IMG/VR virus record: IMGVR_UViG_3300012855_000001
Location: 1,419 to 65,418 of that record
Source: a virus
Lineage: Duplodnaviria; Caudoviricetes
Length of the DNA: 64,000 bases
Direction: 5' to 3' (one strand)
Shown: in pieces, positions 1-64,000 of the stretch
Position numbering within the stretch: position 1 is the first letter of the stretch
How the letters are laid out: each line of letters begins with the position of its first letter
Position numbers and translations under genes: made by a program
The notes under the pieces: model-generated
Database searches by the model: none
Told to the model about the DNA's origin: nothing
The model's input: the letters and a program-made list of their open reading frames with translations, nothing else

Positions 1-2192
1 ATGACAGGGTGGATTTGCCCACTTACTTTGACAAAGACGATGGGCTGCCCACCTCAATAATTGGACGCTCGGCTCTGGGACATCTTACCCGGCACCCTAT
101 AACTGGCACCCCTACTGAGGGCCAGGTGCTAAAGGCTCAGAGCGGGGCTTTGGTTTGGGCAGATGACAACGATGGAGCGGGCCAGGTAAACGTTGACCTC
201 AACCTCCTCAGGGATACGTTGACACAAACCGGGCACGGGTATACACAAAGCCAGACTCCCCTGCCCTTTTTCGTTGACCAGTCAACGGGTGATTTGCTAC
301 CAGCCGTCAACGATTTTGACAGCACCACCCACGTTGGGTTTATCATTGAAGTGCTAAACACCAATGAGCTGGTGGTGGCGGCCGGAGGCGTACACTTTAA
401 GGCGGGCCACGGGTATGCAGTTGGAAAGGAATACTTTACAACTGGGACGGCTCACACCTATGCCACCCAGGCCCCGGCAAGTGAGATAAACGACTGGGTT
501 TGGAGCGTGTTGGATGCAGACCGTTTACTGCTCCATAATGTACGTCCATATAACCCATCCGCAGACAATGAAAACCCAGGCGGGCTTTGGTTTTGGGACG
601 GAGCTGTGGCTGAGTTTTTGCCAGCCTCTGACACGCTCGGTTTGTCGGGCAATGATGGCATTGAGCTGGAGGTTTTGAATGACTCCCTGGCAATAACTCT
701 GGACTTTACAAATCTGACAGCCACGGCTCCTGGCTCCAGTGACTTTTTGGTGTGGCAAGACCAGTCAACTGGGGTAATGTCAAAGGCTACAGTTTCCCAG
801 GTAACAGGGGGGCCGCAAACGCTCTCCATTGATCAAAGCACGGCTGTGTTGACAATAAGCGCAGGCAATAGCGTTGACTTATCTGAGGCTGTTGACGAGC
901 AAATAAACACGCTGTTGACGGCGGGGACAAATGTTACATTAAATTACAACGATGGAGCCAACACTCTCACTATAAGCAGCCCAGACGACCAGGCTCTCAG
1001 CCTAGTTGGCAACTCGCTCAGCCTCACAGACGGCGGCTCTGTTGACTTATCTGGATACCTGGACAACACAGACAGCCAAACGTTGACACTATCCAGCAAC
1101 ACCCTGAGCCTCACAAACGGTGGGAGTGTTGACCTGAGTGGCTATTTAGACAACACGGACAGCCAAACGTTGACACCTAACGCGGGCACAACATCCCTGA
1201 CCATTAGCGGGGGTAACTCAGTGAGCCTGGCAGAGCTGGTGGATGACAGAGTGGACGCTTTGCTGGTGGCCGGCACTGACATTGGCCTGTCTTACAACGA
1301 TGCGGGCAACACTCTCACTGTGAATTATACAGGCTCTAGTGGGGGAGACCCAGACCAGACGCTGAGCTTTAGCTCCCCAAACCTCACAATAAGTGGCACA
1401 GGGGGCAATACAGTAGATTTGAGCGCATTACAGGACGGCACTGGCACAGATGACCAAACGCTCACATTGAGTGGCAACACACTCAGCATAGAGAGTGGTA
1501 ACTCAGTGAGCCTGGCAGCGTATTTGGATAATACGGACAATCAAGACATAAGCCTGAGCACCAGTTTGTTTTTGTCGATCACAGGGGGCAGCGGTGAGGA
1601 CATAAGCGAGGATATAGAAGATCATTTGGGCCTGGACTTTTGGCAGGATGGCACCAACACAAATGTTGTGTACAACGATGGGGCGAACACTATCAGCATT
1701 GAGGTGACAGATGCCCCAGCTCATGCGTCTAGCCACATAACGGGTGGCTCTGACCAGGTAGACGGGGACAGGCTGGACATTGATTGGAACCCTAGCCATT
1801 ACACTCCAGCCACCACACCCTCTGAGGTCACCTCAAACGATAACCTGACAGCCCATTTGTATGGTATTGACCAGGAGCTGGAGGCCGTTGTGCCAGATAA
1901 TAACTCTAGCCAGTCCTCTGGCTCTATTGACTGGGGTAATGATTACCAAGGGTACCAGCCAATAAACATGACAGGTTTAAGCTCAATAACAATAAGTTTC
2001 TCAAATTCAGTGCCTGGGGGTGCTTACATTATCCGGTTTACCGGGGCAGACGATGGCGATACAGTTAACTGGCCCAGCTCTGTAAAGTACGAGAATGGCA
2101 CAGCAGTAGGCACTGACATTTTAAGCAGCGGCCGCAGGATGGTGCAATTGCTTTATGATGGAACTGATTATTTTGTACCAGGCGGCTATTAA
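1..2192 (+). CDS. Tail-fibre-like protein with about 29-aa TDxQTLSL...GGSVDLS repeats, probably 5'-truncated
   Basis: Frame is open from base 3 (track start is GTG at 9). Repeated DNTDSQTLTLSSNTLSLTNGGSVDLSGYL units, a HASSHITGGSD motif, and a C-terminal TVNWPSSVKY...YDGTDY domain typical of phage fibre tips. Confidence 0.75.
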   Translation, partial: DRVDLPTYFDKDDGLPTSIIGRSALGHLTRHPITGTPTEGQVLKAQSGALVWADDNDGAGQVNVDLNLLRDTLTQTGHGYTQSQTPLPFFVDQSTGDLLPAVNDFDSTTHVGFIIEVLNTNELVVAAGGVHFKAGHGYAVGKEYFTTGTAHTYATQAPASEINDWVWSVLDADRLLLHNVRPYNPSADNENPGGLWFWDGAVAEFLPASDTLGLSGNDGIELEVLNDSLAITLDFTNLTATAPGSSDFLVWQDQSTGVMSKATVSQVTGGPQTLSIDQSTAVLTISAGNSVDLSEAVDEQINTLLTAGTNVTLNYNDGANTLTISSPDDQALSLVGNSLSLTDGGSVDLSGYLDNTDSQTLTLSSNTLSLTNGGSVDLSGYLDNTDSQTLTPNAGTTSLTISGGNSVSLAELVDDRVDALLVAGTDIGLSYNDAGNTLTVNYTGSSGGDPDQTLSFSSPNLTISGTGGNTVDLSALQDGTGTDDQTLTLSGNTLSIESGNSVSLAAYLDNTDNQDISLSTSLFLSITGGSGEDISEDIEDHLGLDFWQDGTNTNVVYNDGANTISIEVTDAPAHASSHITGGSDQVDGDRLDIDWNPSHYTPATTPSEVTSNDNLTAHLYGIDQELEAVVPDNNSSQSSGSIDWGNDYQGYQPINMTGLSSITISFSNSVPGGAYIIRFTGADDGDTVNWPSSVKYENGTAVGTDILSSGRRMVQLLYDGTDYFVPGGY

Positions 2193-2204
2193 AAACCAGA
2201 CGCA

Positions 2205-3059
2205 ATGAGATTGATTTTAGCTTTTGTTTTTACGCTTTTTGTGCTGCCACTATTTGGGCAATATTACGCGCACGTATACACTCCGGCCGGCAGTAGTTAT
2301 GACCCAGATTTTCAGGCTGTGCTCGATGAGGCAACTAACCTGGGGTATACTTTACCCTCTGCCTCCCAGCAGGATGCCATGAACCAGTTTGTTATTGATG
2401 CCAAAGCCTCAGGATACTGGTCTGACCTTGATTATTTTGCAGTCCACGCACATGACGCGGATATAAATTTTTGTAGGATTAACTGGGTAAACCCAACAGA
2501 CACAAAGGCCACATTTACAGGGGTTGACCATGTGGATGACCAGGGGTGTGACTGTAGTGCCACGTCTGGGCGCATGGACTCAAATTGGCGGTTTACAGAT
2601 GGGCCGAATAATGTAAATAGCGATGTAGCGGCAGGGGTGTGGGTTGACTGGATAAATAGCGGGAGTACAACTTATTATTATTTAGGGGATGGCAGCTCCA
2701 CTAGCACATCAAATTTTACCAGATTTAGAGGTGGCCAGTTTGGCGTGACTGTTGGGATTACGAACAATTACAATGCGTTTTTGAGTGCTGGGCAGCAAAG
2801 CGAGGGTTTGTTTTCTGCCTTTACCTCTGGTGGGGTAACTGGTGCTAAGAAAGATAACACGATTTTGTTTAGCACTTCATCTTATACCCTGCTGACTTAC
2901 AACACAAACGATGTGTTTTTTATGTCCAGTTTTGGAGTCTCGAATGGGTGCCAAGTGGGCAGGGTTTACCGCATGGTTTACGCGGGAGCTTTAGGCTCAT
3001 CTGAGATAGATGACCTTTACACTGATTTTGATAACTATTTGACAACTGTTGGAATATGA
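2205..3059 (+). CDS. Putative lectin-like virion/fibre-tip protein with Sec signal peptide
   Basis: MRLILAFVFTLFVLPLFG|Q signal, then YDPDFQAVLDEA...MNQFVIDAKASGYW, resembling a domain common in phage tail proteins; beta-rich remainder. Confidence 0.6.
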   Translation: MRLILAFVFTLFVLPLFGQYYAHVYTPAGSSYDPDFQAVLDEATNLGYTLPSASQQDAMNQFVIDAKASGYWSDLDYFAVHAHDADINFCRINWVNPTDTKATFTGVDHVDDQGCDCSATSGRMDSNWRFTDGPNNVNSDVAAGVWVDWINSGSTTYYYLGDGSSTSTSNFTRFRGGQFGVTVGITNNYNAFLSAGQQSEGLFSAFTSGGVTGAKKDNTILFSTSSYTLLTYNTNDVFFMSSFGVSNGCQVGRVYRMVYAGALGSSEIDDLYTDFDNYLTTVGI

Positions 3060-5614
3060 GAAAGCTTATTTTAACTGTCCTGACTTTATTGACTGCTGCT
3101 CTGTGTATGGGGCAATCTGATAAGATCATAAACCAGGGAGGGGGAGCCACTCAGGAGTTGAGTTATGACTCTGCAACTGGGCAGATGAGTATTACAGATG
3201 CCCAGGGGGCAACCATTACGTTGATGACAGGGGCCAGCTCTAGCAGCGATGGGCAGCGGGGCCTGGTGCCTCAGCCATTATCTGGAGAGGAGGGCCTTTT
3301 TTTACGTGGGGATGGAACATGGGCCAACCCTACTGTTGGCGGTGATAACTGGGGCAGCCAGGTGGCTCAAAGTTCTGGTTTTGTAGGTGGCAACGGCACA
3401 GCAGCAAACCGTCTCCGGCTTGTTCAAAACGGAGCTACAGACGGCCAGGTAATTGCCTGGGACAACGGGCTGGGGGAATGGGATGCCAGGGCGCAACTAG
3501 ACAGCCAATTGCTCAGCCTGTCAGCAAACACGCTGGAGCTGACAAACGGCGGCTCCGTAGACTTATCTGGGTACCTGGATAACACGGACACCCAGGATTT
3601 AAGCCTGGCAGCCAACGTGCTAAGCCTCACAGACGGCGGCTCTGTTGACTTATCTGGGTACCTTGACAACACGGACACCCAGGATTTAAGCCTGGCAGGT
3701 ACCACCCTAAGCCTGACAAACGGCGGCTCAGTTGATTTGAGCGCATTACAAGACGGTACGGGTACGGATGACCAGGAACTCACTTTAACTGGCAACACGC
3801 TCAGTATAGAGGGAGGGAATAGTGTAAGCCTGGCAGCGTATTTGGACAACACGGACACCCAGGATTTGAGCCTGGCAGGCAGTGTGCTCAGTTTGACAAA
3901 CGGCGGCTCTGTTGATTTGAGCAGCCTGGGTGGTGGAGACCCAGACCAAACGCTGAGCTTTTCGGGCACGACTTTAAGCATAAGCGGAGGCAATAGCGTG
4001 AATTTATCCAGTCTCCTGGACAATACAGACACCCAGGATTTGAGCCTGTCAGGCAGCGTGTTAAGCCTCACCAACGGTGGGAGTGTTGACCTCAGTAATG
4101 TTGATGACTCAGACATCCAATTTATTTCCATTAACACGTCCGGCTCTTTTTTGCAGTTTAGCCTCACAGACGCAAACACTAGCAGTTTAAATTTATTTAC
4201 AGATGTCACAATGGGCGGGGGAGGTTCACAGCTCAACCCTCTGTATGTGGATACCACGTATATTGCCACCCAGTACGACCTCACAAACGCCACAGCATCT
4301 GCTAGTAATGGTTTGAGCATAGACTCTGGGAGTGGAGATGTTGTACTGGGCGGCCCTATGACTCAAAAGGCTGTCATTGAGATGGAAAACCAGGCTATCG
4401 AGTTCAACGCGGACAATAACGGATTTACTGATTTTGACGCGGTAAGTGATAGTATTTTTATACGGTTTATTGATGGCCGTGGCGTGGTGTACGGATTTGG
4501 TGTCAGCGATGGGAACCAGCCAGGGTATTTGCTTATGGACAGGGTGTATGGCTCAGATTACACAAAACTGATTGCATACAATGAGTCTGACAAAATCAAT
4601 GTAGGGGATTTGTCTAAAGAGCTGGAGCTGGTTGGTTTTGAGTATTACCTCAATAGTGGCTTTAGTGTTGATACATTAGCCGCTGGGACTGTTGACTATT
4701 TACTGGGTTTCAATAGCTCCACCGGGCAATTTGGGCCCACCACTCAACTCACAACAAATGGCGGCGGCAGCAGTGGCGGCGGCGCATTTTCAACCACAAA
4801 CAATGTCACCAGTAATGCCCCAGGCGATTACGCAAATGATGACTTTGTGTTTGGCTCTCCTCAGCTCGATGGCAACGGCACGAACAATAGACGCATGTTT
4901 TTTGATGTCAGCAAAGGCTCACTGTATGCAAACGAGGCAACGGGGACAGAGTACGATGACACAAACAGAGGTTTTAACGTGTTCAACGCGTCCCGCAACA
5001 GTATTACATCCGGCTATGCCTCAGCGGCAATGGGTGGACAAAACAACACAGTGGTGGGGGCTGGTTCTGCTGCTGTGGCGTGTAGTGGCTGCGATTTGCC
5101 AATGAATTACTCAGTAGGCATGGGCATAGGCCCGAAAGTTTTAGAACCTCAGAGCTTTGTACACGGCAACGGCTCGTTTGACTCTGGAGAGGTAGGGCAA
5201 AGGCAGTACACGCGGCTGGTTCTTTATGGCGATGGCACAGGCACCTCTCAGTTTAATGTGTATGCCAGTAATGTAAACGCGGTAAACGTCCCCACAGATC
5301 ACATTTGGACTGGTACCTGGTATTGCAGTTTGCTGGTAACAACAGGCGGCGGCATAGTTGACCAGGGGGATTACAACCCCATATTTGGAGATTTTTACGC
5401 ATACAACCGGGGCGGCACCATGCAGGTACAGTACAGTGTTAGTGGAGCCTCTAACGTGTGGGATGACCCAGATATGAGCAACTCGGATGTTGAGTTAAAC
5501 GCTGACAATGTAAACAAAGCGGTACAGGTCAGAGTCCAGCCTAGCACAGACGGGGACTCTAATATGGAAACCAGGTGTGTGTGTGTTCTGGAGTTCGTAC
5601 AAACAGCATATTGA
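3056..5614 (+). CDS. Tail-fibre/adhesin-like repeat protein with Sec signal peptide
   Basis: MRKLILTVLTLLTAALCMG|Q signal; fibre motif GLVPQP...FLRGDGTW; about 7 TDxQDLSL repeats; SNAPGDYANDDFVFGS motif and short YadA-head-like repeats (SAAMGGQNNTVVGAGSAAV). Confidence 0.75.
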   Translation: MRKLILTVLTLLTAALCMGQSDKIINQGGGATQELSYDSATGQMSITDAQGATITLMTGASSSSDGQRGLVPQPLSGEEGLFLRGDGTWANPTVGGDNWGSQVAQSSGFVGGNGTAANRLRLVQNGATDGQVIAWDNGLGEWDARAQLDSQLLSLSANTLELTNGGSVDLSGYLDNTDTQDLSLAANVLSLTDGGSVDLSGYLDNTDTQDLSLAGTTLSLTNGGSVDLSALQDGTGTDDQELTLTGNTLSIEGGNSVSLAAYLDNTDTQDLSLAGSVLSLTNGGSVDLSSLGGGDPDQTLSFSGTTLSISGGNSVNLSSLLDNTDTQDLSLSGSVLSLTNGGSVDLSNVDDSDIQFISINTSGSFLQFSLTDANTSSLNLFTDVTMGGGGSQLNPLYVDTTYIATQYDLTNATASASNGLSIDSGSGDVVLGGPMTQKAVIEMENQAIEFNADNNGFTDFDAVSDSIFIRFIDGRGVVYGFGVSDGNQPGYLLMDRVYGSDYTKLIAYNESDKINVGDLSKELELVGFEYYLNSGFSVDTLAAGTVDYLLGFNSSTGQFGPTTQLTTNGGGSSGGGAFSTTNNVTSNAPGDYANDDFVFGSPQLDGNGTNNRRMFFDVSKGSLYANEATGTEYDDTNRGFNVFNASRNSITSGYASAAMGGQNNTVVGAGSAAVACSGCDLPMNYSVGMGIGPKVLEPQSFVHGNGSFDSGEVGQRQYTRLVLYGDGTGTSQFNVYASNVNAVNVPTDHIWTGTWYCSLLVTTGGGIVDQGDYNPIFGDFYAYNRGGTMQVQYSVSGASNVWDDPDMSNSDVELNADNVNKAVQVRVQPSTDGDSNMETRCVCVLEFVQTAY

Positions 5615-5632
5615 TAAGTGGCTTTTTATTGT

Positions 5633-5640
5633 TATATTTG
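5633..5640 (+). promoter_or_regulatory. Bacteroidota -7 box (TATATTTG)
   Basis: Matches TAnnTTTG, 32 nt upstream of ATG 5673. Confidence 0.5.
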
Positions 5641-5672
5641 AGTTTGATTTTTCACAACCAAAACCACTGTAA

Positions 5673-6104
5673 ATGGATGCGACAAACGCGGGCAAATTGC
5701 CCATTAAAGATTTTAAAGACGTGCTCGTGCTGGCTATTATGGCAGCCATGTACGCAGACAATGAGCTGGGCGATGGCCTGGATTTTCCTGAGGATATTAT
5801 CTCAGCCATCAAGCTGTACCGGCCGGCACTGGATGCCTGGGAGGGCAAAGAGAACATTATCCCCCAGTACCTGGACATGGATGAGGAGGAGCGGGAGGAA
5901 ATTGATGCAGTCATTGCCTCCCTCGACTTGCGAGACGATGCAAAGGAGCGCACCATTGAGGGTGTGGCGGGCCACGCAATCAGCATTACCCAGCACATCC
6001 AGGGGATTGTCTCACTGATCAAAGACAGCCAAAAAGAACCTGGCAAGGTCAAAGGCAGCCCAGTGCTGGCTGTGCGTCAACTGAAAGCGGCAAAGGTAGC
6101 CTAA
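5673..6104 (+). CDS. Hypothetical acidic helical phage protein
   Basis: 143-aa ORF with A/C-rich leader and a downstream terminator. Confidence 0.7.
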   Translation: MDATNAGKLPIKDFKDVLVLAIMAAMYADNELGDGLDFPEDIISAIKLYRPALDAWEGKENIIPQYLDMDEEEREEIDAVIASLDLRDDAKERTIEGVAGHAISITQHIQGIVSLIKDSQKEPGKVKGSPVLAVRQLKAAKVA

Positions 6105-6151
6105 AGACAAGTACCGCAGGTTGGGAACCTGCCCTTTCTAATCGGAGAGGT

Positions 6152-6190
6152 AAGCCTCCCCCCTAAAAAGTTAGGCTGGGAGGCTTTTTT
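6152..6190 (+). terminator. Intrinsic terminator
   Basis: AAGCCTCCC...GGGAGGCTT followed by a T tract. Confidence 0.8.
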
Positions 6191-6218
6191 ATACCAGGTG
6201 ATTTGCTTATATTGTGAT

Positions 6219-6280
6219 CAACATGAGATTATGATTTGTTACGCCAGAGGCTTTGGTTGATTCCAGAGCCTCTTTTTATT
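6219..6280 (+). ncRNA. Candidate small RNA A
   Basis: TATATTGT box at 6208-6215, then about 60 nt ending in hairpin AGAGGCTTTGG/CCAGAGCCTCT plus T tract; no credible ORF. Confidence 0.35.
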
Positions 6281-6313
6281 TGCACGTCCTGTTTTCTTTG
6301 CATACCTTTACAG

Positions 6314-6403
6314 CCTCACCGCTGACAACTTCAGTGGTTTGTGGTAAAAGCCAGCGGCTCTGCATTTTATTTGCAGGGCCGTTGCTTGTTAAGGCTTTTT
6401 TTT
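6314..6403 (+). ncRNA. Candidate small RNA B, antisense to the ACCACAAACCA gene leader
   Basis: Promoter TTTG(6279-82)-N20-TACCTTTA(6303-10); hairpin 6318-6338; TGGTTTGTGGT at 6335-6345; 13-bp hairpin 6352-6384; T8 tract 6396-6403. Confidence 0.6.
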
Positions 6404-6415
6404 ATACCTTTGAGA

Positions 6416-6490
6416 CCGTTGAGAGACGGGTGACCGTTTACGAATGCAAAAAACGTCCATAAGGCCAGCCTGCAAAGCTGGTCTTTTTTT
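6416..6490 (+). ncRNA. Candidate small RNA C
   Basis: TACCTTTG at 6405-6412, then about 75 nt ending in AGGCCAGC/GCTGGTCT hairpin plus T7. Confidence 0.4.
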
Positions 6491-6553
6491 ATTGCTGGGA
6501 ATTTTATATATTTACCGCTGGACATTTTTTTGCAACCACAAACCATTTTTCTC

Positions 6554-7684
6554 ATGGTATTCAATCTCAACATTGACCAGGAGTTTTGCCTGGCTCTAGG
6601 CCTCAAACCCACAAACGCTGAGGCATACGTTTTATCCTACCTTACAAAGGCAGCCACCTGGGCAGAGCCTATACAGATCAAAAAGCAAACATGGTATTTT
6701 GTCTCCCGCACAAAGGTAGTGGCTGACCTGCCGTGGATAAGCAGGAAACCAGACACCATTTACAGGTACTTTACTGCCCTGGCAGATAAAAACCTCATCG
6801 AGTACCAAAAAATGGGCAAATACGATTGCATAAGGCTGGAGGAGGTTTGCCAGTTTTGGGGCAAAGCTAAAGGGGAGGAGTTCCTCGGACACTTATCCGA
6901 GCACTCGGACAGGTATCCGGGCGCACTCGGACAGGTATCCGAATTTTACTCGGACAGGTATCCGACATACTATAGTATTATATTAGATAATAGTATTAAA
7001 GATACTAAAGGGGATTTTCCAAAATCCCCACCCACTCAACCTGAGGCTGGGAAAAGTAAAAAAGCAGCCATTCCAGAGGACGTGGCAAAGCTCCTGGAGG
7101 ACAGTGGGGACAAACAGCATAAGCTCTGGACTCGGTTGACCCAGAAAACGCGGAAGTATATACCCCAGGTGCTGGAGGTGGTGAGTTATTACAACGAGAT
7201 CACTGGTACCAGCACAAAGCCATACACGGTGGGGGTATATGACAACGTGGTGCGGTGGCTTAAAGAGGGCCACACCCTGGAGGACTTTAAAGATGTGCTG
7301 AATTACAAATACTGGTACTTTACGGAAAAGATGCCAGAACCCTCCAACATCAACCTGGAGACCTGGCTGAGGCCCAAACGCTTTGAGGGTAACCTAGAGC
7401 GGGCAAAGGTCTGGAAACAACAGGAGGCTCCTGTTGATTTATCAAAAGCCACAAACGAGTCATACATCAATTTTGTGCAGTATGTGAGCAAGTCCGAGCT
7501 AGATTTACAGCGGTTTATACCAACGGAGGCACAGTACGTGGATTACCTGGAGCGTAACTCAGGCAACCAGGCAGGAGCCAAAAGCAGGCTAGTGGCAGCT
7601 CTCAACAAACTGGTGCAAGACCCCAGAAAGTACAGCCACACAAACCTCATAGACCTGGCAGAGGGTGCCAAACAGTTTGCGTAA
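6554..7684 (+). CDS. Replication initiator (lambda O-like; N-terminal winged helix plus conserved phage C-terminal domain)
   Basis: WYFVSRTKVVADLP...KPDTIYRYF N-terminus; YYNEITG...RWLKEGHTLEDFKDVL...RFEGNL C-terminal motif; internal iterons. ATG 6554 chosen because it follows the leader motif. Confidence 0.8.
   Translation: MVFNLNIDQEFCLALGLKPTNAEAYVLSYLTKAATWAEPIQIKKQTWYFVSRTKVVADLPWISRKPDTIYRYFTALADKNLIEYQKMGKYDCIRLEEVCQFWGKAKGEEFLGHLSEHSDRYPGALGQVSEFYSDRYPTYYSIILDNSIKDTKGDFPKSPPTQPEAGKSKKAAIPEDVAKLLEDSGDKQHKLWTRLTQKTRKYIPQVLEVVSYYNEITGTSTKPYTVGVYDNVVRWLKEGHTLEDFKDVLNYKYWYFTEKMPEPSNINLETWLRPKRFEGNLERAKVWKQQEAPVDLSKATNESYINFVQYVSKSELDLQRFIPTEAQYVDYLERNSGNQAGAKSRLVAALNKLVQDPRKYSHTNLIDLAEGAKQFA
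6884..7010. repeat. Iteron-type replication origin
   Basis: Four CTCGGACAGGTATCCG-like repeats at 6884, 6904, 6926 and 6949, each a TCGGA-N6-TCCG(A) dyad, followed by an AT-rich tract at 6971-7010. Confidence 0.8.
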
Positions 7685-7734
7685 TTGCAAATATTTTGGT
7701 ATCTTTGCCTTATTAACAACCACAAACCACAACC

Positions 7735-8646
7735 ATGAAAGAGACATTTAAGCCTCTGGCCATGCGGCCAGATACAGAGCAGTACCTCCACCGTGTTAAC
7801 TCGATTTTAGAGGAGTTTGCCGCTGACGGGTATACGCTCACCCTCCGGCAATTGTACTACCAACTGGTGGGCCGGGATGAGATAGCAAACTCAACATCCA
7901 GCTATAACAAGTTAGGCCGGGTAATTGCCTCAGGCCGGCTGGCTGGACTCATTGACTGGGAGCACATAGAGGACAGGCTCAGGGTGGTCTCAAAGACAAC
8001 TACCTGGGACTCTCCCAAACAAATCCTGGAGGCAGCAGCCAGGCAATTTAAGTACGACAGGCTCCAGGGCCAACAGAATTACCTGGAGGTTTGGGTGGAA
8101 AAGGACGCACTCTCCCAGGTAGTTGAGCGGGCTGCCCAGCCCTACCAGGTGCCCGTAATGGTCAATAGGGGCTATGGCTCCGTGTCGGCCATGTATGAGG
8201 CATACAGGCGTTTTGAGCGGGAGATGGGCCAGGGCAAAGAGCGTTGTTTTATCCTTTACCTCGGAGACCATGACCCCAGTGGGCTGGATATGGTCAGGGA
8301 TATTGAGGACAGAGTTGGGGGCATGTTGGACTCTGGTGAGTATTCAGCGGGCAGCTCTGACCGTTTGCAGGTTGTCCACATAGCTCTCACAATGGAGCAA
8401 ATAAAACGATATAGCCCACCACCAAACCCGGCAAAGATTACAGACTCCAGAGCTGGGGAGTACATCAAACGGCATGGGATGAAATCCTGGGAGGTTGACG
8501 CATTGCCTCCCAAAACGCTCGTTAAGCTTATTACAGAGCACCTGGAGCAGCACCTGGATGTTGAGCTGTATAACTCGATAAAAGCAAAGGAGGAGGCTGT
8601 CAGGGGCCGTGCACTCGATTACATAAACGATTTTGAGGATGAGTAA
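7735..8646 (+). CDS. Topoisomerase VI A / Spo11-like protein (Mini-A type)
   Basis: TLRQLYYQL (WHD Tyr), VWVEKDAL, and LGDHDPSG TOPRIM DxD motifs. Confidence 0.8.
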   Translation: MKETFKPLAMRPDTEQYLHRVNSILEEFAADGYTLTLRQLYYQLVGRDEIANSTSSYNKLGRVIASGRLAGLIDWEHIEDRLRVVSKTTTWDSPKQILEAAARQFKYDRLQGQQNYLEVWVEKDALSQVVERAAQPYQVPVMVNRGYGSVSAMYEAYRRFEREMGQGKERCFILYLGDHDPSGLDMVRDIEDRVGGMLDSGEYSAGSSDRLQVVHIALTMEQIKRYSPPPNPAKITDSRAGEYIKRHGMKSWEVDALPPKTLVKLITEHLEQHLDVELYNSIKAKEEAVRGRALDYINDFEDE

Positions 8647-9430
8647 AAAGCAACAAAACCCCATCCTCTCCAAGCACTACCCAGACGGGTGCAACCTCTG
8701 TGGCGGTGAGGTATTGATCAAAGAAAAGATTAACAGGGGTATAAAATGGACTAGCAACAGGGGGTTTTATATCGAGTGTGCCGAGTGCGGGGCCAACACG
8801 GGGCTGTTTTACAATGGCAACCCCAGGCCCCTGGGCCCTGTCAATGAGCAGGCAGATGCCAGGCTCTGGGCAGCGGGTGCTATAAACGCGGTGATTGATT
8901 TTAAACATGCGTACAAAGGCGAGACGCTGGAGCAGGCCCGTGCGGGCGCAATGGATTACCTCAGCAAGCAATTGGGCCGGGAGATCACAGGCCCTGAGTT
9001 TATGAGCACGGAGGAGGCAAATAAAGCGTTTGACCTCCTGGTGCCAGAGAGCACACCCTCGTACCTAAAAATGCACTATAGGTATTACAACACAGTGCTG
9101 TACCCAAACCAGTCCTGGTGCAAAGCTTTTGGCCTTTACTCTGGTTTCCGTTTGCTGAGTGATATTTTTTTTGAGTACAGCAACTCCTCCCATTTTCTCC
9201 TCATTTTGGAGCGCACAGAAAAGAGGGTGGCAAACAGGGTGGTGGCAACATTCCGGCACTATGACCCACAGCATTCAGAAAAGCACGGGGAGGAGCTGGC
9301 TTTATTCCTTTTTGAGAACGGCCTGGACGTTAGTTTTGCCCCACGTAAATGGATTGCAGGCCTACCTGGTGACCATTACCAGGTCACACTGGACAGGGGG
9401 CTGGATGAGGTACTGGATTATTTTAAATAA
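8633..9430 (+). CDS. Zinc-ribbon protein (DUF3268-like N-terminus)
   Basis: CNLC...CAECGANTG...PLG pattern. Confidence 0.55.
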   Translation: MRMSKKQQNPILSKHYPDGCNLCGGEVLIKEKINRGIKWTSNRGFYIECAECGANTGLFYNGNPRPLGPVNEQADARLWAAGAINAVIDFKHAYKGETLEQARAGAMDYLSKQLGREITGPEFMSTEEANKAFDLLVPESTPSYLKMHYRYYNTVLYPNQSWCKAFGLYSGFRLLSDIFFEYSNSSHFLLILERTEKRVANRVVATFRHYDPQHSEKHGEELALFLFENGLDVSFAPRKWIAGLPGDHYQVTLDRGLDEVLDYFK

Positions 9431-9437
9431 CAACATT

Positions 9438-9824
9438 ATGAGCGATTACAGGACAGGCGGCCTTTACTGGGCATGGTACCCACAGCCGGGAGGTGAGGAG
9501 CTGGAGCTTTATTACTTTATCCCCACTAAGGTGGGGGAGCAATACATGGCCGGCGGGCTATACTTGGAAAGCACCACAAAGCACCGTTTAAAGCTCGTAC
9601 AGCGTGTCCATGACGTTTGCCGGGGCGATGTGTCGTATTTGTCGGCGCATGACCTCCAGGAGCTGCTGAGGGCTAAGTATGAGCGTTTAAGCAGGGAAAA
9701 TGCCCAGGCTTTTATCCCTATTGCTCCAGACCTGGAGCCAGGCATGGAGCATCTTATTTGGAAATTATTTGCAATATTCCAAATGTTTTGTATATTTGCC
9801 TATGTGCTTAGTAAAGCACTCTAA
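9438..9824 (+). CDS. Hypothetical protein
   Basis: ATG after an A/C-rich leader, within the track ORF 9159-9824. Confidence 0.6.
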   Translation: MSDYRTGGLYWAWYPQPGGEELELYYFIPTKVGEQYMAGGLYLESTTKHRLKLVQRVHDVCRGDVSYLSAHDLQELLRAKYERLSRENAQAFIPIAPDLEPGMEHLIWKLFAIFQMFCIFAYVLSKAL

Positions 9825-9848
9825 TAACAACCACAAACCACGTTCTAA

Positions 9849-12056
9849 ATGATTATCGAATTTGTAGAAAAAGCCCTCAATAGGAGGTTTAAGATGCTCC
9901 CGCTGGAGGATTTGTCCTACAGTGCACCCAGGCAATGGTGTGCCTTTAGGACTTTGTTTCCGTATGACCAGAGCATATACAGCCACATGCAGACGCGTGT
10001 CTCTGAGAAGTACCCACGGGGCAACGTGGAGGGGTATGAGGGGCCTCTGTTTTGCGATGAGGTTGTTTTTGACTTTGACGGGGGCGAGACCGCTGAGGAG
10101 ATTGACATGGCACGGCAGGACGTGCGGACGCTGGCAAACAGGCTGGCAACAAAGTACAAACTCCCAGTAAATGACATTAGCCTCTATTTCTCAGGGGGCA
10201 AAGGTTTCCACTTAGTAGTCAGTGCTGAGCATTTTGGAGGTTTTCCGAACAATGAAAAGGTGCCCGAAATTGTGCGGGAGACAGTCCGGCAGTTGGCCGG
10301 CGATTTGAAAACCCTGGACATGGGCCTCTATACTGTGACTCGCATAATACGCTTGCCAAACTCAAAGCATGAGGGTACGGGCATGTTTAAAATCCCATTA
10401 AAGCCTGAGGAGCTGTCAATGGAAGTGGAGGAGATTACAGCCATAGCGGCCTCTGGCCCGCGTCCAGAAATACCCAGGGCCTGGAATAAAATAATATTGC
10501 CCAAAGATGGGCTGGTGCTCCTCAAAGAGAATGCGATCACAAAACCTGCCCAGGTGTCTGGCCAGCGGGACATTGAGGAGACAGTGCCCAAAGACGATGA
10601 GGGCCGGTTTAACCTGGCAGTAAAACTGACTCAGCGCAAATACAGTGAGGAAGATTATTACAACCACAACAGGAACAACTACATTTTCCAGTTGGCAGCC
10701 TGGTGCAATGACCTGGGCGTGGGCACGGCTGGAGATGGGCAGGGAGTCTGGAACCTTATTGTAAACCACCTCATAAATGACTTTGAGGAGGTACCCAGCA
10801 AGTGGGAGCCAAAGGACGCTAAAGAGTTTGAGAGGACTGCCGTGGGCGTATACGAGCGCAAACCCTCAGACCACGGGAAAAAGACAGATTTTGTGGCACT
10901 AGAGAGGAGCGTGGAGGGGGACAGGTTCAAAGCGGAGCTGGAACTCATAGAGGTCACAAAGAAGTTGGCCCGCACTAACCTGTCCCTCAGAGATACGCGG
11001 CGTTTTGTTGCTGCTATAAATGCAACATCAAAGCTGGTGCTCCCAGAGGATAAGGTCTCAGAGGTAGTGCTCAGGCATAGCACCCGCAACTTTCAGAGAG
11101 ACAGCGGGAATATAGGGTACACCACAGAGGAGCTGGCACCCAAATACATTGAGCGCATACTGCCCACCCTCACTGGCCGGCACCAGACCCTGGGTATCCC
11201 TTTTGTTGACGAGGCTGAGGAGTATAACTATGCAGGCAAATACCTGCAAATCTTTGGCAAAGGTGGCGTGGGTAAATCCACTCTGCTCATGCACATTGTA
11301 CGTTCATTTACGGCCCAGCATTTTCGTGCTCTCCATTCAACCATGGAGGACAGCGCGGTGGGTATATTTAAGCGTGTAATAATGGGCCTCCTCCAGGCAG
11401 AGGAGCTGAGGGATGACCAGGAGAATGTTGTTGGGTACGAGTCCAAGTACCCAAAATTGATGTCCAGCATAAAAGACCCAGCGAGGAGAGACCAGGCATA
11501 CCAGTGGATGCTCAGGGAGCTGAGAGCTAGGTATGGAAACAGGTGGATTGTTGACGATGTTGGCGGCATGAGCGAGGAGCTTTATTCTAAACTGATCGAG
11601 GCTAACATACGGAAGCACGGCACCGTTGATATGTTGGGGGTGGATGGGCACAGCATGATGGCCCGGCACGGCAATGAGTTTGAGAGTGATGTGGAGAACG
11701 CGGCAGGGCTTAAAAGGCTGGCAAACAAATGGGACATGCTGGTGGCTGACCTCATCCACGTCCCCACCCCTATATCCAGAGAGCAGAGGAGCCTGGAGTA
11801 CACCCCACGGAGTGGTACCAAAGTAATGGAGCCAGCAGATTTTTATATATCGCTCAGCTCTATCCTCGACCCTGAAAAGTCAAATATAGGAGACCCGCAA
11901 TATTACAAAGAGTTTGTTTACATGAGGTACCACGGCAAGCGTACCAGCGGCAAAACGCTGGACGGCATTATGCACATTGACCCGGTGACGCTGACGGTTT
12001 CAATACTAGACCAGCCAGCCAAAGACTTTATGGAGGAGCACTCCAGCATTTTTTAA
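9849..12056 (+). CDS. Primase-helicase fusion (AEP/PrimPol plus SF4/DnaB-like helicase)
   Basis: AEP motifs VFDFDG, FSGGKGFH and RIIRLPNSKH; Walker A GKGGVGKS; Walker B-like MLGVDG. Confidence 0.85.
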   Translation: MIIEFVEKALNRRFKMLPLEDLSYSAPRQWCAFRTLFPYDQSIYSHMQTRVSEKYPRGNVEGYEGPLFCDEVVFDFDGGETAEEIDMARQDVRTLANRLATKYKLPVNDISLYFSGGKGFHLVVSAEHFGGFPNNEKVPEIVRETVRQLAGDLKTLDMGLYTVTRIIRLPNSKHEGTGMFKIPLKPEELSMEVEEITAIAASGPRPEIPRAWNKIILPKDGLVLLKENAITKPAQVSGQRDIEETVPKDDEGRFNLAVKLTQRKYSEEDYYNHNRNNYIFQLAAWCNDLGVGTAGDGQGVWNLIVNHLINDFEEVPSKWEPKDAKEFERTAVGVYERKPSDHGKKTDFVALERSVEGDRFKAELELIEVTKKLARTNLSLRDTRRFVAAINATSKLVLPEDKVSEVVLRHSTRNFQRDSGNIGYTTEELAPKYIERILPTLTGRHQTLGIPFVDEAEEYNYAGKYLQIFGKGGVGKSTLLMHIVRSFTAQHFRALHSTMEDSAVGIFKRVIMGLLQAEELRDDQENVVGYESKYPKLMSSIKDPARRDQAYQWMLRELRARYGNRWIVDDVGGMSEELYSKLIEANIRKHGTVDMLGVDGHSMMARHGNEFESDVENAAGLKRLANKWDMLVADLIHVPTPISREQRSLEYTPRSGTKVMEPADFYISLSSILDPEKSNIGDPQYYKEFVYMRYHGKRTSGKTLDGIMHIDPVTLTVSILDQPAKDFMEEHSSIF

Positions 12057-12074
12057 CCATAAACCGCACCAACG

Positions 12075-12728
12075 ATGACAGACCAAAGCAAAGGCGGCCC
12101 TATAGTGACCAGAGGGCTGTACATAAAAGCCCACGGAGATGAGAGCGTGGGCATATTCCCTGAGGCGTTCACAGTGGCCCCAGAAAACGGCCCCATGTGG
12201 TTCGAGTCAGAGGAGCACCTGCTGGAGTTTCAAAAGGCAATCTCTGGAGCGTTTGAGATAATAACAGGAGAGGTTTGCACCGTTGACCGAAAAGAGACCA
12301 TGGAGCAGAAAGAGCAGGCACTGTGCCTGGATGACAGCCAAACCGAGGCTGTGAGTTTTAGTTTAGCCCAGGTTTTAATGGAGGTCAGGCACTGGCAGAA
12401 AATTGCATACATTAAAGTGGAGGGGTATGAGGGAGGCTCAACGTTTACAGCCGCATACCAGGGTAAAAAGCATTTGTCAACCAAGTGGGGCAGCAGCCCA
12501 TACGAGGCCCTTAGTGCCCTTTTGACAGACTTAATGGTGCAGAACCCCGAACACGCTAACAAATGCAGGCTCAGTGGCTGTGACAGCAACCTGGGCAAAG
12601 AATTGAAACGAGACAAAGATAAACCAGAGCTGCCAGCCGTGGCCGTGTGCCAGGATTGTCAGTATACCAAAGGCATGGAGGCTGCCCTGGTAATGGTTGT
12701 TTATTCAGAGGACGGCCTCCCATTTTAA
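12075..12728 (+). CDS. Hypothetical protein ending in the SSB-tail-like motif EDGLPF
   Basis: 217-aa ORF, Cys pairs near the C-terminus. Confidence 0.7.
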   Translation: MTDQSKGGPIVTRGLYIKAHGDESVGIFPEAFTVAPENGPMWFESEEHLLEFQKAISGAFEIITGEVCTVDRKETMEQKEQALCLDDSQTEAVSFSLAQVLMEVRHWQKIAYIKVEGYEGGSTFTAAYQGKKHLSTKWGSSPYEALSALLTDLMVQNPEHANKCRLSGCDSNLGKELKRDKDKPELPAVAVCQDCQYTKGMEAALVMVVYSEDGLPF

Positions 12729-12748
12729 ACATTACAAACTTTTACACT

Positions 12749-13129
12749 ATGTATTTTAGCAAAGCAAATGCCATCATAACTGGCAACCTGACAAAAGACC
12801 CAGAGGTGACAACAGCAAACTCTGGCCTGACCATTGCCCGGTTTACCGTGGTGGTGAACAAGCGCATAAAGCGTGGGGAGAACAATTACGAGGATAAGGC
12901 TGTGTTTTTCAGTGTTGCGGCTTTTGGGAAAACGGCAGAGCATTGCCAGAAACATCTGCAAAAAGGCCAGCGGGTGGCACTGGAGGTGGATATTGACTCC
13001 TCCGAGTACGAGGGCCGCATGAGGTATGACTTTATTGTGCGCGACTTTTGCCCAGGAGTGCTGCCGCTGAGTGCCCGCTCGTCTGGCTCTGGCTCTGGCT
13101 CCGGCTCAAACTACGGCATACCAGGATAA
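12749..13129 (+). CDS. ssb: Single-stranded DNA-binding protein
   Basis: IITGNLTKDPE...ARFTVVVN...FFSVAAFGKTAE...LQKGQRV OB-fold signature. Confidence 0.9.
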   Translation: MYFSKANAIITGNLTKDPEVTTANSGLTIARFTVVVNKRIKRGENNYEDKAVFFSVAAFGKTAEHCQKHLQKGQRVALEVDIDSSEYEGRMRYDFIVRDFCPGVLPLSARSSGSGSGSGSNYGIPG

Positions 13130-13566
13130 TGGGGCCGAGTCCAAAAATACCGGGGGTGCTGGTGTCTTTATTCGATTTGAGGTACGTGTACCTTATAAAA
13201 TCCAGCTCTGGGCGCATAAAGGTTGGTATTAGCAACTATGTGCCCAGGAGGCTGGACAGGATAGACAAAAGCACCCCTAACAGCCGGGAGTACCTTATTG
13301 GCTCAGCACTCTGCCTGGGTGCCACAAAGGTGGAGCATAGGCTCCAGCGAAAGCTCAAAAAGGCAAACCTCCACAGCCCATACGTGGGCAGCGGGCGCAC
13401 AGAGTATTTTAAAGCCAAAGCCAGCGGGCTGGCAACCTGGCTGGGCGTATTGTTCGAGGTCTATTTTAGGTCTTTGATCAACAACGCGGCACTGGCTTGC
13501 CTGGTTATATTGGGCCCATTTATTGTTTTAGAATATGCGCCAAATATTTTGGAGTTAATGTTTTAA
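13129..13566 (+). CDS. GIY-YIG / T5orf172-like nuclease-domain protein
   Basis: YVYLIKS...IKVGIS...RRL...EHRLQ...TEYF, plus a hydrophobic C-terminus. Confidence 0.7.
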   Translation: MGPSPKIPGVLVSLFDLRYVYLIKSSSGRIKVGISNYVPRRLDRIDKSTPNSREYLIGSALCLGATKVEHRLQRKLKKANLHSPYVGSGRTEYFKAKASGLATWLGVLFEVYFRSLINNAALACLVILGPFIVLEYAPNILELMF

Positions 13567-13620
13567 AATGGTATCTTGCACCCGTTAGGAATTACAGCGG
13601 CCAAAACCACAAACCACGGT

Positions 13621-14355
13621 ATGGCCGAGAAATTGACCACGCTGGAGCTGTTTAGGGCCCGGCAGCAGTCTAAAAAACACACGGTTGTCATAGAAAGCTA
13701 CGACAAAAAATACGACTTCTCTAGCCCACCCATTGATAAAACAATGGGGCGCATTATAATTGGCATAGACTCAGACACAAAAGCGTGTGGAGTCAGTGCC
13801 TATGATACCAGGGACGGCTCTGTGCCTTTTTATGAGGAGGTGGAGCCAGCGTTTATGCAGGAGTGCCTGGGGGATTTGCAACGGGATTATGGCAAAGACT
13901 TGGTTTTATTCCGTCTGGAGACCATAACCATGCAAACCATTTACGGAGTGGTTAAGGATTTGAGGGCAGCCCTCAGGGGCAAGGCCTCAAAACAGGAGAT
14001 CGAAAAGCAGGTGTTTGCGTTGACGTTGCACTCTGGCAGGTGCCATGAGATTTGCAATAGCATAATAGCGTCTTTTCGCAGGCTCCATGCACCGCACCAT
14101 CTGGTGCCCTCCCAGAACAGAACCAACTTTAAAAAAGGCCGGTTTAGGCAAATGGAGGATGAGCAGTTTGTGCGGTATTTGAAACAGTGTTTTATGTCTA
14201 ACAGGGACAGGTGTTACCCGTCTAAAGTTAGCGCGAAAAAATTAAAGCTTGCATTTCCAGCCGTAAAGGTGGCCGGGAGTGAAGAAAATAAAGACGCTTT
14301 GCTGCTGGCCTGCCCTGAGGCCGCATACAGGAAATTGCAGCGAAAAGAGCGTTAA
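13621..14355 (+). CDS. RuvC-like Holliday junction resolvase
   Basis: IIIGIDSD...CGVSAY N-terminal RNase H-fold strand, FRLE, and C-terminal KDALLLA. Confidence 0.6.
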   Translation: MAEKLTTLELFRARQQSKKHTVVIESYDKKYDFSSPPIDKTMGRIIIGIDSDTKACGVSAYDTRDGSVPFYEEVEPAFMQECLGDLQRDYGKDLVLFRLETITMQTIYGVVKDLRAALRGKASKQEIEKQVFALTLHSGRCHEICNSIIASFRRLHAPHHLVPSQNRTNFKKGRFRQMEDEQFVRYLKQCFMSNRDRCYPSKVSAKKLKLAFPAVKVAGSEENKDALLLACPEAAYRKLQRKER

Positions 14356-14370
14356 GATTTACACACCTTT

Positions 14371-14457
14371 CCTGGCAATTCCTGCCGGGAATCTGGTTTG
14401 TAGTGTTGTTATTATCCCGAAAGCCCAGGACTCCCAAACCCTGGGCTTTCTTTTTTT
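14371..14457 (+). ncRNA. Candidate small RNA D (or 3'UTR-derived), antisense to the AACAACAC(A)CAAACCA leaders
   Basis: Hairpin 14371-14389; TGGTTTGTAGTGTTGTT at 14394-14410; terminator GAAAGCCCAGG/CCTGGGCTTTC plus T7 at 14419-14457. Confidence 0.45.
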
Positions 14458-14474
14458 ACCACAACCCATTTGAG

Positions 14475-14900
14475 ATGCCAGTCAATTACAAAGATTACCA
14501 CCCGCTGTGGTCTTATATTAGCCTCCTGGTGCGGCACAATATTGCCCAGTGGCACTGTGAGTGGTGTGCAGTTCCGCATGGCTCACAGATCAAAGACAGA
14601 GCCTCCAGAGTAGTGCTCACTGTGGCGCACATTGACCACGACAAAGAAAACAACAGCCTGGAGAACCTGGCAGCCCTCTGCCAGTCTTGCCACCTCGGCC
14701 ATGACCGCGGCCAGCACATGGACAACAGGAGTTATGGGCGCAACTGGAAAAAGGCCCAGATTGCCCTGTTTGATGCCCAGGAGTACGTCCACAACCCATG
14801 CCCTGAGTACACAGCCCACACAGGTGTAAAGTGGCAGGAGAGAGGGTTTAAAACCCCATACATGGAGCTGCCAAACCCAGCCTGGGGCTGGATGTTGTAA
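14475..14900 (+). CDS. HNH endonuclease
   Basis: CEWC...LTVAHIDHDKENNSLENLAALCQSCH. Confidence 0.85.
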   Translation: MPVNYKDYHPLWSYISLLVRHNIAQWHCEWCAVPHGSQIKDRASRVVLTVAHIDHDKENNSLENLAALCQSCHLGHDRGQHMDNRSYGRNWKKAQIALFDAQEYVHNPCPEYTAHTGVKWQERGFKTPYMELPNPAWGWML

Positions 14901-14917
14901 TTATTTTAGCAGATAGG

Positions 14918-14970
14918 TGCCAAAATATTTGGAATAGTCTGAGGTTTGTTTTACATTTGTATCAACAACA
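14918..14970 (+). promoter_or_regulatory. Cassette-type promoter with dyad operator
   Basis: TGCCA-N7-TGGAA overlapping TTTG, with a TACATTTG -7 box. Confidence 0.7.
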
Positions 14971-14988
14971 ACACACAAGCCACCTATT

Positions 14989-15297
14989 ATGGACTTTCCA
15001 AAAAAATGTAAACTGGCCCTCACAATGGGCAACCTCCTCCGCTCTAAAAAGTACGGAGGCTACAGCCCTAGCATTGCAATGAGCATGGCCTGGGACTACG
15101 TTGAGCAGCTCCAGGAGCTGGAGCACAGCCTGTTTATTATTAAGTTCTACAGCGCAAGCGCAAAAAGAGAGGTGACCAAAGTGGCAATTTTTCTGCCTAC
15201 AGAGGAGCCACACCTCCAGAATTACCTGGACGCGGTGCTGGAGTGCAAAGGCGAGAACTCATTTAGGAGGTTTAAAAGAGACCTCCGAGTGGCATAA
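14989..15297 (+). CDS. Hypothetical protein
   Basis: 102-aa ORF after promoter and leader. Confidence 0.7.
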   Translation: MDFPKKCKLALTMGNLLRSKKYGGYSPSIAMSMAWDYVEQLQELEHSLFIIKFYSASAKREVTKVAIFLPTEEPHLQNYLDAVLECKGENSFRRFKRDLRVA

Positions 15298-15310
15298 AAT
15301 CCAGATCAAA

Positions 15311-15637
15311 ATGAAAGATACCCGCATGACATTTTACGGAGCCACCCCAGAGCATGACATTTACGTGCTCTGGCTGGCTGAGTACCAGCATAACCAGGAG
15401 CTGGCCAGTGAGTACGCGTATTTTCAGGGCCGAACTGGCCCTACTAAAAACCTGGAGTTGGCAAGACAGTACAGGCCCTCTGAGATCGAGAGCAGCAACT
15501 ACCCTGTTGCTCGGACTCCAGCGGAATTAATAGACGCGGCAGTGCAGGCCAGCGTTGAGGCTGTTTTTGTACCCAAAGACAACATACAGCACATATTTGC
15601 CGGATATTCTCAAACCGTATCAAACCCATTTATATGA
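15311..15637 (+). CDS. Hypothetical protein
   Basis: 108-aa ORF in operon. Confidence 0.65.
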   Translation: MKDTRMTFYGATPEHDIYVLWLAEYQHNQELASEYAYFQGRTGPTKNLELARQYRPSEIESSNYPVARTPAELIDAAVQASVEAVFVPKDNIQHIFAGYSQTVSNPFI

Positions 15638-16287
15638 AAACTCTGTTAAGCTTATTCGATTATACAGGCAACTGGGCAGCACCATTTGCTCAGGCTGGCT
15701 GGAATGTGATTTTATGGGATGAAAAGCACACCCCTGACCTTTTTGGGTACCACTCAGACGTAATGGAGGCCTCTGCCGATTATATGTATGAGCATGTGTT
15801 TGATAATTATGGCACAGTTGACGGTATACTGGCCGCTGTGCCGTGTACTGATTTTGCGGTATCTGGAGCCAGGTGGTTTAAAGATAAAGACCGAGACGGC
15901 AGGACTGCCAGGAGCGTTGAGATCGTATACCAGACGCTCCGTATAATTGACATCTGCCTCCCAGACTTCTGGGTGATTGAAAACCCTATTTCCAGGATAC
16001 ATAATTTAGTGCCAGAGATCGGCCGGCCCCAGATGTATTTTAACCCGTGCGACTTTGGCGACCCGTACACCAAAAAAACGGCACTTTACGGCAATTTCAA
16101 CACAGACCTAAAAACAGACCCAGTGGAGCCTACTGAGGGCAGCAAAATACTGAAATACTGGGGAGGCTCAGAGGAGGGCAAGGCAGCCAGGAGCGTGACC
16201 CCTATGGGCTTTGCACACGCTTTTTTTGAGGCAAATAAAGACTTTGTGCACCCACTCCAGGCAGAGGAGCGGGAGGCCTGGGCGTAA
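15634..16287 (+). CDS. Short C5-cytosine DNA methyltransferase
   Basis: LLSLFD motif I, AAVPCTDF catalytic PC, WVIENP motif VI. Confidence 0.85.
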   Translation: MKTLLSLFDYTGNWAAPFAQAGWNVILWDEKHTPDLFGYHSDVMEASADYMYEHVFDNYGTVDGILAAVPCTDFAVSGARWFKDKDRDGRTARSVEIVYQTLRIIDICLPDFWVIENPISRIHNLVPEIGRPQMYFNPCDFGDPYTKKTALYGNFNTDLKTDPVEPTEGSKILKYWGGSEEGKAARSVTPMGFAHAFFEANKDFVHPLQAEEREAWA

Positions 16288-16403
16288 ACTGGAATAAATA
16301 CCCGGCAGGGGCGGGAGGCTAGGCTGTTGACTTTTTGGTGCACACCGTTGACGTGCACCGTTGACATTTTTTTGTATATTTGGGGGAGTACAAAATATTT
16401 GTC

Positions 16404-18107
16404 ATGGATACCACAGACCACAAGACCCACCAGGAGGGAGAGGCACCTAATGAGGAGGCCCAAAAATACGGCCTCTTTTACGGCCGTTCGATAAAGCGAA
16501 ACCGCATAATTTTGATGGTTGCGCACATTCTGTCTGTTTTTATTACAGGCATAACGGTGCACTCGGTCATTGACTCCACGCTGTCCACTTACAGCGTTGA
16601 CAATGCCTTTATTGATTTGTTGACGGTCATTATTGCTGTTGCTGTGTCGTTGGCAATCGAGCGGGGCTATACAGACCAGTGGCACCTGTTTTTCCGGCAG
16701 CGGATACGCGGGTATACGGAGGGCACATATAGGGCCATGTACCGCTCCACACTCATAAAGCTGGTGTTTTTCTCTGCCCTCAACCCACTCACCGTTTTTA
16801 TCGGCAGCGTCAATGTATCTGACCAGATCACTCCAGAGTTTGACGGGTATAACTCCAGGGAGCTGGCTGCTGAGTACCGGGAGAAAAAAGAGGCCCAGGA
16901 CAGCATTGGCCAGATTAAAGTGGCACAGATAGAGGCAGACCTGGAGCGGGCAAAATCCAGGGTGGAGTCCAAATACAATGCCCAGATCATTGCAGCAGAG
17001 CAGGAGCTGGCCCGGTGGGACTCTTTGGAGAAAATACGAAACCGAACGTATTTGAGCCTAAAAACCAAAGCCATGCAAAAAGCTCAGGCCGCTGAGTCCG
17101 AAAAGCAGGCAGAGCTGGCAGAGTTAGACGGCACTATGCTGTCAAAGAGGGAGGAGGTCTTTGCCCAGGTTGAGGAGGCCAAAGACGAGCTAGAGGCTGA
17201 GTTTGAGCACATAGACAAACAGCTCCTCACAGCCAGCGGAAAAGATGAGAGCAGGCATAATGCAACCGGGATGGCAATTACAGCCCTTACCATACTCCTG
17301 GGTTTTTTCTCCTGGGCTGTGGTTATCTCTTTGGGGTATGAGCTGGAGCTGTATTACCACAGGACTGAGCAGGAGCTGTTTTCCCAGTTGGTCAAGCCAT
17401 CGAGCGGCAACGGGGAGCGCATATTTAGGGCCCTACAGCAGCAGGTGGATGTCCGGGCCTATAACTTTGGTTCTCTGGTTGAGAGCCTGGTACCAGACAA
17501 AAAGGATAGAGAATACTATGCCAACAGAAAAACTATTTTTGGCATATTCAAAGGCAGGGCAGCCAGGAGGCATGAGGAGGCACAGAGGGCCATTAAAGGC
17601 CTCCAGGAGCTTATTGCCCTGGAGAGACCAACAGAAAGCCCTGAGGGGCTTAATACAGGCCTAGCGGCAGAGCATGAGAGGTTAAAGCTGGAGCTAGAGC
17701 AGGCCCGGCAAGCAAACGGCACCTCAGACGGCCGGCTGCTGTCCCGTTCTGCCCAGCCCTCTGCCACGGCGGTTGAGCGGCCTGAGGCTGTTGGTATCAC
17801 ATACCAGGAGGGCAAGGTTGAGAAAATAGGCACAGAGGAGTACCTCCTCAAAAATAACCAGGCATACCTGGTTTACCAGTCAAAGCGAAAAGGGCAGGTA
17901 CAGCACCTCACCCAGGAGGACTGCCGAAAAAGGTGGGGCAGCTATGGCAGCAAGCTGTCAGCCTCTAATGATGAGTTAAAGGCAGCAAAGACGGTTAAGG
18001 ATGAGCAGCGCATAAAGAATAAGATAGAGCGGCAGATGGCAAACAGGCAATACTGGGACAAAACATACAGGACTATCCAACAACTGAATAAAAATTTTGC
18101 ACCATGA
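16404..18107 (+). CDS. Multi-TM coiled-coil membrane protein
   Basis: Three N-terminal hydrophobic helices, a long E/K/A-rich coiled coil, a fourth TM and a soluble tail; own TATATTTG promoter box near 16375. Confidence 0.7.
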   Translation: MDTTDHKTHQEGEAPNEEAQKYGLFYGRSIKRNRIILMVAHILSVFITGITVHSVIDSTLSTYSVDNAFIDLLTVIIAVAVSLAIERGYTDQWHLFFRQRIRGYTEGTYRAMYRSTLIKLVFFSALNPLTVFIGSVNVSDQITPEFDGYNSRELAAEYREKKEAQDSIGQIKVAQIEADLERAKSRVESKYNAQIIAAEQELARWDSLEKIRNRTYLSLKTKAMQKAQAAESEKQAELAELDGTMLSKREEVFAQVEEAKDELEAEFEHIDKQLLTASGKDESRHNATGMAITALTILLGFFSWAVVISLGYELELYYHRTEQELFSQLVKPSSGNGERIFRALQQQVDVRAYNFGSLVESLVPDKKDREYYANRKTIFGIFKGRAARRHEEAQRAIKGLQELIALERPTESPEGLNTGLAAEHERLKLELEQARQANGTSDGRLLSRSAQPSATAVERPEAVGITYQEGKVEKIGTEEYLLKNNQAYLVYQSKRKGQVQHLTQEDCRKRWGSYGSKLSASNDELKAAKTVKDEQRIKNKIERQMANRQYWDKTYRTIQQLNKNFAP

Positions 18108-18475
18108 TCACTTTGATATTGAGGGCCCTGGCCCCTGCATTTGTTGCCACACTGGCTGTTTGGGCCGTGGCTTTTTATCTGGTTTACCTGGTGTTTTATA
18201 CTCCTGGCTCAGTCTGTGCGTCCGTACTGGCTGGGCTGGGTGCTGCTGTGTGCCTGCTGCTGGCAATGATAGCCAGCTCGATTTTTCAAAAGTGGGCCCT
18301 CAGGGTTTCACTCCTGGCAAAGTATAGGCGTAAGTATGGCAAAGCCACCCTATCTGAGGGCAGGCTGGGCCAATACTTCACAGCCTTAAATGAGATCGGC
18401 ATAAGCACCTGGGCCAGGGCCGAGTTTTACATCAATCAAAAAGAACAAAGGAGAAATTTTTTGGAACAGAGCTAA
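18104..18475 (+). CDS. Small membrane protein (2 TM)
   Basis: Hydrophobic N-terminal half; overlaps the previous stop codon. Confidence 0.65.
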   Translation: MITLILRALAPAFVATLAVWAVAFYLVYLVFYTPGSVCASVLAGLGAAVCLLLAMIASSIFQKWALRVSLLAKYRRKYGKATLSEGRLGQYFTALNEIGISTWARAEFYINQKEQRRNFLEQS

Positions 18476-18518
18476 ATTATTTGTAACTTTGGCTTATTAA
18501 CAACCACAAACCACAGCC

Positions 18519-19484
18519 ATGAAAAAAGCTATATTAGAGAGGCTCCAGAAAGCGTACACGCCACAGGAGCTGGCAATTATCAACGATGTATTTGGTACAC
18601 TCGATGAGCACCACTTTGTTGTCAAGGCACCCAAACAGGTAAAAGAAAACCTGAGCTTATGGGTGGACGCAATGCTCACAAATCCAGCCTGGTTAAAGCC
18701 CATAGAGGGCAAAGGCAAAATGAAAACCTCGGATGCGCAGAAAATGCGCAAAAAGGCCACAGCTATTTGGGGGCCACAGGGTAAAGGCTGGGGTTTTGAG
18801 GAGACCCGGTACGAGATCAATAATTTTGGGAGCATTAAGCTGTCAGCAAACAGCGAGTTCCCGGCCATCCAATTGGTTTTCCATGCCATATTTTTTTATC
18901 ACTCTAACGGTGAGCGTGTAAGCTTTCCAATCACTACGGATATATGGATGTTTAGGAGTCAATTCGATAGCCGAACCAACCAGTATATGTACAAGCCAGT
19001 GAGTGATACTCACAAAATGGTAATGACAGACGCAATGAGTAAGGCTCTGTCATTTACTGGAGTGGGTACTGACCTATTTGAGGGCCTCCACGATGACAAC
19101 AAATACCAGGCGGCAGCGCGGGACGCTTTCCAGGCTTATGAGGTACCACAGACCAAAAAGCCAGAGCCTCCAAAGGCTCAGGAGGACAGCAACAAGTCCC
19201 GGCCGATGTCATTTAGCAAAGATCAAACCCTCTGGATAGTCAACGCAATGCTGGGGGGCAGCACCCACAATGAGGTTGTTGCCAAATTCCGAGAGAATGG
19301 CTTTACAGTGAATAACAATGATATTGCCATTATTAAAGGTATTGCCTCTCTCGTTGCCAAAAAGAAAGCCAACGAGCCAGCAAAGAACTGGCAAGAGGCG
19401 GCCAAAAAGGCACTGGGTGACAAGTACCTGCCAGTAAGCAAAGCAGTGGATACCGTAATGGGAAACACCCAGGACAATGGATAA
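18519..19484 (+). CDS. Rad52/Sak-like single-strand annealing protein
   Basis: WGPQGKGWGF...HKMVMTDAMSKALSFTGVGTDLFEGLHDDNKY. Confidence 0.75.
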   Translation: MKKAILERLQKAYTPQELAIINDVFGTLDEHHFVVKAPKQVKENLSLWVDAMLTNPAWLKPIEGKGKMKTSDAQKMRKKATAIWGPQGKGWGFEETRYEINNFGSIKLSANSEFPAIQLVFHAIFFYHSNGERVSFPITTDIWMFRSQFDSRTNQYMYKPVSDTHKMVMTDAMSKALSFTGVGTDLFEGLHDDNKYQAAARDAFQAYEVPQTKKPEPPKAQEDSNKSRPMSFSKDQTLWIVNAMLGGSTHNEVVAKFRENGFTVNNNDIAIIKGIASLVAKKKANEPAKNWQEAAKKALGDKYLPVSKAVDTVMGNTQDNG

Positions 19485-19974
19485 GGTGACTTATGACATA
19501 CCACTGCCAAACGAAGCGTTGATTTTAGAAGTGCAGGAGGCTCTCACATGGTATGGGGGCCTCCGAGTGGTTGAGGCTATACACTCGGATGAACTGAGGG
19601 CTATTAGGCGCAAGCTCTCAGCCGCTCAGTTTATGCTGGCACCAGAGCTGGGCCGGGCCCGGTATCTAAAGGAGGCCTCCAGGTTTCATGCCAGGCGGCA
19701 ACGCTCCCGGCTTTTTAGAGAGTACAGGGAGACCTCCAGGACAGATAAAATGGCATACGAGCTGGCACAGATCAACGTGGAGGATGAGGAGCAAGCCAGG
19801 GCCGTATACACTGGGGCGTATGACACGCTCACTGCTTTGATGGACTCCATTGACTCGGCCATTTATAGCATAGGGGATGACCTCCGAAAGCTAGAAAAGG
19901 AGATGAGTTACGATAAATTTCTCAATGACTTGCCAGCCACTGGCAGGTATAAAAAAAACAGTCATGCAGGTTAA
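19477..19974 (+). CDS. Helical protein, possibly a UvsY-like recombination mediator
   Basis: Coiled-coil composition and position after the annealase; the assignment is an inference. Confidence 0.35.
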   Translation: MDKVTYDIPLPNEALILEVQEALTWYGGLRVVEAIHSDELRAIRRKLSAAQFMLAPELGRARYLKEASRFHARRQRSRLFREYRETSRTDKMAYELAQINVEDEEQARAVYTGAYDTLTALMDSIDSAIYSIGDDLRKLEKEMSYDKFLNDLPATGRYKKNSHAG

Positions 19975-20272
19975 TTACAAACTCCCTATTTTGGGGGCGG
20001 TTATATTATTCGTATTTTGGTGTTTGTCAAATTACACGGCAAAGCCAAACCTCCCAGAGCCAGCAGACTCACAGGTGGATTTTGTGAGCTTTGGCAAGCC
20101 AGAGCCACTGCCTTTGAGTGTTGGCGACACTGTGGATTTAGACGGTGAGGTGCTCCTGGTGGTTGACGTTTTCCCAGAGCTGGGTGGCGTTGTATTGTCC
20201 TGGGGTGACAGCCTCGAAAATGAGACCTTTTATGAGATGGGTACACTAACTAAACTCAGTGCAAAATGGTAG
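19964..20272 (+). CDS. Small membrane-anchored protein
   Basis: N-terminal LPILGAVILFVFWCL. Confidence 0.6.
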   Translation: MQVNYKLPILGAVILFVFWCLSNYTAKPNLPEPADSQVDFVSFGKPEPLPLSVGDTVDLDGEVLLVVDVFPELGGVVLSWGDSLENETFYEMGTLTKLSAKW

Positions 20273-20664
20273 AATTGCAGCCAGTAAAACAAAGAGGCCC
20301 GAACATTAGTATAATGGGGCCACAGCCCATGTATAATGGGACACGCTCGGAGCCAATAACGTGCAAGAAGGGTGACGGTTTCACTACTTACAAATTTAAG
20401 CTCCCCAGCATTTTTACCAGGCTGTCCAGGCTAATTGTCCATTCGCGTGTACATATCAACAGCGATGGGGCAGGCAGGTTTATGGCCGGCACGGATGAGC
20501 TACACCTCCACAGGCTGGAGTATAAGCCCAGCCCGTCCAACGGAAAAGTGTATGTGAGCCATTTGCAGCTCACCACCTGGGAGGTGCTCAAATTTTTATT
20601 GGTGGGCAGGATTATTGTTAAATATCAAACAGGGGCTGAGAGGCCCACAAATGTGAGTTTATGA
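20266..20664 (+). CDS. Hypothetical protein
   Basis: 132-aa ORF overlapping its neighbours. Confidence 0.6.
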   Translation: MVELQPVKQRGPNISIMGPQPMYNGTRSEPITCKKGDGFTTYKFKLPSIFTRLSRLIVHSRVHINSDGAGRFMAGTDELHLHRLEYKPSPSNGKVYVSHLQLTTWEVLKFLLVGRIIVKYQTGAERPTNVSL

Positions 20665-21002
20665 GTATTAAGAACAAAACAGGTTATTTGGCTATTTTCA
20701 GCCTCATGGTACTAGCTGCGGCCACCATCGGTACGGCATACAATTACGTGCAGCTCCGAGAGGTGCGCAATGAGTTGGCAGTGTACCAGGAAAACCTCAG
20801 CCTCATGGAGTCTGACTCCGTAGTGGATAGGCTGGAGGGCCTGAGGCGGGCAATGGTAAACAATGACAGTGTGCTGGGGAGCTATTCTCTGACCACACGG
20901 CGTTTGTTTATTGACTACGTAAAAGCCCCAGACAGTGTAAGAAAACAGCTCCAGGTTAGAGCCTCCCCCCAGGACTCTCTCCCGGCTGTGGTTGACCAAT
21001 AA
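20661..21002 (+). CDS. N-terminal TM plus coiled-coil protein (spanin-like topology)
   Basis: KNK then GYLAIFSLMVLAAATIGTAY, then a helical region. Confidence 0.55.
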   Translation: MSIKNKTGYLAIFSLMVLAAATIGTAYNYVQLREVRNELAVYQENLSLMESDSVVDRLEGLRRAMVNNDSVLGSYSLTTRRLFIDYVKAPDSVRKQLQVRASPQDSLPAVVDQ

Positions 21003-21049
21003 GGAGCTGGCAGGCCTCCAGGTGTTAGACACGCAAAAGCAAAATTCCC

Positions 21050-21661
21050 ATGACATTAGACAACACGACCCTGGGGGCCATTGCTGGACTGGTCACAGCT
21101 CTCACTGGCATTTTGATTGCATACTATAACAGGCAAAAAAACAAATCCAGTGCAAAGCTGGATAAGTTTGATTTTTTATTTAAGGAGCGGGAGCGGGAGC
21201 TGGCCCGCTGCCGAGAGGATAACACTTCTCTCAGGCTGGAGCTGGAAAAATCGCAAGCCCAGCGGGACACATACCTGGCACAGCGTGCTCAACTGGTTTC
21301 TCAAATGCAACTTTTGCGGATGTCCAGGAGCGCGTCTCAACTGCCTGAGTTGGTGGTTGGGAATGATGGGGAGGTGTTGAGTTTTAACAGGCAATTCCAG
21401 GAGCTTATGGGCATAACTCACACGGAGCTGGTGGGTAAGAGAGAGGAGGCTGTTTATGCCTCTGAGGAGTCTGCCAAAGCCTCCAGGCTCAGAGATCAAC
21501 AAGTAATTAAGACCGCAGAGGTGGTTTACTCATTTGAGCATTACGGTGGCCGGGAGTTTGTAGTTGTACGGTATGCAATCACAGCAGGACTGGCTCCGTT
21601 CGCAGTCAACAGGGTGCTCCTCGATTTTGATAAACTCAAAACTTTAGCAAATGGACGTTAG
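21050..21661 (+). CDS. Membrane-anchored coiled-coil PAS-domain protein
   Basis: TM LGAIAGLVTALTGILIAYY; heptad region; PAS-like LVVGNDGEVLSFNRQFQELMGITHTELVGK. Confidence 0.7.
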   Translation: MTLDNTTLGAIAGLVTALTGILIAYYNRQKNKSSAKLDKFDFLFKERERELARCREDNTSLRLELEKSQAQRDTYLAQRAQLVSQMQLLRMSRSASQLPELVVGNDGEVLSFNRQFQELMGITHTELVGKREEAVYASEESAKASRLRDQQVIKTAEVVYSFEHYGGREFVVVRYAITAGLAPFAVNRVLLDFDKLKTLANGR

Positions 21662-22097
21662 ATTTGTATTTACTCCAGTTCACCGCATGTGTGAAATAAA
21701 GCCCCAGCCGCGTGTTGGTGTTCAGTCAATTGGCAAACTAGAGCTGCCAAAGCCCATGCAGAAAATGGCAACAAATACCCCATTGACTCCTCCCCCCACA
21801 ATGTGGGCAGAGCCTGAGGCTCAGACCCCAAAGGGAGTGGCAAGGCTTTACAGGCAGGCGATGGTCAAAGTCAGTGTGGAGGATATGCTAAAAAGCTTGT
21901 CACGCAGGGGCATAAAAGCCCTCCACATACTTTACATGGCAGACCTCCCCAGGCAGGCTGCTGTTGCGTATGAATTACGTAATTTTCTGGTGGAGAACGG
22001 ACTCAAAACCCAGGGCACTGGGCTGCTCAAAACCTACCTGCAAAGCCCATACATACCAGCAGATACGGCCCAGGAATCTCAGGCCTCTCTCTTTTAG
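21651..22097 (+). CDS. Hypothetical protein
   Basis: 148-aa ORF. Confidence 0.6.
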   Translation: MDVRFVFTPVHRMCEIKPQPRVGVQSIGKLELPKPMQKMATNTPLTPPPTMWAEPEAQTPKGVARLYRQAMVKVSVEDMLKSLSRRGIKALHILYMADLPRQAAVAYELRNFLVENGLKTQGTGLLKTYLQSPYIPADTAQESQASLF

Positions 22098-22166
22098 GTC
22101 TTAAAAAATTTGGGACATTGAAAGTATTTGCATATCTTTGAGGCTAAGCAATAACAACCACAAACC

Positions 22167-22901
22167 ATGAGTAAAAAACAGCAAAAAGAAAAGGCAGAGG
22201 CTCCAGAGTACACGCTGGTGGACTTTGAGCACTGCCCGGTCTCTTTTCCTTACCCTACCCCAGAGGAGATGGCCAAAGACCGTAGACGCGTATCCATGCA
22301 CAACCTGGCTGTTGCGTGTGGATGGGCTAATGAAAACCAGGCGCGGGAGGTCTATAAGTTAGCAGGCAGGCAAATGCGTGTTTTCCGAACTACAGAGGAG
22401 CGAGAGGCAGACCCGTGGAGGTATTCCATTTGCAGCTCTTTAGACGTGGAGTGCCAGGGGGGGATGTTGGATTTTTACGCTCCCAACCCTCGGCTCTTAT
22501 TCCAGCAGGACAGCAGCTCTGATTTTCAGCATGTATTTGAGCGCCACCATTTAGTCCCTTTCAATCACGGGGATATACGGGTATGGCTAAAGCCAGGTAC
22601 CAACCTGAAACGAAGCTATATAGACGCGTTTTGCGTGGGTGGGCTAAATTTCCGGCACAATGAGCTGGAGGCGGCTGAGATAATTGCCGCAATGGCTGAG
22701 GCTGCCCACATGGCATACGCGGTGGTGCCTACAAAGCAGGTACAGGTAAACCCTGGGTATGAGGCCAAAGACCTGGCCCAGGTAATGGAATATTTGACTT
22801 TTAAGGGTGTGCCATTCGAGGTGCAGCCTTTTAAACCTATACATGGCTTTTATTTAATCACAGCCTCCCACGCTAAGCATTGGCGGCGGTGGGTTTGGTA
22901 A
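22167..22901 (+). CDS. Hypothetical protein
   Basis: 244-aa ORF after a TATCTTTG promoter box and the ACCACAAACC leader. Confidence 0.75.
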   Translation: MSKKQQKEKAEAPEYTLVDFEHCPVSFPYPTPEEMAKDRRRVSMHNLAVACGWANENQAREVYKLAGRQMRVFRTTEEREADPWRYSICSSLDVECQGGMLDFYAPNPRLLFQQDSSSDFQHVFERHHLVPFNHGDIRVWLKPGTNLKRSYIDAFCVGGLNFRHNELEAAEIIAAMAEAAHMAYAVVPTKQVQVNPGYEAKDLAQVMEYLTFKGVPFEVQPFKPIHGFYLITASHAKHWRRWVW

Positions 22902-22928
22902 CCACATTTTAAACCACAAATCACAATT

Positions 22929-23504
22929 ATGACACCACGGTATTTATTTTTCGACACAGAGACCACAGGCACTGGCAATGATCATTGTATCTGGCAGATT
23001 GCCGGCCGTATTTACGACCTCGAAAAGCGGGAGGTTTTAAAGGAGTTCAACTTTAAGATGTGCCCAGCCAGGACTGATAACGTAAGCCCCAAAGCCCTGG
23101 AGGTAGGTGGCATTACGCTGGAGGAGATGAAAACGTACCCACCCCAGCGCGAAGTATTCAAAAAGTTTATGGCCATGCTGGATGGCACGGTGGACAAGTT
23201 CAACAAAAAGGACAAATTGTTTATGGCCGCATACAACGCCAAATTTGATGAGCGGATGCTCCGCAATTGGTTTGCGCAGAACGGGGAGCGGTACTTTGGC
23301 AGTTACTTTTTTAACGGGGCCGTGGATGTCATGGCACTGGCAGCAAACCACCTGAGAAACCAGCGGCACGAGATGGAAAATTTTAAACTTGAAACCGTTG
23401 CCCTCCACTTGGGTGTTGCGGATGCCTCCACGGAGTGGCACGATGCAGCCTATGATATAGAGGCTACGTTTCAGGTATGGGCAAAAATTGACAGCGATGG
23501 ATAA
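22929..23504 (+). CDS. DEDDh 3'-5' exonuclease (DnaQ-like)
   Basis: FFDTETTG, AYNAKFD and HDAAYDI motifs. Confidence 0.9.
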   Translation: MTPRYLFFDTETTGTGNDHCIWQIAGRIYDLEKREVLKEFNFKMCPARTDNVSPKALEVGGITLEEMKTYPPQREVFKKFMAMLDGTVDKFNKKDKLFMAAYNAKFDERMLRNWFAQNGERYFGSYFFNGAVDVMALAANHLRNQRHEMENFKLETVALHLGVADASTEWHDAAYDIEATFQVWAKIDSDG

Positions 23505-24096
23505 TGAGTTTTATATGGCACCACCTCCTGGGTACATTGATTTGCGGGTACAGCTCCAGGCAATGGGATACATGGAGGAGGTCAAACCGGGTGTTTACCG
23601 TTTCAGCCTGGGGTATTTTCGTTATGCTGGAGAGGAGCGGACGGGCACAGTAAGTATGTCAGGGGATGAGGGAGAGATCACAGGAGGAGCTGTTTACTTC
23701 CTCCATACGTGCGCAAAGGCCCTGACGTTTAACATAAGCGACTCAGCAGAAAAAGCTGGAATCGGAGACGCTGAGGACTTGACATTTGAGGTGGGAGCGT
23801 CTATACTCCAGATGGAGAGCATGGTGGACGCAACCAAGCAGGTGGAACCATGGGAGGACACGCTCGATTTTCTGGGCCTGGTAAAGCAAAAGGACAGCCT
23901 CAGGCCTGGCCCTGTCCGTGTGGTTTTTGAGGAGCATGAGCACGACCTTTTACTTTCCAGTCTGGAGCTGGCCCTCAGGGCTATTGACAAATTAGGGTAC
24001 GATAGTGAGTTGTATGACTCGGCAGAGGAGCAAAAAAAGGCTCTCTTTGAGTTGTCCGATAATATGCTTAAATTGCGTACCAGGGGGAGAATTTAG
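23497..24096 (+). CDS. Hypothetical protein
   Basis: About 199-aa ORF followed by a terminator near 24139-24172. Confidence 0.65.
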   Translation: MDNEFYMAPPPGYIDLRVQLQAMGYMEEVKPGVYRFSLGYFRYAGEERTGTVSMSGDEGEITGGAVYFLHTCAKALTFNISDSAEKAGIGDAEDLTFEVGASILQMESMVDATKQVEPWEDTLDFLGLVKQKDSLRPGPVRVVFEEHEHDLLLSSLELALRAIDKLGYDSELYDSAEEQKKALFELSDNMLKLRTRGRI

Positions 24097-24249
24097 TTTT
24101 TTCATACTTTTAACGGGTTTTAGGTGTTTATTTTTTGCAGGACGCTCAGGTGTAAAAGCCTGGGCGTTTTTTGGTTGGGGCAATGGCTGCCCTAAGGCTG
24201 TTTCATATGTGCTTAAATTTCAGTATATTTGGAACATCAAAGGACAAAA

Positions 24250-24747
24250 ATGGCAGGCATTATGGATGGAATCAAAGAGATAGTTTTAACCTCGAATTTT
24301 GCAAGTTTGCGAAGGATTGCCCAAAATCCTCAGTTGTACCCGGTAAGCATTGCCCGGTACACTCCCAGGGGGGTGGATGTCCCGGCATACCCAGACCTTG
24401 CTCCTGCTGCTCACCTGGTGGGCAAATCTGTTGACCCTATGCGGTACGTCAAAGAGTACACACGCCAATTGGCCAACGCTCCCGTTGATGCAATCCTCAT
24501 GGAGTTACTGGAGATGAGTGAGGGCCGTGTGCCCGTACTGCTTTGCTATGAGTCCCCAGACCCGGTTTTGATTGCTAAGATACACAGAGCAAAGAAGCTC
24601 AGCGAGGTGGCAGAGTTGATGCAGACCCACAGGCGGCATTTTTGCCACAGGCACCTGGTCAGCCGCTGGCTGTCATATTACAACTTCCCCACCTCTGAGT
24701 TTAGTTCTGTCCATTCAATGACCCCACAACTCCAGGCCAATGTATAA
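24250..24747 (+). CDS. DUF488-like protein
   Basis: TSNFA...VSIARYTP...DLAP...VLLCYE...FCHRHLVSRWL. Confidence 0.7.
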   Translation: MAGIMDGIKEIVLTSNFASLRRIAQNPQLYPVSIARYTPRGVDVPAYPDLAPAAHLVGKSVDPMRYVKEYTRQLANAPVDAILMELLEMSEGRVPVLLCYESPDPVLIAKIHRAKKLSEVAELMQTHRRHFCHRHLVSRWLSYYNFPTSEFSSVHSMTPQLQANV

Positions 24748-25540
24748 CGAGATACAGACACACAGGGAGCTGGGCCGGCTGTTGCGTCTGGGAAACTACC
24801 AGGCGGCAGAGAAAGCCCCGGCGCATGAGTACACGGTAAAGCATGACTGGGACGTGTGGCGTTTTGAGGAGGCTGTCCAGATGATCAAAGACCATGGCAC
24901 CCTGGAGGGTACCCGTTTTGTATACCCGGCCAATGGGTTTGAGTACGTAGTGGAGGACATCCCCACTCATAAAACGTATGTCATCAAACGGCACAAAAAG
25001 GAGTACAGCTCCGTGTACAGTGATTTTGTCCGGCAGTACCTCCACGCTATGGATTGCACCGGCCCGAAAAAGACAGCCAGGGAGGAGGCCTCAAACGTGT
25101 TGCCCCAGGTGCAAGGCCGCACCCTGGAGGTAGGGGTGGGCAGCGGGCAGTCATTGGCACACCAGTGGAGCCTCAGCCCTATGGGGTACACAGGTGTGGA
25201 GGTATGCCCAGAGCTGGCCCATTATGCGAAAACCAGACATAGGGGGTACCACATTATAAATTGCAGCCTGGAGCACCTCACTGAGTATGGGTTTAAAACC
25301 ATTTTTGCACTGGGGGGCACTGCCTCATACTTTACAGACAATGACACCCAGCGGGTATTTGACCTCCTGGCTCCAGGTGGCACTGCTTATTTATCGTATT
25401 ACCTGGTGGGCCGTACTGGCTGGGCCGAGATGTTTGGGCACGGTGCCCCACTTAAAAAGATAGACCCCAGGAAAGTCCTGGAGGAGTCTTTACTGGGTGT
25501 GTGGGGGGATTACGCTGTATTAACCATAAAGAAGCCATGA
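24740..25540 (+). CDS. Class I SAM-dependent methyltransferase with an extra N-terminal domain
   Basis: TLEVGVGSG motif I, YTGVE motif II, LLAPGG. Confidence 0.75.
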   Translation: MYNEIQTHRELGRLLRLGNYQAAEKAPAHEYTVKHDWDVWRFEEAVQMIKDHGTLEGTRFVYPANGFEYVVEDIPTHKTYVIKRHKKEYSSVYSDFVRQYLHAMDCTGPKKTAREEASNVLPQVQGRTLEVGVGSGQSLAHQWSLSPMGYTGVEVCPELAHYAKTRHRGYHIINCSLEHLTEYGFKTIFALGGTASYFTDNDTQRVFDLLAPGGTAYLSYYLVGRTGWAEMFGHGAPLKKIDPRKVLEESLLGVWGDYAVLTIKKP

Positions 25541-26070
25541 GCAGCATTAAAACAGCACAATGGGCAAAGGTAGAACTCAGCCCCTCGGAGATGTTCCAGG
25601 GCGCAAACGTGGGCCTCATGCGGCAGCTCAAAGCCATCCAGAAAGGTTTAAAGCACGTAAACGAGGGAGACGCAAAGCACATAGGGAAGTCAGGGAGCTG
25701 GGCCTGGCATGTGGAGGGAGCAATGGCAGAGATGGCCGTGGCAAAGTACCTGGGCCTGTTCTGGAGTGGTACCGTAGGCGTATTGGGCCCAGGAGACGTG
25801 GCCGGCGTTATCGAGGTACGGCAAACAGATAGGCACGGCGGGCGTTTGATCATTAGGCCGAAAGATGCAGGGAGGGTGCCTTATGTGCTTGTTACTGGAT
25901 TTTTTGGAGAGTACAGGCTCCAGGGGTGGCTGTATGGAGATGAGGGCAGGAGAGAGCAGTATTTGAACGCTCCAAACGGCAGGCCTCCCGCGTACATGGT
26001 ACCCCAGAATGAGCTGAGACCCATGAGTGAGCTGGTTTTATTGACACAACAGGAGAGCAATGGCAAGTAA
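25537..26070 (+). CDS. Putative PD-(D/E)XK-like nuclease
   Basis: GAMAEMAVAKYL...GDV...IEVR pattern. Confidence 0.4.
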   Translation: MSSIKTAQWAKVELSPSEMFQGANVGLMRQLKAIQKGLKHVNEGDAKHIGKSGSWAWHVEGAMAEMAVAKYLGLFWSGTVGVLGPGDVAGVIEVRQTDRHGGRLIIRPKDAGRVPYVLVTGFFGEYRLQGWLYGDEGRREQYLNAPNGRPPAYMVPQNELRPMSELVLLTQQESNGK

Positions 26071-26635
26071 AAAGCAAAAGAGGTATACCAAAAAGCAGCT
26101 CATTGACATGGCTGTGGAGATCATAGGGAGCCAGGAGGGAGTGTATGACTTTTACACCCTGTCTGCTGCCCTACCCATCAACCTCAAACAGTTCTATGCA
26201 AAAAAGCTGGAACAGTCAGAGGAGATAAAGGAGGCTCTCAGGCACAACATGGAGGAGCTGGCCCTGGCAAAGATCGACAAACACAGTCTTTACTTTGTGG
26301 AGGATTTGACCACATATCTGCCCATCTCCAGGAGGACGTTTTACGACATGGGTTTGCATAGTGTGCACACAATAAGAGAGGCACTCCTGGCAAATAAGCT
26401 CCGAAAAAAGGCAAAGCTCAGGCGCAAGTGGGAGAGCAATGGCAATGCAACGACTGAGATAGTGCTGTATAAGCTCCTGGCTAATGAGGATGAGCTGGCC
26501 CGTCTAAATGGCACAGACCAGACACACACTGTAAAACTGGATGGTGCGTTTAAGGAGCTGGCCAAGTGGTCAGAGGTACCGCTGGCAGACCGCAAAAAGC
26601 TACTGGAGACCATTAAAAGCCTGGGCAGTGAATGA
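26060..26635 (+). CDS. terS: Terminase small subunit
   Basis: Helical HTH-like duplicated segments, directly upstream of and overlapping terL. Confidence 0.65.
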   Translation: MASKKQKRYTKKQLIDMAVEIIGSQEGVYDFYTLSAALPINLKQFYAKKLEQSEEIKEALRHNMEELALAKIDKHSLYFVEDLTTYLPISRRTFYDMGLHSVHTIREALLANKLRKKAKLRRKWESNGNATTEIVLYKLLANEDELARLNGTDQTHTVKLDGAFKELAKWSEVPLADRKKLLETIKSLGSE

Positions 26636-28074
26636 GCACAAACGATATAATAAAGCTCCAGGGCAGCGTCCTAAAAGATGACTACCTGGAGTTTTTTAAA
26701 TTCTTTTGGAAGTACACCAGCAATGACCCACTGATATACAACTGGCACCTGGGGTTTTTGGCGGCCGAATTGCAGGAGGTTGGTAGTTGGATAATCAACA
26801 GGCAGCCCAGACAGTATGACCTCCTAATAAATGTCCCTCCCGGCACGTCAAAATCCACCCTCACCTCTGTAATGTTCCACCCGTGGCTCTGGGCCAATAT
26901 GCCAGAGTGCAGGATAATAACAGGCTCCCATACTGGCAGCCTCATGGTCAGGAACAGCTCCAAATCCAAGGACATAATAAAGTCAGAGGAGTACAGGGCC
27001 ATGTTTGATTACATAGGCATACGCTCAGATTTTGACTCCAAATATTACTACAAAAACACAATGGGCGGGGAGCGTATAAACACCTCTGCCGGGGCCTCGA
27101 TCATTGGCTCACACGCTCACCTCATACTCATTGATGACCCCATAGACGCAAAGGGCAGCCGCTCAGAGGCCAAAGTGCTCCAGGCAAAAGACTGGGTGGA
27201 GAAAACCCTGCCTACCCGTAAAGTGGAAAAGGCAAATACTCCACTCATAATGATAATGCAGAGGCTCAGCGAGGATGACCCCAGCGGCGTGTGGCTGGAG
27301 GCAATGAAAAAGGAGGGCCGGCCAGTGCGGCACATCTGCCTCCCTGCCAGCGATGAGTACCCCATAAGCCCACCAGAGGCCCGGCAGTATTACCAGGGTG
27401 GCCTGCTAGACCCCAAACGTATGCCCCAGGCAGAGCTGGACAAACTCCTGGGCGTTCTGGGTTCTATCGAGTACGCGGGCCAGTTTGGGCAGTCCCCCAC
27501 CGCTGGTGGCGGTAATATCATTACTGAGTCAATGCTGCCAGTGCTCGACTGGAACAGGCTGCCAGAGGGTTTTAATGAGCTAAGCGTAAACTTTGTGGTG
27601 GACTCCAGTGACAAGACAGGCAAAGAGAATGACCCCACAGGCATACTGGCCTATGTGGCGTACAAAGGATATGTTTTCCTGGTGGATTACATCAAAGTAA
27701 AGCAGCGGTTTGCAAAGCGCATAGAGAGCCTCCAGGCTTTTGTCAGGAAGTATGGGCACCCAAACAGCCGCATATACATAGAGCCAAAAAGCTCAGGGGT
27801 GGCCATGTACCAATACCTCACAGACGTGGCAGGTATGCTGGCAGAGGAGTGGAAAATGGCAGAGGGTGACAAAGTGAGGAGGGCCAAAGCCATTACCCCA
27901 TTTATGGAACAGCACAGAGTCTGGCTCCTGAGAGGCTCCTGGAACCAGCGTTTTATATCTCAGTGTACGGGTTTTCCCAATATGGCCCATGATGAGGAGG
28001 TGGATTGCCTGGTAATGGCTGTGACAAATGCCCTGGTACGCGGGGAGGACTCGCATTACAATTTTTACGATTAA
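26632..28074 (+). CDS. terL: Terminase large subunit
   Basis: NVPPGTSKS Walker A, LILIDDP Walker B, nuclease VDSSD...NDPTG and HDEEVDC motifs. Confidence 0.92.
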   Translation: MSTNDIIKLQGSVLKDDYLEFFKFFWKYTSNDPLIYNWHLGFLAAELQEVGSWIINRQPRQYDLLINVPPGTSKSTLTSVMFHPWLWANMPECRIITGSHTGSLMVRNSSKSKDIIKSEEYRAMFDYIGIRSDFDSKYYYKNTMGGERINTSAGASIIGSHAHLILIDDPIDAKGSRSEAKVLQAKDWVEKTLPTRKVEKANTPLIMIMQRLSEDDPSGVWLEAMKKEGRPVRHICLPASDEYPISPPEARQYYQGGLLDPKRMPQAELDKLLGVLGSIEYAGQFGQSPTAGGGNIITESMLPVLDWNRLPEGFNELSVNFVVDSSDKTGKENDPTGILAYVAYKGYVFLVDYIKVKQRFAKRIESLQAFVRKYGHPNSRIYIEPKSSGVAMYQYLTDVAGMLAEEWKMAEGDKVRRAKAITPFMEQHRVWLLRGSWNQRFISQCTGFPNMAHDEEVDCLVMAVTNALVRGEDSHYNFYD

Positions 28075-28109
28075 AAGCCTATCTTTGGTATTTACCAAAA
28101 CCGCTGAGT

Positions 28110-28361
28110 ATGCCACTAAGTGCCTGCTGTTCAATCCCTGTTATTAACCCCACCAGATGCAATGGTGCAAAGGCTGACGCTGGCCCTGCATTAAAGTTTT
28201 TAGCTGTGTTTGTGGACATCTGCCTGGAGCGTGGGGCCTCACTGCCTGGAGGTTTAAATGTAAACCTGGAGTCCGTCCCACATGAGGGGGGCAGGCTCTC
28301 AATTGAGCTGTTGCTCTCCCCAGAGGAGGCCCAGCGTTTAATGAGATCAAAGAGCGAGTGA
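28110..28361 (+). CDS. Hypothetical protein
   Basis: ATG 28110 in track ORF 28005-28361. Confidence 0.4.
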   Translation: MPLSACCSIPVINPTRCNGAKADAGPALKFLAVFVDICLERGASLPGGLNVNLESVPHEGGRLSIELLLSPEEAQRLMRSKSE

Positions 28362-28526
28362 GAAACAGGCCCAGAGCCTGGAGTATTACTCCCCCGTGGG
28401 GCACCCTCCTGCCTGGGCTGCCTCACTTTTTTTTACAGATAAATGCCAAATTATTTGGAATTGTCCAGACTTATGTGCACCTTTGTAATTGTCAGAGAGA
28501 GACACACAACACACAAACCAAAGATT

Positions 28527-28895
28527 ATGTACAATATTAATGACCCACGTTTTACCCCAGGCACCAAAGCAAATGAAATCCTCCAGGAGTCCCTGGAGTC
28601 TGCCAAAAAGTACGAGGCCCGCGTGGAGGCTGCAAAGGCTAACGCTCCTGAAATTAAGGCAGTAAAGCCTGAGCCTGTTGAGTGGGTGGAGTTCGAGGGC
28701 ACAATGGTGCTCCGTTCTGGTGAGTCCCGCTTTGTTGCTGTGCCCCATAGCGGCCGCAAAAATAGCGCAAAGTGGCACATTATCAACCTGGATGACCGCT
28801 CAGACGTATGGTGCACCGTGGCCAAAAAGGAGGTGCGCACCTGGTTGTCTGGGGTGGCGGCAAATGAGATCAAAGACAAAATTTATTCCAAATAG
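28527..28895 (+). CDS. Cassette hypothetical protein
   Basis: ATG directly after the repeated leader. Confidence 0.75.
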   Translation: MYNINDPRFTPGTKANEILQESLESAKKYEARVEAAKANAPEIKAVKPEPVEWVEFEGTMVLRSGESRFVAVPHSGRKNSAKWHIINLDDRSDVWCTVAKKEVRTWLSGVAANEIKDKIYSK

Positions 28896-28977
28896 TTTGG
28901 AATTGCCGTTTAGGTTCCTTACCTTTACGGATGTCAGAGAGACACAGAGTATTTAACAACACACAAACCACAGCAAA

Positions 28978-29292
28978 ATGGCAAACGTTAAGATTACAAA
29001 GGATAAGGCAGGGTATGCAAACGGAGTGACCGCTCCGACTAAAAGCCCTAACTTTTACCGCATGGCCAAAGACTACATTACCGAGCGGGAGTATTACGAG
29101 TTTTACCAGGCCCTGGGCCGTGACACAGACGCGTCCCGGCACTTTTACACCTCCACCGTGGTGTACGGCCTGACATCGGCTCTGGATACGGCTGAGCGCA
29201 AGCTCTTTGAGGAGGTTGTAAAGCTTGCCACTCCACACGCACAGGCTTTGGCAAAGATCACAGCGGCAGAGTACAAAGAGCGGTACCAGTAA
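28978..29292 (+). CDS. Cassette hypothetical protein
   Basis: ATG after the repeated leader; followed by hairpin plus T tract. Confidence 0.75.
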   Translation: MANVKITKDKAGYANGVTAPTKSPNFYRMAKDYITEREYYEFYQALGRDTDASRHFYTSTVVYGLTSALDTAERKLFEEVVKLATPHAQALAKITAAEYKERYQ

Positions 29293-29429
29293 ACACAACA
29301 GCCCAGGCAGCCCCACCAGGCACCTGGGCATTTTTTTTGCAGAAACATTCCATAATATTTGGAATTGCCCCAGAGGTTTTGCACCTTTGTAATTGTCAGA
29401 GAGATACAACAACACACAAACCACAGAAC

Positions 29430-29696
29430 ATGAAAAAGTCAAAAATTAAGATGACAGCGAACGGAGCCAAATGGTTTGGCATTGGTATTTTTACCTGCGT
29501 TGTCATCAAAGACGGCCAGCGGCACCCGCATACAAAGCACAAGTTTACAGACGCTGGTTGGGTAATATCCCTCCTGGAGTGCAAAGGTATTAAGTACACG
29601 CTCAGCGAGAGCAGAGTGGAGGGCATGACCCTGCTGGCTTTTGTAATGCCAGAAACCGGGGACACGGTACACATGACCCTGGAGGGCGAGGTGTAA
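29430..29696 (+). CDS. Cassette hypothetical protein
   Basis: ATG after the repeated leader. Confidence 0.7.
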   Translation: MKKSKIKMTANGAKWFGIGIFTCVVIKDGQRHPHTKHKFTDAGWVISLLECKGIKYTLSESRVEGMTLLAFVMPETGDTVHMTLEGEV

Positions 29697-29755
29697 AAGC
29701 CCAGGTGGGGTGAGAGGCCCCACACTCATTTTCTTCAACACACAAACCGCATATT

Positions 29756-30139
29756 ATGGCAGCTCGTACAATTTTATCCAGGAACCTCCAGCCGCTAAAG
29801 GCAGACCAGGTGCTCCCTATTGCATACAAATGGGCAGAGGCCCTGGAGGGCCGGGAGCTGGAGTACAGGTTTGACCCTCCCCTGGCAGAGGGCTGGGGGG
29901 CAGAGTGGGCACAGTTCACTCCAGCAGACTATCCAGCAGACACGCTGGATGGCATAGAGGTAAACGCTGAATGGATGGGCGAGGCCTGGGCTTTTGAGGT
30001 CATTGAGTACCAAGCAGGCACAGACGGCAAAGAGTTGCACGTCTTTAAGGTTTACAGCCGTCTGGGGGATGCCCTCAACCTGGTTGAGAAAATGGCCCGC
30101 ACAGGCAAAAAGCCAAAGCCACAAAAGGTATGGACATAA
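29756..30139 (+). CDS. Cassette hypothetical protein
   Basis: CACAAACC leader. Confidence 0.7.
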   Translation: MAARTILSRNLQPLKADQVLPIAYKWAEALEGRELEYRFDPPLAEGWGAEWAQFTPADYPADTLDGIEVNAEWMGEAWAFEVIEYQAGTDGKELHVFKVYSRLGDALNLVEKMARTGKKPKPQKVWT

Positions 30140-30193
30140 AGGGCCAGGGGCACTGCCCCACCCTGCATTTGATCACACGTAAACAACAAAGCA

Positions 30194-30487
30194 ATGATAA
30201 TACTGGAGAGTAAGACACTGGAGCTGCTGAGCGTTGAGCAGCAAATTTTTGAGATGGCAAAAGACGCATACCAGAGGGACATGGAGCTGGACAATATAAC
30301 TGTTGACTCATTAGGGGACGGTGAGTACAGGCTTTACCACTCCTCCCGGTACTGTGTGACCTCCACGGAGGTGCAAACCGAGCATTTTTATGAGTGGCGG
30401 TTTGACGGTGACCAGTTTGAGGGTTTTGTGCCCATTACGGCTGAGGAGTTTGTGCGGCTCCTCAAAACTGACTACCACAACGCATAA
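30194..30487 (+). CDS. Cassette hypothetical protein
   Basis: 97-aa acidic ORF. Confidence 0.7.
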   Translation: MIILESKTLELLSVEQQIFEMAKDAYQRDMELDNITVDSLGDGEYRLYHSSRYCVTSTEVQTEHFYEWRFDGDQFEGFVPITAEEFVRLLKTDYHNA

Positions 30488-30680
30488 AGAGCAGGGGAGC
30501 CACCACCCCACCCCAGGGCAAACCATTGCCCAGGACTCTGACCTGGTGGATATTTGTGGGAGGTCTTTGTGTGGGCCTCTCACTTTTTTTACAGATATGT
30601 TCCATATTATTTGGAATTATCAAATAGTATGTGCACCTTTGTAACTGTCAGAGAGATACAACACACACAAACCAGAAGTT

Positions 30681-31100
30681 ATGAGAAAGTATAAGAAAAT
30701 GCCCATTATGTCCCTTGCCTCCCAGGTATACGTGGACATCCAGGATAAGGTTGAGAGCGATGACCCACGCGTGGTATACGCAATGGTGCTTTCAAACGTT
30801 GAGAGCCTCAGGGGCCAGGCTTGTACCGCTGTGGAGCGGGAGTCCATCCGGGATGCCCTGGAGTTTATGGGACTCGCACCCCTGCCCACCCTGGCAGATG
30901 TTGAGGACGGCACAGAGGTATACCTCCCCAGCCAGCGGGACGGCTGGACATACTGGGGCAAACATACCGTGCGGTTTGTCTCCCACTACGGGGACGGGCC
31001 AATGATCGAAACCAGCCACGGACTGATTGCAGCAAAGCCTCACAGAGATTACCTCCCAGCCACAGCCCAGTTTAAAGCCATTATGGGCTACCTGGTGTAA
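30681..31100 (+). CDS. Cassette hypothetical protein
   Basis: ATG after the repeated leader. Confidence 0.75.
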   Translation: MRKYKKMPIMSLASQVYVDIQDKVESDDPRVVYAMVLSNVESLRGQACTAVERESIRDALEFMGLAPLPTLADVEDGTEVYLPSQRDGWTYWGKHTVRFVSHYGDGPMIETSHGLIAAKPHRDYLPATAQFKAIMGYLV

Positions 31101-31172
31101 GGCACACAGATAAAACCACTCCTGGAGGCTCTCAGAGCCTCTGGGGCTATTCAATAACCACAAACCACTTAT

Positions 31173-31355
31173 TTGATGGCTAAAAAAAAGAAGTACATAA
31201 GCGTGGCCCCCCCTGCCCACTTAAAGGGCAAAACCATACACCACGGCAAAGGTGAGCCAGTGCATCTGCCAAAGGCTCCCAAATCCCTGCTCCAGAAAAT
31301 CGTGGCCGGCATACGGGACGGCACGGTGACAGAAATAGGAGTGCCAGAGGATTGA
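31173..31355 (+). CDS. Small basic protein
   Basis: ACCACAAACCA leader at 31157. Confidence 0.6.
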   Translation: MMAKKKKYISVAPPAHLKGKTIHHGKGEPVHLPKAPKSLLQKIVAGIRDGTVTEIGVPED

Positions 31356-31465
31356 TTTGATTTTATTTGCAATTAGGTGCCATATTATTTGGAATTGTCA
31401 AATAGTATGTGCACCTTTGTAATTGTCAGAGGGAAGCATATTACACAACACACAAACCAGAGACA

Positions 31466-32149
31466 ATGACACACTTTAAAATTGAGTTGATTACAGAGAT
31501 AGGCACCTTTAAGTTTGAGCAGCACTTTAACAGCGAGGCTGACCATTACCAGGCCATGCTCCTGTTCCAGAGTAACAACTGGGAGCAGCTCGGTGAGACC
31601 TCATACAGGGTACACACCCGCTGGCCAGATGAGATGGTGACCTCCACCACGTTCTCAGGTATCAATGCCTCAGCCCACCTGGCTGAGTATATGGAGCCAG
31701 ATGGTGAGTTTGAGGAGGAGCCACAGGAGCCTGAGGAGCCACGCTCAGAGGCCAGCCTATTGGCTCAGGTATGCACTATTTACACCCGTGTGAGTGGGCT
31801 AATGGACAACCTCTCAGACAATGAGGTTTATACAACAGTCCTGGCTGCATCTGAGGAGTATTTTGACCGGCCAGTGGAGGACTGGGAGCGGGCTATTGTC
31901 CGCAAAGCCCTGGAGTTTATAGGGTATAATTTTAAGGGCCTCGGCGATTTGCCCCACGGCACATTTGTGTATGTGCCGTCTCTGGAGGGAGAGGACACGC
32001 TCACCTGGGAGGAGGTAATGGTCTGGAAAGAGCAGGGAGGCCTGTATTTATCCTCACACGGGGAGCGGGTAGATGCTGACCCAGAGAGCCAGGACTTTAT
32101 TGAGTCCACTGGGTACAACCGCAGGGCATACTCTAGCCTGGTGGGATAA
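31466..32149 (+). CDS. Cassette hypothetical acidic protein
   Basis: ATG after the repeated leader; the track start at 31409 lies inside the promoter. Confidence 0.75.
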   Translation: MTHFKIELITEIGTFKFEQHFNSEADHYQAMLLFQSNNWEQLGETSYRVHTRWPDEMVTSTTFSGINASAHLAEYMEPDGEFEEEPQEPEEPRSEASLLAQVCTIYTRVSGLMDNLSDNEVYTTVLAASEEYFDRPVEDWERAIVRKALEFIGYNFKGLGDLPHGTFVYVPSLEGEDTLTWEEVMVWKEQGGLYLSSHGERVDADPESQDFIESTGYNRRAYSSLVG

Positions 32150-32244
32150 TTATTTTTACATTAGGTGCCATATTATTTGGAATTGCCAATTAATATGTGC
32201 ACCTTTGTAATTGTCAGAGAGATACAACACACAAACCAAGTACA

Positions 32245-32544
32245 ATGAAAGACGTTAAGCAGATCAAAGCAAAAGCAGAGGCAGACATAAAGGATTTGGC
32301 TGGCCGTTTTGAGGATGGAAAACTGACCCTGGGCACCAGGGAGTTTAAGCTCCTCCACGCGGGCCGCTCATTCCTGCGAGTGGCGGGGCCACGCGGTACC
32401 GTGTACAATATCGTGCCATGCCCTCAGTGCACAGTCATTGAGGACAACAGCCTGCCTGTTTACTCGTTTACGAGGCTGAGCAGGAGCTTTGATTTTACAT
32501 TTGATCGGGATGGCCAATATATTGAGCTATCCGGCAACGCATAA
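32245..32544 (+). CDS. Cassette hypothetical protein
   Basis: ATG after the repeated leader. Confidence 0.7.
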   Translation: MKDVKQIKAKAEADIKDLAGRFEDGKLTLGTREFKLLHAGRSFLRVAGPRGTVYNIVPCPQCTVIEDNSLPVYSFTRLSRSFDFTFDRDGQYIELSGNA

Positions 32545-32573
32545 TTTTACAACACACACACAAACCACCGAGA

Positions 32574-33008
32574 ATGAAAAAGATTAACCAGACCAACCAG
32601 ACCAACCAGACAGACATGGCAAAGATCAAATCAGGTCTGTCTCAAATGATCGAAAAGAACAACCAGGAGGTTGAGTCTTTGGCAGTCAAAATCCAGTCAG
32701 CCCACAACGCTGAGCAGGCCGTAAAGTATGCCACTCAGTTAAAAATCCGGCAGAGGGTAAACGACCTATACGAGTCAGGGTTTAACGCCAACACAGACAC
32801 CCTGGAGGAGTTTGTGGAGGCTGTAAATTACCTCATGCGGGACGCTTTGCGGATGCGGCTGGATGTGCGAACGTCAGGAGCCATGCACATTGATGGCCTA
32901 GTGTTCGTGGAGGCTGCAAATTCCCTCTATACCCTGGCAAAGGTCAACTTTGTCAGCCGGGAGGAGTTCAAGTTTGCCCAGACGTTTGAGCTGGTTCGCA
33001 TGGGGTAA
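32574..33008 (+). CDS. Cassette hypothetical protein
   Basis: CACAAACC leader; N-terminal NQT x3 microrepeat. Confidence 0.7.
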   Translation: MKKINQTNQTNQTDMAKIKSGLSQMIEKNNQEVESLAVKIQSAHNAEQAVKYATQLKIRQRVNDLYESGFNANTDTLEEFVEAVNYLMRDALRMRLDVRTSGAMHIDGLVFVEAANSLYTLAKVNFVSREEFKFAQTFELVRMG

Positions 33009-33061
33009 AACCCTGGGGGCATGTCCCCCACTCTTTTTTTTTCTCACCACAAACCACGTTT

Positions 33062-33394
33062 ATGTACAGAGTTGAAAAAGCTGGCAAGTACAACAGCATG
33101 GAGCTGGCACTGGCTACAGCTCACAGTGTAGCACTGAGAGAGAATAGGCCAGCCCGTATTTACTACGGCCAGCGGGTGGTCTTTACGACCAAAGACCCGA
33201 CACAGTTTAAACGGTTCAAAGCTAACTATTTCTATAGGTTGCCATCTGGTAAAAGGGTGAAGCTCACCCACCACAGAGGTGGGGCTGCCTCATTCAAAGC
33301 CAAAGGAGAACAGGCCATCCATGTGACTATCCTGTTTAACATGGCTGGCCGGGAATATTGCACAGTGTATGGGGAGACCTTGGTGGCAAGGTAA
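33062..33394 (+). CDS. Hypothetical basic protein
   Basis: ACCACAAACCA leader at 33046. Confidence 0.7.
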   Translation: MYRVEKAGKYNSMELALATAHSVALRENRPARIYYGQRVVFTTKDPTQFKRFKANYFYRLPSGKRVKLTHHRGGAASFKAKGEQAIHVTILFNMAGREYCTVYGETLVAR

Positions 33395-33533
33395 ACCCCA
33401 GGATACAGGGGCCTCACAGCGGGGCCTCCTATTTTTTTGCAATAAATATTCCATATTATTTGGAATTGTCCAGAACTATGTGCACCTTTGTAATTGTCAG
33501 AGGGAAACATACACAACACACAAACCATTTGTT

Positions 33534-33803
33534 ATGAATATTTTAAACGAGATCACAGCGCAATACAACCACAACCACCCCACCACCTATGCAGACGGCA
33601 AAACGTCTGTGGTTGTGGAGAACGTAGGCGAGGGCCTACACAGCACATTTGCCAAAATCATTAAGCTCCTCAGGGCTGACGGTTTTGATCGTATCCTCTG
33701 CGAGGATTACGGTAATGCTCAGGTTTTCTACTATGGCAAAGGCTTTGAGCGTGTGAGCCTCTGGATGTACCCAGCAGGTGACACAGTTAAAATAATTGCA
33801 TAA
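33534..33803 (+). CDS. Cassette hypothetical protein
   Basis: ATG after the repeated leader. Confidence 0.7.
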   Translation: MNILNEITAQYNHNHPTTYADGKTSVVVENVGEGLHSTFAKIIKLLRADGFDRILCEDYGNAQVFYYGKGFERVSLWMYPAGDTVKIIA

Positions 33804-33839
33804 CCAGCGGCCCGCTGTTCAGGGCAAAATCTTTGTACT

Positions 33840-34166
33840 ATGTTTTACGAGTTTGGGACTTTTCGGATGAGCGTTATTAAGGACACCAAAGGCTATGAGG
33901 TAGCCCTGGAGCCTGAGCACCACGGAGAGAAGCTCCTGGAGCCTTATCTGTACTATGAGGGCAAAAACGGCCTGAATACTTACAGGCTGGTACCCCAGGA
34001 GGTGCTGGAGGTGCTGACGGTAAAGCACACCATTTTCTCTGGCCGGGAGCGTGTGGCACTATGGGTGGGCCTCAGTATGGTCTCTGCCAGGTTCCCAGTG
34101 GAGGACGCGGCAGAGCGTTGGCTCAACGGTGATCGCAATGTGTCAGCCGGGGCCCTCCTAGTTTGA
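33840..34166 (+). CDS. Hypothetical protein
   Basis: 108-aa ORF. Confidence 0.65.
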   Translation: MFYEFGTFRMSVIKDTKGYEVALEPEHHGEKLLEPYLYYEGKNGLNTYRLVPQEVLEVLTVKHTIFSGRERVALWVGLSMVSARFPVEDAAERWLNGDRNVSAGALLV

Positions 34167-34218
34167 TTTTTAACCACAGGCTGGGGCACTGCCCTGGCCC
34201 TAAATTTATATTGCTGTC

Positions 34219-34416
34219 ATGGATGAGATACAGGTCACACACGCGGTTTTTATTCGCAAGTATTGCGAGCTTTTAAGCAGGGATTACTGGGAGGTGGAGT
34301 CATACCACCAAACAGAGCCAGAGGCTTTGCAGGCCATGCTGGGTTACATCCAGGCGGGAGGTACCTGCAAAATTGATAAGGTGTACAACCAAAAGGGCCG
34401 AAACCCTAATTTATAG
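34219..34416 (+). CDS. Small hypothetical protein
   Basis: 65-aa ORF after a TATATTGC box; followed by a terminator. Confidence 0.55.
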   Translation: MDEIQVTHAVFIRKYCELLSRDYWEVESYHQTEPEALQAMLGYIQAGGTCKIDKVYNQKGRNPNL

Positions 34417-34558
34417 GGCAGGCATGGAGCTGGCAGTGCTGGCTCCTATTTTTTTTACAATTAGGTGCCATATTATTTGGAACTCTCGTTTATTATATGC
34501 ACCTTTGTAATTGTCAGAGGGAAAGAGATTATTTAACAACACACACAAACCGCAAACC

Positions 34559-35383
34559 ATGCAATTCGAGACAGGAAAAACTTACCGCATAAAGTTTATA
34601 GGTGACTCAGAGCTGGAGACACCTGCCACCGTTGTCAAGCGTACCGCAAAAACGGTATGGCTGGACATTCAGGGGGAGACGGGTATTGTCCGTAAAAAGA
34701 TCAAGCAATACGAGGACGGCACAGAATACTGTGAGCCATACGGCACCTACTCCATGCGGCCCTACCTGAGTGCGGCAAAGCCCGTACAGGAGGCTCCAGA
34801 GACACCTGAGGAGCCAGACGGCACCCAGGAGGCTCCAGAGGGCACTGAGGGCACCCCAGTGGCTACAGCAGCCTCTGAGGAGGCCTCTGAGCAGGAGGAG
34901 GAGCGTTTTTACTTGCTGACCATTACAGAGTCCACCTCTGTGTCCAGTAACATCCACAGCCCCAGAGGTAGCCAGGCACGAAACAGGGCCATCTCCAGTG
35001 CGGTTTATGGCTCTTTGCCCAGCCTCCTCTCAAAGTTGATGACTCAATGGATAGGAAAGTACACCCCAATTACTGGGGAGCTGTCAGCCCTGACACCTGG
35101 TGCCTTTAAAGTGTACACTCCCTATGGGAGCACGAACATTTTTTATAAGGTCACCAGGCTGGCCCCAGCCGGGACAGTAAACGCTGGGCTGCTTAGTGAG
35201 GATGAGCACAGCCTCCTCCAGCTCATCATTGAGTCATTCAGCCAGGGCAATTGCTGTGTGGTTGACATGGTGGATGGGCCATACTCTATGCCCACCCTGG
35301 CAAACCTCAAAGGGCGTGGCTTGGTAAAGTACACGGAGGTGGGGTTTGGCATGTATGACATTGAGCTGGCTGCCGGCCTATAA
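34559..35383 (+). CDS. Cassette multi-domain hypothetical protein
   Basis: N-terminal small beta domain (FETGKTY...VVKRTAKTV...PYGTYSMRPYL), acidic linker, and C-terminal wHTH-like segment. Confidence 0.7.
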   Translation: MQFETGKTYRIKFIGDSELETPATVVKRTAKTVWLDIQGETGIVRKKIKQYEDGTEYCEPYGTYSMRPYLSAAKPVQEAPETPEEPDGTQEAPEGTEGTPVATAASEEASEQEEERFYLLTITESTSVSSNIHSPRGSQARNRAISSAVYGSLPSLLSKLMTQWIGKYTPITGELSALTPGAFKVYTPYGSTNIFYKVTRLAPAGTVNAGLLSEDEHSLLQLIIESFSQGNCCVVDMVDGPYSMPTLANLKGRGLVKYTEVGFGMYDIELAAGL

Positions 35384-35448
35384 AGCGAAAAGACACAGGC
35401 CTGGGGTATTTGCTCCAGGCTATTTTTTAAAGACCACAAACCAATATT

Positions 35449-35778
35449 ATGACAATTGAGAAGATGGAAAAAGCCCAGGAGTTAAAAAACAGGATTGATG
35501 GGCTAAAGCAGATCGTACAGAAATTAAACGATGACTGGACAGCCTCACCCTCTGGGCCCACTGAGTGGGGTATTGCTTTGGGGCAGTTGCCCAGGACAGG
35601 CGAACGGCCGGGGATGTTGATAAACAACAGGGGGGTGCAATTCCTCTCTGGCATTTTTATCACCCACTCGGAGGACGGCTCTGAGGGGTGCCGTCAAATG
35701 GAAAAATTCCGGGACTACCTGGGGGCATATTTTGAGGCTATGCTGGACGCGGCACAGGAGGAGTTTGACGCTCTCTAA
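35449..35778 (+). CDS. Hypothetical protein
   Basis: ACCACAAACCA leader at 35433. Confidence 0.7.
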   Translation: MTIEKMEKAQELKNRIDGLKQIVQKLNDDWTASPSGPTEWGIALGQLPRTGERPGMLINNRGVQFLSGIFITHSEDGSEGCRQMEKFRDYLGAYFEAMLDAAQEEFDAL

Positions 35779-35874
35779 AGATCACAGAGGGGCCTTTTGC
35801 TGTTTGCTGGCTGTACGTGCGCAAAACCAGCTAAACGGCAGCACAGGCAGCGAGAGGCCCCAAAAAAACGAATT

Positions 35875-36717
35875 ATGAGGTATGTATCACTATTTGACGG
35901 CGGGGCCTGCGGACTCCAGGCTCTCAGAAACCTCCAGGCAGATGTTGAGCAGTACAATGCCTCCGAGGTGGATAAACACGCAATTGCCGTGGCAAATGCA
36001 AACCACCCGGCAATAAACCAGCTCGGCCGTGTTGAGTTGATCAATGGCAGAGACCTGGGGAGCGTTGATTTTTTGATGGGTGGCAGCCCTTGCCAGGGTT
36101 TTAGTTTTTCGGGAGAGGGTAAAGCGTTTGAGGATGAAAGGAGTAAGCTGTTTTTTGAGTTTGTCCGCATTCTGGATGAGTGCAAGCCCTCCAAATTTTT
36201 GCTGGAGAACGTCCCCATGCTAAAGAAAAACGCGGATGTTATCTCCAGTTACCTGGGGGTGGAGCCTGTCCTGGTAAACAGCTCTAGCTTTTCGGGGCAA
36301 AACCGGGAGCGGCTGTACTGGGCAAATTTCCCCATAAAGCCTGGAGAGGGCCCTGGCCCATCTTTCCTGGAGGAGCTAGGTGTGGAGCGGCTGTACTCTG
36401 CTGCCGTGCGTGGCCGCTACATCTCCAGAGAGCCAAAGATCACAGCCCAGAGGCTGGAGGTAAACGGCCGGCCAAAAATAAACTGCCTGACAACTGTGGC
36501 AAAGGACACAGTTCTGGCATACCACCCACCAGGTACCAGGCTGTGGCGGCCCCACCTGGGGTTTGATTACAGGCTATTGACCAACCAGGAGCGGTGCAAG
36601 CTCATGGGCCTCCCTAAGGGGTACGTTGATATGGTCAGCACAGCCCAGGGCGTTAAGATCACAGGCAATGGCTGGCAGGTGTCAACCATTGAGCACATAC
36701 TCAAAGATGTTGTTTAA
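35875..36717 (+). CDS. C5-cytosine DNA methyltransferase
   Basis: VSLFDG, GGSPCQGFS, FLLENV, QNRERLYW and GNGW motifs. Confidence 0.92.
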   Translation: MRYVSLFDGGACGLQALRNLQADVEQYNASEVDKHAIAVANANHPAINQLGRVELINGRDLGSVDFLMGGSPCQGFSFSGEGKAFEDERSKLFFEFVRILDECKPSKFLLENVPMLKKNADVISSYLGVEPVLVNSSSFSGQNRERLYWANFPIKPGEGPGPSFLEELGVERLYSAAVRGRYISREPKITAQRLEVNGRPKINCLTTVAKDTVLAYHPPGTRLWRPHLGFDYRLLTNQERCKLMGLPKGYVDMVSTAQGVKITGNGWQVSTIEHILKDVV

Positions 36718-36747
36718 ACTCTATTCTCATACTAAAACACAGGCCAA

Positions 36748-36945
36748 ATGAGTACATACACAGTTTTTGTGTTGGCTGTATCTGTTGCTGCCATGGCGAT
36801 ATACGTAATTTTTGCACTGCCAGAGGATGGACACTCTCAGTTTTACGAAAACGGAGAAGATATATTTAAGTGGGCAACTCTAGTGGAAGCTCTTACTTTT
36901 TTAGTCCCTATTGCGGTGCTCTTTTACTTAACATTTAACATTTAA
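36748..36945 (+). CDS. Small 2-TM membrane protein
   Basis: Two hydrophobic helices; AT-rich DNA. Confidence 0.6.
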   Translation: MSTYTVFVLAVSVAAMAIYVIFALPEDGHSQFYENGEDIFKWATLVEALTFLVPIAVLFYLTFNI

Positions 36946-37131
36946 TTGAATATGAAAAGGTACATTTTCCCCATTACTATCCTGGTGCTGTCTATTCTCT
37001 CAGCTCCTCTGGTCTGGTATTTGGGCCCAGAGATAGAGACAGCCAGAAAATTGGTGCTCAGCTTGCTGCTGGGTTTTTTGATCACATGCTCTGCAATGGT
37101 GGCAGGGTACAAACCTTTTAAGGATGACTAA
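36946..37131 (+). CDS. Small 2-TM membrane protein
   Basis: Two hydrophobic helices. Confidence 0.6.
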   Translation: MNMKRYIFPITILVLSILSAPLVWYLGPEIETARKLVLSLLLGFLITCSAMVAGYKPFKDD

Positions 37132-37615
37132 CAAACTTACTCAAAGCATTGAGCTGGTACCACCAGTTAAAGCCCTGAGTATACGGGAGCCATTTGCCTC
37201 GCTGGTGCTCCAGGGAAAAGTGGAGACCAGGAGGTGGGATACGTCCCACAGGGGCACCGTTTTGATTTGTGCCAGCCAGAGGGCGTTTAGGCCATCCGAG
37301 GTACTAAAGATTGCAGGCCCTTGGAATTACCAGCGGATTCTCCACTACGTGGGCCCTGACTGGGGCAAGCTTTGCGGCCATGCAATAGGTGTGGCTCGGC
37401 TAGTTAACACATGGAAAATGACCCCAGAGGATGAGGAGGCCACATTTGCCAGGTACCACTCTGGGCTGTACTGCCATAAGTATGCAGGGGTAAAGGCCAT
37501 TAACCCATTCCCTTTTAAAGGGCAGGTGAGGTGGACAAACCTGAGCCAGGAGCAAGTGGCACAGATCGAGCTGCCAGTTTTTGAGTTTCCAAATGATTTG
37601 GATTACTGGCACTAA
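37124..37615 (+). CDS. ASCH-domain protein
   Basis: KALSIREPFASLVLQGKVETRRW...RGTVLICAS. Confidence 0.85.
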   Translation: MTNKLTQSIELVPPVKALSIREPFASLVLQGKVETRRWDTSHRGTVLICASQRAFRPSEVLKIAGPWNYQRILHYVGPDWGKLCGHAIGVARLVNTWKMTPEDEEATFARYHSGLYCHKYAGVKAINPFPFKGQVRWTNLSQEQVAQIELPVFEFPNDLDYWH

Positions 37616-37650
37616 ATGCGTAATTTTGACAAAGCAACAAACCACAAACC

Positions 37651-37914
37651 ATGAGTAAAGAGACAGGAGTTTATCAATACGTAGACGTATCAAAAGCAAA
37701 GCAGCTCAGGCTGTTGTCACACATGGGGGATATGTTCTCCATGAGCTACCTTTTCGAGGATAAGACAATAAGCCTACACATGACCAAAGAGGAGGCCGGG
37801 CTGGTGCTTAGTATGCTGGCCAGCCAATTGTTGCCAGAGGAGCTGTCAGAGGCTGTGAGTGATCACATAGACAACATGGACAACTCGGATTTTATCACAC
37901 CCCAGATGGGGTAA
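37651..37914 (+). CDS. Hypothetical protein
   Basis: ACCACAAACC leader abutting the ATG. Confidence 0.7.
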   Translation: MSKETGVYQYVDVSKAKQLRLLSHMGDMFSMSYLFEDKTISLHMTKEEAGLVLSMLASQLLPEELSEAVSDHIDNMDNSDFITPQMG

Positions 37915-37925
37915 AAATTGAATTA

Positions 37926-38576
37926 ATGGAAAAGCTAAAAGCACGTTTCAGCCAGCAGTTTTACCACCAGCCAACATTTGACGCGCAGGTGGATTTGATC
38001 AGGAGTAAATGGGAGGAGACAGCCCAGCCATCCATCTGGATGTTTAACGGCAGTATGGTACCTCCGTGGGTGCTCACATTGCTCAAATTTTCTAGCTCTG
38101 ACCCAATACTGTTGGACAACCTGGAGACCTACCGCAAAACCTCCCTAAAGGCAGTTACCCGCGTGGTGTCTGCCGGGGAGAACCCCGTGGAGCACGTCCT
38201 GGGGGCATACGACCTGGACAGCCACGAGGCTGTCAGCCCATTCTTAAATCTGGTGTGCCCATCAATTGTGCTGACCAGCGTGGATGACAGTAACGGCACA
38301 CTCACTGCAACGCATGAGGACTGGAGCCTGCGGGCAACCAGCCTGGAGGGTGAGCATGACTTTTTAGAGGGGGATGAGGTAAGCCTCCAAATGGTCACAG
38401 ATGTTGCCGTGGATGTAAACACAGAGCTTGTGGAGATCACTGGCACAGGGTACTGGGGAGTGTTGGGGTACAACATCCGGGCTGAGTTTACGTATACCCT
38501 CCCCTATGGCTTTAGGGCCCCGCTCGATTTTGTGGGCCTAGAGGTCATCAAATATGTGGCCAAATACCTGGATTAA
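37926..38576 (+). CDS. Hypothetical protein
   Basis: 216-aa ORF. Confidence 0.7.
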   Translation: MEKLKARFSQQFYHQPTFDAQVDLIRSKWEETAQPSIWMFNGSMVPPWVLTLLKFSSSDPILLDNLETYRKTSLKAVTRVVSAGENPVEHVLGAYDLDSHEAVSPFLNLVCPSIVLTSVDDSNGTLTATHEDWSLRATSLEGEHDFLEGDEVSLQMVTDVAVDVNTELVEITGTGYWGVLGYNIRAEFTYTLPYGFRAPLDFVGLEVIKYVAKYLD

Positions 38577-38593
38577 TTCCAAACCGTTTGTTA

Positions 38594-38640
38594 TTCCAAA
38601 ATATTTGGCTTATATTGCGACCATTACCACAAACCACAAC
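38594..38640 (+). promoter_or_regulatory. Promoter with operator-like dyad upstream of the HTH operon
   Basis: TTCCA-N7-TGGCT, TATATTGC box, ACCACAAACCA leader. Confidence 0.55.
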
Positions 38641-38648
38641 TTTTGAAA

Positions 38649-39068
38649 ATGGAAAAGAAAGTAAGCGTTAATCAAATAGTCCAGGACATGCTGGATTACC
38701 ACAGCACCAGGAGAGATGAGGCAATGGCTGGAATGTGCTCCACCTCTAGTGAGACACCAAGGTTTAAGCGGCAGCAGTTTGAGCTGGCTATGTTTAACTA
38801 TGAAATTGCCCACATATCTCAGAGAATACTGGAGGAGGCAGAGACGGTAAAAATGACTGTGGAGGCCTATGTTAAAACCATATACCTCCCCAGTATTGCC
38901 AGGGTGCTCCTGGACAAAGGCGAGGCAGGACTCCTGAGAAAATACGAGCGGGATTTTGTCAGAATGCTGTTTGCTCGAATGGTGCAAAACGATCACTGCC
39001 GGCCCTCCCATTTTCCATATATTCCGTACAACTTTAAATCAAACAACAATGGAAACAAAGACAGTTAA
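38649..39068 (+). CDS. Hypothetical protein
   Basis: About 139-aa helical ORF. Confidence 0.7.
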   Translation: MEKKVSVNQIVQDMLDYHSTRRDEAMAGMCSTSSETPRFKRQQFELAMFNYEIAHISQRILEEAETVKMTVEAYVKTIYLPSIARVLLDKGEAGLLRKYERDFVRMLFARMVQNDHCRPSHFPYIPYNFKSNNNGNKDS

Positions 39069-39306
39069 CCAACAGCGATCATACACACAGGCAGCCCTCT
39101 GTAAAAAGGTGGCTGAGCTAGTCAGGGAAAAACTCCAGGAGGAGGGCACACCCATGACCCGCATAGGGGTTGACAATAACGCTCCTATAAAGACCAGCAC
39201 GTTGAGCAACCTGAGCAATGGCCAGGGCAGCCTTATTACTATCCGAAAGGTGTGCAAATGGCTGGGCAAGCCCATGCCAAAGGCGCAATATGTGGCAAAG
39301 TTTTAA
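39049..39306 (+). CDS. Cro/XRE-like HTH regulator
   Basis: 85 aa; IKTSTLSNLSNGQGSLITIRKVCKWLG resembles the XRE recognition helix and C-terminal helices. Confidence 0.65.
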   Translation: METKTVNQQRSYTQAALCKKVAELVREKLQEEGTPMTRIGVDNNAPIKTSTLSNLSNGQGSLITIRKVCKWLGKPMPKAQYVAKF

Positions 39307-39381
39307 ACTGGCAGGCTGCCACATCGTTTAAACCGCATTACTCCAGAGCGAGTGGTGCGGTTTTTTAATTATATTTGTGCT

Positions 39382-40077
39382 ATGAATTTACAAGACATCA
39401 ACAGCCCGCTGGCAGACATACTGGCCAGCTCTGTGGTTTTCCTGGACGCTGGGCACGGTGCAATACACCCAGAGACAGGAGAGAACCAGACACCCAGCAG
39501 AGAGTATAAATTTGACCCTGAGATATTTGAGGGCCACCGGGACGGGTATGTTTATGAGGGTGTGCTCAATAGAACCATTGCAGGGTACACCAAATATTTT
39601 CTCAACGAGTTTGGCATAAATGTAATTGAGGTGTATGACCCCTGGGAGGACACAGACCTCTCTGAGCGTGTGCGGCTAATAAACAGCTCTGTGCATCTTT
39701 ACAACACATGGCTGACAATCTCAGAGCACTGTAATGGCTCTCCTGGCCATAACGCTGACGGCTTTGAGGCATATACCAGCGTGGGGCAAACGTTGTCTGA
39801 CAGGTACGCTGAGCTTTTGTACAGGCAAATGAGCCAGTTTATGCCCTGGCTCCCTTTGCGTACAGACCACAGGGACGGTGACCAGGACAAAGAGGCCGGC
39901 TTTAAGATGGTACGGGAGACCATAGGGCCAGCCGTGTTGATCGAAAACAATTTTTATGACAGCCTCAAAGGTGCCACCCTATTGTTTACAGATAGCCACC
40001 TGAGAGTCTTGGGGTACCTGAAAGCACTGGCAGCGAGAGAGTTTTTTATTGAGCAGTATATTATTGGCAAAAAATAG
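39382..40077 (+). CDS. N-acetylmuramoyl-L-alanine amidase (Amidase_3) endolysin
   Basis: VFLDAGHG, YEGVLN, ISEHCN and PAVLIEN zinc/catalytic motifs. Confidence 0.9.
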   Translation: MNLQDINSPLADILASSVVFLDAGHGAIHPETGENQTPSREYKFDPEIFEGHRDGYVYEGVLNRTIAGYTKYFLNEFGINVIEVYDPWEDTDLSERVRLINSSVHLYNTWLTISEHCNGSPGHNADGFEAYTSVGQTLSDRYAELLYRQMSQFMPWLPLRTDHRDGDQDKEAGFKMVRETIGPAVLIENNFYDSLKGATLLFTDSHLRVLGYLKALAAREFFIEQYIIGKK

Positions 40078-40160
40078 TATATTGCGCCTATCAGTAACCG
40101 CTGTAAACCTAACTTGAAAAGCCTGGGGGTGCCTCCCTGGGTTTTTCTTTTGGATAAACA

Positions 40161-40235
40161 GCCCAAATATTTTGGAATACTCCAGATAATACATTACCTT
40201 TGAATTGTTCAATAATTTATAACAACCACAAACCA
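40161..40235 (+). promoter_or_regulatory. Cassette-type promoter with dyad
   Basis: GCCCA-N7-TGGAA, TACCTTTG box, ACCACAAACCA leader. Confidence 0.65.
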
Positions 40236-40240
40236 CGACT

Positions 40241-40627
40241 ATGAAACCACAGACCACAAATGTTGAGGAGATACTGGAAACGATGCAGGCGCACGTTGAC
40301 CAAATAGAGATTGAGCTTGCTATTGCAAAGCAGGCCATTGAGGAGAGGGCTTTATCCTATGGGCAAAACCTCACCTGCAAAATTGCAGGCAACAAGACGG
40401 TGCCCGCAACATACCAGGGCAAATTTTGCCCCGTAAAATTAATGGGCATTATCAGCGAGTGGGAGCCAGACAACTCAGAGCTGGTGGTGGCTTTTTATTT
40501 CACTCGGCCAATGGGTGGCGCACATATCTATAAGCTCACACCACTCCAGGCTGAGGAGTTTACACAGGCATGGGTTGAGGGCAACCTCCACCTGGAGCTG
40601 GACTATAGCACGTATTCGGTTAAGTAA
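40241..40627 (+). CDS. Hypothetical protein
   Basis: 128-aa ORF. Confidence 0.7.
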   Translation: MKPQTTNVEEILETMQAHVDQIEIELAIAKQAIEERALSYGQNLTCKIAGNKTVPATYQGKFCPVKLMGIISEWEPDNSELVVAFYFTRPMGGAHIYKLTPLQAEEFTQAWVEGNLHLELDYSTYSVK

Positions 40628-40676
40628 ACAACGGGGCCCTGGTGCCCCATCTTTCAATAATCAAACAGGTTACAAA

Positions 40677-41129
40677 ATGGATTTATCAAACTTGAAATTA
40701 AGCGAGTCAGACGAACTGTACACTCGCACTGGTTACATTATTGGCAGTGCGGCCCTCCGGCTGGAAATTGCAAAATACAACCACCACAGGCTGGCCATTG
40801 GCTTTACCGAAAAGGCCAACACGTTTATGGAGAGCCAGACTGAGCGGGAAATTTTCAAGGCTGACGGCACCTCAGAGATTTGCAAATTCTTGCAGTTTGT
40901 GCACCGTTCTAAGGAGGGCGAGAAGGATTTTACCCACCAATACGTTGGCGTTCTGGAGGACTCTGAGGGAGACCTTTTCCCGCTGGAGCTGGGTTCAATT
41001 GAGGCCCTGGAGTAGTTCCTGGAGCTGTGGGAGAACGGTGGGCCAGAGCTGACCTTTGAGGCTATTGGGGAGCTAGTACACGGCAAAAAAAACCCATTTA
41101 GCCAACTTTTTGACACTCTTTTTGAATAA
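40677..41129 (+). pseudogene. Hypothetical protein interrupted by an in-frame TAG at 41013-41015
   Basis: 37 sense codons with typical codon usage continue in frame to TAA at 41127-41129. Confidence 0.45.
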
Positions 41130-41144
41130 ACAAAACCACAGACC

Positions 41145-41264
41145 ATGAGTAAGTCAAATGAGCGGAAACCAAAACGGCCACGGCTGAAAAAGCAAGTCAC
41201 AAAAGTGACATGCAACAAGACGCAAAAGGTGGTCAAGGTCAAAGAGCGCATTATCAACGCTTAA
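41145..41264 (+). CDS. 39-aa basic peptide
   Basis: MSKSNERKPKRPRLKK...; leader AAACCACAGACC; terminator downstream. Not in the track because of its size. Confidence 0.5.
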   Translation: MSKSNERKPKRPRLKKQVTKVTCNKTQKVVKVKERIINA

Positions 41265-41349
41265 AGTCTACTCTCTCTTAAAGCTCCATACCCTCTGGCA
41301 CTAGCTGGAGGGTATTTTTTTTTGTATATTGCGTCCAAACAACAGACCA

Positions 41350-42009
41350 ATGGAAGTAAAAAACAGTAAGCTGAAAAAGCTGGTGGAGGCGGTAAAAGAC
41401 GTGCTCCCCGACATGGTTAAAAATGGCTGTGGCAATGACGCTGTGGCTTTTTTGTATTCTGTCACAAAAAACGTCTACGGGGAACAGCAGGCCGTGGCGG
41501 CCGAGCTGGGCGAGTTCAATAACCAGACAGCAAAGGCACAGGCCAGGCCCTCTGTAGTTATTGCCAGCAATGAGCTGAGCAAGGTGGGCAGCACTGGCTC
41601 CCAGGGCTGTGGTGGCTGTGGGGATGAGCAGGATGTGCTGGTGGCTGCCATCGGTGACAACATGGCCCTGGCTGTAGGCGGTGAGGATGAGGACAGCCCA
41701 GAGGACGGGCAGGGGTTCCAGGAGGCTGCTGACCAGATAGGGGCCCAGGAGGCTCCTGAGGCTAAGAAAGCACCAGAGCTGCCGTCTGTGTTTGGGAAAG
41801 GGGAGAAAAGCCTGCCAGACACTCCTGAGCAGTGCGAGAGCCTGGAACAGCTCAGACAGTTGTATGGGTTTGACAGGGGCCGCAACAAAACGGACATAAT
41901 CCAGGCATTAAAGGCTGACTTTGACAGGCTCCAGATCGACACAAACGGCAAACGCTCAGCAGATGACCTGGCTGAGGAGTTATACAACCAACTAAACCCT
42001 GGGCAATGA
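41350..42009 (+). CDS. Hypothetical protein at the start of the morphogenesis region
   Basis: Follows a TATATTGC box; acidic middle section. Confidence 0.7.
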   Translation: MEVKNSKLKKLVEAVKDVLPDMVKNGCGNDAVAFLYSVTKNVYGEQQAVAAELGEFNNQTAKAQARPSVVIASNELSKVGSTGSQGCGGCGDEQDVLVAAIGDNMALAVGGEDEDSPEDGQGFQEAADQIGAQEAPEAKKAPELPSVFGKGEKSLPDTPEQCESLEQLRQLYGFDRGRNKTDIIQALKADFDRLQIDTNGKRSADDLAEELYNQLNPGQ

Positions 42010-42896
42010 TCACACTAACGCTGGCAGACGGCAACAAACTGGCCGTACACACTGGGTACAAAGAGCTGAGCCATGCTCAGTATATTGATTTTCAGCATGG
42101 CAAACTGAGGTATATTAGAAACCTGCTAGAGGATGAGGTGGATAATTTCCGGCCTGAGATTATGGCAGAGGCCCTGAGTGCTGTGGTAGACGGCAACCTG
42201 GGCACCTTGCCATTTATGCTGGAGGAGGACAACCTCAAAGACAAAGACCTGCCACCATTGACCGAGGGCATAAGCCTGTACAGGCTTTACCTTTACTATG
42301 AGCGTTTAATGCAGGAGTATGACCCGTCCAGCTTTGATTTTACAAAACAGGATTATGAGTACACCTATAAAGGGCAGCGGTACACCCTCACAGCGGACAG
42401 GGCATACAGGGTGGTCTCCAGGAACAGAGTGAGATGGGACACAGACCCTGAGGAGCTGGACTCTGAGGGCAACCCCAAACCGCTCCAATTTACCACACTG
42501 GAGGTCATTGAGGTTAACACTCTTTTCCACCTCCTGGCAAAGAGCCAGAAACAGGCAAAGCAGGACAAGGCCTCCCAGACATTCAGCACAGATTTAATGA
42601 TGCTGGCCATACTCCTCAGAAAGCCTGGGGAGGAGATACCCATAATAAAGAAAGAGCGGGACGCATGGCTGAGCCAAAGGGCTGAGCACTTTGTGGATAT
42701 TCCTAACTGGGTGGTAAAGGACATCACTTTTTTTTTGACCAATACCTCCAGAGTCTTAGAGATAGCCCTGAGTACGGAGCTTTCTTTTATGGCCCGAAAG
42801 AATTTAGTTTCCAGCGGAGACCTGGACGCAATTCTGAGGGAGGCAATGCTGAGGACTACGAACAAGCTTTTAAAGAAGCCTATAGAGAGTACATAG
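42006..42896 (+). CDS. Tail assembly chaperone-like protein, with a probable -1 frameshift extension to 43045
   Basis: LAILLRKPGE...RAEHF...VKDITFFL pattern; T9 run at 42728-42736; -1 frame open to TAA 43043-45. Confidence 0.6.
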   Translation: MITLTLADGNKLAVHTGYKELSHAQYIDFQHGKLRYIRNLLEDEVDNFRPEIMAEALSAVVDGNLGTLPFMLEEDNLKDKDLPPLTEGISLYRLYLYYERLMQEYDPSSFDFTKQDYEYTYKGQRYTLTADRAYRVVSRNRVRWDTDPEELDSEGNPKPLQFTTLEVIEVNTLFHLLAKSQKQAKQDKASQTFSTDLMMLAILLRKPGEEIPIIKKERDAWLSQRAEHFVDIPNWVVKDITFFLTNTSRVLEIALSTELSFMARKNLVSSGDLDAILREAMLRTTNKLLKKPIEST

Positions 42897-43052
42897 ATGA
42901 GACGCTCGGCCCCAGGTGGGTATACCGGGCACTCCTGGACAGTGACCTGTTGGGGGCTTTGGTAGGATACGAGCGGCTGGAGTATATGTACAATCTCCCG
43001 TTTGAGTTAACGGTGGAGTATTTAGTTTACAAATTACTTAAATAACAACTTT

Positions 43053-44723
43053 ATGCAAAGGATTGGCAGTAAGCTGAGAGCAGGGCGGTACCACCGTCTG
43101 GCTGAGCAGTCAAAAAATGAGGGCTGGGACATAGTGCTAGACCCTATCAAAAACGTGCGACTCCTCAACCGAGTGGAAGCGCAAAACCGGGACAACTGGG
43201 GGTATGACTATATGCTCCAGGGGCTGGCTAAGCTGGGCGTAAAACGGCAGGTAAATGTCTGTGTGGGTGACACGGGGGCACTATCCAACAACGTGGGCCT
43301 GGCTAGGCTCAACCAGGAGCTGGCATACAACCACACAAATGAGGAGGGCCTCGTTGATCAGCACGACCATTTTAGTATGTGCGCGGGTATTATCCTGGGG
43401 CTGGTACCAGGTGTAAAGGTGGGACTGTTAAACCATGAGGTTTTTCCTGAGGACACCTTTATGGGCTTTGGGCGCAAACTCCTCACCTCCCGTGGCTCTG
43501 GCTCTTATGCCTGGATGGCTGAGTTTGCTTATAAGCTCATTGATGACAAGCAAAACCACCCGCTCCTCCGGGACAAACCCCTGGTGGTAAACCTGAGCCT
43601 GGGCGGCGGGGCTGACCATCAGCCAACAAAAGAGGCGTTTGACGCAATGAAAGCGGCGGGGATTTTTGTCGTTTGCGCGGCGGGCAATGATGGCCGCTCC
43701 ATCTCATTCCCTGGGCGTTTGACATCCGTACTGGCTGCCGGGGCGATTGACAGCCGGGAGCAGCGGGCAGGTTTTTCTGGCCGTGGCCCTGAGCTGGATA
43801 TGACTGGCCCAGGCGTGGACGTTATGACGCTGGGAGCCAGCCGCAACGAGTTTGTGGAGGGAGACGGTACCAGTTTTGGTGCTCCACACGTCACAGCTAT
43901 GGTTTGCGCTATGTTGGCAGCATACCCAGACATCCAGACCCCTGACCAGCTCCACGACCTGGTACGCTCTGGAACAATCACAAAAGACCTGGGCGGGGCT
44001 GGGTTCGATGAGCTTTATGGGTGGGGTGTGCCTTTGGCCTCAACTGCCCTGGATGAGGCACCAGGAGAGCCTGGAGATGACCCAGACGAGCCAGGGGATG
44101 ACCCAGACGAGCCTGGAGACGAGCCAGGTAACCCAGAGGAGCCAGAGGAGATTTTTAAAGAGCGGCAGCACCGTTTTGTTGTGGAAAAAGAGCTGACCTT
44201 TATCTGGCACCGGGTGAAAAGCTCAGGCATTGCGGCAAGCTTTACGGCACCCATTGAGTTTGAGCTGGACAATGAGGAGCACATGGAGCTGGCTGGCTTG
44301 TTGCTGGAGAGTAAGAACTGGCAAAAGGGACGTATACCAGCGTGTGAGATCGAGGCACTATCTGAGCGGCACGGCGAGGAGGTAGCGGCTGAGGCCCAGG
44401 CTTTTCTCCAGGACTATTTTGGCCGTGTTGGATTTGGTATGCCCACCCCTATGGATGTCAAATTTTTACTGGAGGTTGTGGCGTTCTTTGTGCGCATGAA
44501 AATGCGGAAAGACCAGCCGCTCCTGGCTAAAGAAATTGATTGGGATGAGTTCACTGTCTGGGGGCACACAGACCCACAGGCCCCGCTGCATGAGGCAGGG
44601 GTGTGGGACAGAGAGCTGCCAGGTGCCACAACGAGCACACACGGCTCACCCATGCCTCCTACTGGGTTTAACGCACTGGAGGAGGCCGCTGAGCGTTTGA
44701 AAAAGCAACTCAGGGGCTTATGA
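43053..44723 (+). CDS. Subtilisin-family (S8) serine protease with an acidic linker and C-terminal domain
   Basis: GDTG (Asp), DHFSMCAG (His), AAGN (oxyanion Asn) and GTSFGAPHV (Ser). Confidence 0.88.
   Translation: MQRIGSKLRAGRYHRLAEQSKNEGWDIVLDPIKNVRLLNRVEAQNRDNWGYDYMLQGLAKLGVKRQVNVCVGDTGALSNNVGLARLNQELAYNHTNEEGLVDQHDHFSMCAGIILGLVPGVKVGLLNHEVFPEDTFMGFGRKLLTSRGSGSYAWMAEFAYKLIDDKQNHPLLRDKPLVVNLSLGGGADHQPTKEAFDAMKAAGIFVVCAAGNDGRSISFPGRLTSVLAAGAIDSREQRAGFSGRGPELDMTGPGVDVMTLGASRNEFVEGDGTSFGAPHVTAMVCAMLAAYPDIQTPDQLHDLVRSGTITKDLGGAGFDELYGWGVPLASTALDEAPGEPGDDPDEPGDDPDEPGDEPGNPEEPEEIFKERQHRFVVEKELTFIWHRVKSSGIAASFTAPIEFELDNEEHMELAGLLLESKNWQKGRIPACEIEALSERHGEEVAAEAQAFLQDYFGRVGFGMPTPMDVKFLLEVVAFFVRMKMRKDQPLLAKEIDWDEFTVWGHTDPQAPLHEAGVWDRELPGATTSTHGSPMPPTGFNALEEAAERLKKQLRGL
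44059..44150 (+). repeat. Tandem (E/D)PG(D/E)DP coding repeats
   Basis: EAPGEPGDDPDEPGDDPDEPGDEPGNPEEPEE. Confidence 0.8.
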
Positions 44724-45367
44724 TAGACCTGGAGGCTACACCATTCAGGGAGTACACAGTACGGAGGGGCAGGCACTGGAGCTGGCCTCTCCGTTTGCGG
44801 TTTGGGCTTATGGGGTATAAGCCAGAGGAGGAGATTACTGTGATACACCCACAGGACTCTATTTACATTCACATGGATGAGGATGGAGGTATACACCCAG
44901 ACCAATGGGACTGGAATAAAGTGCTAGGCCGAAAATTCAGGGTACGGCCCCATGTGTCCACGTACATGGTGGCCAGCAGGTACAACCCTGCCACGCGGCT
45001 GTTTGAGTATACCACGTATATACACAAAGACGAGCGGGTAATACTAGGGGATGGCTCCACTATTGGTGCCAATATCCTGGAGGATATGTCCAGCCCTTTT
45101 ACCGTCACAGCCTCTGAGGCTAAAAAGCGGTGGTGGGACTTTGTGGCAGCATCAAAACCGCTGGCAACACGGGAGCCTGGGCAGGCTTTGCTCATCCGAG
45201 AGCTGGCAATGCACGGCAAAAGTGAGTATGGGTTTGCATTCCCAGAGGACAACAGTTTTGGCTCAGAAAAGATGGACACCCGTTTTTTTTGGCTTAAAAC
45301 CCACCCCTGGTTTGGAGGCAACAAAGTGGCACCTGTTGATTGGAGGGTATTGATCAAAAACTGGTAA
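44720..45367 (+). CDS. Hypothetical beta-rich protein
   Basis: DQWDWNKVLG...PWFGGNKVAP; aromatic-rich. Confidence 0.7.
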   Translation: MIDLEATPFREYTVRRGRHWSWPLRLRFGLMGYKPEEEITVIHPQDSIYIHMDEDGGIHPDQWDWNKVLGRKFRVRPHVSTYMVASRYNPATRLFEYTTYIHKDERVILGDGSTIGANILEDMSSPFTVTASEAKKRWWDFVAASKPLATREPGQALLIRELAMHGKSEYGFAFPEDNSFGSEKMDTRFFWLKTHPWFGGNKVAPVDWRVLIKNW

Positions 45368-45369
45368 AG

Positions 45370-46056
45370 ATGTTAAACGAACAGGCATTTAAACGTTTCC
45401 TCAGAGAGTGTGTAATGTTCTACCCATACCAGGAGAACAGGCTCAACACGTTTGCGGAGATACAAAGTTTTGAGGCGTTTACAGACAGTACCCTCCAGTG
45501 CAGGTTTGAGGATTACCAGGCAGGAGATTTTTGGGCCAGGGACTGGGTGGGCAGTGGAGCCAGCCGGGAGGACATGGCTGCCCAGTTCGATGCCCTGACG
45601 TACTACAAAGAGTCCACAATTGTGGAGAACCATGTTAGTAATGTTGTGCTAAACCTGTTCTCACCGCTCCAGACGGATGAGAGCACAGAGTGGCAAAGGA
45701 CTGCAAACAGCGCATACCAGGCACTGTTTACTCATGGCCTTTACGTACTCAGCCAGCTCAGAGAGGCATACACCAACGTGGTACAGCCGGGAGGGCTGGA
45801 GATCATAGGCACTCAGGCGTACATGGATTGGCTGGTGGCACAGGGGGAAATTGACTCATACAGCCCGCTCTCCCCTATTGATGCTCAGGTGCTAAACATC
45901 CGGGAGGCTAAGGTGCAAAAAATGAGCTTTGAGGACATGGGGTACCCAGAACTATGCGGGGCTTTTATTGAGCTGAGCGTTAGGTTTTGCCCACCTGAGC
46001 TGGGTGAGAACTCGTTTTTTGTTGTGGGCAATGATCAAAAAGGAGTAACTAGGTAA
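45370..46056 (+). CDS. Putative tail completion/terminator protein
   Basis: Assigned from position in the tail module only. Confidence 0.4.
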   Translation: MLNEQAFKRFLRECVMFYPYQENRLNTFAEIQSFEAFTDSTLQCRFEDYQAGDFWARDWVGSGASREDMAAQFDALTYYKESTIVENHVSNVVLNLFSPLQTDESTEWQRTANSAYQALFTHGLYVLSQLREAYTNVVQPGGLEIIGTQAYMDWLVAQGEIDSYSPLSPIDAQVLNIREAKVQKMSFEDMGYPELCGAFIELSVRFCPPELGENSFFVVGNDQKGVTR

Positions 46057-46559
46057 TGGCTGAAAGGAGAGAGCTGGAGGCACTGGGGCGTTTGTTGCTC
46101 AAAACGCTAATTGAGGGTGCAAAAAAGGAGATCACTGAGCAGGGGCATGTTGCCAGCGGAAAAGGGGTAAGCTCTCTCAAACCTCAGCTAAAGGTGACAT
46201 CCAAAGGCATAGTGGGCCAGGTGCTGGTGGAAAAATACATGCTCGACCTCGACCAAAGGCAAAAGCCAAAATTTGTGCCTTTAAAGGAGCTGCTCAGGTG
46301 GTCAACGTTTGTAAAACGTGGGGTGTCTGCAAAAGAGCGTTTAACGTTCTCCAGGCGCACCCAGGCACAAATTGGATTAAAAGGCATACCGCTGCCAGGC
46401 GCATACAGGTTTACCAAAAATGGGCGGCGTTTGAACTGGGTTAAATTTGGTGCTCAGCGAGTACAGAAAGAGCTAGACCGTATTGTGGCAAATACGGAGG
46501 CCGTGGATAATATCCTCAGGGATGTTATTGGCACACCAACCAGGGGGCAACGTCCATAA
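46056..46559 (+). CDS. Neck/tail-completion protein (HK97 gp10-like)
   Basis: Basic protein, EQGHVASG...SLK...LLRW pattern; sits just before the TMP. Confidence 0.55.
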   Translation: MAERRELEALGRLLLKTLIEGAKKEITEQGHVASGKGVSSLKPQLKVTSKGIVGQVLVEKYMLDLDQRQKPKFVPLKELLRWSTFVKRGVSAKERLTFSRRTQAQIGLKGIPLPGAYRFTKNGRRLNWVKFGAQRVQKELDRIVANTEAVDNILRDVIGTPTRGQRP

Positions 46560-46583
46560 GGTTTACGGCACAACTCGTTTATT

Positions 46584-49500
46584 GTGCAGGTAATTGCGTA
46601 TGAGTTAAAAATTGACGGTGTAGATGTTGCAATACGCAACCAGAAACAGCTCAAAGAAGCGGTTAAGCTGCTTAACCGGGAGCTGCTGGAGGTTGAGGAT
46701 GCAAACAGGTACAAAGAGATACAGCGAGACCTGGGAGCCTTAAAAGGTATCCAGAAACAGGTACGCGATGAGACCCGTAAAAGCCAGCGGGCATTTTTGG
46801 AGTCTGCCGAAAAAGGGAGCGAAAGTTACCGGGAATTACAGTTTAGGCTCACCAGGCTCAAAAACGAGTACAAAGACCTGGGCCGGGAGGCTAGAGAGTC
46901 CGGCCGTGGATTAAACCTCCAGGGGCAAATTAGCTCCATAACTCAGGAACTCAAAACGATTGACAAAGGCTTTGGGGACAGTTTCAGGAATGTGGGTAAC
47001 TACAAATCCGCTGTGTCTGGGGCTTTTGGTGCTTTAAAGGGTGGGCTGGCTGCCGCTGGCATTGGCCTGGCACTCGATCAAATAAGCCAGGCTTTAATTT
47101 CATCCATCAAACTGTTTGCGGACTTTACCAACCAGGTGGCTATCCTCCAGGCTGTGAGTGGTGCCAGTGCGGATGAGGTGGCAAAACTTAGAGACCGGGC
47201 ACTGGAACTGGGCGAAACCACGCAGTTTACAGCCTCCCAGGTGGCGCAATTGCAGATAAATTTTGCACGGGTGGGATTTGATACCCAGGCAATTGACAAC
47301 GCAACGGAGAGCACCCTGGATTTGGCGCTGGCTACCGGGGAGGATTTGGCTGAAAGTGCTGACGTGGTGGCAGCCACCCTGGGCGGTTACCAGTTATCAG
47401 CCAGGGAGACAAAGCGCGTAAATGATGTCCTGGCTCAGAGTTTCAACTCCTCAGCCCTCCAGCTCGAAACGTTTAGGGAGTCAACAAAGAACGTGGCACC
47501 CGTAGCGGCCTCTGTTGGTATCCAGATAGAGGAGGCCACCGCGTCAATTGCAGCCCTGGCAGATGTAGGCATACGCGGCAGCCGCTCAGGCACAGCGTTG
47601 AGGCGAGTGTTTACAGACCTGGGCACAGAAAGCTCAAAATTGTCCCAGGAGGTGGGCTTTGTGGTTGAGTCATCCGAGGATTACGCACGGGCCCTGGATG
47701 TTTTGCAGGAAAAGCAAATAGGGGTATCTGAGGCAACGGAGCTGGTGGGCCGGGAGGCAGCAACCGCACTGACAGCCTTGGTGGCTCAGCGTGACAGCGT
47801 GGCAAGCCTCTCAGAGGCGTTTAACGAGGCCGGCGAGGTTGTTGATCAGTACGGCAACAAAGTGGGGGCAGCAGCAGCGGCTGCATCTATTGTGGAGGAC
47901 ACGCTCACTGGAGATATAAATAAATTCCGCTCTGCCCTGGAGGGTTTCCAGTTGTTCTTTGTAGACCTTTTTGACAATACAATCAGAGGGGTGGTACAGG
48001 GGGCCACATCTTTGTTTCAGCCGCTACAGTCCACCGTACAGTTTTTATTTGAGGCATTCCGGCCCTTAGTTGATGAGGTGGGGGCTTTAGTCTCCGAGTT
48101 GTTCAGGGGAACAGACCCAGCCAGGCGTTTTGGGCAGGTGCTGGATTTTATACGCAACACACTGGTGCTGGCTATCGGCATAATTACCCAAACTGTACGC
48201 GGCCTCAGGCTTTTTGTCCAGGTAGTAAAGGACACTATTGAGTCCAGCGCATTTTTGAGCGGCGTGGTGGATGGCCTGGCTAATACGTTCAATTTTTTGC
48301 GGGACACATTAGTGGAGATACCAAACGTTTTAAACGGTATCATTAACGCATACGGGGCCCTTCGTGACGCATTCCTGGGAGAGGGTAATTTTTCAGATGT
48401 TGGGGCAGCCTTTACCGAGGGGGCCGAGGCCTCCAGGCGTTATGCTGGAGAACTGGACAACCTCAAAGAGTCAGCAGAGGGAGCCAGCGGCGGTTTACAG
48501 CTCACTAAAGACCAGACCCAGCAGTTGAATGACCTTATACGGAGCCTGGGCAGAGACCTGGGGCTGAGCAGTAAATTATTGGCACAGATTGCAGACGATG
48601 CTGTGGCTAGTGCTGACTCTTTTGAGGACGCTGTTGAGCGTATCAACCAGGCGGCACTCCGGGCATTTGCAAATCAAAGCTCTGACAGCGGCTCAGCGGC
48701 CCCAGAGGGAGACAGCGGGGACACAACGGCTGAAAGGCTCCAGCTCCCGGCAGACGGCTCTGTGGAAGCTCTCAGGGGGCAATTGCAGGATTTAAAGCGG
48801 GAAGTTGAACGGCAGCCCTCTAATAATGCACTGAGGGCCACCTTTGATGAGATCATTGAGAAAGAGCAGGAGCTGCAAAAAGCAGAGGAGACCCTGGCAC
48901 GTCTTAGGATAGAGGCAGAGGGTGGCCGGGAGGCAATCACTGACCAGGCCACAAAGAGCCTGGAGGAGCTGGCAAACGAGGCCAGGAGAGCAGCAAATTT
49001 GCCAGAGGTAAACAACACCATTGGCCAGATAGACACTACGGTAAGCCAGGAGGGCCAGGAGCAGGCAGAGCTGGCAGCAATAGAGCGGCGGTCATTGCGG
49101 CAGATCGAGGCCCTACAGAGTGAAAACCTCGACTTTGAAAAGTACCAGGCCCGCAAAACGGAGATACTGGAGGAGGCAGAGCTGGAGCGGCTGAGGACTC
49201 AGTTAAAGTTTACGGAGGAGGGCAGCCAGGAGTACAGGAGGATAAAAAACCAAATGTATGAGGCAGAGCTGGAGGCAGGCAAAGAGGCAAAGCAGGGCCT
49301 CGTTGAGGTTGAGAATGACTTTTTAGCGCAAGTCAGGGACATTGGACTCAATGCTCTCCAGAGCGTTGTGGATGCCCAGTTTGAGCAGCGCACCCAGGCG
49401 GCAAAGGAGGCAGCAGATGAGAGGCTCAGAATTGCCGAGGAGGAGCGTGACGAGCGGCTGGAGGGAGTTGAGCGTGGCAGCCTGGAGGAGAAACGCATTG

Positions 49501-50189
49501 AGCAGGAGTTTGAGCGGGAGAAAATAGAGCTACAAAAGCAGGCGGCCAGAGAGCAGCAGCGGATTAAAATACAGCAGGCTATTGCCAACACGGCACTGGC
49601 CATAGGTAACGCACTGGCTACAGTCCAGCCTTTTGTGCCAAACGCTGTAGCGGCGGCTGCCCTTGCTGCTATCCGTGGAGCAGCCCAGGTGGCTGTCCTG
49701 CAATCTCAAAGCTTTGCGGCTGGAGGTGTGGTAGACGGGCCGAGCCACTCCCAGGGAGGTGTGCCCATGAGGGTGCGGTCTACCGGCCAGCGTGTGGAGC
49801 TGGAGGGCCAGGAGGGAGTGATCAATAAAAAGTCCATGCGCTCCACCCGTGTTGTGCATGTGTCTGGCACCCCTGCTGAGATAGCCAGCGCAATAAACAA
49901 AATGGACGGCAACGGGGTGCCGTTCCCTGGAGTCAGGGCCGTACCTTTGCGGTATAAATTCCAGGATGGTGGAATGATTCCGGGGGTGCCCGCAACGCTT
50001 GCCAGTTCCAGGGCCCAGGGTTCAATACGGGTAGAAACAGAGCTATCTGGAAACAGTATTGAGGCCATTGAGGCGGCTGTGCTCAGAGGCTCTGCTGTAG
50101 GTACCAAGACAGGAACAAAGGAGGGTACCGTTGAGGCCAATAAGCGCAGAGGGTTTGAGGATAAATTAAACAACAGAATTAACGTATAA
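46584..50189 (+). CDS. Tape measure protein
   Basis: 1201 aa; TP901-type core (LRDRALELGETTQFTASQVA...GIRGSRSGTALR), helical repeats, FAAGGVVDGPSH tail. GTG start. Confidence 0.93.
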   Translation: MQVIAYELKIDGVDVAIRNQKQLKEAVKLLNRELLEVEDANRYKEIQRDLGALKGIQKQVRDETRKSQRAFLESAEKGSESYRELQFRLTRLKNEYKDLGREARESGRGLNLQGQISSITQELKTIDKGFGDSFRNVGNYKSAVSGAFGALKGGLAAAGIGLALDQISQALISSIKLFADFTNQVAILQAVSGASADEVAKLRDRALELGETTQFTASQVAQLQINFARVGFDTQAIDNATESTLDLALATGEDLAESADVVAATLGGYQLSARETKRVNDVLAQSFNSSALQLETFRESTKNVAPVAASVGIQIEEATASIAALADVGIRGSRSGTALRRVFTDLGTESSKLSQEVGFVVESSEDYARALDVLQEKQIGVSEATELVGREAATALTALVAQRDSVASLSEAFNEAGEVVDQYGNKVGAAAAAASIVEDTLTGDINKFRSALEGFQLFFVDLFDNTIRGVVQGATSLFQPLQSTVQFLFEAFRPLVDEVGALVSELFRGTDPARRFGQVLDFIRNTLVLAIGIITQTVRGLRLFVQVVKDTIESSAFLSGVVDGLANTFNFLRDTLVEIPNVLNGIINAYGALRDAFLGEGNFSDVGAAFTEGAEASRRYAGELDNLKESAEGASGGLQLTKDQTQQLNDLIRSLGRDLGLSSKLLAQIADDAVASADSFEDAVERINQAALRAFANQSSDSGSAAPEGDSGDTTAERLQLPADGSVEALRGQLQDLKREVERQPSNNALRATFDEIIEKEQELQKAEETLARLRIEAEGGREAITDQATKSLEELANEARRAANLPEVNNTIGQIDTTVSQEGQEQAELAAIERRSLRQIEALQSENLDFEKYQARKTEILEEAELERLRTQLKFTEEGSQEYRRIKNQMYEAELEAGKEAKQGLVEVENDFLAQVRDIGLNALQSVVDAQFEQRTQAAKEAADERLRIAEEERDERLEGVERGSLEEKRIEQEFEREKIELQKQAAREQQRIKIQQAIANTALAIGNALATVQPFVPNAVAAAALAAIRGAAQVAVLQSQSFAAGGVVDGPSHSQGGVPMRVRSTGQRVELEGQEGVINKKSMRSTRVVHVSGTPAEIASAINKMDGNGVPFPGVRAVPLRYKFQDGGMIPGVPATLASSRAQGSIRVETELSGNSIEAIEAAVLRGSAVGTKTGTKEGTVEANKRRGFEDKLNNRINV

Positions 50190-50192
50190 GCC

Positions 50193-51368
50193 ATGCCAGT
50201 AATTTTAAGCACAGAGCCACCAGCGGTGGTGACTAGGCTGCCAGAAGTAAAGTTCGCATTGAGGCTGACCTCTGCCGGGGTGTACCCATTCCGGCGGTGG
50301 ATGTTTTACCAGCTCCAGGTGGATGGTCAGGGCATACAGAACAACGTAAACCTGGCAAATCCCGTGGGTGTAGATGTGCCTATTGACGCGGCTGAGCTGT
50401 TAAAACCATTTGTGTCCATCCCTTATCCTGGCCTTTCATCGAGTACAGAGCAGAGCATACTGTCCAGCACGGCTGAGGTGCAACTGGTTTATGGAGAATT
50501 TGAGTACAACGTGGATACGCAACAGACCACAGTGGTGAGCAGCTCCTCCTCCAGCACTATTAAAGTAATTGACGCGGCCTCCCAGTTTGTTGATTACCAA
50601 TTTGACCCGAACACACCCAGCCAGGTGCTAATGTCCCGAAAGCCTCAGCGCATAAGTATGTCAAACGATGCCCACGACTGGTTTTATGTGCTGGTGTCAA
50701 ATAACCAGGCAGCCATTGTGTCTGTGCGTTTGTTCGATAAAGCAGGCACTCAGATAGGGGGCCAGTCCGTGGTTTTGTCTCCAGGTTATGCTGGGTATGT
50801 CCCCGTGGGTGGTGCAAACATGCTATCCAGTGTAGCCGGGAGCAGCAGCCCTGCCACTTGGGGGTATGCCACCGTGGCGATTACTGGCATAGTTGGCTGG
50901 CAAACGACTGAGTATAGAATAAGTTACGACCGTGACCCATGTGAGAAAGAGGTGGCCGAGGTTCACTTTAAAGAGCCAGTTGGAGGTTGGAGCGGTATGG
51001 ACTTCGACACTATACGGAAAAACAGGGTGCGCACGTCTACTGTTTCAGAGGGGCGGTACCAGTGGGGTACCACTCCAGCGGACAACCTCTCTCTGGACTC
51101 AGGCGGCCGGCGCATTGCAAGCCTCCAGGCGGCCGAGGAGGTCACCCTCACCAGGGAGTTTGACAGGAGAGAGGCCTATGATTACAGGGACTATTTGGGC
51201 AGCATGGTCTCCTCTGAGCGTGTGGGCGTTAAAATGGTGCTACCTAATGGAGAGCAGGCATTTGTACCGGGTATCATTACCAATGACAACCTGGACACGT
51301 ATGTGCCAGACAGTAAATTTGAGTTCTCTATTACTATTCGATTATTCAAGGATTTTATAAGCGCATAG
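50193..51368 (+). CDS. Minor tail / distal tail protein
   Basis: Directly after the TMP; beta-rich. Confidence 0.55.
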   Translation: MPVILSTEPPAVVTRLPEVKFALRLTSAGVYPFRRWMFYQLQVDGQGIQNNVNLANPVGVDVPIDAAELLKPFVSIPYPGLSSSTEQSILSSTAEVQLVYGEFEYNVDTQQTTVVSSSSSSTIKVIDAASQFVDYQFDPNTPSQVLMSRKPQRISMSNDAHDWFYVLVSNNQAAIVSVRLFDKAGTQIGGQSVVLSPGYAGYVPVGGANMLSSVAGSSSPATWGYATVAITGIVGWQTTEYRISYDRDPCEKEVAEVHFKEPVGGWSGMDFDTIRKNRVRTSTVSEGRYQWGTTPADNLSLDSGGRRIASLQAAEEVTLTREFDRREAYDYRDYLGSMVSSERVGVKMVLPNGEQAFVPGIITNDNLDTYVPDSKFEFSITIRLFKDFISA

Positions 51369-51370
51369 GA

Positions 51371-53569
51371 ATGGACAAAATACTCATTGTTGACCCACCA
51401 CCAGGCACACCTCCAGAGTTTTTGGAGGACGGGGAGCTATTCCTGGAGCTGTCCCCCAGTTTCTCGTTTGAGCTGACAGAAAACGCGGCAGAGCTTAACG
51501 ATGTCAACAAGCTCAAAGGCAGCGGCGTGTTGGGTTTTTCTGTCCAGACCACCACAAAGAACCTGTTTATATTTGAGCGTTTTATCCACCCTCAAAGCAG
51601 GGACAACACGGCTGAGCCATATGAGGTGGTTTGCATAGGTAATGGCTTTAAAGTGCTACCTCAGAACAGGCTATATTTTAGGGGGTACCAAGACGCTGGC
51701 CCGGGGAGTTTTGGCTCTATAGATTTGGAAGTGATTGAGGAGGATGAGTTTTGGATAAAGAAAGCACAGGAGCTGTTTTTAAATGAGATTGACCTGGGAG
51801 AGTTTGAGATCACACGGGAGGGCATTATTGCTGACTGGCAAAATAACGATGGCTTATACTCAACAGCTCAGGGGAATACCAGCCTTTGGACTCCAGTAGA
51901 TTATGGGGTTTTTCAGCGTCCACAGGATGATTTTTATGGGGTTTTGATCGAGGATTTAAGGCCCCTAGTTTCTTTGTCTGCTGTGCTCCAGCAGGGTTTT
52001 AAGCAGATAGGGTATAAACTGCAAAGCCCATTACTCGCAAATGATGAGTGGTTTAATCGTCTTTGGTGCTATCTGCTGGGCACGGAGTTTGTCTATGATG
52101 GGCAGGGAGCTGGCTGGACGGCAGAGGCAGAGATCACTGGTACACCCAAATTTTTTGCACCTGCTCAGGGAGGTGCCCAGAGCAACCCTTTGTTTTTTGA
52201 CTCGATCACAAACGACCCGTCCGGCGGCCTTAATGAGGTAGAAATTGGAACACCTCCAAATATCGGGCTGACGTTTGACACGACCACGTTTAGCTATTTG
52301 CGGCCAGGCAATTCAGACTACCGGGTAACTTTTGATTTTAAAGTAAGGGGAACCAGCACGGCCAATTTTTCCATTGCCTTTGATGCTGCCCTTTATTCGT
52401 ATCCAGCACAGGAGCGGCTGGATGTTAAACCAGACCTGGTAATTGAGCCAGGAGAGGAGCCAGAGTTTACCGTGGAGTTTGAGTTTAACATTGAGTTTGG
52501 GCAGCGGGTGTATTTAGCCCTAGAGGCATTGCACCCTATTGACCAGAGTGCCATCTTTATCACATTCGTTGAGGTTCTCCCAGGCTCCACTGTCACATTT
52601 ACACCCATAGGGAACCAGTTTTATGAGGGAGACCTGGTACCAGTTGGCCAACTTTTAAACCCTGAGTACACCCTCATGGACTTGATCAAAGGCACCCTCC
52701 ACCTGGTCAAGGGTTATATTTATGAGGAGGCCCCCAGAGATTTGTGGATATACCCCAGGGAGGAGACCCTCATTTATGATGAGGTTGTGGAGGGCTACTT
52801 TAGGGGTATGGACAACGTGGTGGATTTGACTCAATACACAAACCGGGGCACGGAGGAGGTGGCGTTTCAGGACACAGACTCAGCCAGGTATATACGTATT
52901 CGATTTGCAAAAAGCTCAGATGGGTTTATTGAAAAAAACGGACTAGAAAACGATGGGCCATTGTTCTCTCACCTGGAGGACTTAGAGCGGGGTGACATCA
53001 AAGAGACCGTGGAGTATGAAAACCCATTTTTTGAGCCAACGGCAAACACTCAGTTTTACAATAAGGAAGTGCCGGCCATGTGGGACTCAAAGGAGCCAGT
53101 TTCCCCTGCCGTGGAAATAGCACCCAGGATTTTGTATTGTGAGGGGTATAAATTTTTGCGCACAAACCTGGGCCCCATTACGGCTGAGGAGCTGTCCGGG
53201 TGGGTGTTTGAAAACACAGAGCTGACCAGGATTATATACATAGGGCAGACTTTGAAAAACTTTAGAGTTCAAACACAGACTGGCTTTGCAGTACAGGTAG
53301 AAAAGTGCATAGCATACGGAGACCCAACCCTCAGGGATTTGTACGACCAGTTTTGGAAATATTTTGCTACCTCGATAAAGTACAACCGCACGTTTGCGTA
53401 TGAGGCAGAGCTGCCATTTGACGTTTACGATAACCTGGATTTTCGCTCCAGGGTTTTGGTGTACTACCGGGGGCGCATGACAGTTGGAGAGCTACTCTCA
53501 AAAGAGGGGTATGAGATAGGCGGCTCTCAAAAAGTCAAATTATTGATCAAACCTAATGCAGCGTTTTAA
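51371..53569 (+). CDS. Minor tail / baseplate hub protein
   Basis: 732 aa, second gene after the TMP. Confidence 0.55.
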   Translation: MDKILIVDPPPGTPPEFLEDGELFLELSPSFSFELTENAAELNDVNKLKGSGVLGFSVQTTTKNLFIFERFIHPQSRDNTAEPYEVVCIGNGFKVLPQNRLYFRGYQDAGPGSFGSIDLEVIEEDEFWIKKAQELFLNEIDLGEFEITREGIIADWQNNDGLYSTAQGNTSLWTPVDYGVFQRPQDDFYGVLIEDLRPLVSLSAVLQQGFKQIGYKLQSPLLANDEWFNRLWCYLLGTEFVYDGQGAGWTAEAEITGTPKFFAPAQGGAQSNPLFFDSITNDPSGGLNEVEIGTPPNIGLTFDTTTFSYLRPGNSDYRVTFDFKVRGTSTANFSIAFDAALYSYPAQERLDVKPDLVIEPGEEPEFTVEFEFNIEFGQRVYLALEALHPIDQSAIFITFVEVLPGSTVTFTPIGNQFYEGDLVPVGQLLNPEYTLMDLIKGTLHLVKGYIYEEAPRDLWIYPREETLIYDEVVEGYFRGMDNVVDLTQYTNRGTEEVAFQDTDSARYIRIRFAKSSDGFIEKNGLENDGPLFSHLEDLERGDIKETVEYENPFFEPTANTQFYNKEVPAMWDSKEPVSPAVEIAPRILYCEGYKFLRTNLGPITAEELSGWVFENTELTRIIYIGQTLKNFRVQTQTGFAVQVEKCIAYGDPTLRDLYDQFWKYFATSIKYNRTFAYEAELPFDVYDNLDFRSRVLVYYRGRMTVGELLSKEGYEIGGSQKVKLLIKPNAAF

Positions 53570-53779
53570 ATGACAATAAACATAAACCTGACCCCAGAGG
53601 AGGAGGAGCAACTCCTGGAGGTCTCTGAGGAGCACGGGGGACAGGCTGGCTTAAATTGGTTACAAACAAACGGCAAGCTGCCACCAGGTTGCACGACTTG
53701 CCAACAATCTGAGATAATACAATGGATTACGTTGATGGCAATAATGAGGGAGGAGGACAGCAGCAACAGCACCCGCTGA
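53570..53779 (+). CDS. Small hypothetical protein (CxxC)
   Basis: 69-aa ORF. Confidence 0.55.
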   Translation: MTININLTPEEEEQLLEVSEEHGGQAGLNWLQTNGKLPPGCTTCQQSEIIQWITLMAIMREEDSSNSTR

Positions 53780-53787
53780 GGAGAAAA

Positions 53788-54021
53788 ATGGTGCTAAGGG
53801 TTTGCCGGGAGGTGCTCAATATCCGGGCCCAGTCATACGAGGACATCCCTGGGAATGTTCGCAAATTTTTAGCATTTTTGCCATACAGAGAACTCATACG
53901 GCCTTTAATGGAGATAGACAGGAGGCGCGGTTTGTCATACGGCCAGTTGTGCATTACTTTTGATGTCCCTAAAGGGTACGTGGAATATCATTTTAACAGT
54001 AAACAAAAATTCGAGGAATGA
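53788..54021 (+). CDS. Small HTH-like protein
   Basis: RRRGLSYGQLCITFDVPKGYVEY resembles an HTH. Confidence 0.4.
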   Translation: MVLRVCREVLNIRAQSYEDIPGNVRKFLAFLPYRELIRPLMEIDRRRGLSYGQLCITFDVPKGYVEYHFNSKQKFEE

Positions 54022-54410
54022 AAACCAGACACATTGCACTAATAGTGAGCATTGCGTTGGCCGCTGGACTCTTTGGAGCCTGGGGGTACAACCAACTGGG
54101 AGAACCAAAGACAGGAGCCTATGAGACGAGCCTGGAGCCTATCCTGAGGGATTACTGCTATTATGTGGTAATAGACTACCCGCAAAGCGTAAAAGGCCAG
54201 CCAGAGCGGCCTGAGGTCTTTGTGGTGGATTTTACCGTAAAGAGCAAAGGCGCTCCAGACAAACAGCGTGTGGCTAATGCGTTCAAATTTGGGTACCCGT
54301 ATTTGTACCGCAACTATTTTGATAGTGAGCGGCACAAATTCCGCAAGTGCTCAGGAGCCAGGCCAGACAAACAGGAGCCAGAGCTGGAGGAGCCAGAGCT
54401 GGGAGATTAG
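54018..54410 (+). CDS. Membrane-anchored or exported hypothetical protein
   Basis: N-terminal HIALIVSIALAAGLFGAWG; terminator near 54440-54470. Confidence 0.6.
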   Translation: MKTRHIALIVSIALAAGLFGAWGYNQLGEPKTGAYETSLEPILRDYCYYVVIDYPQSVKGQPERPEVFVVDFTVKSKGAPDKQRVANAFKFGYPYLYRNYFDSERHKFRKCSGARPDKQEPELEEPELGD

Positions 54411-54553
54411 CTTTAATGTTTTCACCATAGTATTTTTTTGAGCCATTCCAAACGGAGTGGCTTTTTTTTGTGTCATGCTGAGCCAGAGTCATTGCTCTCC
54501 AGCTCTATGTAAAACAGGTGTAAAAACACTATAATTGCACAAAAGCAATTGTA

Positions 54554-55645
54554 ATGCCAACAGGAGTAAAGCAGATTAACACCGTCCGAAATATTGGGTG
54601 GGGATACAACGAGGAGGATTTGCAGGCCCAGCTCGATGGGTTTAGCGGCTCCAAAATCATTGTGCCCATCAACTCTTTTGGAGGTTCTGTCTTTGAGGGC
54701 ATGGCCATGTATAACATTTTGAAGGGCCGCAGGGAAGTGGTAAACACCAAAATACTGGGCATTGCCCTGAGTATGGGCACCATTTTGTCTGCCTCTGCCA
54801 ATGACGGCTATGCTGAGATGCCTGAAAATGGTTATTACATGGTGCACAACCCATCTGGTGGACGCTGGGGGGACGCAAAGCTCATGGAGTCATACGCTGA
54901 CCTTTTGCGGACAATCACAAACGACCTGGCAAACATCTACATAAAGCGCATAACGGCAGCGGGCAAAACCATTACGCTGGAGGAGGTGCTGGATATGATG
55001 GAGCGGGAGACCTGGATGAGTGCCACCAAAGCATTTGAGCTGGGCCTCGTTGACAAGCTCACAGAGGGCGTAAGACTGGAGGCTAATGCAAATCTGGATT
55101 ACATTAAGGAGGCGTTTGACCATGCCCCTGCAAATCTCTTTAGTAAAAACTATTTTATGGACTTTACGGACATTAAAAACAAGATTGACAACCTCGCGGG
55201 GGATGTATCAAAATTGATTAACTCCACCAGTGGGGACAACACCACAGGCGGTGAAGATCAAACCCCAGGAGCTGACGGGAAAGGAGGGGAGACCCCAGGA
55301 GCTGACACCACAGGGGGCGACACTCCAGGAGCTGACACCACAGGCGGTGACACTCAAGCCCCAGGAGCTGACACAGACGGCGGCAGCGATACCAGCGGCC
55401 TGACGGCTGAGGCAGAGCAAGCCATTGAGGCCCTGGTAAACATGAATGAGCAATTTCTGGGCGCATTGACAGCGGCCACTGAGCGGCTGAATAAGCTGGA
55501 GGCAGAAAACCAGGGCCTCAAAGGCCTGGTCAATAAGCTCAAAAGCGGAGACAGCAAAGACAGTAAACGAGTGGCGGCAGCGGCCACTGAGTTGATGGAC
55601 AAAGTACGCAAAGAGCTGAAAGTCAGCAACGAAACCGAGTTTTAA
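54554..55645 (+). CDS. ClpP-like head maturation protease with a scaffold-like tail
   Basis: INSFGGSV, IALSMG (Ser), MVHNP (His), ETWMSA; C-terminal coiled coil. Confidence 0.88.
   Translation: MPTGVKQINTVRNIGWGYNEEDLQAQLDGFSGSKIIVPINSFGGSVFEGMAMYNILKGRREVVNTKILGIALSMGTILSASANDGYAEMPENGYYMVHNPSGGRWGDAKLMESYADLLRTITNDLANIYIKRITAAGKTITLEEVLDMMERETWMSATKAFELGLVDKLTEGVRLEANANLDYIKEAFDHAPANLFSKNYFMDFTDIKNKIDNLAGDVSKLINSTSGDNTTGGEDQTPGADGKGGETPGADTTGGDTPGADTTGGDTQAPGADTDGGSDTSGLTAEAEQAIEALVNMNEQFLGALTAATERLNKLEAENQGLKGLVNKLKSGDSKDSKRVAAAATELMDKVRKELKVSNETEF
55230..55400 (+). repeat. TPGADTTGGD coding tandem repeats
   Basis: About 30-bp units CCAGGAGCTGACACCACAGG. Confidence 0.8.
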
Positions 55646-55717
55646 ACAACTCACTCGCTGGGCTAAAAGGGTGCACAGGTTACGCGTCAACCTTTTACGA
55701 AATTAACCAGTGAGCAA

Positions 55718-56929
55718 ATGAATAAGCTAAGTATAGCCCCTAATTTTATCCCAGGGGAAAACGGGGATTTTTTCTTTACCCACCAGCAGCTCAACAAGAT
55801 CAGCCGGGCCCGGTACCAGGACGACTTTGGTTTTTACCAGCGCACGTTTAACCCATTTACGTACATGCCAATGGACAGGCGCAACAATTTTGTTGTGCAC
55901 TACCCCAAGGGCACACCGTTGATGTGGCAGCCTTACAAAGCGTGTTCCTATGAGAGCACAGGCTCCATGACCCTCGACCGCAGAGAGCTGACCCCTGACC
56001 CCATTTACATGCGGGAACAGTTTTGCCATGACATCCTGTTTGACTCCTGCTTTGAGCACATGCTGCAATACACGCAGGGTGGAGACATCGTACTGGATAA
56101 CGAGGGTATCCAGATTTTCAACACTTTGGTGGATGAGCTGCTGGCTAACGCTCAGCTCGGTTTCCGTATCTCTGCCGTGGCCGGCCAAATTTTCGATGTC
56201 AACAGCGTGGATTTTTCCACTGACAACACGGCGAATTTGACCAGCCTCTTTAAGCGGACACACCCGACCATGAAAGGTGTACTCAAACTGGCATACGACA
56301 TGGCCCGTGTGAGTGCTCCCTGGCTAGACCAGGATTTGGTCACAGCGTCTGACTTTGATGCCACGGGCGAGTTTACAGGCAATCCAGTGGAGTTGGTTGA
56401 GAAAATTATGGGCAACGCTCGTAAGCCTCTCAAAGTGCTGTACAACCGTGGCCGTGTGGTCACTAACAGCCGTTTTAACTTTATGCCTGAGATCATTGCC
56501 TCTGACTCGTATTACAACGCATTTTTGCGTCAATACAACGATGAGGGCAAACTCAGCATGACCAACCGCACCCGGTTGACCAAAGAGGAGTTTAATGACC
56601 CTCAGGTGGGCCGCATTGAGGTACTTTACCTGGATGGCCGTATTCCTATCATTCCGCTCTCTGAGATCAACGGTTTTGACCCATACGTGGCGGGTAACCT
56701 CCACGCTCTCATGGTGACTGGCTCAGGCAATCTGCAAATTGGCGCAAGCTTTGCCAGCCTGCCACAAGACATGGAGGGCCGGGACATTGGCGTAATGATC
56801 GGCCGCAACGATGACATGAACGATGACAAATATGGTATGTACACAGTGCTCTCACACGCACTGGGCAAAACTGCCATTGCTGACGTGGATTACCTGGCTG
56901 GTACGATCAAGTACACAAAGCCAGCGTAA
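55718..56929 (+). CDS. Major capsid protein
   Basis: 403 aa, directly after the protease/scaffold gene; distinct high-expression-like codon use (TTC, AAC, CGT). Confidence 0.75.
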   Translation: MNKLSIAPNFIPGENGDFFFTHQQLNKISRARYQDDFGFYQRTFNPFTYMPMDRRNNFVVHYPKGTPLMWQPYKACSYESTGSMTLDRRELTPDPIYMREQFCHDILFDSCFEHMLQYTQGGDIVLDNEGIQIFNTLVDELLANAQLGFRISAVAGQIFDVNSVDFSTDNTANLTSLFKRTHPTMKGVLKLAYDMARVSAPWLDQDLVTASDFDATGEFTGNPVELVEKIMGNARKPLKVLYNRGRVVTNSRFNFMPEIIASDSYYNAFLRQYNDEGKLSMTNRTRLTKEEFNDPQVGRIEVLYLDGRIPIIPLSEINGFDPYVAGNLHALMVTGSGNLQIGASFASLPQDMEGRDIGVMIGRNDDMNDDKYGMYTVLSHALGKTAIADVDYLAGTIKYTKPA

Positions 56930-56967
56930 AGGGTAAACCCTATTTGTAAACACAAAAACTAGAGACA

Positions 56968-57528
56968 ATGCCAGATTTTAGTTGTGCGGTAAACCCCATC
57001 TCCACCTCAGGTAACTGTCAAGACCAGGGCGGCCTGCTCACCTTGTTCCTTATCGAGGACTCAAACGTGGACTGGGAAAACAGCACCTGGGACGATGCAG
57101 GCTATGCAATAACAGCCTGGACGCTGTTAAATGCAGCCTCATGGGCTGAGGTAACCTTTGAGCGGAGAAACGGCCGGCTGGACTCTCTGTACACTTTGGA
57201 CAATGGGTTTTATGAGGTCAACCTCCAGAACCTGCTGCTCAAAGGGCATGAGACACAGCGGACAATCAGCCTGGGGCAAATGCTGTCATGCTGTGGCCTT
57301 ATCGGCCAGCTCCATGACAACAACGGCCAGGCCCGTATCCTGGGCAAAGAGTATATCAGTGGCGGCTGGGTTGACCCAGTAGACCGTTTGCGTATCTCCC
57401 GGCACCTGGACACCCACGGGGCGTTTGGTACTGCTGACGATACCAGCCGGGATGAGTTCGATTTGAGCTGTAACCACTCAAAACCTCTGCCCTACTCCAC
57501 CGTATCACTCGCAGACATGCGGGCGTAA
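56968..57528 (+). CDS. Major tail tube protein
   Basis: 186 aa; N-terminal C...CQDQGGLLTLFL pattern and NGFYEVNL...LKG typical of Bacteroidota siphophage tube proteins. Confidence 0.65.
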   Translation: MPDFSCAVNPISTSGNCQDQGGLLTLFLIEDSNVDWENSTWDDAGYAITAWTLLNAASWAEVTFERRNGRLDSLYTLDNGFYEVNLQNLLLKGHETQRTISLGQMLSCCGLIGQLHDNNGQARILGKEYISGGWVDPVDRLRISRHLDTHGAFGTADDTSRDEFDLSCNHSKPLPYSTVSLADMRA

Positions 57529-57555
57529 TTTTTCGACACACAAAAAGACCATACA

Positions 57556-57822
57556 ATGGCTAAGAAAACAGTTTACAAACCTACTGCCAAAGCCAAAGTA
57601 TTGAGGCCTAGAGTGTGGCTCCAGATCGAGGGCAACCGTCAAATGGTTGCCCTCGGCGGGGAGTTGATTTTACGACCTGGTACAGACAAAGAGCGGACGG
57701 TAAAAGAGGCAACACAGGAACAGTATAAGGCAGCCTATGAGCAAGGCATGACCGAGTACGTAAAAAAAGAGCAGGTAAATGTACAAGCTAAACAACCCAA
57801 TACCGAGGGCGATAAAGGATGA
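57556..57822 (+). CDS. Small hypothetical protein
   Basis: 88-aa ORF. Confidence 0.6.
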   Translation: MAKKTVYKPTAKAKVLRPRVWLQIEGNRQMVALGGELILRPGTDKERTVKEATQEQYKAAYEQGMTEYVKKEQVNVQAKQPNTEGDKG

Positions 57823-59155
57823 GGACAGGCTCTCAGCGTTTTATCTGGGTTATAAGCTTGTGCCATACGTAGGTACCAGCCAGTACACCAGCCATAATTT
57901 TCTGAGGTTGTTGCATGATATGTACGACCTCAGCCCATCCCACCAGGCCTGCATTGATGACCTGGCTTTTTACTGCTTTGGCGGCAACGCCAACGTTGTG
58001 CGGGCCCCTATCCCAGGCATTGAGAACGAGGTAGACATGGCCAGCCCAGATGAGGCTGGGTTTGTCCAGGAGACCCTGGAGAGTGTAGGCCTGGACATTA
58101 TGGATTTTCCAGAACATGCTGAGTTTCTTTACAGGGATTACAAAAAAACTGGCAACGCTTATTTACGTTTCCAGGTTTACACGTTTGGGGGGGTACCCAC
58201 CGTCCGGCTGGACTACCTTGACCCACTAGACACAATGTACCTGGCAACATCTCCAGGAGAACCCACCACAGTCATACACAGTGAGGATTTGTTTGAGGGC
58301 CGTTTCACCAAATACCCTGAGACGTTGAACGTTTACCCATTTTGGGGTGAGACGGCTGACGGTAATGGGGTGGAAACGGTGATACATTTTAAGCACAGGC
58401 GAGACCATGCCACCCGGTACGGGAGGCCTGACTCCCTCGCAACGCTCACCGCTCAACTGACTGAGTGGGAAAAATTCAACCATGAGCTAAAGGTGGCCGG
58501 CAGTGAAGTGGCACAAAAAGCATTACTAGCATTTAAGAAGAAACGCACAGCCAGGAATGTGCCAGGGGTGACCACTAACATGCAAGATAATGAGTTTCAG
58601 CGCATGGCCTCCAGGCTCAGAAAAAAGGGCACAAACCGCGGCCAATATGAGGACGTGGAGACCATTGGCGTAATTACCTACGAGGAGGAGGCCCCAAAAA
58701 TGTTTAAGCTCGAAATTGACAGGGATTGGAGGCACTTACAGACCAGCATGGACATGGTGACCAGTGCGATATACCACCAGGGGCACAGGTGGAGCCAGAT
58801 GTTGAACGGACACAGAAAACTGGCCAGCTCCATTGGTGGCAATTCCCTCATTGATCAGTTTAAAGTTACCAACACAGCTATTGTGGCACCGACTCAGAGA
58901 CGCTGGGAGCGTGGCTTTTTTTCGGTGCTGCTCAAACTGGTGGCAGAGATCACTGGCCGGGAGGAGTTGACAAACTACTCCATACGCATGGAGGACAAAA
59001 TTGAGAAGCTGGTGCAAACCCTGTCTGCCCAGACTATAGGGGACAGTAACGGAGGTGAGGCACCAGACCCCACCACAGACCCCACAACGAACAACCTACA
59101 GCCAGACCCCAGTGAGGGGGACAGCGGAGATGGAGAGACAGGGGACGGCGAATAA
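57779..59155 (+). CDS. Portal protein
   Basis: 458 aa; MYDLSPSHQACI, YKKTGNAY and YGRPD motifs; acidic C-terminal tail. Confidence 0.8.
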   Translation: MYKLNNPIPRAIKDEDRLSAFYLGYKLVPYVGTSQYTSHNFLRLLHDMYDLSPSHQACIDDLAFYCFGGNANVVRAPIPGIENEVDMASPDEAGFVQETLESVGLDIMDFPEHAEFLYRDYKKTGNAYLRFQVYTFGGVPTVRLDYLDPLDTMYLATSPGEPTTVIHSEDLFEGRFTKYPETLNVYPFWGETADGNGVETVIHFKHRRDHATRYGRPDSLATLTAQLTEWEKFNHELKVAGSEVAQKALLAFKKKRTARNVPGVTTNMQDNEFQRMASRLRKKGTNRGQYEDVETIGVITYEEEAPKMFKLEIDRDWRHLQTSMDMVTSAIYHQGHRWSQMLNGHRKLASSIGGNSLIDQFKVTNTAIVAPTQRRWERGFFSVLLKLVAEITGREELTNYSIRMEDKIEKLVQTLSAQTIGDSNGGEAPDPTTDPTTNNLQPDPSEGDSGDGETGDGE

Positions 59156-59167
59156 AAAGCAAAAGAC

Positions 59168-59893
59168 ATGGCCCGAACGATCATAAACAAAGAGGAGGTA
59201 ATTGACTTCCTGGAACTGGAGCACCCGTTTGTTGACCGGCCCTCCATTAGGGGCATATTGCTGGCTGAATTAAAGCTAAAACAGACCTGCCTGGGGGATT
59301 TTTACGACTCCCTAAAAACAGACGTTAACGACTACACCACGGAGCCAGAGTACAGCCCTGGGACATACAACACGGGGGACGTGGTTTTATACCGTGGGGT
59401 GTACCGGGAGGCAACACAGACAACCACAAAGGAGCCAAATTTTAGCTCAGCCTGGAGGGACGCTCCAAAGTTTTCCAACGCAGGGTATACGGATTTGTGG
59501 GAGAATGGGCTGGGCCTGTTGTTTGCCTCGGTAGTAATGCTCCACTCATTGCCTTTGATCGTCACAAAGCTCAGGAGCACAGGGGCCAAAAAGCTCCAGA
59601 CGGGGACGGCCCAGGCGGCTCCAGACATCAACACAGAGGATTTGGGGCACTACTTTGCAGACCAGGCAACAGCAGCCCTGGAGGTAGTGCGGCACCAGCT
59701 AGAGGCAAACCCACTGCCAGGCTCTGACTCTGTTATAAATAGCGATGCCACCCACTGTACATGCAATAAAACTGAGCTGGCAGAGATCAACGCAATGGAG
59801 CGGCTGTTTTACGGGCAGATAAAAACCTCTCATGTTGGGCAATGCAGCTATTGCCAAAACAGGTGGAGCCAAAGTCCCTATGGTGTATATTAG
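59168..59893 (+). CDS. Head-tail adaptor-like protein with an internal CBM5/12-like motif
   Basis: Follows the portal; YSPGTYNTGDVVLYRGVYREA...P...W. Confidence 0.5.
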   Translation: MARTIINKEEVIDFLELEHPFVDRPSIRGILLAELKLKQTCLGDFYDSLKTDVNDYTTEPEYSPGTYNTGDVVLYRGVYREATQTTTKEPNFSSAWRDAPKFSNAGYTDLWENGLGLLFASVVMLHSLPLIVTKLRSTGAKKLQTGTAQAAPDINTEDLGHYFADQATAALEVVRHQLEANPLPGSDSVINSDATHCTCNKTELAEINAMERLFYGQIKTSHVGQCSYCQNRWSQSPYGVY

Positions 59894-60236
59894 CAGCATG
59901 GTTTTAGAGGAAATAAAGCACAGGGTGCAGCAGCTCAGCGATGCTGCCGAGAAGCGGCTGTGGAAGCTCACAAAAGCCTCTATTATGTCTGGAGGCACCA
60001 AAGCCCCAGAGGAGGTGGTAAAAGCCCGTGAGCGGGCGTGTGAGACCTCCCAGGGCGGTAAACCATGCCAGTACAACGGAATGGTGGAGCCTATCAGAGA
60101 GGGAGGAGCTGTAAAGCTCCCAGGCTGTACCCAGTGCGGATGCCCTTTTGAAACCAAACGCCAGCTCCTGACGCTCGGCACAGTAAAAGTTAAATGCCCA
60201 CTCGGTTTGTGGGATTTTGAGAACCAAAATTTATAA
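59880..60236 (+). CDS. Cys-rich small protein
   Basis: C...C...CTQCGCP...CPLGLW. Confidence 0.6.
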   Translation: MVYISSMVLEEIKHRVQQLSDAAEKRLWKLTKASIMSGGTKAPEEVVKARERACETSQGGKPCQYNGMVEPIREGGAVKLPGCTQCGCPFETKRQLLTLGTVKVKCPLGLWDFENQNL

Positions 60237-60239
60237 ACG

Positions 60240-61016
60240 ATGTCTAGCACATTTGCAAACGTTATATCTGTTGAGGAGCGTGGCCGACTGAAAGCAAACC
60301 CCAACAGTGCTATTGACCCACAAATGGTGGAGATTGGTAAAAATGCGTGTGACGGCTATGGAGCACCAGGCCGGGACGTAATTAAAGCCATTGACGGTAA
60401 CCTCATCTCCATTTCCATTGACGGCGTGGAGTATACCTTTGACAGCCCAGTGGATTACACAGACGCGGCAGCCGTTGAGGCAGCTATTGCCGAAAAACTG
60501 GAGAACTCAGGCACAGACGCTGAGTACAACATCTGGGTAAAGGCAAAGTATGACTCAGACGCTGACACCACTGTGGTGACCCATGACGGCCAGCGCACTA
60601 TCAACAACGTCAAAAAGTCCGGCGGTACCTTTACGGCAGCCCGCACCACCCTGGTGTATGCTGTGGCCAAATACTCCCTGGCTGACCAGGTGGGTGCACT
60701 CGGCCCAGTGGCTTACAACGGCACTGAGGATGCCCTCGACAATACCCCATACGCACACTCAGGCACCCCTGCAACAGATGCCACCACCGCAGGCACTCTG
60801 GCAACAGACCTGGCAGCCTCCCTGGCAAACGTTGGCCTGACTGTTGTGGATGACGAGGTGCTGTACCGGGGCCCAGGCGGCGTGTCTGTGACCGTGGATA
60901 ACGTCAATGAGGCGTACGACATCGAGTTCTGGATTAAGATGCCAGAGGGGCCGGTAATGATCGGAGGCACAGCCCTGGTGCCAGTTGAGAACAAAATTGA
61001 GATCATCCCCGCGTAA
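60240..61016 (+). CDS. Putative virion structural protein
   Basis: Ala/Thr/Asp-rich, 258 aa, followed by a terminator. Confidence 0.5.
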   Translation: MSSTFANVISVEERGRLKANPNSAIDPQMVEIGKNACDGYGAPGRDVIKAIDGNLISISIDGVEYTFDSPVDYTDAAAVEAAIAEKLENSGTDAEYNIWVKAKYDSDADTTVVTHDGQRTINNVKKSGGTFTAARTTLVYAVAKYSLADQVGALGPVAYNGTEDALDNTPYAHSGTPATDATTAGTLATDLAASLANVGLTVVDDEVLYRGPGGVSVTVDNVNEAYDIEFWIKMPEGPVMIGGTALVPVENKIEIIPA

Positions 61017-61125
61017 GCGATAAGGGCATAAAGTTGTAACCTGTGTGGCCTGCCAGCCATAGAGAACCCCCTGCCCATTGTTGGTGGGGGGTTTGTCGTT
61101 TGGAGGGCCCCGCAAAAGTTAAGAT

Positions 61126-62127
61126 ATGAGGTTTATTTTTACACTCTGTTTTGTACTGGGGATGTCCAGTTTATATGCCCAGGTGGACACCACCATAACA
61201 CGAAAATTTGACCTGGAGTGTGTGGATGGGGACACCCTTTTAAATGACCCATATTGTGACTTTTGCCAGGTAAATGAGCCTTACCTGTTCTATGGCATAA
61301 AGGTGACATCTCCCAACAATAGATTTGAGTACATACGCCACCCGTACACAATACAGCAGGTGGGCGCAACTTTTGTGGAGATAGGGTACGACCAAACCGA
61401 GAGCTTTTTTATTGACTACAGAAAAACCACGTTTGAGTCAGCAGGTATAAAAACACTCCTGGACTCTCTCAACGGGTGCCCTGAGCCTCCCCCACCAGAG
61501 GGCGGCGGTTGTACTTTGATAGATACCTTTTACATCTCAAACGACTCTATTTGCATAAAACTGGACTGCCAGGAGGAGCTGTTTTGCCAGAACCTGAGCC
61601 AGTACAGAGACAGCCTCAGCGTGGGTGGTGTAACTATTTTCCGGGAGTATTGGTCAGAGATCAATGGCAACCAGGTGGCTGTCACCGTCAACGGTGGACT
61701 CCTGCCAGACAACACCAACCAGCTCAGCGTAAAAGTGGAGGGCCAAAAGATGAAAGAGGGCCCACCAGGCGTGGGGGACTATACAGTGAGCGGCTCGTTT
61801 ATCAATTTCAACTATGTCCTGGAGGATGAGGACGTGGAGGCCTGGTTTATTTACGAGTCTGGCCCCGTTGAGGTTTACCGGGAGTATTTCACCTCATTGT
61901 CCACCACGAGCCTCTCAGTGAGCGTAAACGGTGGAGTGGTTCCAGTGCTCAACCAGGCGTTAAAAGTGTACGTGGAGGGGCAGAAAATGGCAGAGGGCCC
62001 GGCGGGGGATTATGAGCTGAGCGGCAATACTGTGCAATTCAAATACACCCTGGAGGATGAGGACGTGGAGGTATGGTTTATTATGAATACCTCGGACGTT
62101 GGTTTTTTAGGGCTGTTTAAAAACTGA
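61126..62127 (+). CDS. Exported Cys-rich protein with a duplicated C-terminal domain
   Basis: MRFIFTLCFVLGMSSLYA|Q signal; two REY...VNGG...VEGQKM...GDY...LEDEDVE.WF domains. Confidence 0.7.
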   Translation: MRFIFTLCFVLGMSSLYAQVDTTITRKFDLECVDGDTLLNDPYCDFCQVNEPYLFYGIKVTSPNNRFEYIRHPYTIQQVGATFVEIGYDQTESFFIDYRKTTFESAGIKTLLDSLNGCPEPPPPEGGGCTLIDTFYISNDSICIKLDCQEELFCQNLSQYRDSLSVGGVTIFREYWSEINGNQVAVTVNGGLLPDNTNQLSVKVEGQKMKEGPPGVGDYTVSGSFINFNYVLEDEDVEAWFIYESGPVEVYREYFTSLSTTSLSVSVNGGVVPVLNQALKVYVEGQKMAEGPAGDYELSGNTVQFKYTLEDEDVEVWFIMNTSDVGFLGLFKN

Positions 62128-62132
62128 GGTTT

Positions 62133-62516
62133 ATGTTGATCATTCGAGAGCAAAAGAGGGAGATAACCTTTAAGGTGCCTAATGGGCTGAGCACTGAGCC
62201 AGTAGTCTGTTTTAGTGTAACGCACCTGTTTAGGCCATTAAGCAAAGACGGTTTATTTGTCCAGGCAGAGGTGCTGGACATTCCTGGCCCGGAAATTGTC
62301 CGGCTAACAGTAACCAGCCGAAAGGCGGGCAAGGACTCACCGTATGGCATGGTGGACACCCGCGTGGGGGATTTGGTTAGGTTAAACCTTAAAATATCAA
62401 AAGGGCTGGTGGTAGCTGAGTTAAAGCACCCCAGCCTCCCAGAGGACGGGGCAAAGCACCATTATGGGCACAGCCGCTGCAATTGGCTTTGGCTGAGTAA
62501 ATCCTGGGCGTTTTAA
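62133..62516 (+). CDS. Hypothetical protein
   Basis: 127-aa ORF. Confidence 0.55.
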   Translation: MLIIREQKREITFKVPNGLSTEPVVCFSVTHLFRPLSKDGLFVQAEVLDIPGPEIVRLTVTSRKAGKDSPYGMVDTRVGDLVRLNLKISKGLVVAELKHPSLPEDGAKHHYGHSRCNWLWLSKSWAF

Positions 62517-62963
62517 TTGTATGCACAAAAAAAAATTGAGTGGATGGGATGGTATATACCACCAGTAAGGATGAGGGCAAAAGTCAGAACAGGTAACAAT
62601 TTAGAGCTGGACGTAAAGGAGAGCAAACGTTTGCTGTCTTTTGTGTACGGCTTTTTGTGGCTCGTTTCTGCCAGGGTTAACGTGTACGTTGAGCGGCACA
62701 ATGAGACAGCCTTTTTTATATCGGCTACAGTCAAGGCAAAAGGCAGGACGTACAGGATACACAGGCGGGTGTCCAGCCCTGAGAACTGTTTTATAATTGC
62801 CCAGGTAAAGGACGGCAAGGCCTCTATATCAATCGAGCGGGCCGGCAGGTGTTTTGATGAGGTCTCATTTAATCTAGGTAACAGCCTGGGCCGGCAGTTA
62901 ATGAGGTTAAACTTTACCAACAGGCCACACATTGAGTGGGTTGAGTGGGTTGATGCTAAATAA
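62517..62963 (+). CDS. Hypothetical basic protein
   Basis: 148-aa ORF. Confidence 0.6.
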   Translation: MYAQKKIEWMGWYIPPVRMRAKVRTGNNLELDVKESKRLLSFVYGFLWLVSARVNVYVERHNETAFFISATVKAKGRTYRIHRRVSSPENCFIIAQVKDGKASISIERAGRCFDEVSFNLGNSLGRQLMRLNFTNRPHIEWVEWVDAK

Positions 62964-62971
62964 TTAAAGAG

Positions 62972-64000
62972 ATGACACACAGAGTAATTTTAATCCTATT
63001 GTTTTTCCTGGGAGCGTACTGTGCCGGGGCACAAAACCCTCCTGTTTCATCTAACCCACCAGCAGACCCAGTGAGCAGGATTAAGCCCTACCGAATAGAG
63101 GGCAGCTCCTACCCTGGCCAGATCATTGTGGCAGACCAGTACAACGATGGCCGATGGGGTGACTCTCTGTATTACTGGGAGGGAGTCCTGGTAATTAATG
63201 GAGACACGGCCGTGGTTGAGTACCAGGTGGTGGATTTGTTCTCCATTACCTCCGACATTCTCAGCATAAGCCTGAGCAATGACAACCAGGCACCGCTCAC
63301 CGTGGATTTGTCCCCCTACCTGGACAACACTGATGACCAGGGCGTGGATAACTTTTCCCTCAGTGGCACCACATTGACACTGGAAATTGAAACAGACGGA
63401 CAGGGGCCTCACACAGTAGACCTGGCAGCTCTCCAGGACGGTACCGGGACGGATGACCAAACGCTCAGCTATACACTAGGCGGCACCTTATCCATTGAGG
63501 ATGGCAACAGCGTGGATTTGTCGGATTTGCTGGACAATACAGATGACCAAGGGGTGGACAATTTCTCCCTGAGTGGCACCACGTTGACCCTCGAAATTGA
63601 AAACGATGGGCAAACGCCACACACAGTGGATTTAAGCTCCCTCACTGGAGTGGGCACAGATGACCAGACGGTGGACACGCTCAGCCTGTCCGGCACTATT
63701 CTGACCATTGCTTTGGAGGATGACAATGAGGCACCGTATACGCTCGACCTGGCAAGCCTCCAGGATGGCACGGGCACAGATGACCAGACGCTCAGCCTGG
63801 TGGGTAACTCTCTGAGCATAGAGAGTGGCAACAGCGTTGATTTATCCCCCTACCTGGACAACACGGATGACCAGCAAGTGGACAATTTCTCCCTCAGTGG
63901 CACCACATTGACACTGGAAATTGAGGCAGATGGCCAGGCCCCTCATACTGTAGATTTGAGCGGGCTGACTGGCACGGGTACAGATGACCAGACGGTGGAC
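62972..64000 (+). CDS. Signal-peptide fibre-like repeat protein, 3'-truncated (not in the ORF track)
   Basis: My translation: MTHRVILILLFFLGAYCAGA|QNPP..., then TDDQTLSL/TDDQGVDNFSLSGTTLTLEIE repeats; open to the window end. Confidence 0.85.
   Translation, partial: MTHRVILILLFFLGAYCAGAQNPPVSSNPPADPVSRIKPYRIEGSSYPGQIIVADQYNDGRWGDSLYYWEGVLVINGDTAVVEYQVVDLFSITSDILSISLSNDNQAPLTVDLSPYLDNTDDQGVDNFSLSGTTLTLEIETDGQGPHTVDLAALQDGTGTDDQTLSYTLGGTLSIEDGNSVDLSDLLDNTDDQGVDNFSLSGTTLTLEIENDGQTPHTVDLSSLTGVGTDDQTVDTLSLSGTILTIALEDDNEAPYTLDLASLQDGTGTDDQTLSLVGNSLSIESGNSVDLSPYLDNTDDQQVDNFSLSGTTLTLEIEADGQAPHTVDLSGLTGTGTDDQTVD

Follow-up and report, generated by a model that had tools for sequence, protein, structure and literature searches.

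Four fibre-like proteins of an uncultured pond phage are well supported as predicted substrates of Sec and signal peptidase I of the Bacteroidota Q-rule type, and they very probably mature in the periplasm and not in the cytoplasm, as do the corresponding proteins of related phages. The particles of tailed phages are taken to assemble entirely in the cytoplasm. From their sequence, the four genes, in the order C, D, A, B, are predicted to be expressed late, in one transcription unit with the capsid proteins, and to yield precursors that bear Sec signal peptides. To the reading that the mature proteins are virion parts which join the particles at lysis, after export, we give slightly less than an even chance. 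Positions refer to the window, the whole stretch of 64,000 nucleotides that was analysed, and the features concerned are the following (a slash marks the predicted cleavage site):

54440 to 54463, plus strand: strong terminator-like hairpin with a T run, at the start of the capsid-to-fibre transcription unit
60240 to 61016, plus strand: conserved 258-aa protein without leader, directly upstream of the block and in the same position in 5 of 5 genomes
61126 to 62127, plus strand: C, 333 aa, N-terminus MRFIFTLCFVLGMSSLYA/Q; predicted signal peptide residues 1-18 (61126-61179), Gln19 at +1
62133 to 62963, plus strand: two leader-less ORFs of 127 and 148 aa, inserted between C and D
62972 to 64000 (window end), plus strand: D, N-terminal part, N-terminus MTHRVILILLFFLGAYCAGA/Q; predicted signal peptide residues 1-20 (62972-63031), Gln21 at +1
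3 to 2192, plus strand: D, C-terminal part, the same repeat-rich ORF without cysteine, open at its 5' end and extending 1418 nt upstream of the window
2205 to 3059, plus strand: A, 284 aa, N-terminus MRLILAFVFTLFVLPLFG/Q; predicted signal peptide residues 1-18 (2205-2258), Gln19 at +1
3056 to 5614, plus strand: B, 852 aa, N-terminus MRKLILTVLTLLTAALCMG/Q; predicted signal peptide residues 1-19 (3056-3112), Gln20 at +1
5673 to 6104, plus strand: 143-aa protein without leader, last gene of the late operon, with a homologue after the fibre block in the related genome G001
6246 to 6273, plus strand: strong terminator-like hairpin at the end of the late unit, downstream of the fibre block

The initial annotation had described N-termini with a signal peptide and Gln at +1 at 2205, 3056, 61126 and 62972, and all four were confirmed. 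As signs of a signal peptide we took a basic n-region followed by some 7-15 hydrophobic residues as the core and by a polar c-region, with a small amino acid at -1, a permitted one at -3 and Gln at +1; the -1/-3 rule was judged by eye, without a weight matrix or a trained predictor. All of these are found in A-D: Arg or Lys stands at position 2-4, the core has 15 (A), 13 (B), 11 (C) or 12 (D) residues and leads into a polar c-region, the residue at -1 is Gly in A and B and Ala in C and D, and the residue at -3 is Leu in A and C, Cys in B and Ala in D. Gln occupies +1 in all four, which is not chance. Judged by their predicted extent, cores of 11-15 residues have the length of a signal peptide, not that of a transmembrane anchor. 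Each protein starts at the first ATG, GTG or TTG of its ORF, so that the hydrophobic segment cannot be buried by an upstream start; moreover, the ATG of B overlaps the stop of A, A starts 13 nt after the stop of D, and only 9 nt separate the start of D from the ORF before it. The same leader pattern was found nowhere else among about 80 plus-strand genes, and by our own arithmetic the grouping of four leader proteins within a block of 8 neighbouring genes would arise by chance about once in 10^4. A lipobox ([LVI][ASTVI][GAS]C) at the end of the core is absent from A-D, the AALC of B having Leu at -1. In line with the earlier remark that no obvious T9SS C-terminal domain is present, A, B, C and both parts of D had no NCBIfam or Pfam match at E <= 0.1, the sorting domains TIGR04183 and TIGR04131 included, although a divergent domain may have escaped these models. 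The Q-rule is specific to the phylum Bacteroidota (PMC5837995), it confers stability on extracytoplasmic proteins (PMC10653852), and only cleavage by signal peptidase I gives Gln at +1 a meaning (PMC5837995). The assignment of A-D to Sec and signal peptidase I draws on sequence features, conservation and promoter evidence.

The conservation is that of the pattern. The same block is present in four related genomes, whose capsid protein shows 46% identity where it was measured, and the survey of homologues for signal peptides suggested in the initial annotation gave, by hand count over the five genomes, a signal peptide followed by Gln in 18 of 19 block proteins. The remaining one, encoded by an extra gene at the block end of the relative L016, has a lipobox (..FLVSC); a leader in G001 (..FSACRS/Q) is also readable as a type I site before Gln. 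Position -1 of the relatives holds only Ala, Gly or Ser. Between the five genomes the leaders have drifted apart in sequence, and 10 homologues of C retain signal peptide and Gln despite this divergence. Relatives of block proteins exist both with and without leaders. The called C protein of the closest strain (MHPAKSNAQ..) has no hydrophobic core, a point that counts against export followed by docking; a metagenome scan for the C gene of this strain gave no match.

A-D are encoded in a single block, located at the end of the late operon of the capsid genes. No strong terminator-like hairpin lies between the capsid genes and the block, and after the hairpin at 54440-54463 no comparable plus-strand terminator occurs until 6116-6273. 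Homologues of the 127- and 148-aa ORFs are absent from the four related genomes; there, D follows C directly or almost directly. Family searches with the 258-aa protein gave no match; it is possible that this leader-less protein is a cytoplasmic docking partner. The block sits after the capsid genes, apart from the tape measure and tail-tip genes (46584-53569). This separation speaks against docking, as does a leader-less tail-tip protein of 732 aa that could bind the receptor alone. In favour of a periplasmic route for A-D, the amidase that resembles an endolysin carries no leader.

There are 11 occurrences of the Bacteroidota promoter pattern where 1.07 would be expected, and the cultured terminases closest to that of the phage come from Flavobacteriia phages; with the phylum specificity of the Q-rule, these data assign the phage to a Bacteroidota host, and a long-tailed phage of such a host is the best explanation. 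The C family had no match in representative bacterial genomes, so that neither a prophage nor a host was identified. No match came from DNA megablast of the phage, from tblastn searches of GenBank phages with C, B and the capsid protein, or from a PDB sequence search with B, D and the 732-aa tail-tip protein; for A-D, none of Pfam, NCBIfam and PHROGs yielded an informative family. A-D are the only genes of the phage that were recognised as fibre-like.

C looks like an attachment adaptor, as judged from its AF2 model (pLDDT 72). It is composed of a Cys-rich N-domain, two beta-sandwich repeats of about 75 aa (168-246 and 249-320) and a conserved C-terminal GFLGLFxN. The modelled repeats match CBA120 TSP4 (Z 8.4, rmsd 1.4 A over 62 residues) and a KP1 baseplate protein (Z 8.8), they also resemble T4 gp10 and podovirus fibre N-termini, the Z values being moderate, and Foldseek gave a probability of 1.00 against many viral fibre proteins. 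The repeats thus model as the small beta-sandwich attachment domain of tailspikes and fibres. The same fold occurs in CBA120 TSP4 (7rfo/7rfv), T4 gp10 and the N-terminus of T7 gp17, which, unlike C, have no leader and assemble in the cytoplasm; identity is 13-16%, and a Z of about 8 exceeds background only moderately.

The presence of Cys in the mature parts of three of the fibre proteins, as stated earlier, was found again, with 4 in A, 5 in B, 8 in C and none in D. In C, residues C32, C44 and C47 are invariant and C118 is nearly so; cysteine conservation is limited to C. No conserved cysteine was found in B, and conserved disulfide cysteines were rejected for B because its cysteines vary among relatives. 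Oxidative folding, another proposal of the initial annotation, is therefore supported for C only. All 10 C-family members show an enrichment of about 5-fold for the O-glycosylation sequon D[ST][AILVMT], a point in favour of a periplasmic location, and enrichment is confined to the C family and some distant relatives of B; A, B and D of the phage and cytoplasmic controls are not enriched, so a general enrichment across the fibres was rejected. That A, B and D show no such enrichment and that only C has conserved cysteines count against export followed by docking.

D is best explained as a giant repeat fibre. After its leader it has a conserved N-domain of about 70 aa (P33, R36, R41, G49, D59-G60, W62, N76-T79) and then repeats of about 29 aa that run off the record. 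The two ends of the record fall in this one repeat-rich ORF, and a relative of 1491 aa (L015) spans both halves, with 58% identity to the N-terminal part and 53% over 948 aa to the C-terminal part; D is therefore predicted to be a single fibre with a length of about 1545 aa or more, ending at position 2192 and not at the window edge. The public assemblies all stop at 63327, the repeat start, where depth is 2-3 times higher; they are likely from the source samples and not independent. An Atlas search with D gave weak leads only, to Bacteroidota proteins with scores <= 0.86.

In the AF2 model of mature A (pLDDT 78.5, pTM 0.79) a helical stalk precedes a jelly-roll of the ConA-like lectin or LamG fold. 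Its Foldseek matches are a trypanosome sialidase lectin domain (E 9e-8), AbnA domain 4 (TMt 0.59) and the tailspike of cyanopodophage Pan3, so that A is lectin-like by model, with putative carbohydrate binding. The A family has 7257 representatives at E <= 0.001, mostly viral, and most members have no leader, one of these being in a cultured Flavobacterium phage. B is probably best explained, from its sequence, as a second long repeat fibre: it has a fibre motif (GLVP..FLRGDGTWANP), repeats of about 29 aa, a module of about 100 aa (572-676) and a C-terminal domain, its gene contains an 87-nt tandem repeat, and its residues 48-91 match phrog_4302 (E 6.9e-6). The close relatives of B on phage-sized contigs all have a signal peptide and Gln; the 572-676 module is 40-55% identical both to leader-bearing chromosomal Flavobacteriia proteins and to leader-less fibre-like metagenomic proteins.

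Several known systems share part of this picture. In the cultured Cellulophaga phage phi18:3 (NC_021794), gp085, gp086 and gp087 have a signal peptide and Gln (..FGYS/Q, ..GVSA/Q, ..GLNA/Q) and are annotated in the record as virion or tail proteins from MS/MS. As with A-D, these are products of a Bacteroidota phage that are large and made late; unlike A-D, which have no sequence similarity to them, they belong to a short-tailed phage of the Pachyviridae, and the record is silent on leaders and does not give the virion form, mature or precursor. Two points here count against docking: the proteins are non-homologous, and MS/MS of purified particles may detect abundant contaminants. A further point against it is that leaders are absent from the fibres of related cultured siphoviruses, phi18:1 among them, so that export is not required for fibres of such kind.

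Long repeat proteins similar to B, with signal peptide, Gln and the shared module of about 100 aa, are also encoded in the chromosomes of Flavobacteriia (Kordia, Aquimarina, Lacinutrix, Winogradskyella), under the names 'tail fiber domain-containing', 'C1q-like' and 'beta strand repeat'. These are cellular genes on megabase contigs, they have a different N-domain after the leader (QSFNYQAV..), and their C-termini match Pfam PF00386, PF00229 or PF13884 (which we take to be C1q, TNF and S74 chaperone), unlike that of B. Small exported phage proteins encoded in or near the fibre region, such as T5 Llp, lambda Lom and Bor, and Cor, block receptors or alter the envelope; they differ from A-D in being small lipoproteins or outer-membrane proteins, neither fibre-like nor virion parts. 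The mosaic adhesive trimer (MAT) fibres of Bdellovibrio are phage-tail-fibre-like, have signal peptides and act outside the cytoplasm (Caulton et al. 2024, PMC10769870). Unlike A-D, they are chromosomal products of a predatory bacterium, displayed on its surface. Their defining features are a conserved beta-rich N-domain of about 130 aa after the leader and often, in one subfamily, an S74 chaperone domain; Pfam gave no S74 match in A-D. Phages of Porphyromonas gingivalis encode exported Q-rule proteins with a predicted signal peptidase I cut before Gln (Matrishin et al. 2023, PMC10367356); these are temperate phages, and the proteins have no assigned function and are read as host-envelope modifiers, no fibre or tail part being named. 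Our literature search found no paper on leader-bearing tail fibres.

C, D, A and B are best explained as the host-recognition apparatus of the phage. By established Sec and Q-rule biology, SecYEG would carry the precursors across the inner membrane, signal peptidase I would cut them just before Gln, and host glutaminyl cyclase would turn this Gln into pyroglutamate. Folding would follow in the periplasm, with possible disulfides and O-glycans on C; the periplasm is the likely end point because no T9SS C-terminal domain was detected. Particles without fibres would be built in the cytoplasm, the fibre set would dock when holin/endolysin lysis merges the compartments, and before lysis the periplasmic pool may mask receptors. 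The Q-rule signal peptides and the fibre-like nature proposed at the outset are supported, and the fate after export is the part that sequence does not decide: it cannot choose between joining of the virion at lysis and display or decoy action on the infected cell. We lean towards virion parts on account of the virion-type folds of C and A, the placement in the capsid late operon and the virion proteins seen by MS/MS in phi18:3. A two-compartment assembly, in which the complete branched receptor-binding set (adaptor C, giant fibre D, lectin A, fibre B) is Sec-exported, matured in the periplasm and added to fibre-less particles from the cytoplasm only during the brief time in which holin lesions connect the two spaces, is plausible but tentative; equally tentative are its further elements, namely pyroglutamate ends, disulfides and O-glycans on C and an extension of the route to other Bacteroidota phages such as phi18:3.

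It is a serious if somewhat doubtful possibility that A-D are exported and are not virion parts, acting in the infected cell's envelope or at its surface, or being released at lysis as soluble factors. With similar reserve, they might mask receptors, exclude superinfection, keep progeny off debris or serve as adhesins, and the particle would adsorb through its leader-less tail-tip protein. Export is the only step directly supported by sequence, the block is separate from the tail genes, and the module of B is common to chromosomal, leader-bearing Flavobacteriia proteins; leader-bearing cellular fibre-like adhesins exist, for example the Bdellovibrio MAT fibres (PMC10769870), as do exported Q-rule proteins without assigned role in Porphyromonas phages (PMC10367356). 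One relative also has an extra lipoprotein gene at the block end. However, four large proteins, one of at least 1545 aa and one adaptor-like, would be costly for exclusion, and the exclusion proteins known to us are small. No T9SS domain or other surface route was detected, the folds correspond to those of virion parts that serve attachment and receptor binding, the phage has no further gene recognised as fibre-like, and the analogous phi18:3 proteins were detected in purified virions.

That there are two pools, one exported and cleaved and the other kept in the cytoplasm by internal starts or late Sec saturation to build the virion, is unlikely: an in-frame ATG stands at codon 18 of B and codon 13 of C, each just before the predicted cleavage site, but A, D and most relatives, in the N-termini listed, have none, and Met is frequent in hydrophobic cores anyway. 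A conserved internal start giving leader-less isoforms was rejected, as it is absent in A, D and most relatives. Even less probable is a hydrophobic N-terminus that is no export signal, being instead an uncleaved anchor, an assembly helix or a neutral relic of captured host adhesin genes. Three of the four proteins have Leu or Cys at -3, which is less typical than Ala, and the signals were predicted without a trained predictor; against this, a membrane anchor would need a longer core than the 11-15 residues present, and Gln at +1 has a meaning only for signal peptidase I cleavage (PMC5837995). Moreover, by hand count, basic residue, core, small -1 residue and Gln are retained in 18 of 19 block proteins while the sequence drifts, and a relic would decay.

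If true, the routing of a whole fibre set through Sec would add a periplasmic arm to the assembly pathway of tailed phages, and it would explain how fibres could gain host-type extracytoplasmic modifications. Recombinant fibres produced in the cytoplasm might misfold, and pipelines or host-range predictors that drop leader-bearing proteins as non-structural would overlook the receptor-binding proteins of such phages. The idea of export and docking is directly testable in Cellulophaga baltica with phage phi18:3. If A-D are not virion parts, they would form an unusually large exported kit for remodelling the envelope of the infected cell, which would also be undescribed.

Four neighbouring genes, here called the fibre block, encode proteins that begin with a Sec-type signal peptide (leader) followed by Gln:

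61126-62127, plus strand: C, 333 aa, N-terminus MRFIFTLCFVLGMSSLYA before Q
62972-64000 and on to 2192, plus strand: D, in two parts, N-terminus MTHRVILILLFFLGAYCAGA before Q
2205-3059, plus strand: A, 284 aa, N-terminus MRLILAFVFTLFVLPLFG before Q
3056-5614, plus strand: B, 852 aa, N-terminus MRKLILTVLTLLTAALCMG before Q

These N-termini are exactly those described in the initial annotation. Each gene starts at the earliest possible start codon of its ORF, the hydrophobic cores (11-15 residues) have the length of signal peptides, and the predicted cleavage site has Gly or Ala at -1 and Gln at +1 in all four. Leader plus Gln is absent from every other protein among the ~80 genes of the window, a few small proteins of which carry membrane anchors only. 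Gln at +1 is meaningful only for signal peptidase I cleavage in this phylum (PMC5837995, PMC10653852). In line with the earlier remark that no obvious T9SS C-terminal domain is present, none was detected in A-D. That A-D are exported by Sec, cut before Gln and end up in the periplasm is, taken as one claim, well supported, and we hold it with high confidence.

The source is an IMG/VR virus entry of 65,418 nt, of which bases 1419-65418 were analyzed; all genes lie on the plus strand, including:

26632-28074, plus strand: terminase large subunit
39352-40077, plus strand: endolysin-like amidase, without leader
43053-44723, plus strand: subtilase, 556 aa (Pfam Peptidase_S8, E 3.5e-29), without leader
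46584-50189, plus strand: tape measure protein, 1201 aa
54554-55645, plus strand: ClpP-type head protease

The nearest cultured relatives of the terminase are from Flavobacteriia siphoviruses (Croceibacter P2559Y, 38%; Cellulophaga phi12:1 and phi18:1, 36%), the promoter pattern of Bacteroidota (TTTG-N18-21-TAnnTTTG) is present in 11 copies where 1.07 are expected, and the DNA is present in several pond metagenomes. The best reading is a long-tailed phage whose host is a freshwater member of the Bacteroidota; a search for a prophage or cultured relative found none. About 15 kb separate the terminase gene from the tail genes downstream of it, and the capsid genes are also far away; the morphogenesis genes therefore form at least three separate blocks. 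The subtilase, just upstream of the tail genes, is in an unusual position for a siphovirus structural region.

Both record ends fall inside one repeat-rich ORF (1-2192 and 62972-64000), a relative of 1491 aa can be aligned with each of the two halves of D, and all public assemblies break at 63327, where the repeats of D start and depth is 2-3x higher; D is therefore one fibre, of at least ~1545 aa, with an uncertain number of repeats. The record is labelled linear, with a completeness of 70%. The break was probably caused by these repeats; like a relative with a complete genome of 64,413 nt and terminal repeats, this phage probably has a circular or terminally redundant genome, which is probably essentially complete here.

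The same block is found in four related genomes, downstream of the same leader-less protein of ~240-260 aa, and the capsid protein is 46% identical to those relatives where measured. The initial annotation had proposed a survey of homologues for signal peptides: by our own count from the listed N-termini of the five genomes, signal peptide plus Gln is present in 18 of the 19 block proteins, the exception being an extra gene in one relative (L016) with a lipobox (..FLVSC). This gene (L016 16892-17521) follows the fibre genes and has the lipoprotein signal MKKISSFLLLFGLLFLVSC before S; some phages encode receptor-blocking lipoproteins beside fibre genes, and its position recalls them. Between C and D, two ORFs of 127 and 148 aa (62133-62963) have a counterpart in none of the four relatives and look like an insertion into the block.

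Within the C family the leader and Gln are complete in 8 of 10 sequences, with differing leader sequences; a ninth is truncated in the database, its full ORF in another relative (L017) having a leader. The tenth, on a 28,972-nt JGI contig of the closest strain (96% identical to this phage), has the called start MHPAKSNAQVDTT without a hydrophobic core, which may reflect an artefact of gene calling, a frameshift or a genuine loss; A and B on that contig keep their leaders. Since the leader is kept while its sequence drifts, it is under selection.

The proteins are fibre-like. The model of C (pLDDT 72) combines an N-domain rich in Cys (C32, C44 and C47 are invariant) and two ~75-aa beta-sandwich repeats that resemble the domains by which branched tailspikes and podovirus fibres attach (CBA120 TSP4, Z 8.4, rmsd 1.4 A over 62 residues; KP1 baseplate protein, Z 8.8; Foldseek probability 1.00 against many viral fibre proteins). 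Its extreme C-terminus, D(V/L)GFLGLF(K/Q)N, is kept in 9 of 10 members, is disordered in AF2 (pLDDT below 50) and may be a peptide that serves in docking or sorting. A (model pTM 0.79) is a helical stalk followed by a ConA-like lectin jelly-roll, from a large and mostly viral family, and B has a fibre motif (phrog_4302), ~29-aa repeats and a ~100-aa module common to other fibres. All members of the C family show 5-fold enrichment of the O-glycosylation sequon, with none in A, B, D or cytoplasmic controls, a pattern that supports periplasmic exposure for C only.

Pattern scans found strong plus-strand terminators at 54440-54463 and 6116-6273 and none comparable between them, so that the block appears, judging from these scans, to form the far end of the late transcription unit that carries the capsid genes. 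Between tail and head genes lies the gene for a 130-aa protein whose N-terminus is a membrane anchor or leader (MKTRHIALIVSIALAAGLFGAW); this gene (54018-54410) is flanked by a Bacteroidota-type promoter of its own (53931-53962) and the first of these terminators, and a comparable small gene sits at the matching site in L016.

As for the fate of the exported proteins, we tentatively favour a course in which particles would initially be fibre-less while the fibre set waits in the periplasm, and lysis, by joining the two compartments, would let the set dock on them. This whole chain, for which we claim somewhat less than an even chance, is preferred because the folds are of the virion type, the operon is a late one, no further gene of the phage is recognisable as encoding a fibre, and there are the data from the cultured Cellulophaga phage phi18:3 (NC_021794). 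In this short-tailed phage experimental MS/MS proteomics is the basis for annotating gp085, gp086 and gp087 as proteins of the virion or tail; they start with MKNKITIIMILMSISFGYS, MKKTIYILSILLLTISGVSA and MKHTFSIVLFFILSIGLNA, respectively, each before Q; leader-plus-Gln proteins of similar kind can thus be recovered with purified particles, and the case is an analogy because none is homologous to A-D. The main rival, to which we give about one chance in three, is that the exported proteins act other than as virion parts, in the envelope or once released; a pool in the periplasm could also serve both ends. The nearest published works found are Q-rule leaders on Porphyromonas phage genes with no function assigned (Matrishin et al. 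2023, PMC10367356) and leader-bearing fibre adhesins of Bdellovibrio cells (Caulton et al. 2024, PMC10769870); our literature search found no published description of leader-bearing tail fibres.

The leader is missing from most members of the A family, including a 263-aa protein of the cultured Flavobacterium phage elemoF, and among the 149 best representatives about 10 have signal peptide plus Gln. All close relatives of B on phage-sized contigs have it; chromosomes of Kordia, Aquimarina, Lacinutrix and Winogradskyella encode leader-bearing proteins with the shared module of B, which is also found in leader-less fibre-like metagenomic proteins. The tail proteins of the Cellulophaga siphovirus phi18:1 have no leader. 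Since relatives occur both with and without it, sequence comparison indicates that the leader is an add-on, placed by some Bacteroidota phage lineages on ordinary fibre modules.

Follow-up and report, generated by a model that had tools for sequence, protein, structure and literature searches.

The DNA analyzed here, referred to as the window, is a stretch of 64,000 nucleotides (bases 1419–65418 of the 65.4-kb IMG/VR virus record IMGVR_UViG_3300012855_000001) in which nearly all genes lie on the + strand. PHROG matches identify a replication initiator (6554–7684), a topoisomerase-like protein (7735–8646), a primase-helicase (9849–12056), and an exonuclease-like protein (18519–19484), and a RuvC-like gene occupies 13621–14355 (+). 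Just upstream of the initiator gene is a run of three promoter–terminator units, one of which, W1 (6316–6403, +), is a candidate anti-leader small RNA (sRNA) of about 85–88 nt whose start is placed from its −7 box. No tRNA genes were found. TTTG-N19-21-TANNTTTG promoters, which are of the Bacteroidota type, are strongly enriched: the window has 11, against an expectation of 0.7, with 8 of the 11 on the + strand, and a slightly relaxed −7 box yields 17 on that strand. A Shine-Dalgarno (SD) motif is almost absent from the start regions of the window genes. Because of this promoter type and the near-absence of SD motifs, the host of this uncultured phage is presumably a member of the Bacteroidota.

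A near-invariant C/A-rich leader adjoins the start codon of about twenty early and middle genes, including the initiator, topoisomerase-like, primase-helicase, nuclease, and HTH-operon genes and an array of small-gene cassettes, whereas no copy was found in front of any morphogenesis gene. The 9-nt core of the leader, CACAAACCA, occurs 20 times on the + strand and once on the minus strand (k-mer counts), and its copies fall into two classes: class I (n = 12), which has the full 11-mer ACCACAAACCA, and class II (n = 8). The preliminary description of this DNA had reported 12 + strand copies of the 11-mer and an exact inverted copy at 6335–6345, and each of these was recovered. This is not a chance occurrence, as the 13 exact copies compare with an expectation of 0.10 from shuffled sequences (both strands combined), and 13 copies were reached in 0 of 100 shuffles. 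All 12 + strand copies end −1 to 12 nt ahead of the ATG of a + strand gene.

Class I leaders sit behind ordinary promoters or hairpins, ahead of replication and other early genes. They precede, on the + strand, the genes for the replication initiator (6535–6545, ATG 6554), the topoisomerase-like protein (7719–7729, ATG 7735), the primase-helicase (9830–9840, ATG 9849), the RuvC-like protein (13606–13616, ATG 13621), and the exonuclease-like protein (18503–18513, ATG 18519). Further copies are located at 31157–31167 (ATG 31176), 33046–33056 (ATG 33062), 35433–35443 (ATG 35449), 38626–38636 (ATG 38649), and 40225–40235 (ATG 40241), and two overlap the start codon itself (22157–22167, ATG 22167; 37641–37651, ATG 37651). 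Class II leaders are preceded by an ACAACA-type sequence and, between 28.5 and 33.5 kb, follow a cassette promoter that is itself highly repeated. Their cores are at 28512–28520 (behind the cassette promoter), 28962–28970 (ATG 28978), 29415–29423 (ATG 29430), 30666–30674 (ATG 30681), 31451–31459 (ATG 31466), 32230–32238 (ATG 32245), 32559–32567 (ATG 32574), and 33519–33527 (a match to the 9-nt core), all on the + strand. Four more + strand copies carry one mismatch (14458–14468, ATG 14475; 22913–22923, ATG 22929; 34549–34559, overlapping ATG 34559; 41135–41145, overlapping the ATG at 41145).

Several leaders lie directly 3′ of a hairpin, in some cases one without a U-run (31100–31156, 33010–33045, and 35398–35432 in the window; 17270–17300 and 33810–33845 in the related phage G001, described below). 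These hairpins may be processing or stabilizing elements rather than terminators. In an unrelated phage locus (L156:13190–15743, minus strand), a different conserved leader is repeated nine times, accompanied by a small hairpin and, ahead of the ATG, by an SD-like AGAGGA, which indicates that repeated leaders occur in other phage lineages too.

Units Complementary to the Leader

The promoter previously proposed for W1, TTTG-N20-TACCTTTA, is present by motif at 6279–6310 (+). It is of the Bacteroidota type, with the −33 TTTG at 6279–6282, a 20-nt spacer, and the −7 box at 6303–6310, and the same −7 variant is reused at identical spacing before gene 28978. The description of W1 as ORF-less is also borne out: ATG is absent from 6314–6403, and the sole overlapping ORF is a TTG-started frame of 69 codons (6253–6462) that crosses two terminators. 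The predicted folding energy of 6316–6403 is −37.5 kcal/mol (z −4.3). At the 5′ end is an 8-bp hairpin (6318–6338) in which 6318–6325 pair with 6331–6338. The 3′ end (6346–6403) resembles a terminator and consists of a 12-bp stem (6353–6364/6372–6383), an outer helix (6346–6352/6393–6399), and T8 (6396–6403). A 13-bp hairpin followed by T8 had been described; the hairpin and the T8 are both present, but the stem has 12 bp and T8 follows a 7-bp outer helix closed over a 9-nt internal loop, not the 12-bp stem directly, and a simple terminator scan made no call here.

The W1 seed (6334–6347) is an exact complement of the class I leader, extending over 11 nt at all 12 copies and, as had been stated, over 13 nt at 31157 and 14 nt at 38626. 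A conformational change that could expose more of the seed had been suggested. In the predicted fold, 6339–6347 are mostly unpaired (unpaired probability 0.6–0.99 for 6339–6345), whereas 6335–6338 are paired in the 5′ hairpin (0–0.14). About seven seed nucleotides and an A-run are thus accessible, and 4 of the 11 seed bases are buried. Of all minus-strand matches to the window's leaders, the inverted copy in W1 ranks best (14 nt, E 0.007). Predicted duplexes reach −20 to −23 kcal/mol on most class I start regions, the best predicted target being 38626 (−23.4 kcal/mol), and W1 attains −18 kcal/mol or better on 18 window start regions, where shuffled seeds do so on a mean of 0.26. In an energy scan of 21,324 + strand windows against the leaders, W1 ranks third. 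It matches no Rfam family at the gathering score. Two ORF-less hairpin-plus-terminator units flank W1 at 6195–6280 (fold z −5.2) and 6405–6491, the latter following a TACCTTTG box with a weak −33 region; neither contains a stretch whose complement is multi-copy in the phage.

The second anti-leader element, W2 (14372–14457, +), begins 17 nt after the stop codon of the RuvC-like gene. It comprises a predicted 5′ hairpin (14372–14388), a G/U-rich seed (14392–14416), and an intrinsic terminator with an 11-bp stem and T7 (14419–14457), and the terminator is followed directly by the one-mismatch leader at 14458. Its own promoter is weak or doubtful, with a CACCTTTC box at 14364–14371 and no TTTG at −33. 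The seed is complementary to class II leaders over about 17–18 nt with one bulge, and predicted duplexes on class II start regions have energies of −21 to −25 kcal/mol, the best target being 31451 (−25.0 kcal/mol). In the scan of + strand windows W2 ties for the lowest energy (−23.2 kcal/mol), and it is an outlier among 49 regions upstream of terminators, the next best of which reaches −15.2 kcal/mol. The other member of the tie is a G/U-rich coding stretch (47641–47670) with no adjacent terminator, and its duplex energy is taken as chance.

Anti-Leader Sites in a Related Phage

With the initiator and primase proteins as single queries against viral contigs, no relative was found; a 16-mer of the leader gave single chance matches only, and the cassette promoter and the G001 leader used as patterns gave one unrelated match and G001 itself. 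A capsid alignment search retrieved G001 alone from viral contigs and nothing from genome contigs, and a primase alignment run against metagenome and genome contigs retrieved distant relatives only, all with at most 43% identity on the best segment. The phage GenBank collection yielded no DNA, primase-lineage, or capsid relative. Four of the more distant primase relatives (G002–G005) have no C/A-rich repeated leader, and are therefore unusable for a covariation analysis; none was seen in the other loci examined either. Two homologous proteins (P0001, 98% identical; P0002, 53% identical) point to further phages of the lineage.

The one usable relative, G001 (IMGVR_UViG_3300040801_002948), is 67.4 kb long with terminal repeats, has a primase 46% identical to that of the window, and is syntenic over nearly the whole genome. 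It is without any copy of the window's 11-mer. Its own leader differs, ending in AACCACACA before the ATG, and has 16 + strand copies. Two of the three minus-strand copies of this leader belong to genuine minus-strand genes with full promoters and a long leader. The third lies directly after the RuvC-like homologue, in the position of W2, within an anti-leader unit (7210–7332, +) that consists of TTTG-N20-TACCTTTG (7210–7241), a 5′ hairpin, a seed, and a terminator with a U-run. The seed is exactly complementary to 13 nt of the G001 leader, in a match that extends over the start codon. Its predicted duplexes attain −18 kcal/mol or better on 22 start regions of G001, compared with a mean of 0.85 for shuffled seeds. 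No cross-matching of seeds is seen between the phages; on the G001 leaders listed, the window seeds reach approximately −10 to −17 kcal/mol.

The units of the window and of G001 are unalignable apart from the −7 box, which means that complementarity to each phage's own leader has been kept while all else has diverged. The proteins flanking the syntenic units are about 42% identical, and the neighboring downstream genes are non-homologous. What is conserved between the phages is the position of the unit, its architecture, and its complementarity to the leader of the same phage. Covariation of seed and leader, which the preliminary description had suggested examining, is thus seen in the one relative, where a different leader is accompanied by a unit of the same architecture that matches it; the comparison covers two genomes, and W1, W2, and the G001 unit are not alignable with one another.

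Two further + strand sites in G001 (9245–9256 and 37351–37366) are complementary to the 5′ part of its leader. They are located 6–9 nt after a stop codon and 5–6 nt before a terminator, and have no promoter. These 3′UTR sites are top matches by exact length (9245–9256: 12 nt, E 0.12) but only modest by energy rank. All five complements (two in the window and three in G001) share the coding-strand orientation and have a + strand terminator no more than 6 nt away, and in the three units bounded by promoters or hairpins the seed lies in a partly single-stranded gap before the terminator. The single RNA that had been proposed is therefore replaced by two units for two leader classes in the window and by three anti-leader sites in G001.

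Candidate Function and Alternative Explanations

We consider it somewhat probable (roughly 0.55) that the phage encodes two or more anti-leader RNA elements, 6316–6403 among them, which pair with the shared leader and exert a regulon-wide effect on translation. The W1 RNA would have a promoter of its own, and W2 and the two G001 3′UTR sites would be transcribed as mRNA 3′ ends; the RNAs would pair in trans with the leader inside the ribosome footprint, W1 with class I and W2 with class II. Such pairing would block 30S loading and so lower the translation, and perhaps the stability, of the whole gene set. Since the pairing falls inside the footprint of the initiating 30S subunit, repression of translation is the simplest outcome, and the predicted result would be that early and middle genes are shut off or damped across the regulon, although the sequence is compatible with activation as well. 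The evidence favors selected RNA–RNA complementarity, most likely for GcvB-like translational repression of a phage regulon. It counts against an anti-leader function that one RNA species would have to titrate many mRNAs.

An inverted copy of a leader matches the leader of its own phage by construction, so complementarity alone is no proof of function, and the inverted copies could be gene starts that became inverted and persist as relics without function, or could have arisen as a by-product of recombination among leader repeats. The G001 match, which runs through the ATG and the following AAA like a copied gene start, is in keeping with such an origin. However, selection is argued for because the complement occurs at the same genomic position in two phages, each time matching the phage's own leader, where the flanking proteins have diverged to about 42% identity and the intergenic DNA is otherwise randomized; an unselected relic should have decayed. 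It is also argued for because all five complements share the coding strand and the proximity to a terminator, the top-ranked matches being these very sites, and because two of them have canonical promoters that drive nothing else. In addition, direct leader repeats would be expected to give deletions, not inversions. A relic is accordingly judged improbable. The inverted copies might, alternatively, be merely further sites of a DNA motif recognized by a protein that works in either orientation. Exact conservation over 11 bp is typical of such sites, and many copies are close to promoters, but the copies are fixed relative to the ATG (−1 to 12 nt) at variable distances from promoters, some following terminators with no promoter at all. 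The motif is not a dyad, its orientation follows the coding strand 12:1 (20:1 for the 9-nt core), and the inverted copies adjoin terminators, not promoters, which leaves a protein-binding site very improbable. Least probable of all is that the minus-strand copy is the true leader of a tiny minus-strand gene, the alternative that the preliminary description had named as a refutation. In the G001 unit an ATG does follow the minus-strand copy after 3 nt and opens 11 codons, and at W1 the minus strand has an E. coli-type promoter-like match (6392–6364). Against this, only one of the five units has such an ATG: at W1 the minus strand has no ATG nearer than 30 nt (that one opening 24 codons), the only closer start being a TTG with 6 codons, and W2 and the two G001 3′UTR sites have none. 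A TTTG/TAnnTTTG promoter is found on the minus strand at none of the five, whereas the genuine minus-strand genes of G001 carry a full promoter and a long leader.

Other explanations keep the RNA and change its role. The anti-leader stretches might act only as 3′UTR parts of longer mRNAs, pairing with the 5′ leaders of the same or other transcripts to stabilize or mark them (by end protection or as sites for a double-strand RNase), in which case activation is also possible. W2 and the two G001 sites at 9245–9256 and 37351–37366 do lie between a stop codon and the terminator of that mRNA (unlike W1, which two other terminators precede), W2 with its poor −33 region and the G001 pair with no promoter, and the G001 pair complements the leader portion adjoining the inferred start of transcription. 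Some of the elements may thus act as mRNA 3′ ends or processed fragments, and because three sites lie in 3′UTRs, a role embedded in the mRNA or acting in cis retains an appreciable share of the probability. As the sole explanation it is rather unlikely: W1 and G001 7210–7332 have full promoters from which they would be made alone, and the seeds match the leader of their own operon no better than others. Insulation of the next gene from read-through was considered and rejected, as a matching leader is missing from four of the five genes downstream, and the predicted pairing of W2 with the leader directly after it is poor (−9 kcal/mol). W1 has also been weighed as a transcription attenuator or leader of the initiator gene, in which seed pairing with abundant mRNAs that carry the leader, or refolding between 6319–6324 and 6352–6357, would modulate read-through into 6554–7684. 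Its place in the run of units upstream of the initiator agrees with this, as does the presence in G001 of an ORF-less promoter–terminator unit (523–642) just upstream of the initiator gene. The alternative 6-bp pairing, from which the preliminary description had derived a conformational switch, exists on paper, but it costs 13.5 kcal/mol and the terminator forms even with the seed blocked; the switch was accordingly dropped. Another terminator (6461–6490) lies between W1 and the initiator gene, and the G001 unit at 523–642 carries no anti-leader, which in that phage is elsewhere. Attenuation is therefore quite improbable on grounds of folding energy and the intervening terminator.

Within the preferred reading, trans-acting anti-leader RNAs, a more specific scheme is put forward tentatively, as possible though doubtful. 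The RNAs may constitute a timer: transcription of early genes and decay of their mRNAs would build up terminator-protected 3′ fragments and small transcripts containing the anti-leader, and these would progressively titrate the invariant leader that replaces the SD sequence. The early and middle set would thereby be shut off without a protein repressor, with a separate RNA for each leader class.

Comparison with Known Systems and Other Shared Features

The closest match in mode of action appears to be GcvB, which is described in PMC7534054 (citing Sharma et al. 2007) as repressing by pairing with CA-rich enhancers of many mRNAs. In both cases, here by sequence and predicted duplexes, a G/U-rich single-stranded stretch faces C/A-rich elements at or upstream of many start codons. 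GcvB is, however, host chromosomal and Hfq-dependent and targets amino-acid transport and metabolism, whereas the targets here are the phage's own genes with an almost invariant leader. The GcvB model (RF00022) gave the best Rfam score, 23.5 bits against a gathering score of 42, a generic hairpin match in which the seed is not aligned to the GcvB R1 region.

Phage-encoded antisense RNAs form the group that is closest in biology, to which the CI RNA of P4 belongs as a relative of c4. The c4 RNA of P1 and P7 acts on ant (PMC8198154). As is proposed for the units described here, c4 and P4 CI are phage-encoded small RNAs that pair in trans with repeated complementary sites in phage transcripts and block expression. 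They differ in that their targets are one or two sites within one immunity operon of a temperate element and in being processed from that operon, whereas the window units have some 12–20 dispersed targets spread over 6.5–41 kb. The Rfam C4 model gave no match at the gathering score or at E up to 5.

In Bacteroides thetaiotaomicron, the sRNA GibS represses SD-less mRNAs by annealing to the start region (PMC7366714), which indicates that the mechanism is feasible in such hosts. GibS, which with GcvB is the closest system in mechanism, is a trans-encoded Bacteroidetes sRNA with a single-stranded seed directed at start regions of SD-less mRNAs, but it is a host RNA that uses a long 5′ seed, and its two or three metabolic targets have no leader in common. 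The translational repressor RegA and the endoribonuclease RegB of T4 bring about a global post-transcriptional shut-off of many early mRNAs (PMC3014915). Here the likeness is one of purpose, a phage-encoded shut-off through a short signal in start regions; RegA and RegB are proteins, not RNAs, and recognize motifs of the SD region. The 3′UTR-derived sRNAs DapZ, MicL, CpxQ, and SroC originate from an internal promoter or by processing. Their seeds lie just upstream of the mRNA's own terminator, and their mixed origin would match that of the units here, although they are host sRNAs with unrelated targets.

The preliminary description knew of no such system. This holds only for the present combination; multi-target sRNAs acting on C/A-rich leaders (GcvB) and phage antisense RNAs (c4) are known. 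The section of a 2025 review that deals with phage sRNAs in the control of replication and lysogeny describes single-target or host-directed cases only, with none acting on a leader shared by many phage genes (PMC12197685). If the anti-leader reading is true, it would bear on how Bacteroidota phages time and balance translation without SD pairing. The units would then be an RNA counterpart of T4 RegA/RegB and a phage counterpart of GcvB, some twenty genes being under the control of one or two small RNAs, and the short leader/seed pair could possibly be reused as an orthogonal translational switch in Bacteroidota.

Two further features are shared by the phages. Most promoters in both have, overlapping or next to the −33 TTTG, a CCAAATATTTGG-type dyad that looks like an operator (e.g., 7690–7702, 28446–28458, and 40163–40175 in the window; throughout in G001). 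It is missing from the promoters of W1 and of the G001 anti-leader unit, the latter carrying in its place a 19-bp palindrome of its own over the −33 box. A short peptide repeat of the GGSVDLS type recurs many times in the tail-fiber-like proteins of the two phages (window 3056–5614; G001 59.8–65.7 kb). A frequent TTGACCTTT repeat of G001 was considered as a promoter and rejected, being a coding repeat of the tail fiber, and the GGSVDLS-type repeat is visible in G001 as a 17-copy DNA repeat.

Follow-up and report, generated by a model that had tools for sequence, protein, structure and literature searches.

A candidate anti-leader small RNA unit in a pond phage with Bacteroidota-type promoters

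Results

Genes and features of the locus

The DNA analysed here, referred to as the window, covers 64,000 of the 65,418 bases of a single-contig virus record from pond metagenomes (IMG/VR record IMGVR_UViG_3300012855_000001). It has 51% G+C and essentially all long ORFs lie on the + strand. The promoters are of the Bacteroidota type, TTTG-N19-21-TAnnTTTG, as known from promoter studies in Bacteroides and Flavobacterium. Six nearly identical cassette promoters (TTTGGAATTG ... CACCTTTGTAATTGTCAGAG) lie between 28.4 and 33.5 kb, others such as TATCTTTG and TAACTTTG occur as well, and there are no Shine-Dalgarno sequences before the start codons. The locus of interest lies in a replication and recombination module made of a primase-helicase, SSB, a T5orf172-type gene, a resolvase-like gene and an HNH endonuclease gene. 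No integrase or resolvase-type recombinase was detected in the genome.

Between the resolvase-like gene and the HNH gene there is an ORF-less spacer that contains a 5' hairpin, an open 20-nt stretch and a strong intrinsic terminator, confirming all of the elements listed in a preliminary description of the sequence (Table 1). The HNH start codon is at 14475 and not at 14476. The HNH assignment was confirmed (PHROG 1571, E = 1.5e-21; Pfam HNH), while the description of the upstream gene as RuvC-like is only weakly supported (PHROG 1770, Holliday junction resolvase, E = 6e-4; no Pfam hit). The spacer folds much better than shuffled sequence (-43.1 kcal/mol, z = -6.2, 0 of 200 shuffles as good), and the 87-nt core folds as hairpin, open stretch and terminator (z = -4.2). 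In the minimum-energy fold, however, part of the 20-mer can sit in a weak local hairpin, or pair with the sequence upstream of the hairpin if that is transcribed. No Rfam family, including the C4 antisense RNA (RF01695), reaches its gathering score anywhere in the window, and a search of 14300-14520 at E up to 10 gave only sub-threshold hits to terminator-like parts of unrelated sRNAs (best 20.2 bits against a 40-bit cut-off).

Table 1. Features of the window and of related phages
Genome	Position	Strand	Feature	Sequence or remark
Window	13129-13566		T5orf172-type gene
Window	13621-14355	+	Resolvase-like gene, 244 aa	stop codon 14353-14355; class A leader AAAACCACAAACCA 4 nt before the ATG
Window	14356-14474		ORF-less spacer
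Window	14364-14371	+	Weak -7-like box	CACCTTTC
Window	14371-14389	+	5' stem-loop	CCTGGCA-ATTCC-TGCCGGG, one G-U pair; extendable to 9 pairs at 14369-14391
Window	14394-14413	+	Anti-leader seed	TGGTTTGTAGTGTTGTTATT
Window	14419-14457	+	Intrinsic terminator	11-bp G+C-rich stem (14419-14450), 10-nt loop, C then T7
Window	14475-14900	+	HNH endonuclease gene	starts 18 nt after the T run; degenerate tag ACCACAACCCA; no promoter of its own
Window	6314-6403	+	Sister unit	TTTG-N20-TACCTTTA promoter, hairpin, seed GTGGTTTGTGGT (exact mirror of ACCACAAACCA), terminator
Window	6538-40235		Range of the leader copies
Window	28443-35383	+	Cassette array, main target set	ACA(A)CACACAAACC(A/G) 6-7 nt before the ATG, 10 copies
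Window	14967-14982		One more copy of the cassette leader	before the gene at 14989
Window	60200-60211		Chance-level complement inside a structural gene	CGGTTTGTGGG
G001	7210-7241		Promoter	TTTG-N20-TACCTTTG
G001	7280-7294		Seed	CATGTCTGTGTGGTT
G001	7300-7334		Terminator	T8
G001	37351-37409		Second mirror unit	TTTTGTTGTAACGATG
G001	42440-42800	-	Two genes with full promoter-leader cassettes
G002	5384-5435 and 7034-7082 (reverse-complement coordinates)		Two mirror-plus-terminator units
G004	31069-31100		Promoter	TTTG-N20-TACATTTG
G004	31109-31122		Seed	CATTTCACTTGCTT
G004	46679-46723		Second mirror unit	TTAACTCGCTTTT
G004	50732-50766		Leader preceded by its own inverted repeat	CTTGCTTTTAAAGCAAGTTGAAATG

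The promoter of the unit was considered uncertain in the preliminary description, and this doubt is justified. The cassette promoters have CACCTTTG as -7 box, whereas the box in the spacer ends in C instead of G and there is no TTTG -33 box 19-21 nt upstream. Moreover, if this box were used, transcription would start inside the 5' arm of the hairpin, so that the hairpin and that promoter exclude each other. A 3'UTR origin is therefore the better guess for this phage, and CACCTTTC may be a relic of the canonical promoter found at this place in relatives. The hairpin loop region at 14374-14382, GGCAATTCC, is the reverse complement of GGAATTGCC, which adjoins the -33 TTTG of three cassette promoters (28899, 29361 and 32179); this may be chance, or half of an operator.

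The leader mirrored by the seed

A CA-rich word, AACAAC(A)CACAAACCA, precedes about 23 start codons, and none of the structural genes (41-64 kb and 0-5.6 kb). Its 3' end lies 4-8 nt before the ATG in most of the 23 copies (one overlaps the ATG and one lies 12 nt away), while its distance to the nearest -7 box ranges from 8 to 37 nt and seven copies precede genes with no promoter box within 70 nt. The word is therefore anchored to the start codon and not to the promoter, which points to a role in the mRNA, as a translation start region for ribosomes that do not use Shine-Dalgarno pairing. Two classes can be distinguished. Class A, ACCACAAACCA, precedes 12 genes including the initiator, the primase and the resolvase-like gene, and class B, ACACACAAACC(A/G), precedes 11 genes, which are the cassette array and the gene at 14989.

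The 20-nt seed is the reverse complement of this leader with one bulge, and the matches previously noted near 28954 and 29407 are there. A match of 17 of 18 nt is expected about 0.01 times in shuffles. A 15-mer leader consensus with up to two edits has about 25 copies on the + strand, nearly all just before an ATG, and one on the - strand, at 14394-14410. No ATG or ORF follows this minus-strand copy, and a minus-strand gene start was therefore rejected. The 8-mer core ACAAACCA occurs 21 times forward and twice in reverse, at 14401 and 6342, against about one expected per strand, and both reverse copies lie in ORF-less units made of a hairpin, an open stretch and a terminator. We also scanned the 30 nt upstream of all 20 + strand terminators: the one at 14423 is complementary (at least 8 Watson-Crick pairs) to 21 start regions and the next best to 4.

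The seed pairs with class B leaders as 8 bp, a 1-nt bulge and then 8-9 bp (-17 to -22 kcal/mol), and less well with class A leaders (-13 to -19 kcal/mol). All 12 ACCACAAACCA-type leaders pair better with the seed of the sister unit (6335), and 10 of 11 ACACACAAACCA-type (cassette) leaders pair better with the 14394 seed. These results support the earlier suggestion that two RNAs serve two leader classes, although whether these are temporal classes, as was also proposed, cannot be told from sequence.

Related phages carry units matched to their own leaders

DNA and single-protein searches found nothing close. GenBank phages gave no blastn match, and tblastn with the primase and the protease-like gene gave only remote hits; searches of IMG/VR with the resolvase-like protein, the primase or the exact cassette promoter word, and of GTDB genomes with the capsid, found nothing. 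A metagenome scan with the primase alignment returned only distant primases (32% identity or less), and none of those loci of 7 kb or more shows a repeated pre-ATG word, so they say nothing about the unit. A homologue search with the primase nevertheless showed that relatives exist, and primases 98% and 53% identical were also encountered. One relative in IMG/VR, G001 (67,384 bp, terminal repeats), is syntenic over its whole length at 30-64% amino-acid identity. A capsid profile built from remote homologues found three more, G002 (a 40-kb fragment), G003 (54 kb) and G004 (64 kb, terminal repeats). The capsids of the four relatives are 46-64% identical. In addition, lake-water metagenome contigs hold a strain about 91-92% identical that spans the unit (window 13375-15391), where the only indels in the spacer are single bases after 14414, 14417 and 14450, in the linker and the T run.

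Each of the four relatives has its own repeated pre-ATG word: AAAACCACACAG followed by ATG in G001 (17 forward copies), CACAGTCAAAACC in G002 (10-11 copies), AAAAGCAAGTT (12 copies) and AAAAGCGAGTT (6 copies) in G004, and a weak CAACAAAC in G003 (3-4 copies). The two minus-strand genes of G001 are the only exception to the one-strand layout, and they account for the two other reverse copies of its tag. The three relatives that keep the resolvase-like gene (G001, 42% identity; G003; G004) carry an ORF-less unit ending in a terminator after that gene. In G001 it follows directly, with a full promoter, a stem-loop, a seed and a strong terminator; the seed is the mirror of AACCACACAGACATG, which is G001's own tag plus the start codon, and pairs with 20 or more G001 start regions at -18 to -23 kcal/mol. 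In G004 a full promoter after the resolvase-like gene is followed by an open seed, the mirror of AAGCAAGTGAAATG, and a terminator with T9. In G003 there is, one small ORF further on, a perfect -7 box (TACATTTG), a hairpin, GTTTGTTGTTTG and a terminator, but its tag is poorly defined and we consider this case weak. The fragment G002 lacks the region, but two of its paralogous genes, inside the cassette array, end in ...AAAGAACTAATGTTTT(G/T)A, where the mirror of G002's tag (GTTTTGACTG) overlaps the stop codon and is followed by a terminator.

Second mirror-plus-terminator units were found in 3'UTRs of G001 and G004. That of G001 is the mirror, minus one base, of CATCGTTAACAACAAAA, the promoter-proximal half of its cassette leader, and is complementary to 19 start regions. 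That of G004 is the mirror of AAAAGCGAGTTAA, the tag of its second leader class (AAAAGCGAGTT, 6 genes), and is the only reverse copy of that word outside a coding region; two tag classes with two mirrors is the same pattern as in the window. One further G004 leader is preceded by its own inverted repeat, and this cis hairpin would hide the tag of that single gene.

To measure specificity, RNAduplex energies were used genome-wide or with a fixed cut-off, but these did not separate targets from background because seed composition dominates. We replaced them with counts of start regions having at least 8 contiguous Watson-Crick pairs to each 26-nt seed region. Each seed hits its own phage, with 22/89 for the window, 17/103 for G001, 12/52 for G002 and 7/99 for G004, against a background in coding windows of 0.005-0.024 (0.008 for the window seed). 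Most cross-phage counts are much lower, at most 4, apart from the window seed's 12/103 in G001; the exceptions come from the AACAAC stretch that the window, G001 and G003 leaders share. A genome-wide 8-mer scan ranks the two window units first and second, but it also picks T-rich or chance coding windows such as 60188, where a 9-nt complement to the class A tag inside a structural gene ranks as high as the real units in a plain scan, and in the relatives such windows outrank the units. It is therefore not a stand-alone detector. The seeds themselves are unrelated in sequence, and what is conserved is the position, the architecture and the match to the local tag, which is the pattern expected for a base-pairing regulator. 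Seed and targets therefore change together, as seen in the window, G001, G002 and G004.

Discussion

Taken with the comparison of relatives, these analyses support the core of the earlier interpretation, that of a non-coding RNA whose unpaired stretch is antisense to the cassette-type leader. We consider it probable, although no transcript has been seen and no RNA run is listed for this DNA, that the spacer gives rise to a small RNA of about 85-100 nt, which may be the 3' end of the resolvase-like mRNA, a piece processed from it, or a weak transcript of its own. The stem-loop and the terminator hairpin would hold the 20-nt stretch single-stranded for pairing in trans with the leaders of the non-structural genes, best with those of the cassette type. 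Bacteroidota ribosomes do not use Shine-Dalgarno pairing and need an open, A-rich start region, and a 17-18-bp duplex ending a few bases before the AUG, or covering it in G001 and G004, should therefore keep the 30S subunit off and lower translation, and probably the stability, of the whole gene set at once. The sister unit would do the same for the other leader class. Trans action, repression rather than activation, and the time of action during infection are inferences.

Other explanations appear unlikely, though they deserve consideration. The leader tag could be the binding site of a phage DNA-binding protein and the reverse copy an inverted site, for example a regulatory or replication site, and joint change of a site and its inverted copy would be expected in that case too. 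The location in the replication module and the complementarity of the hairpin loop to sequence next to the -33 box of three cassette promoters are in keeping with this. However, the tag keeps its distance to the ATG and also precedes internal genes that have no promoter, the mirror runs on over the start codon in G001 and G004, and in five genomes it always lies on the coding strand directly before an intrinsic terminator, a placement that only makes sense for RNA. It is similarly doubtful that the spacer is only the terminator and 3'UTR of the resolvase-like gene, with a complementary stretch arising by chance or as a recombination scar between a leader and a terminator region. The lack of a convincing promoter, the low complexity of CA/GT-rich sequence and the chance 8-9-mers found elsewhere would fit such a view, but the rarity of the match in shuffles, the scan of terminators and the recurrence of the layout, with unrelated seeds that match the local tag, at the same place in G001 and G004 and nearby in G003 all contradict it.

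A cis-acting attenuator is also improbable as the sole explanation, but could hold in addition to trans action. In this view pairing of the seed, with abundant tagged mRNAs or with the downstream start region ACCACAACCCA, would decide whether transcription reads through the terminator or whether the HNH gene is translated. In the window and in G001 the next gene starts about 18 nt after the T run and has no promoter of its own, the minimum-energy fold pairs GUUGU of the seed with ACAAC of the HNH leader, and free-standing homing-endonuclease genes in T4-type phages seem often to be held in check by RNA structure. On the other hand, the downstream genes of the window and G001 (an unrelated 132-aa ORF) differ, and no HNH gene follows the unit in the relatives, although the downstream genes of G003 and G004 were not themselves examined; the HNH gene thus looks like a free-standing mobile insertion just behind the terminator. 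In G003 and G004 the downstream gene has its own promoter after the terminator, the G001 seed has no complementarity to its downstream start region, and the window seed matches 20 or more distant start regions much better than the adjacent one. A hidden small ORF was rejected as well: the frame is open from GTG 14403 into the HNH gene, and in G001 from the ATG inside the seed into the next gene, but both would run through a strong terminator, the peptides are unrelated, and 24 open codons are expected by chance about one time in three.

Among the closest known systems is GibS of Bacteroides thetaiotaomicron, a trans-encoded sRNA that represses by pairing an extended single-stranded seed with the region around the start codon of its target mRNAs, without Hfq (PMC7366714). 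GibS is chromosomal and has a few unrelated metabolic targets, while here the RNA would be phage-encoded, with about 20 phage genes sharing one repeated leader tag as targets, and no sequence relationship was found. The c4 antisense RNA of phages P1/P7 (immI) and the related P4 CI RNA are phage-encoded and pair with short repeated boxes near a ribosome-binding site in the phage's own mRNA; c4 can be made by processing a longer transcript, as is likely for the window copy, and its seed and targets appear to differ between related phages and to set specificity. However, c4 acts on one operon (icd/ant) as an immunity function of a temperate phage, whereas here there are 20 or more dispersed start regions and two RNA/leader classes. 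RegA of phage T4 (PMC3014915) works alike at the level of the programme, binding the start regions of many early mRNAs and turning their translation down together, but it is a protein that recognises a loose AU-rich consensus, where the factor proposed here would be an RNA reading an exact tag. The window copy, the second units of G001 and G004 and the G002 units have the layout of 3'UTR-derived sRNAs, with the seed between a gene's stop codon and its own terminator, as seems to be the case for the enterobacterial CpxQ, DapZ and SroC, which probably depend on Hfq and RNase E and have cellular targets. We found no published description of such anti-leader RNAs in Bacteroidota phages in limited full-text searches.

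Perhaps this lineage of pond and lake phages, which is probably lytic, runs its non-structural genes on a private RNA addressing system, a reading that we regard as about as likely as not. Each phage would stamp a phage-specific tag in front of the start codons of 15-25 genes and encode one or two small RNAs, stand-alone or in a 3'UTR, whose seeds co-evolve with the tag classes, giving class-specific translational control of the whole regulon without a protein repressor. Because the tags differ between relatives, the systems would not interfere with each other during co-infection, a lytic-phage counterpart of c4-type heteroimmunity.

Base-pairing small RNAs that block start regions are well known, and a few phage examples act on single operons. 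The present case differs in that one RNA is matched to a tag placed on a fifth to a quarter of the phage's genes, in that there are two RNA and tag classes in one genome, and in that seed and tag have been replaced together in related phages, the G003 case being weak. If confirmed, it would give annotators a simple signature for finding regulatory RNAs in uncultured phage genomes, namely the mirror of the most repeated pre-ATG word next to a terminator, and would supply small, mutually independent RNA/tag pairs that could be used as translational switches in Bacteroidota. It would also show how phages of Bacteroidota, whose ribosomes ignore Shine-Dalgarno sequences, organise translation and shut it off for whole gene sets.
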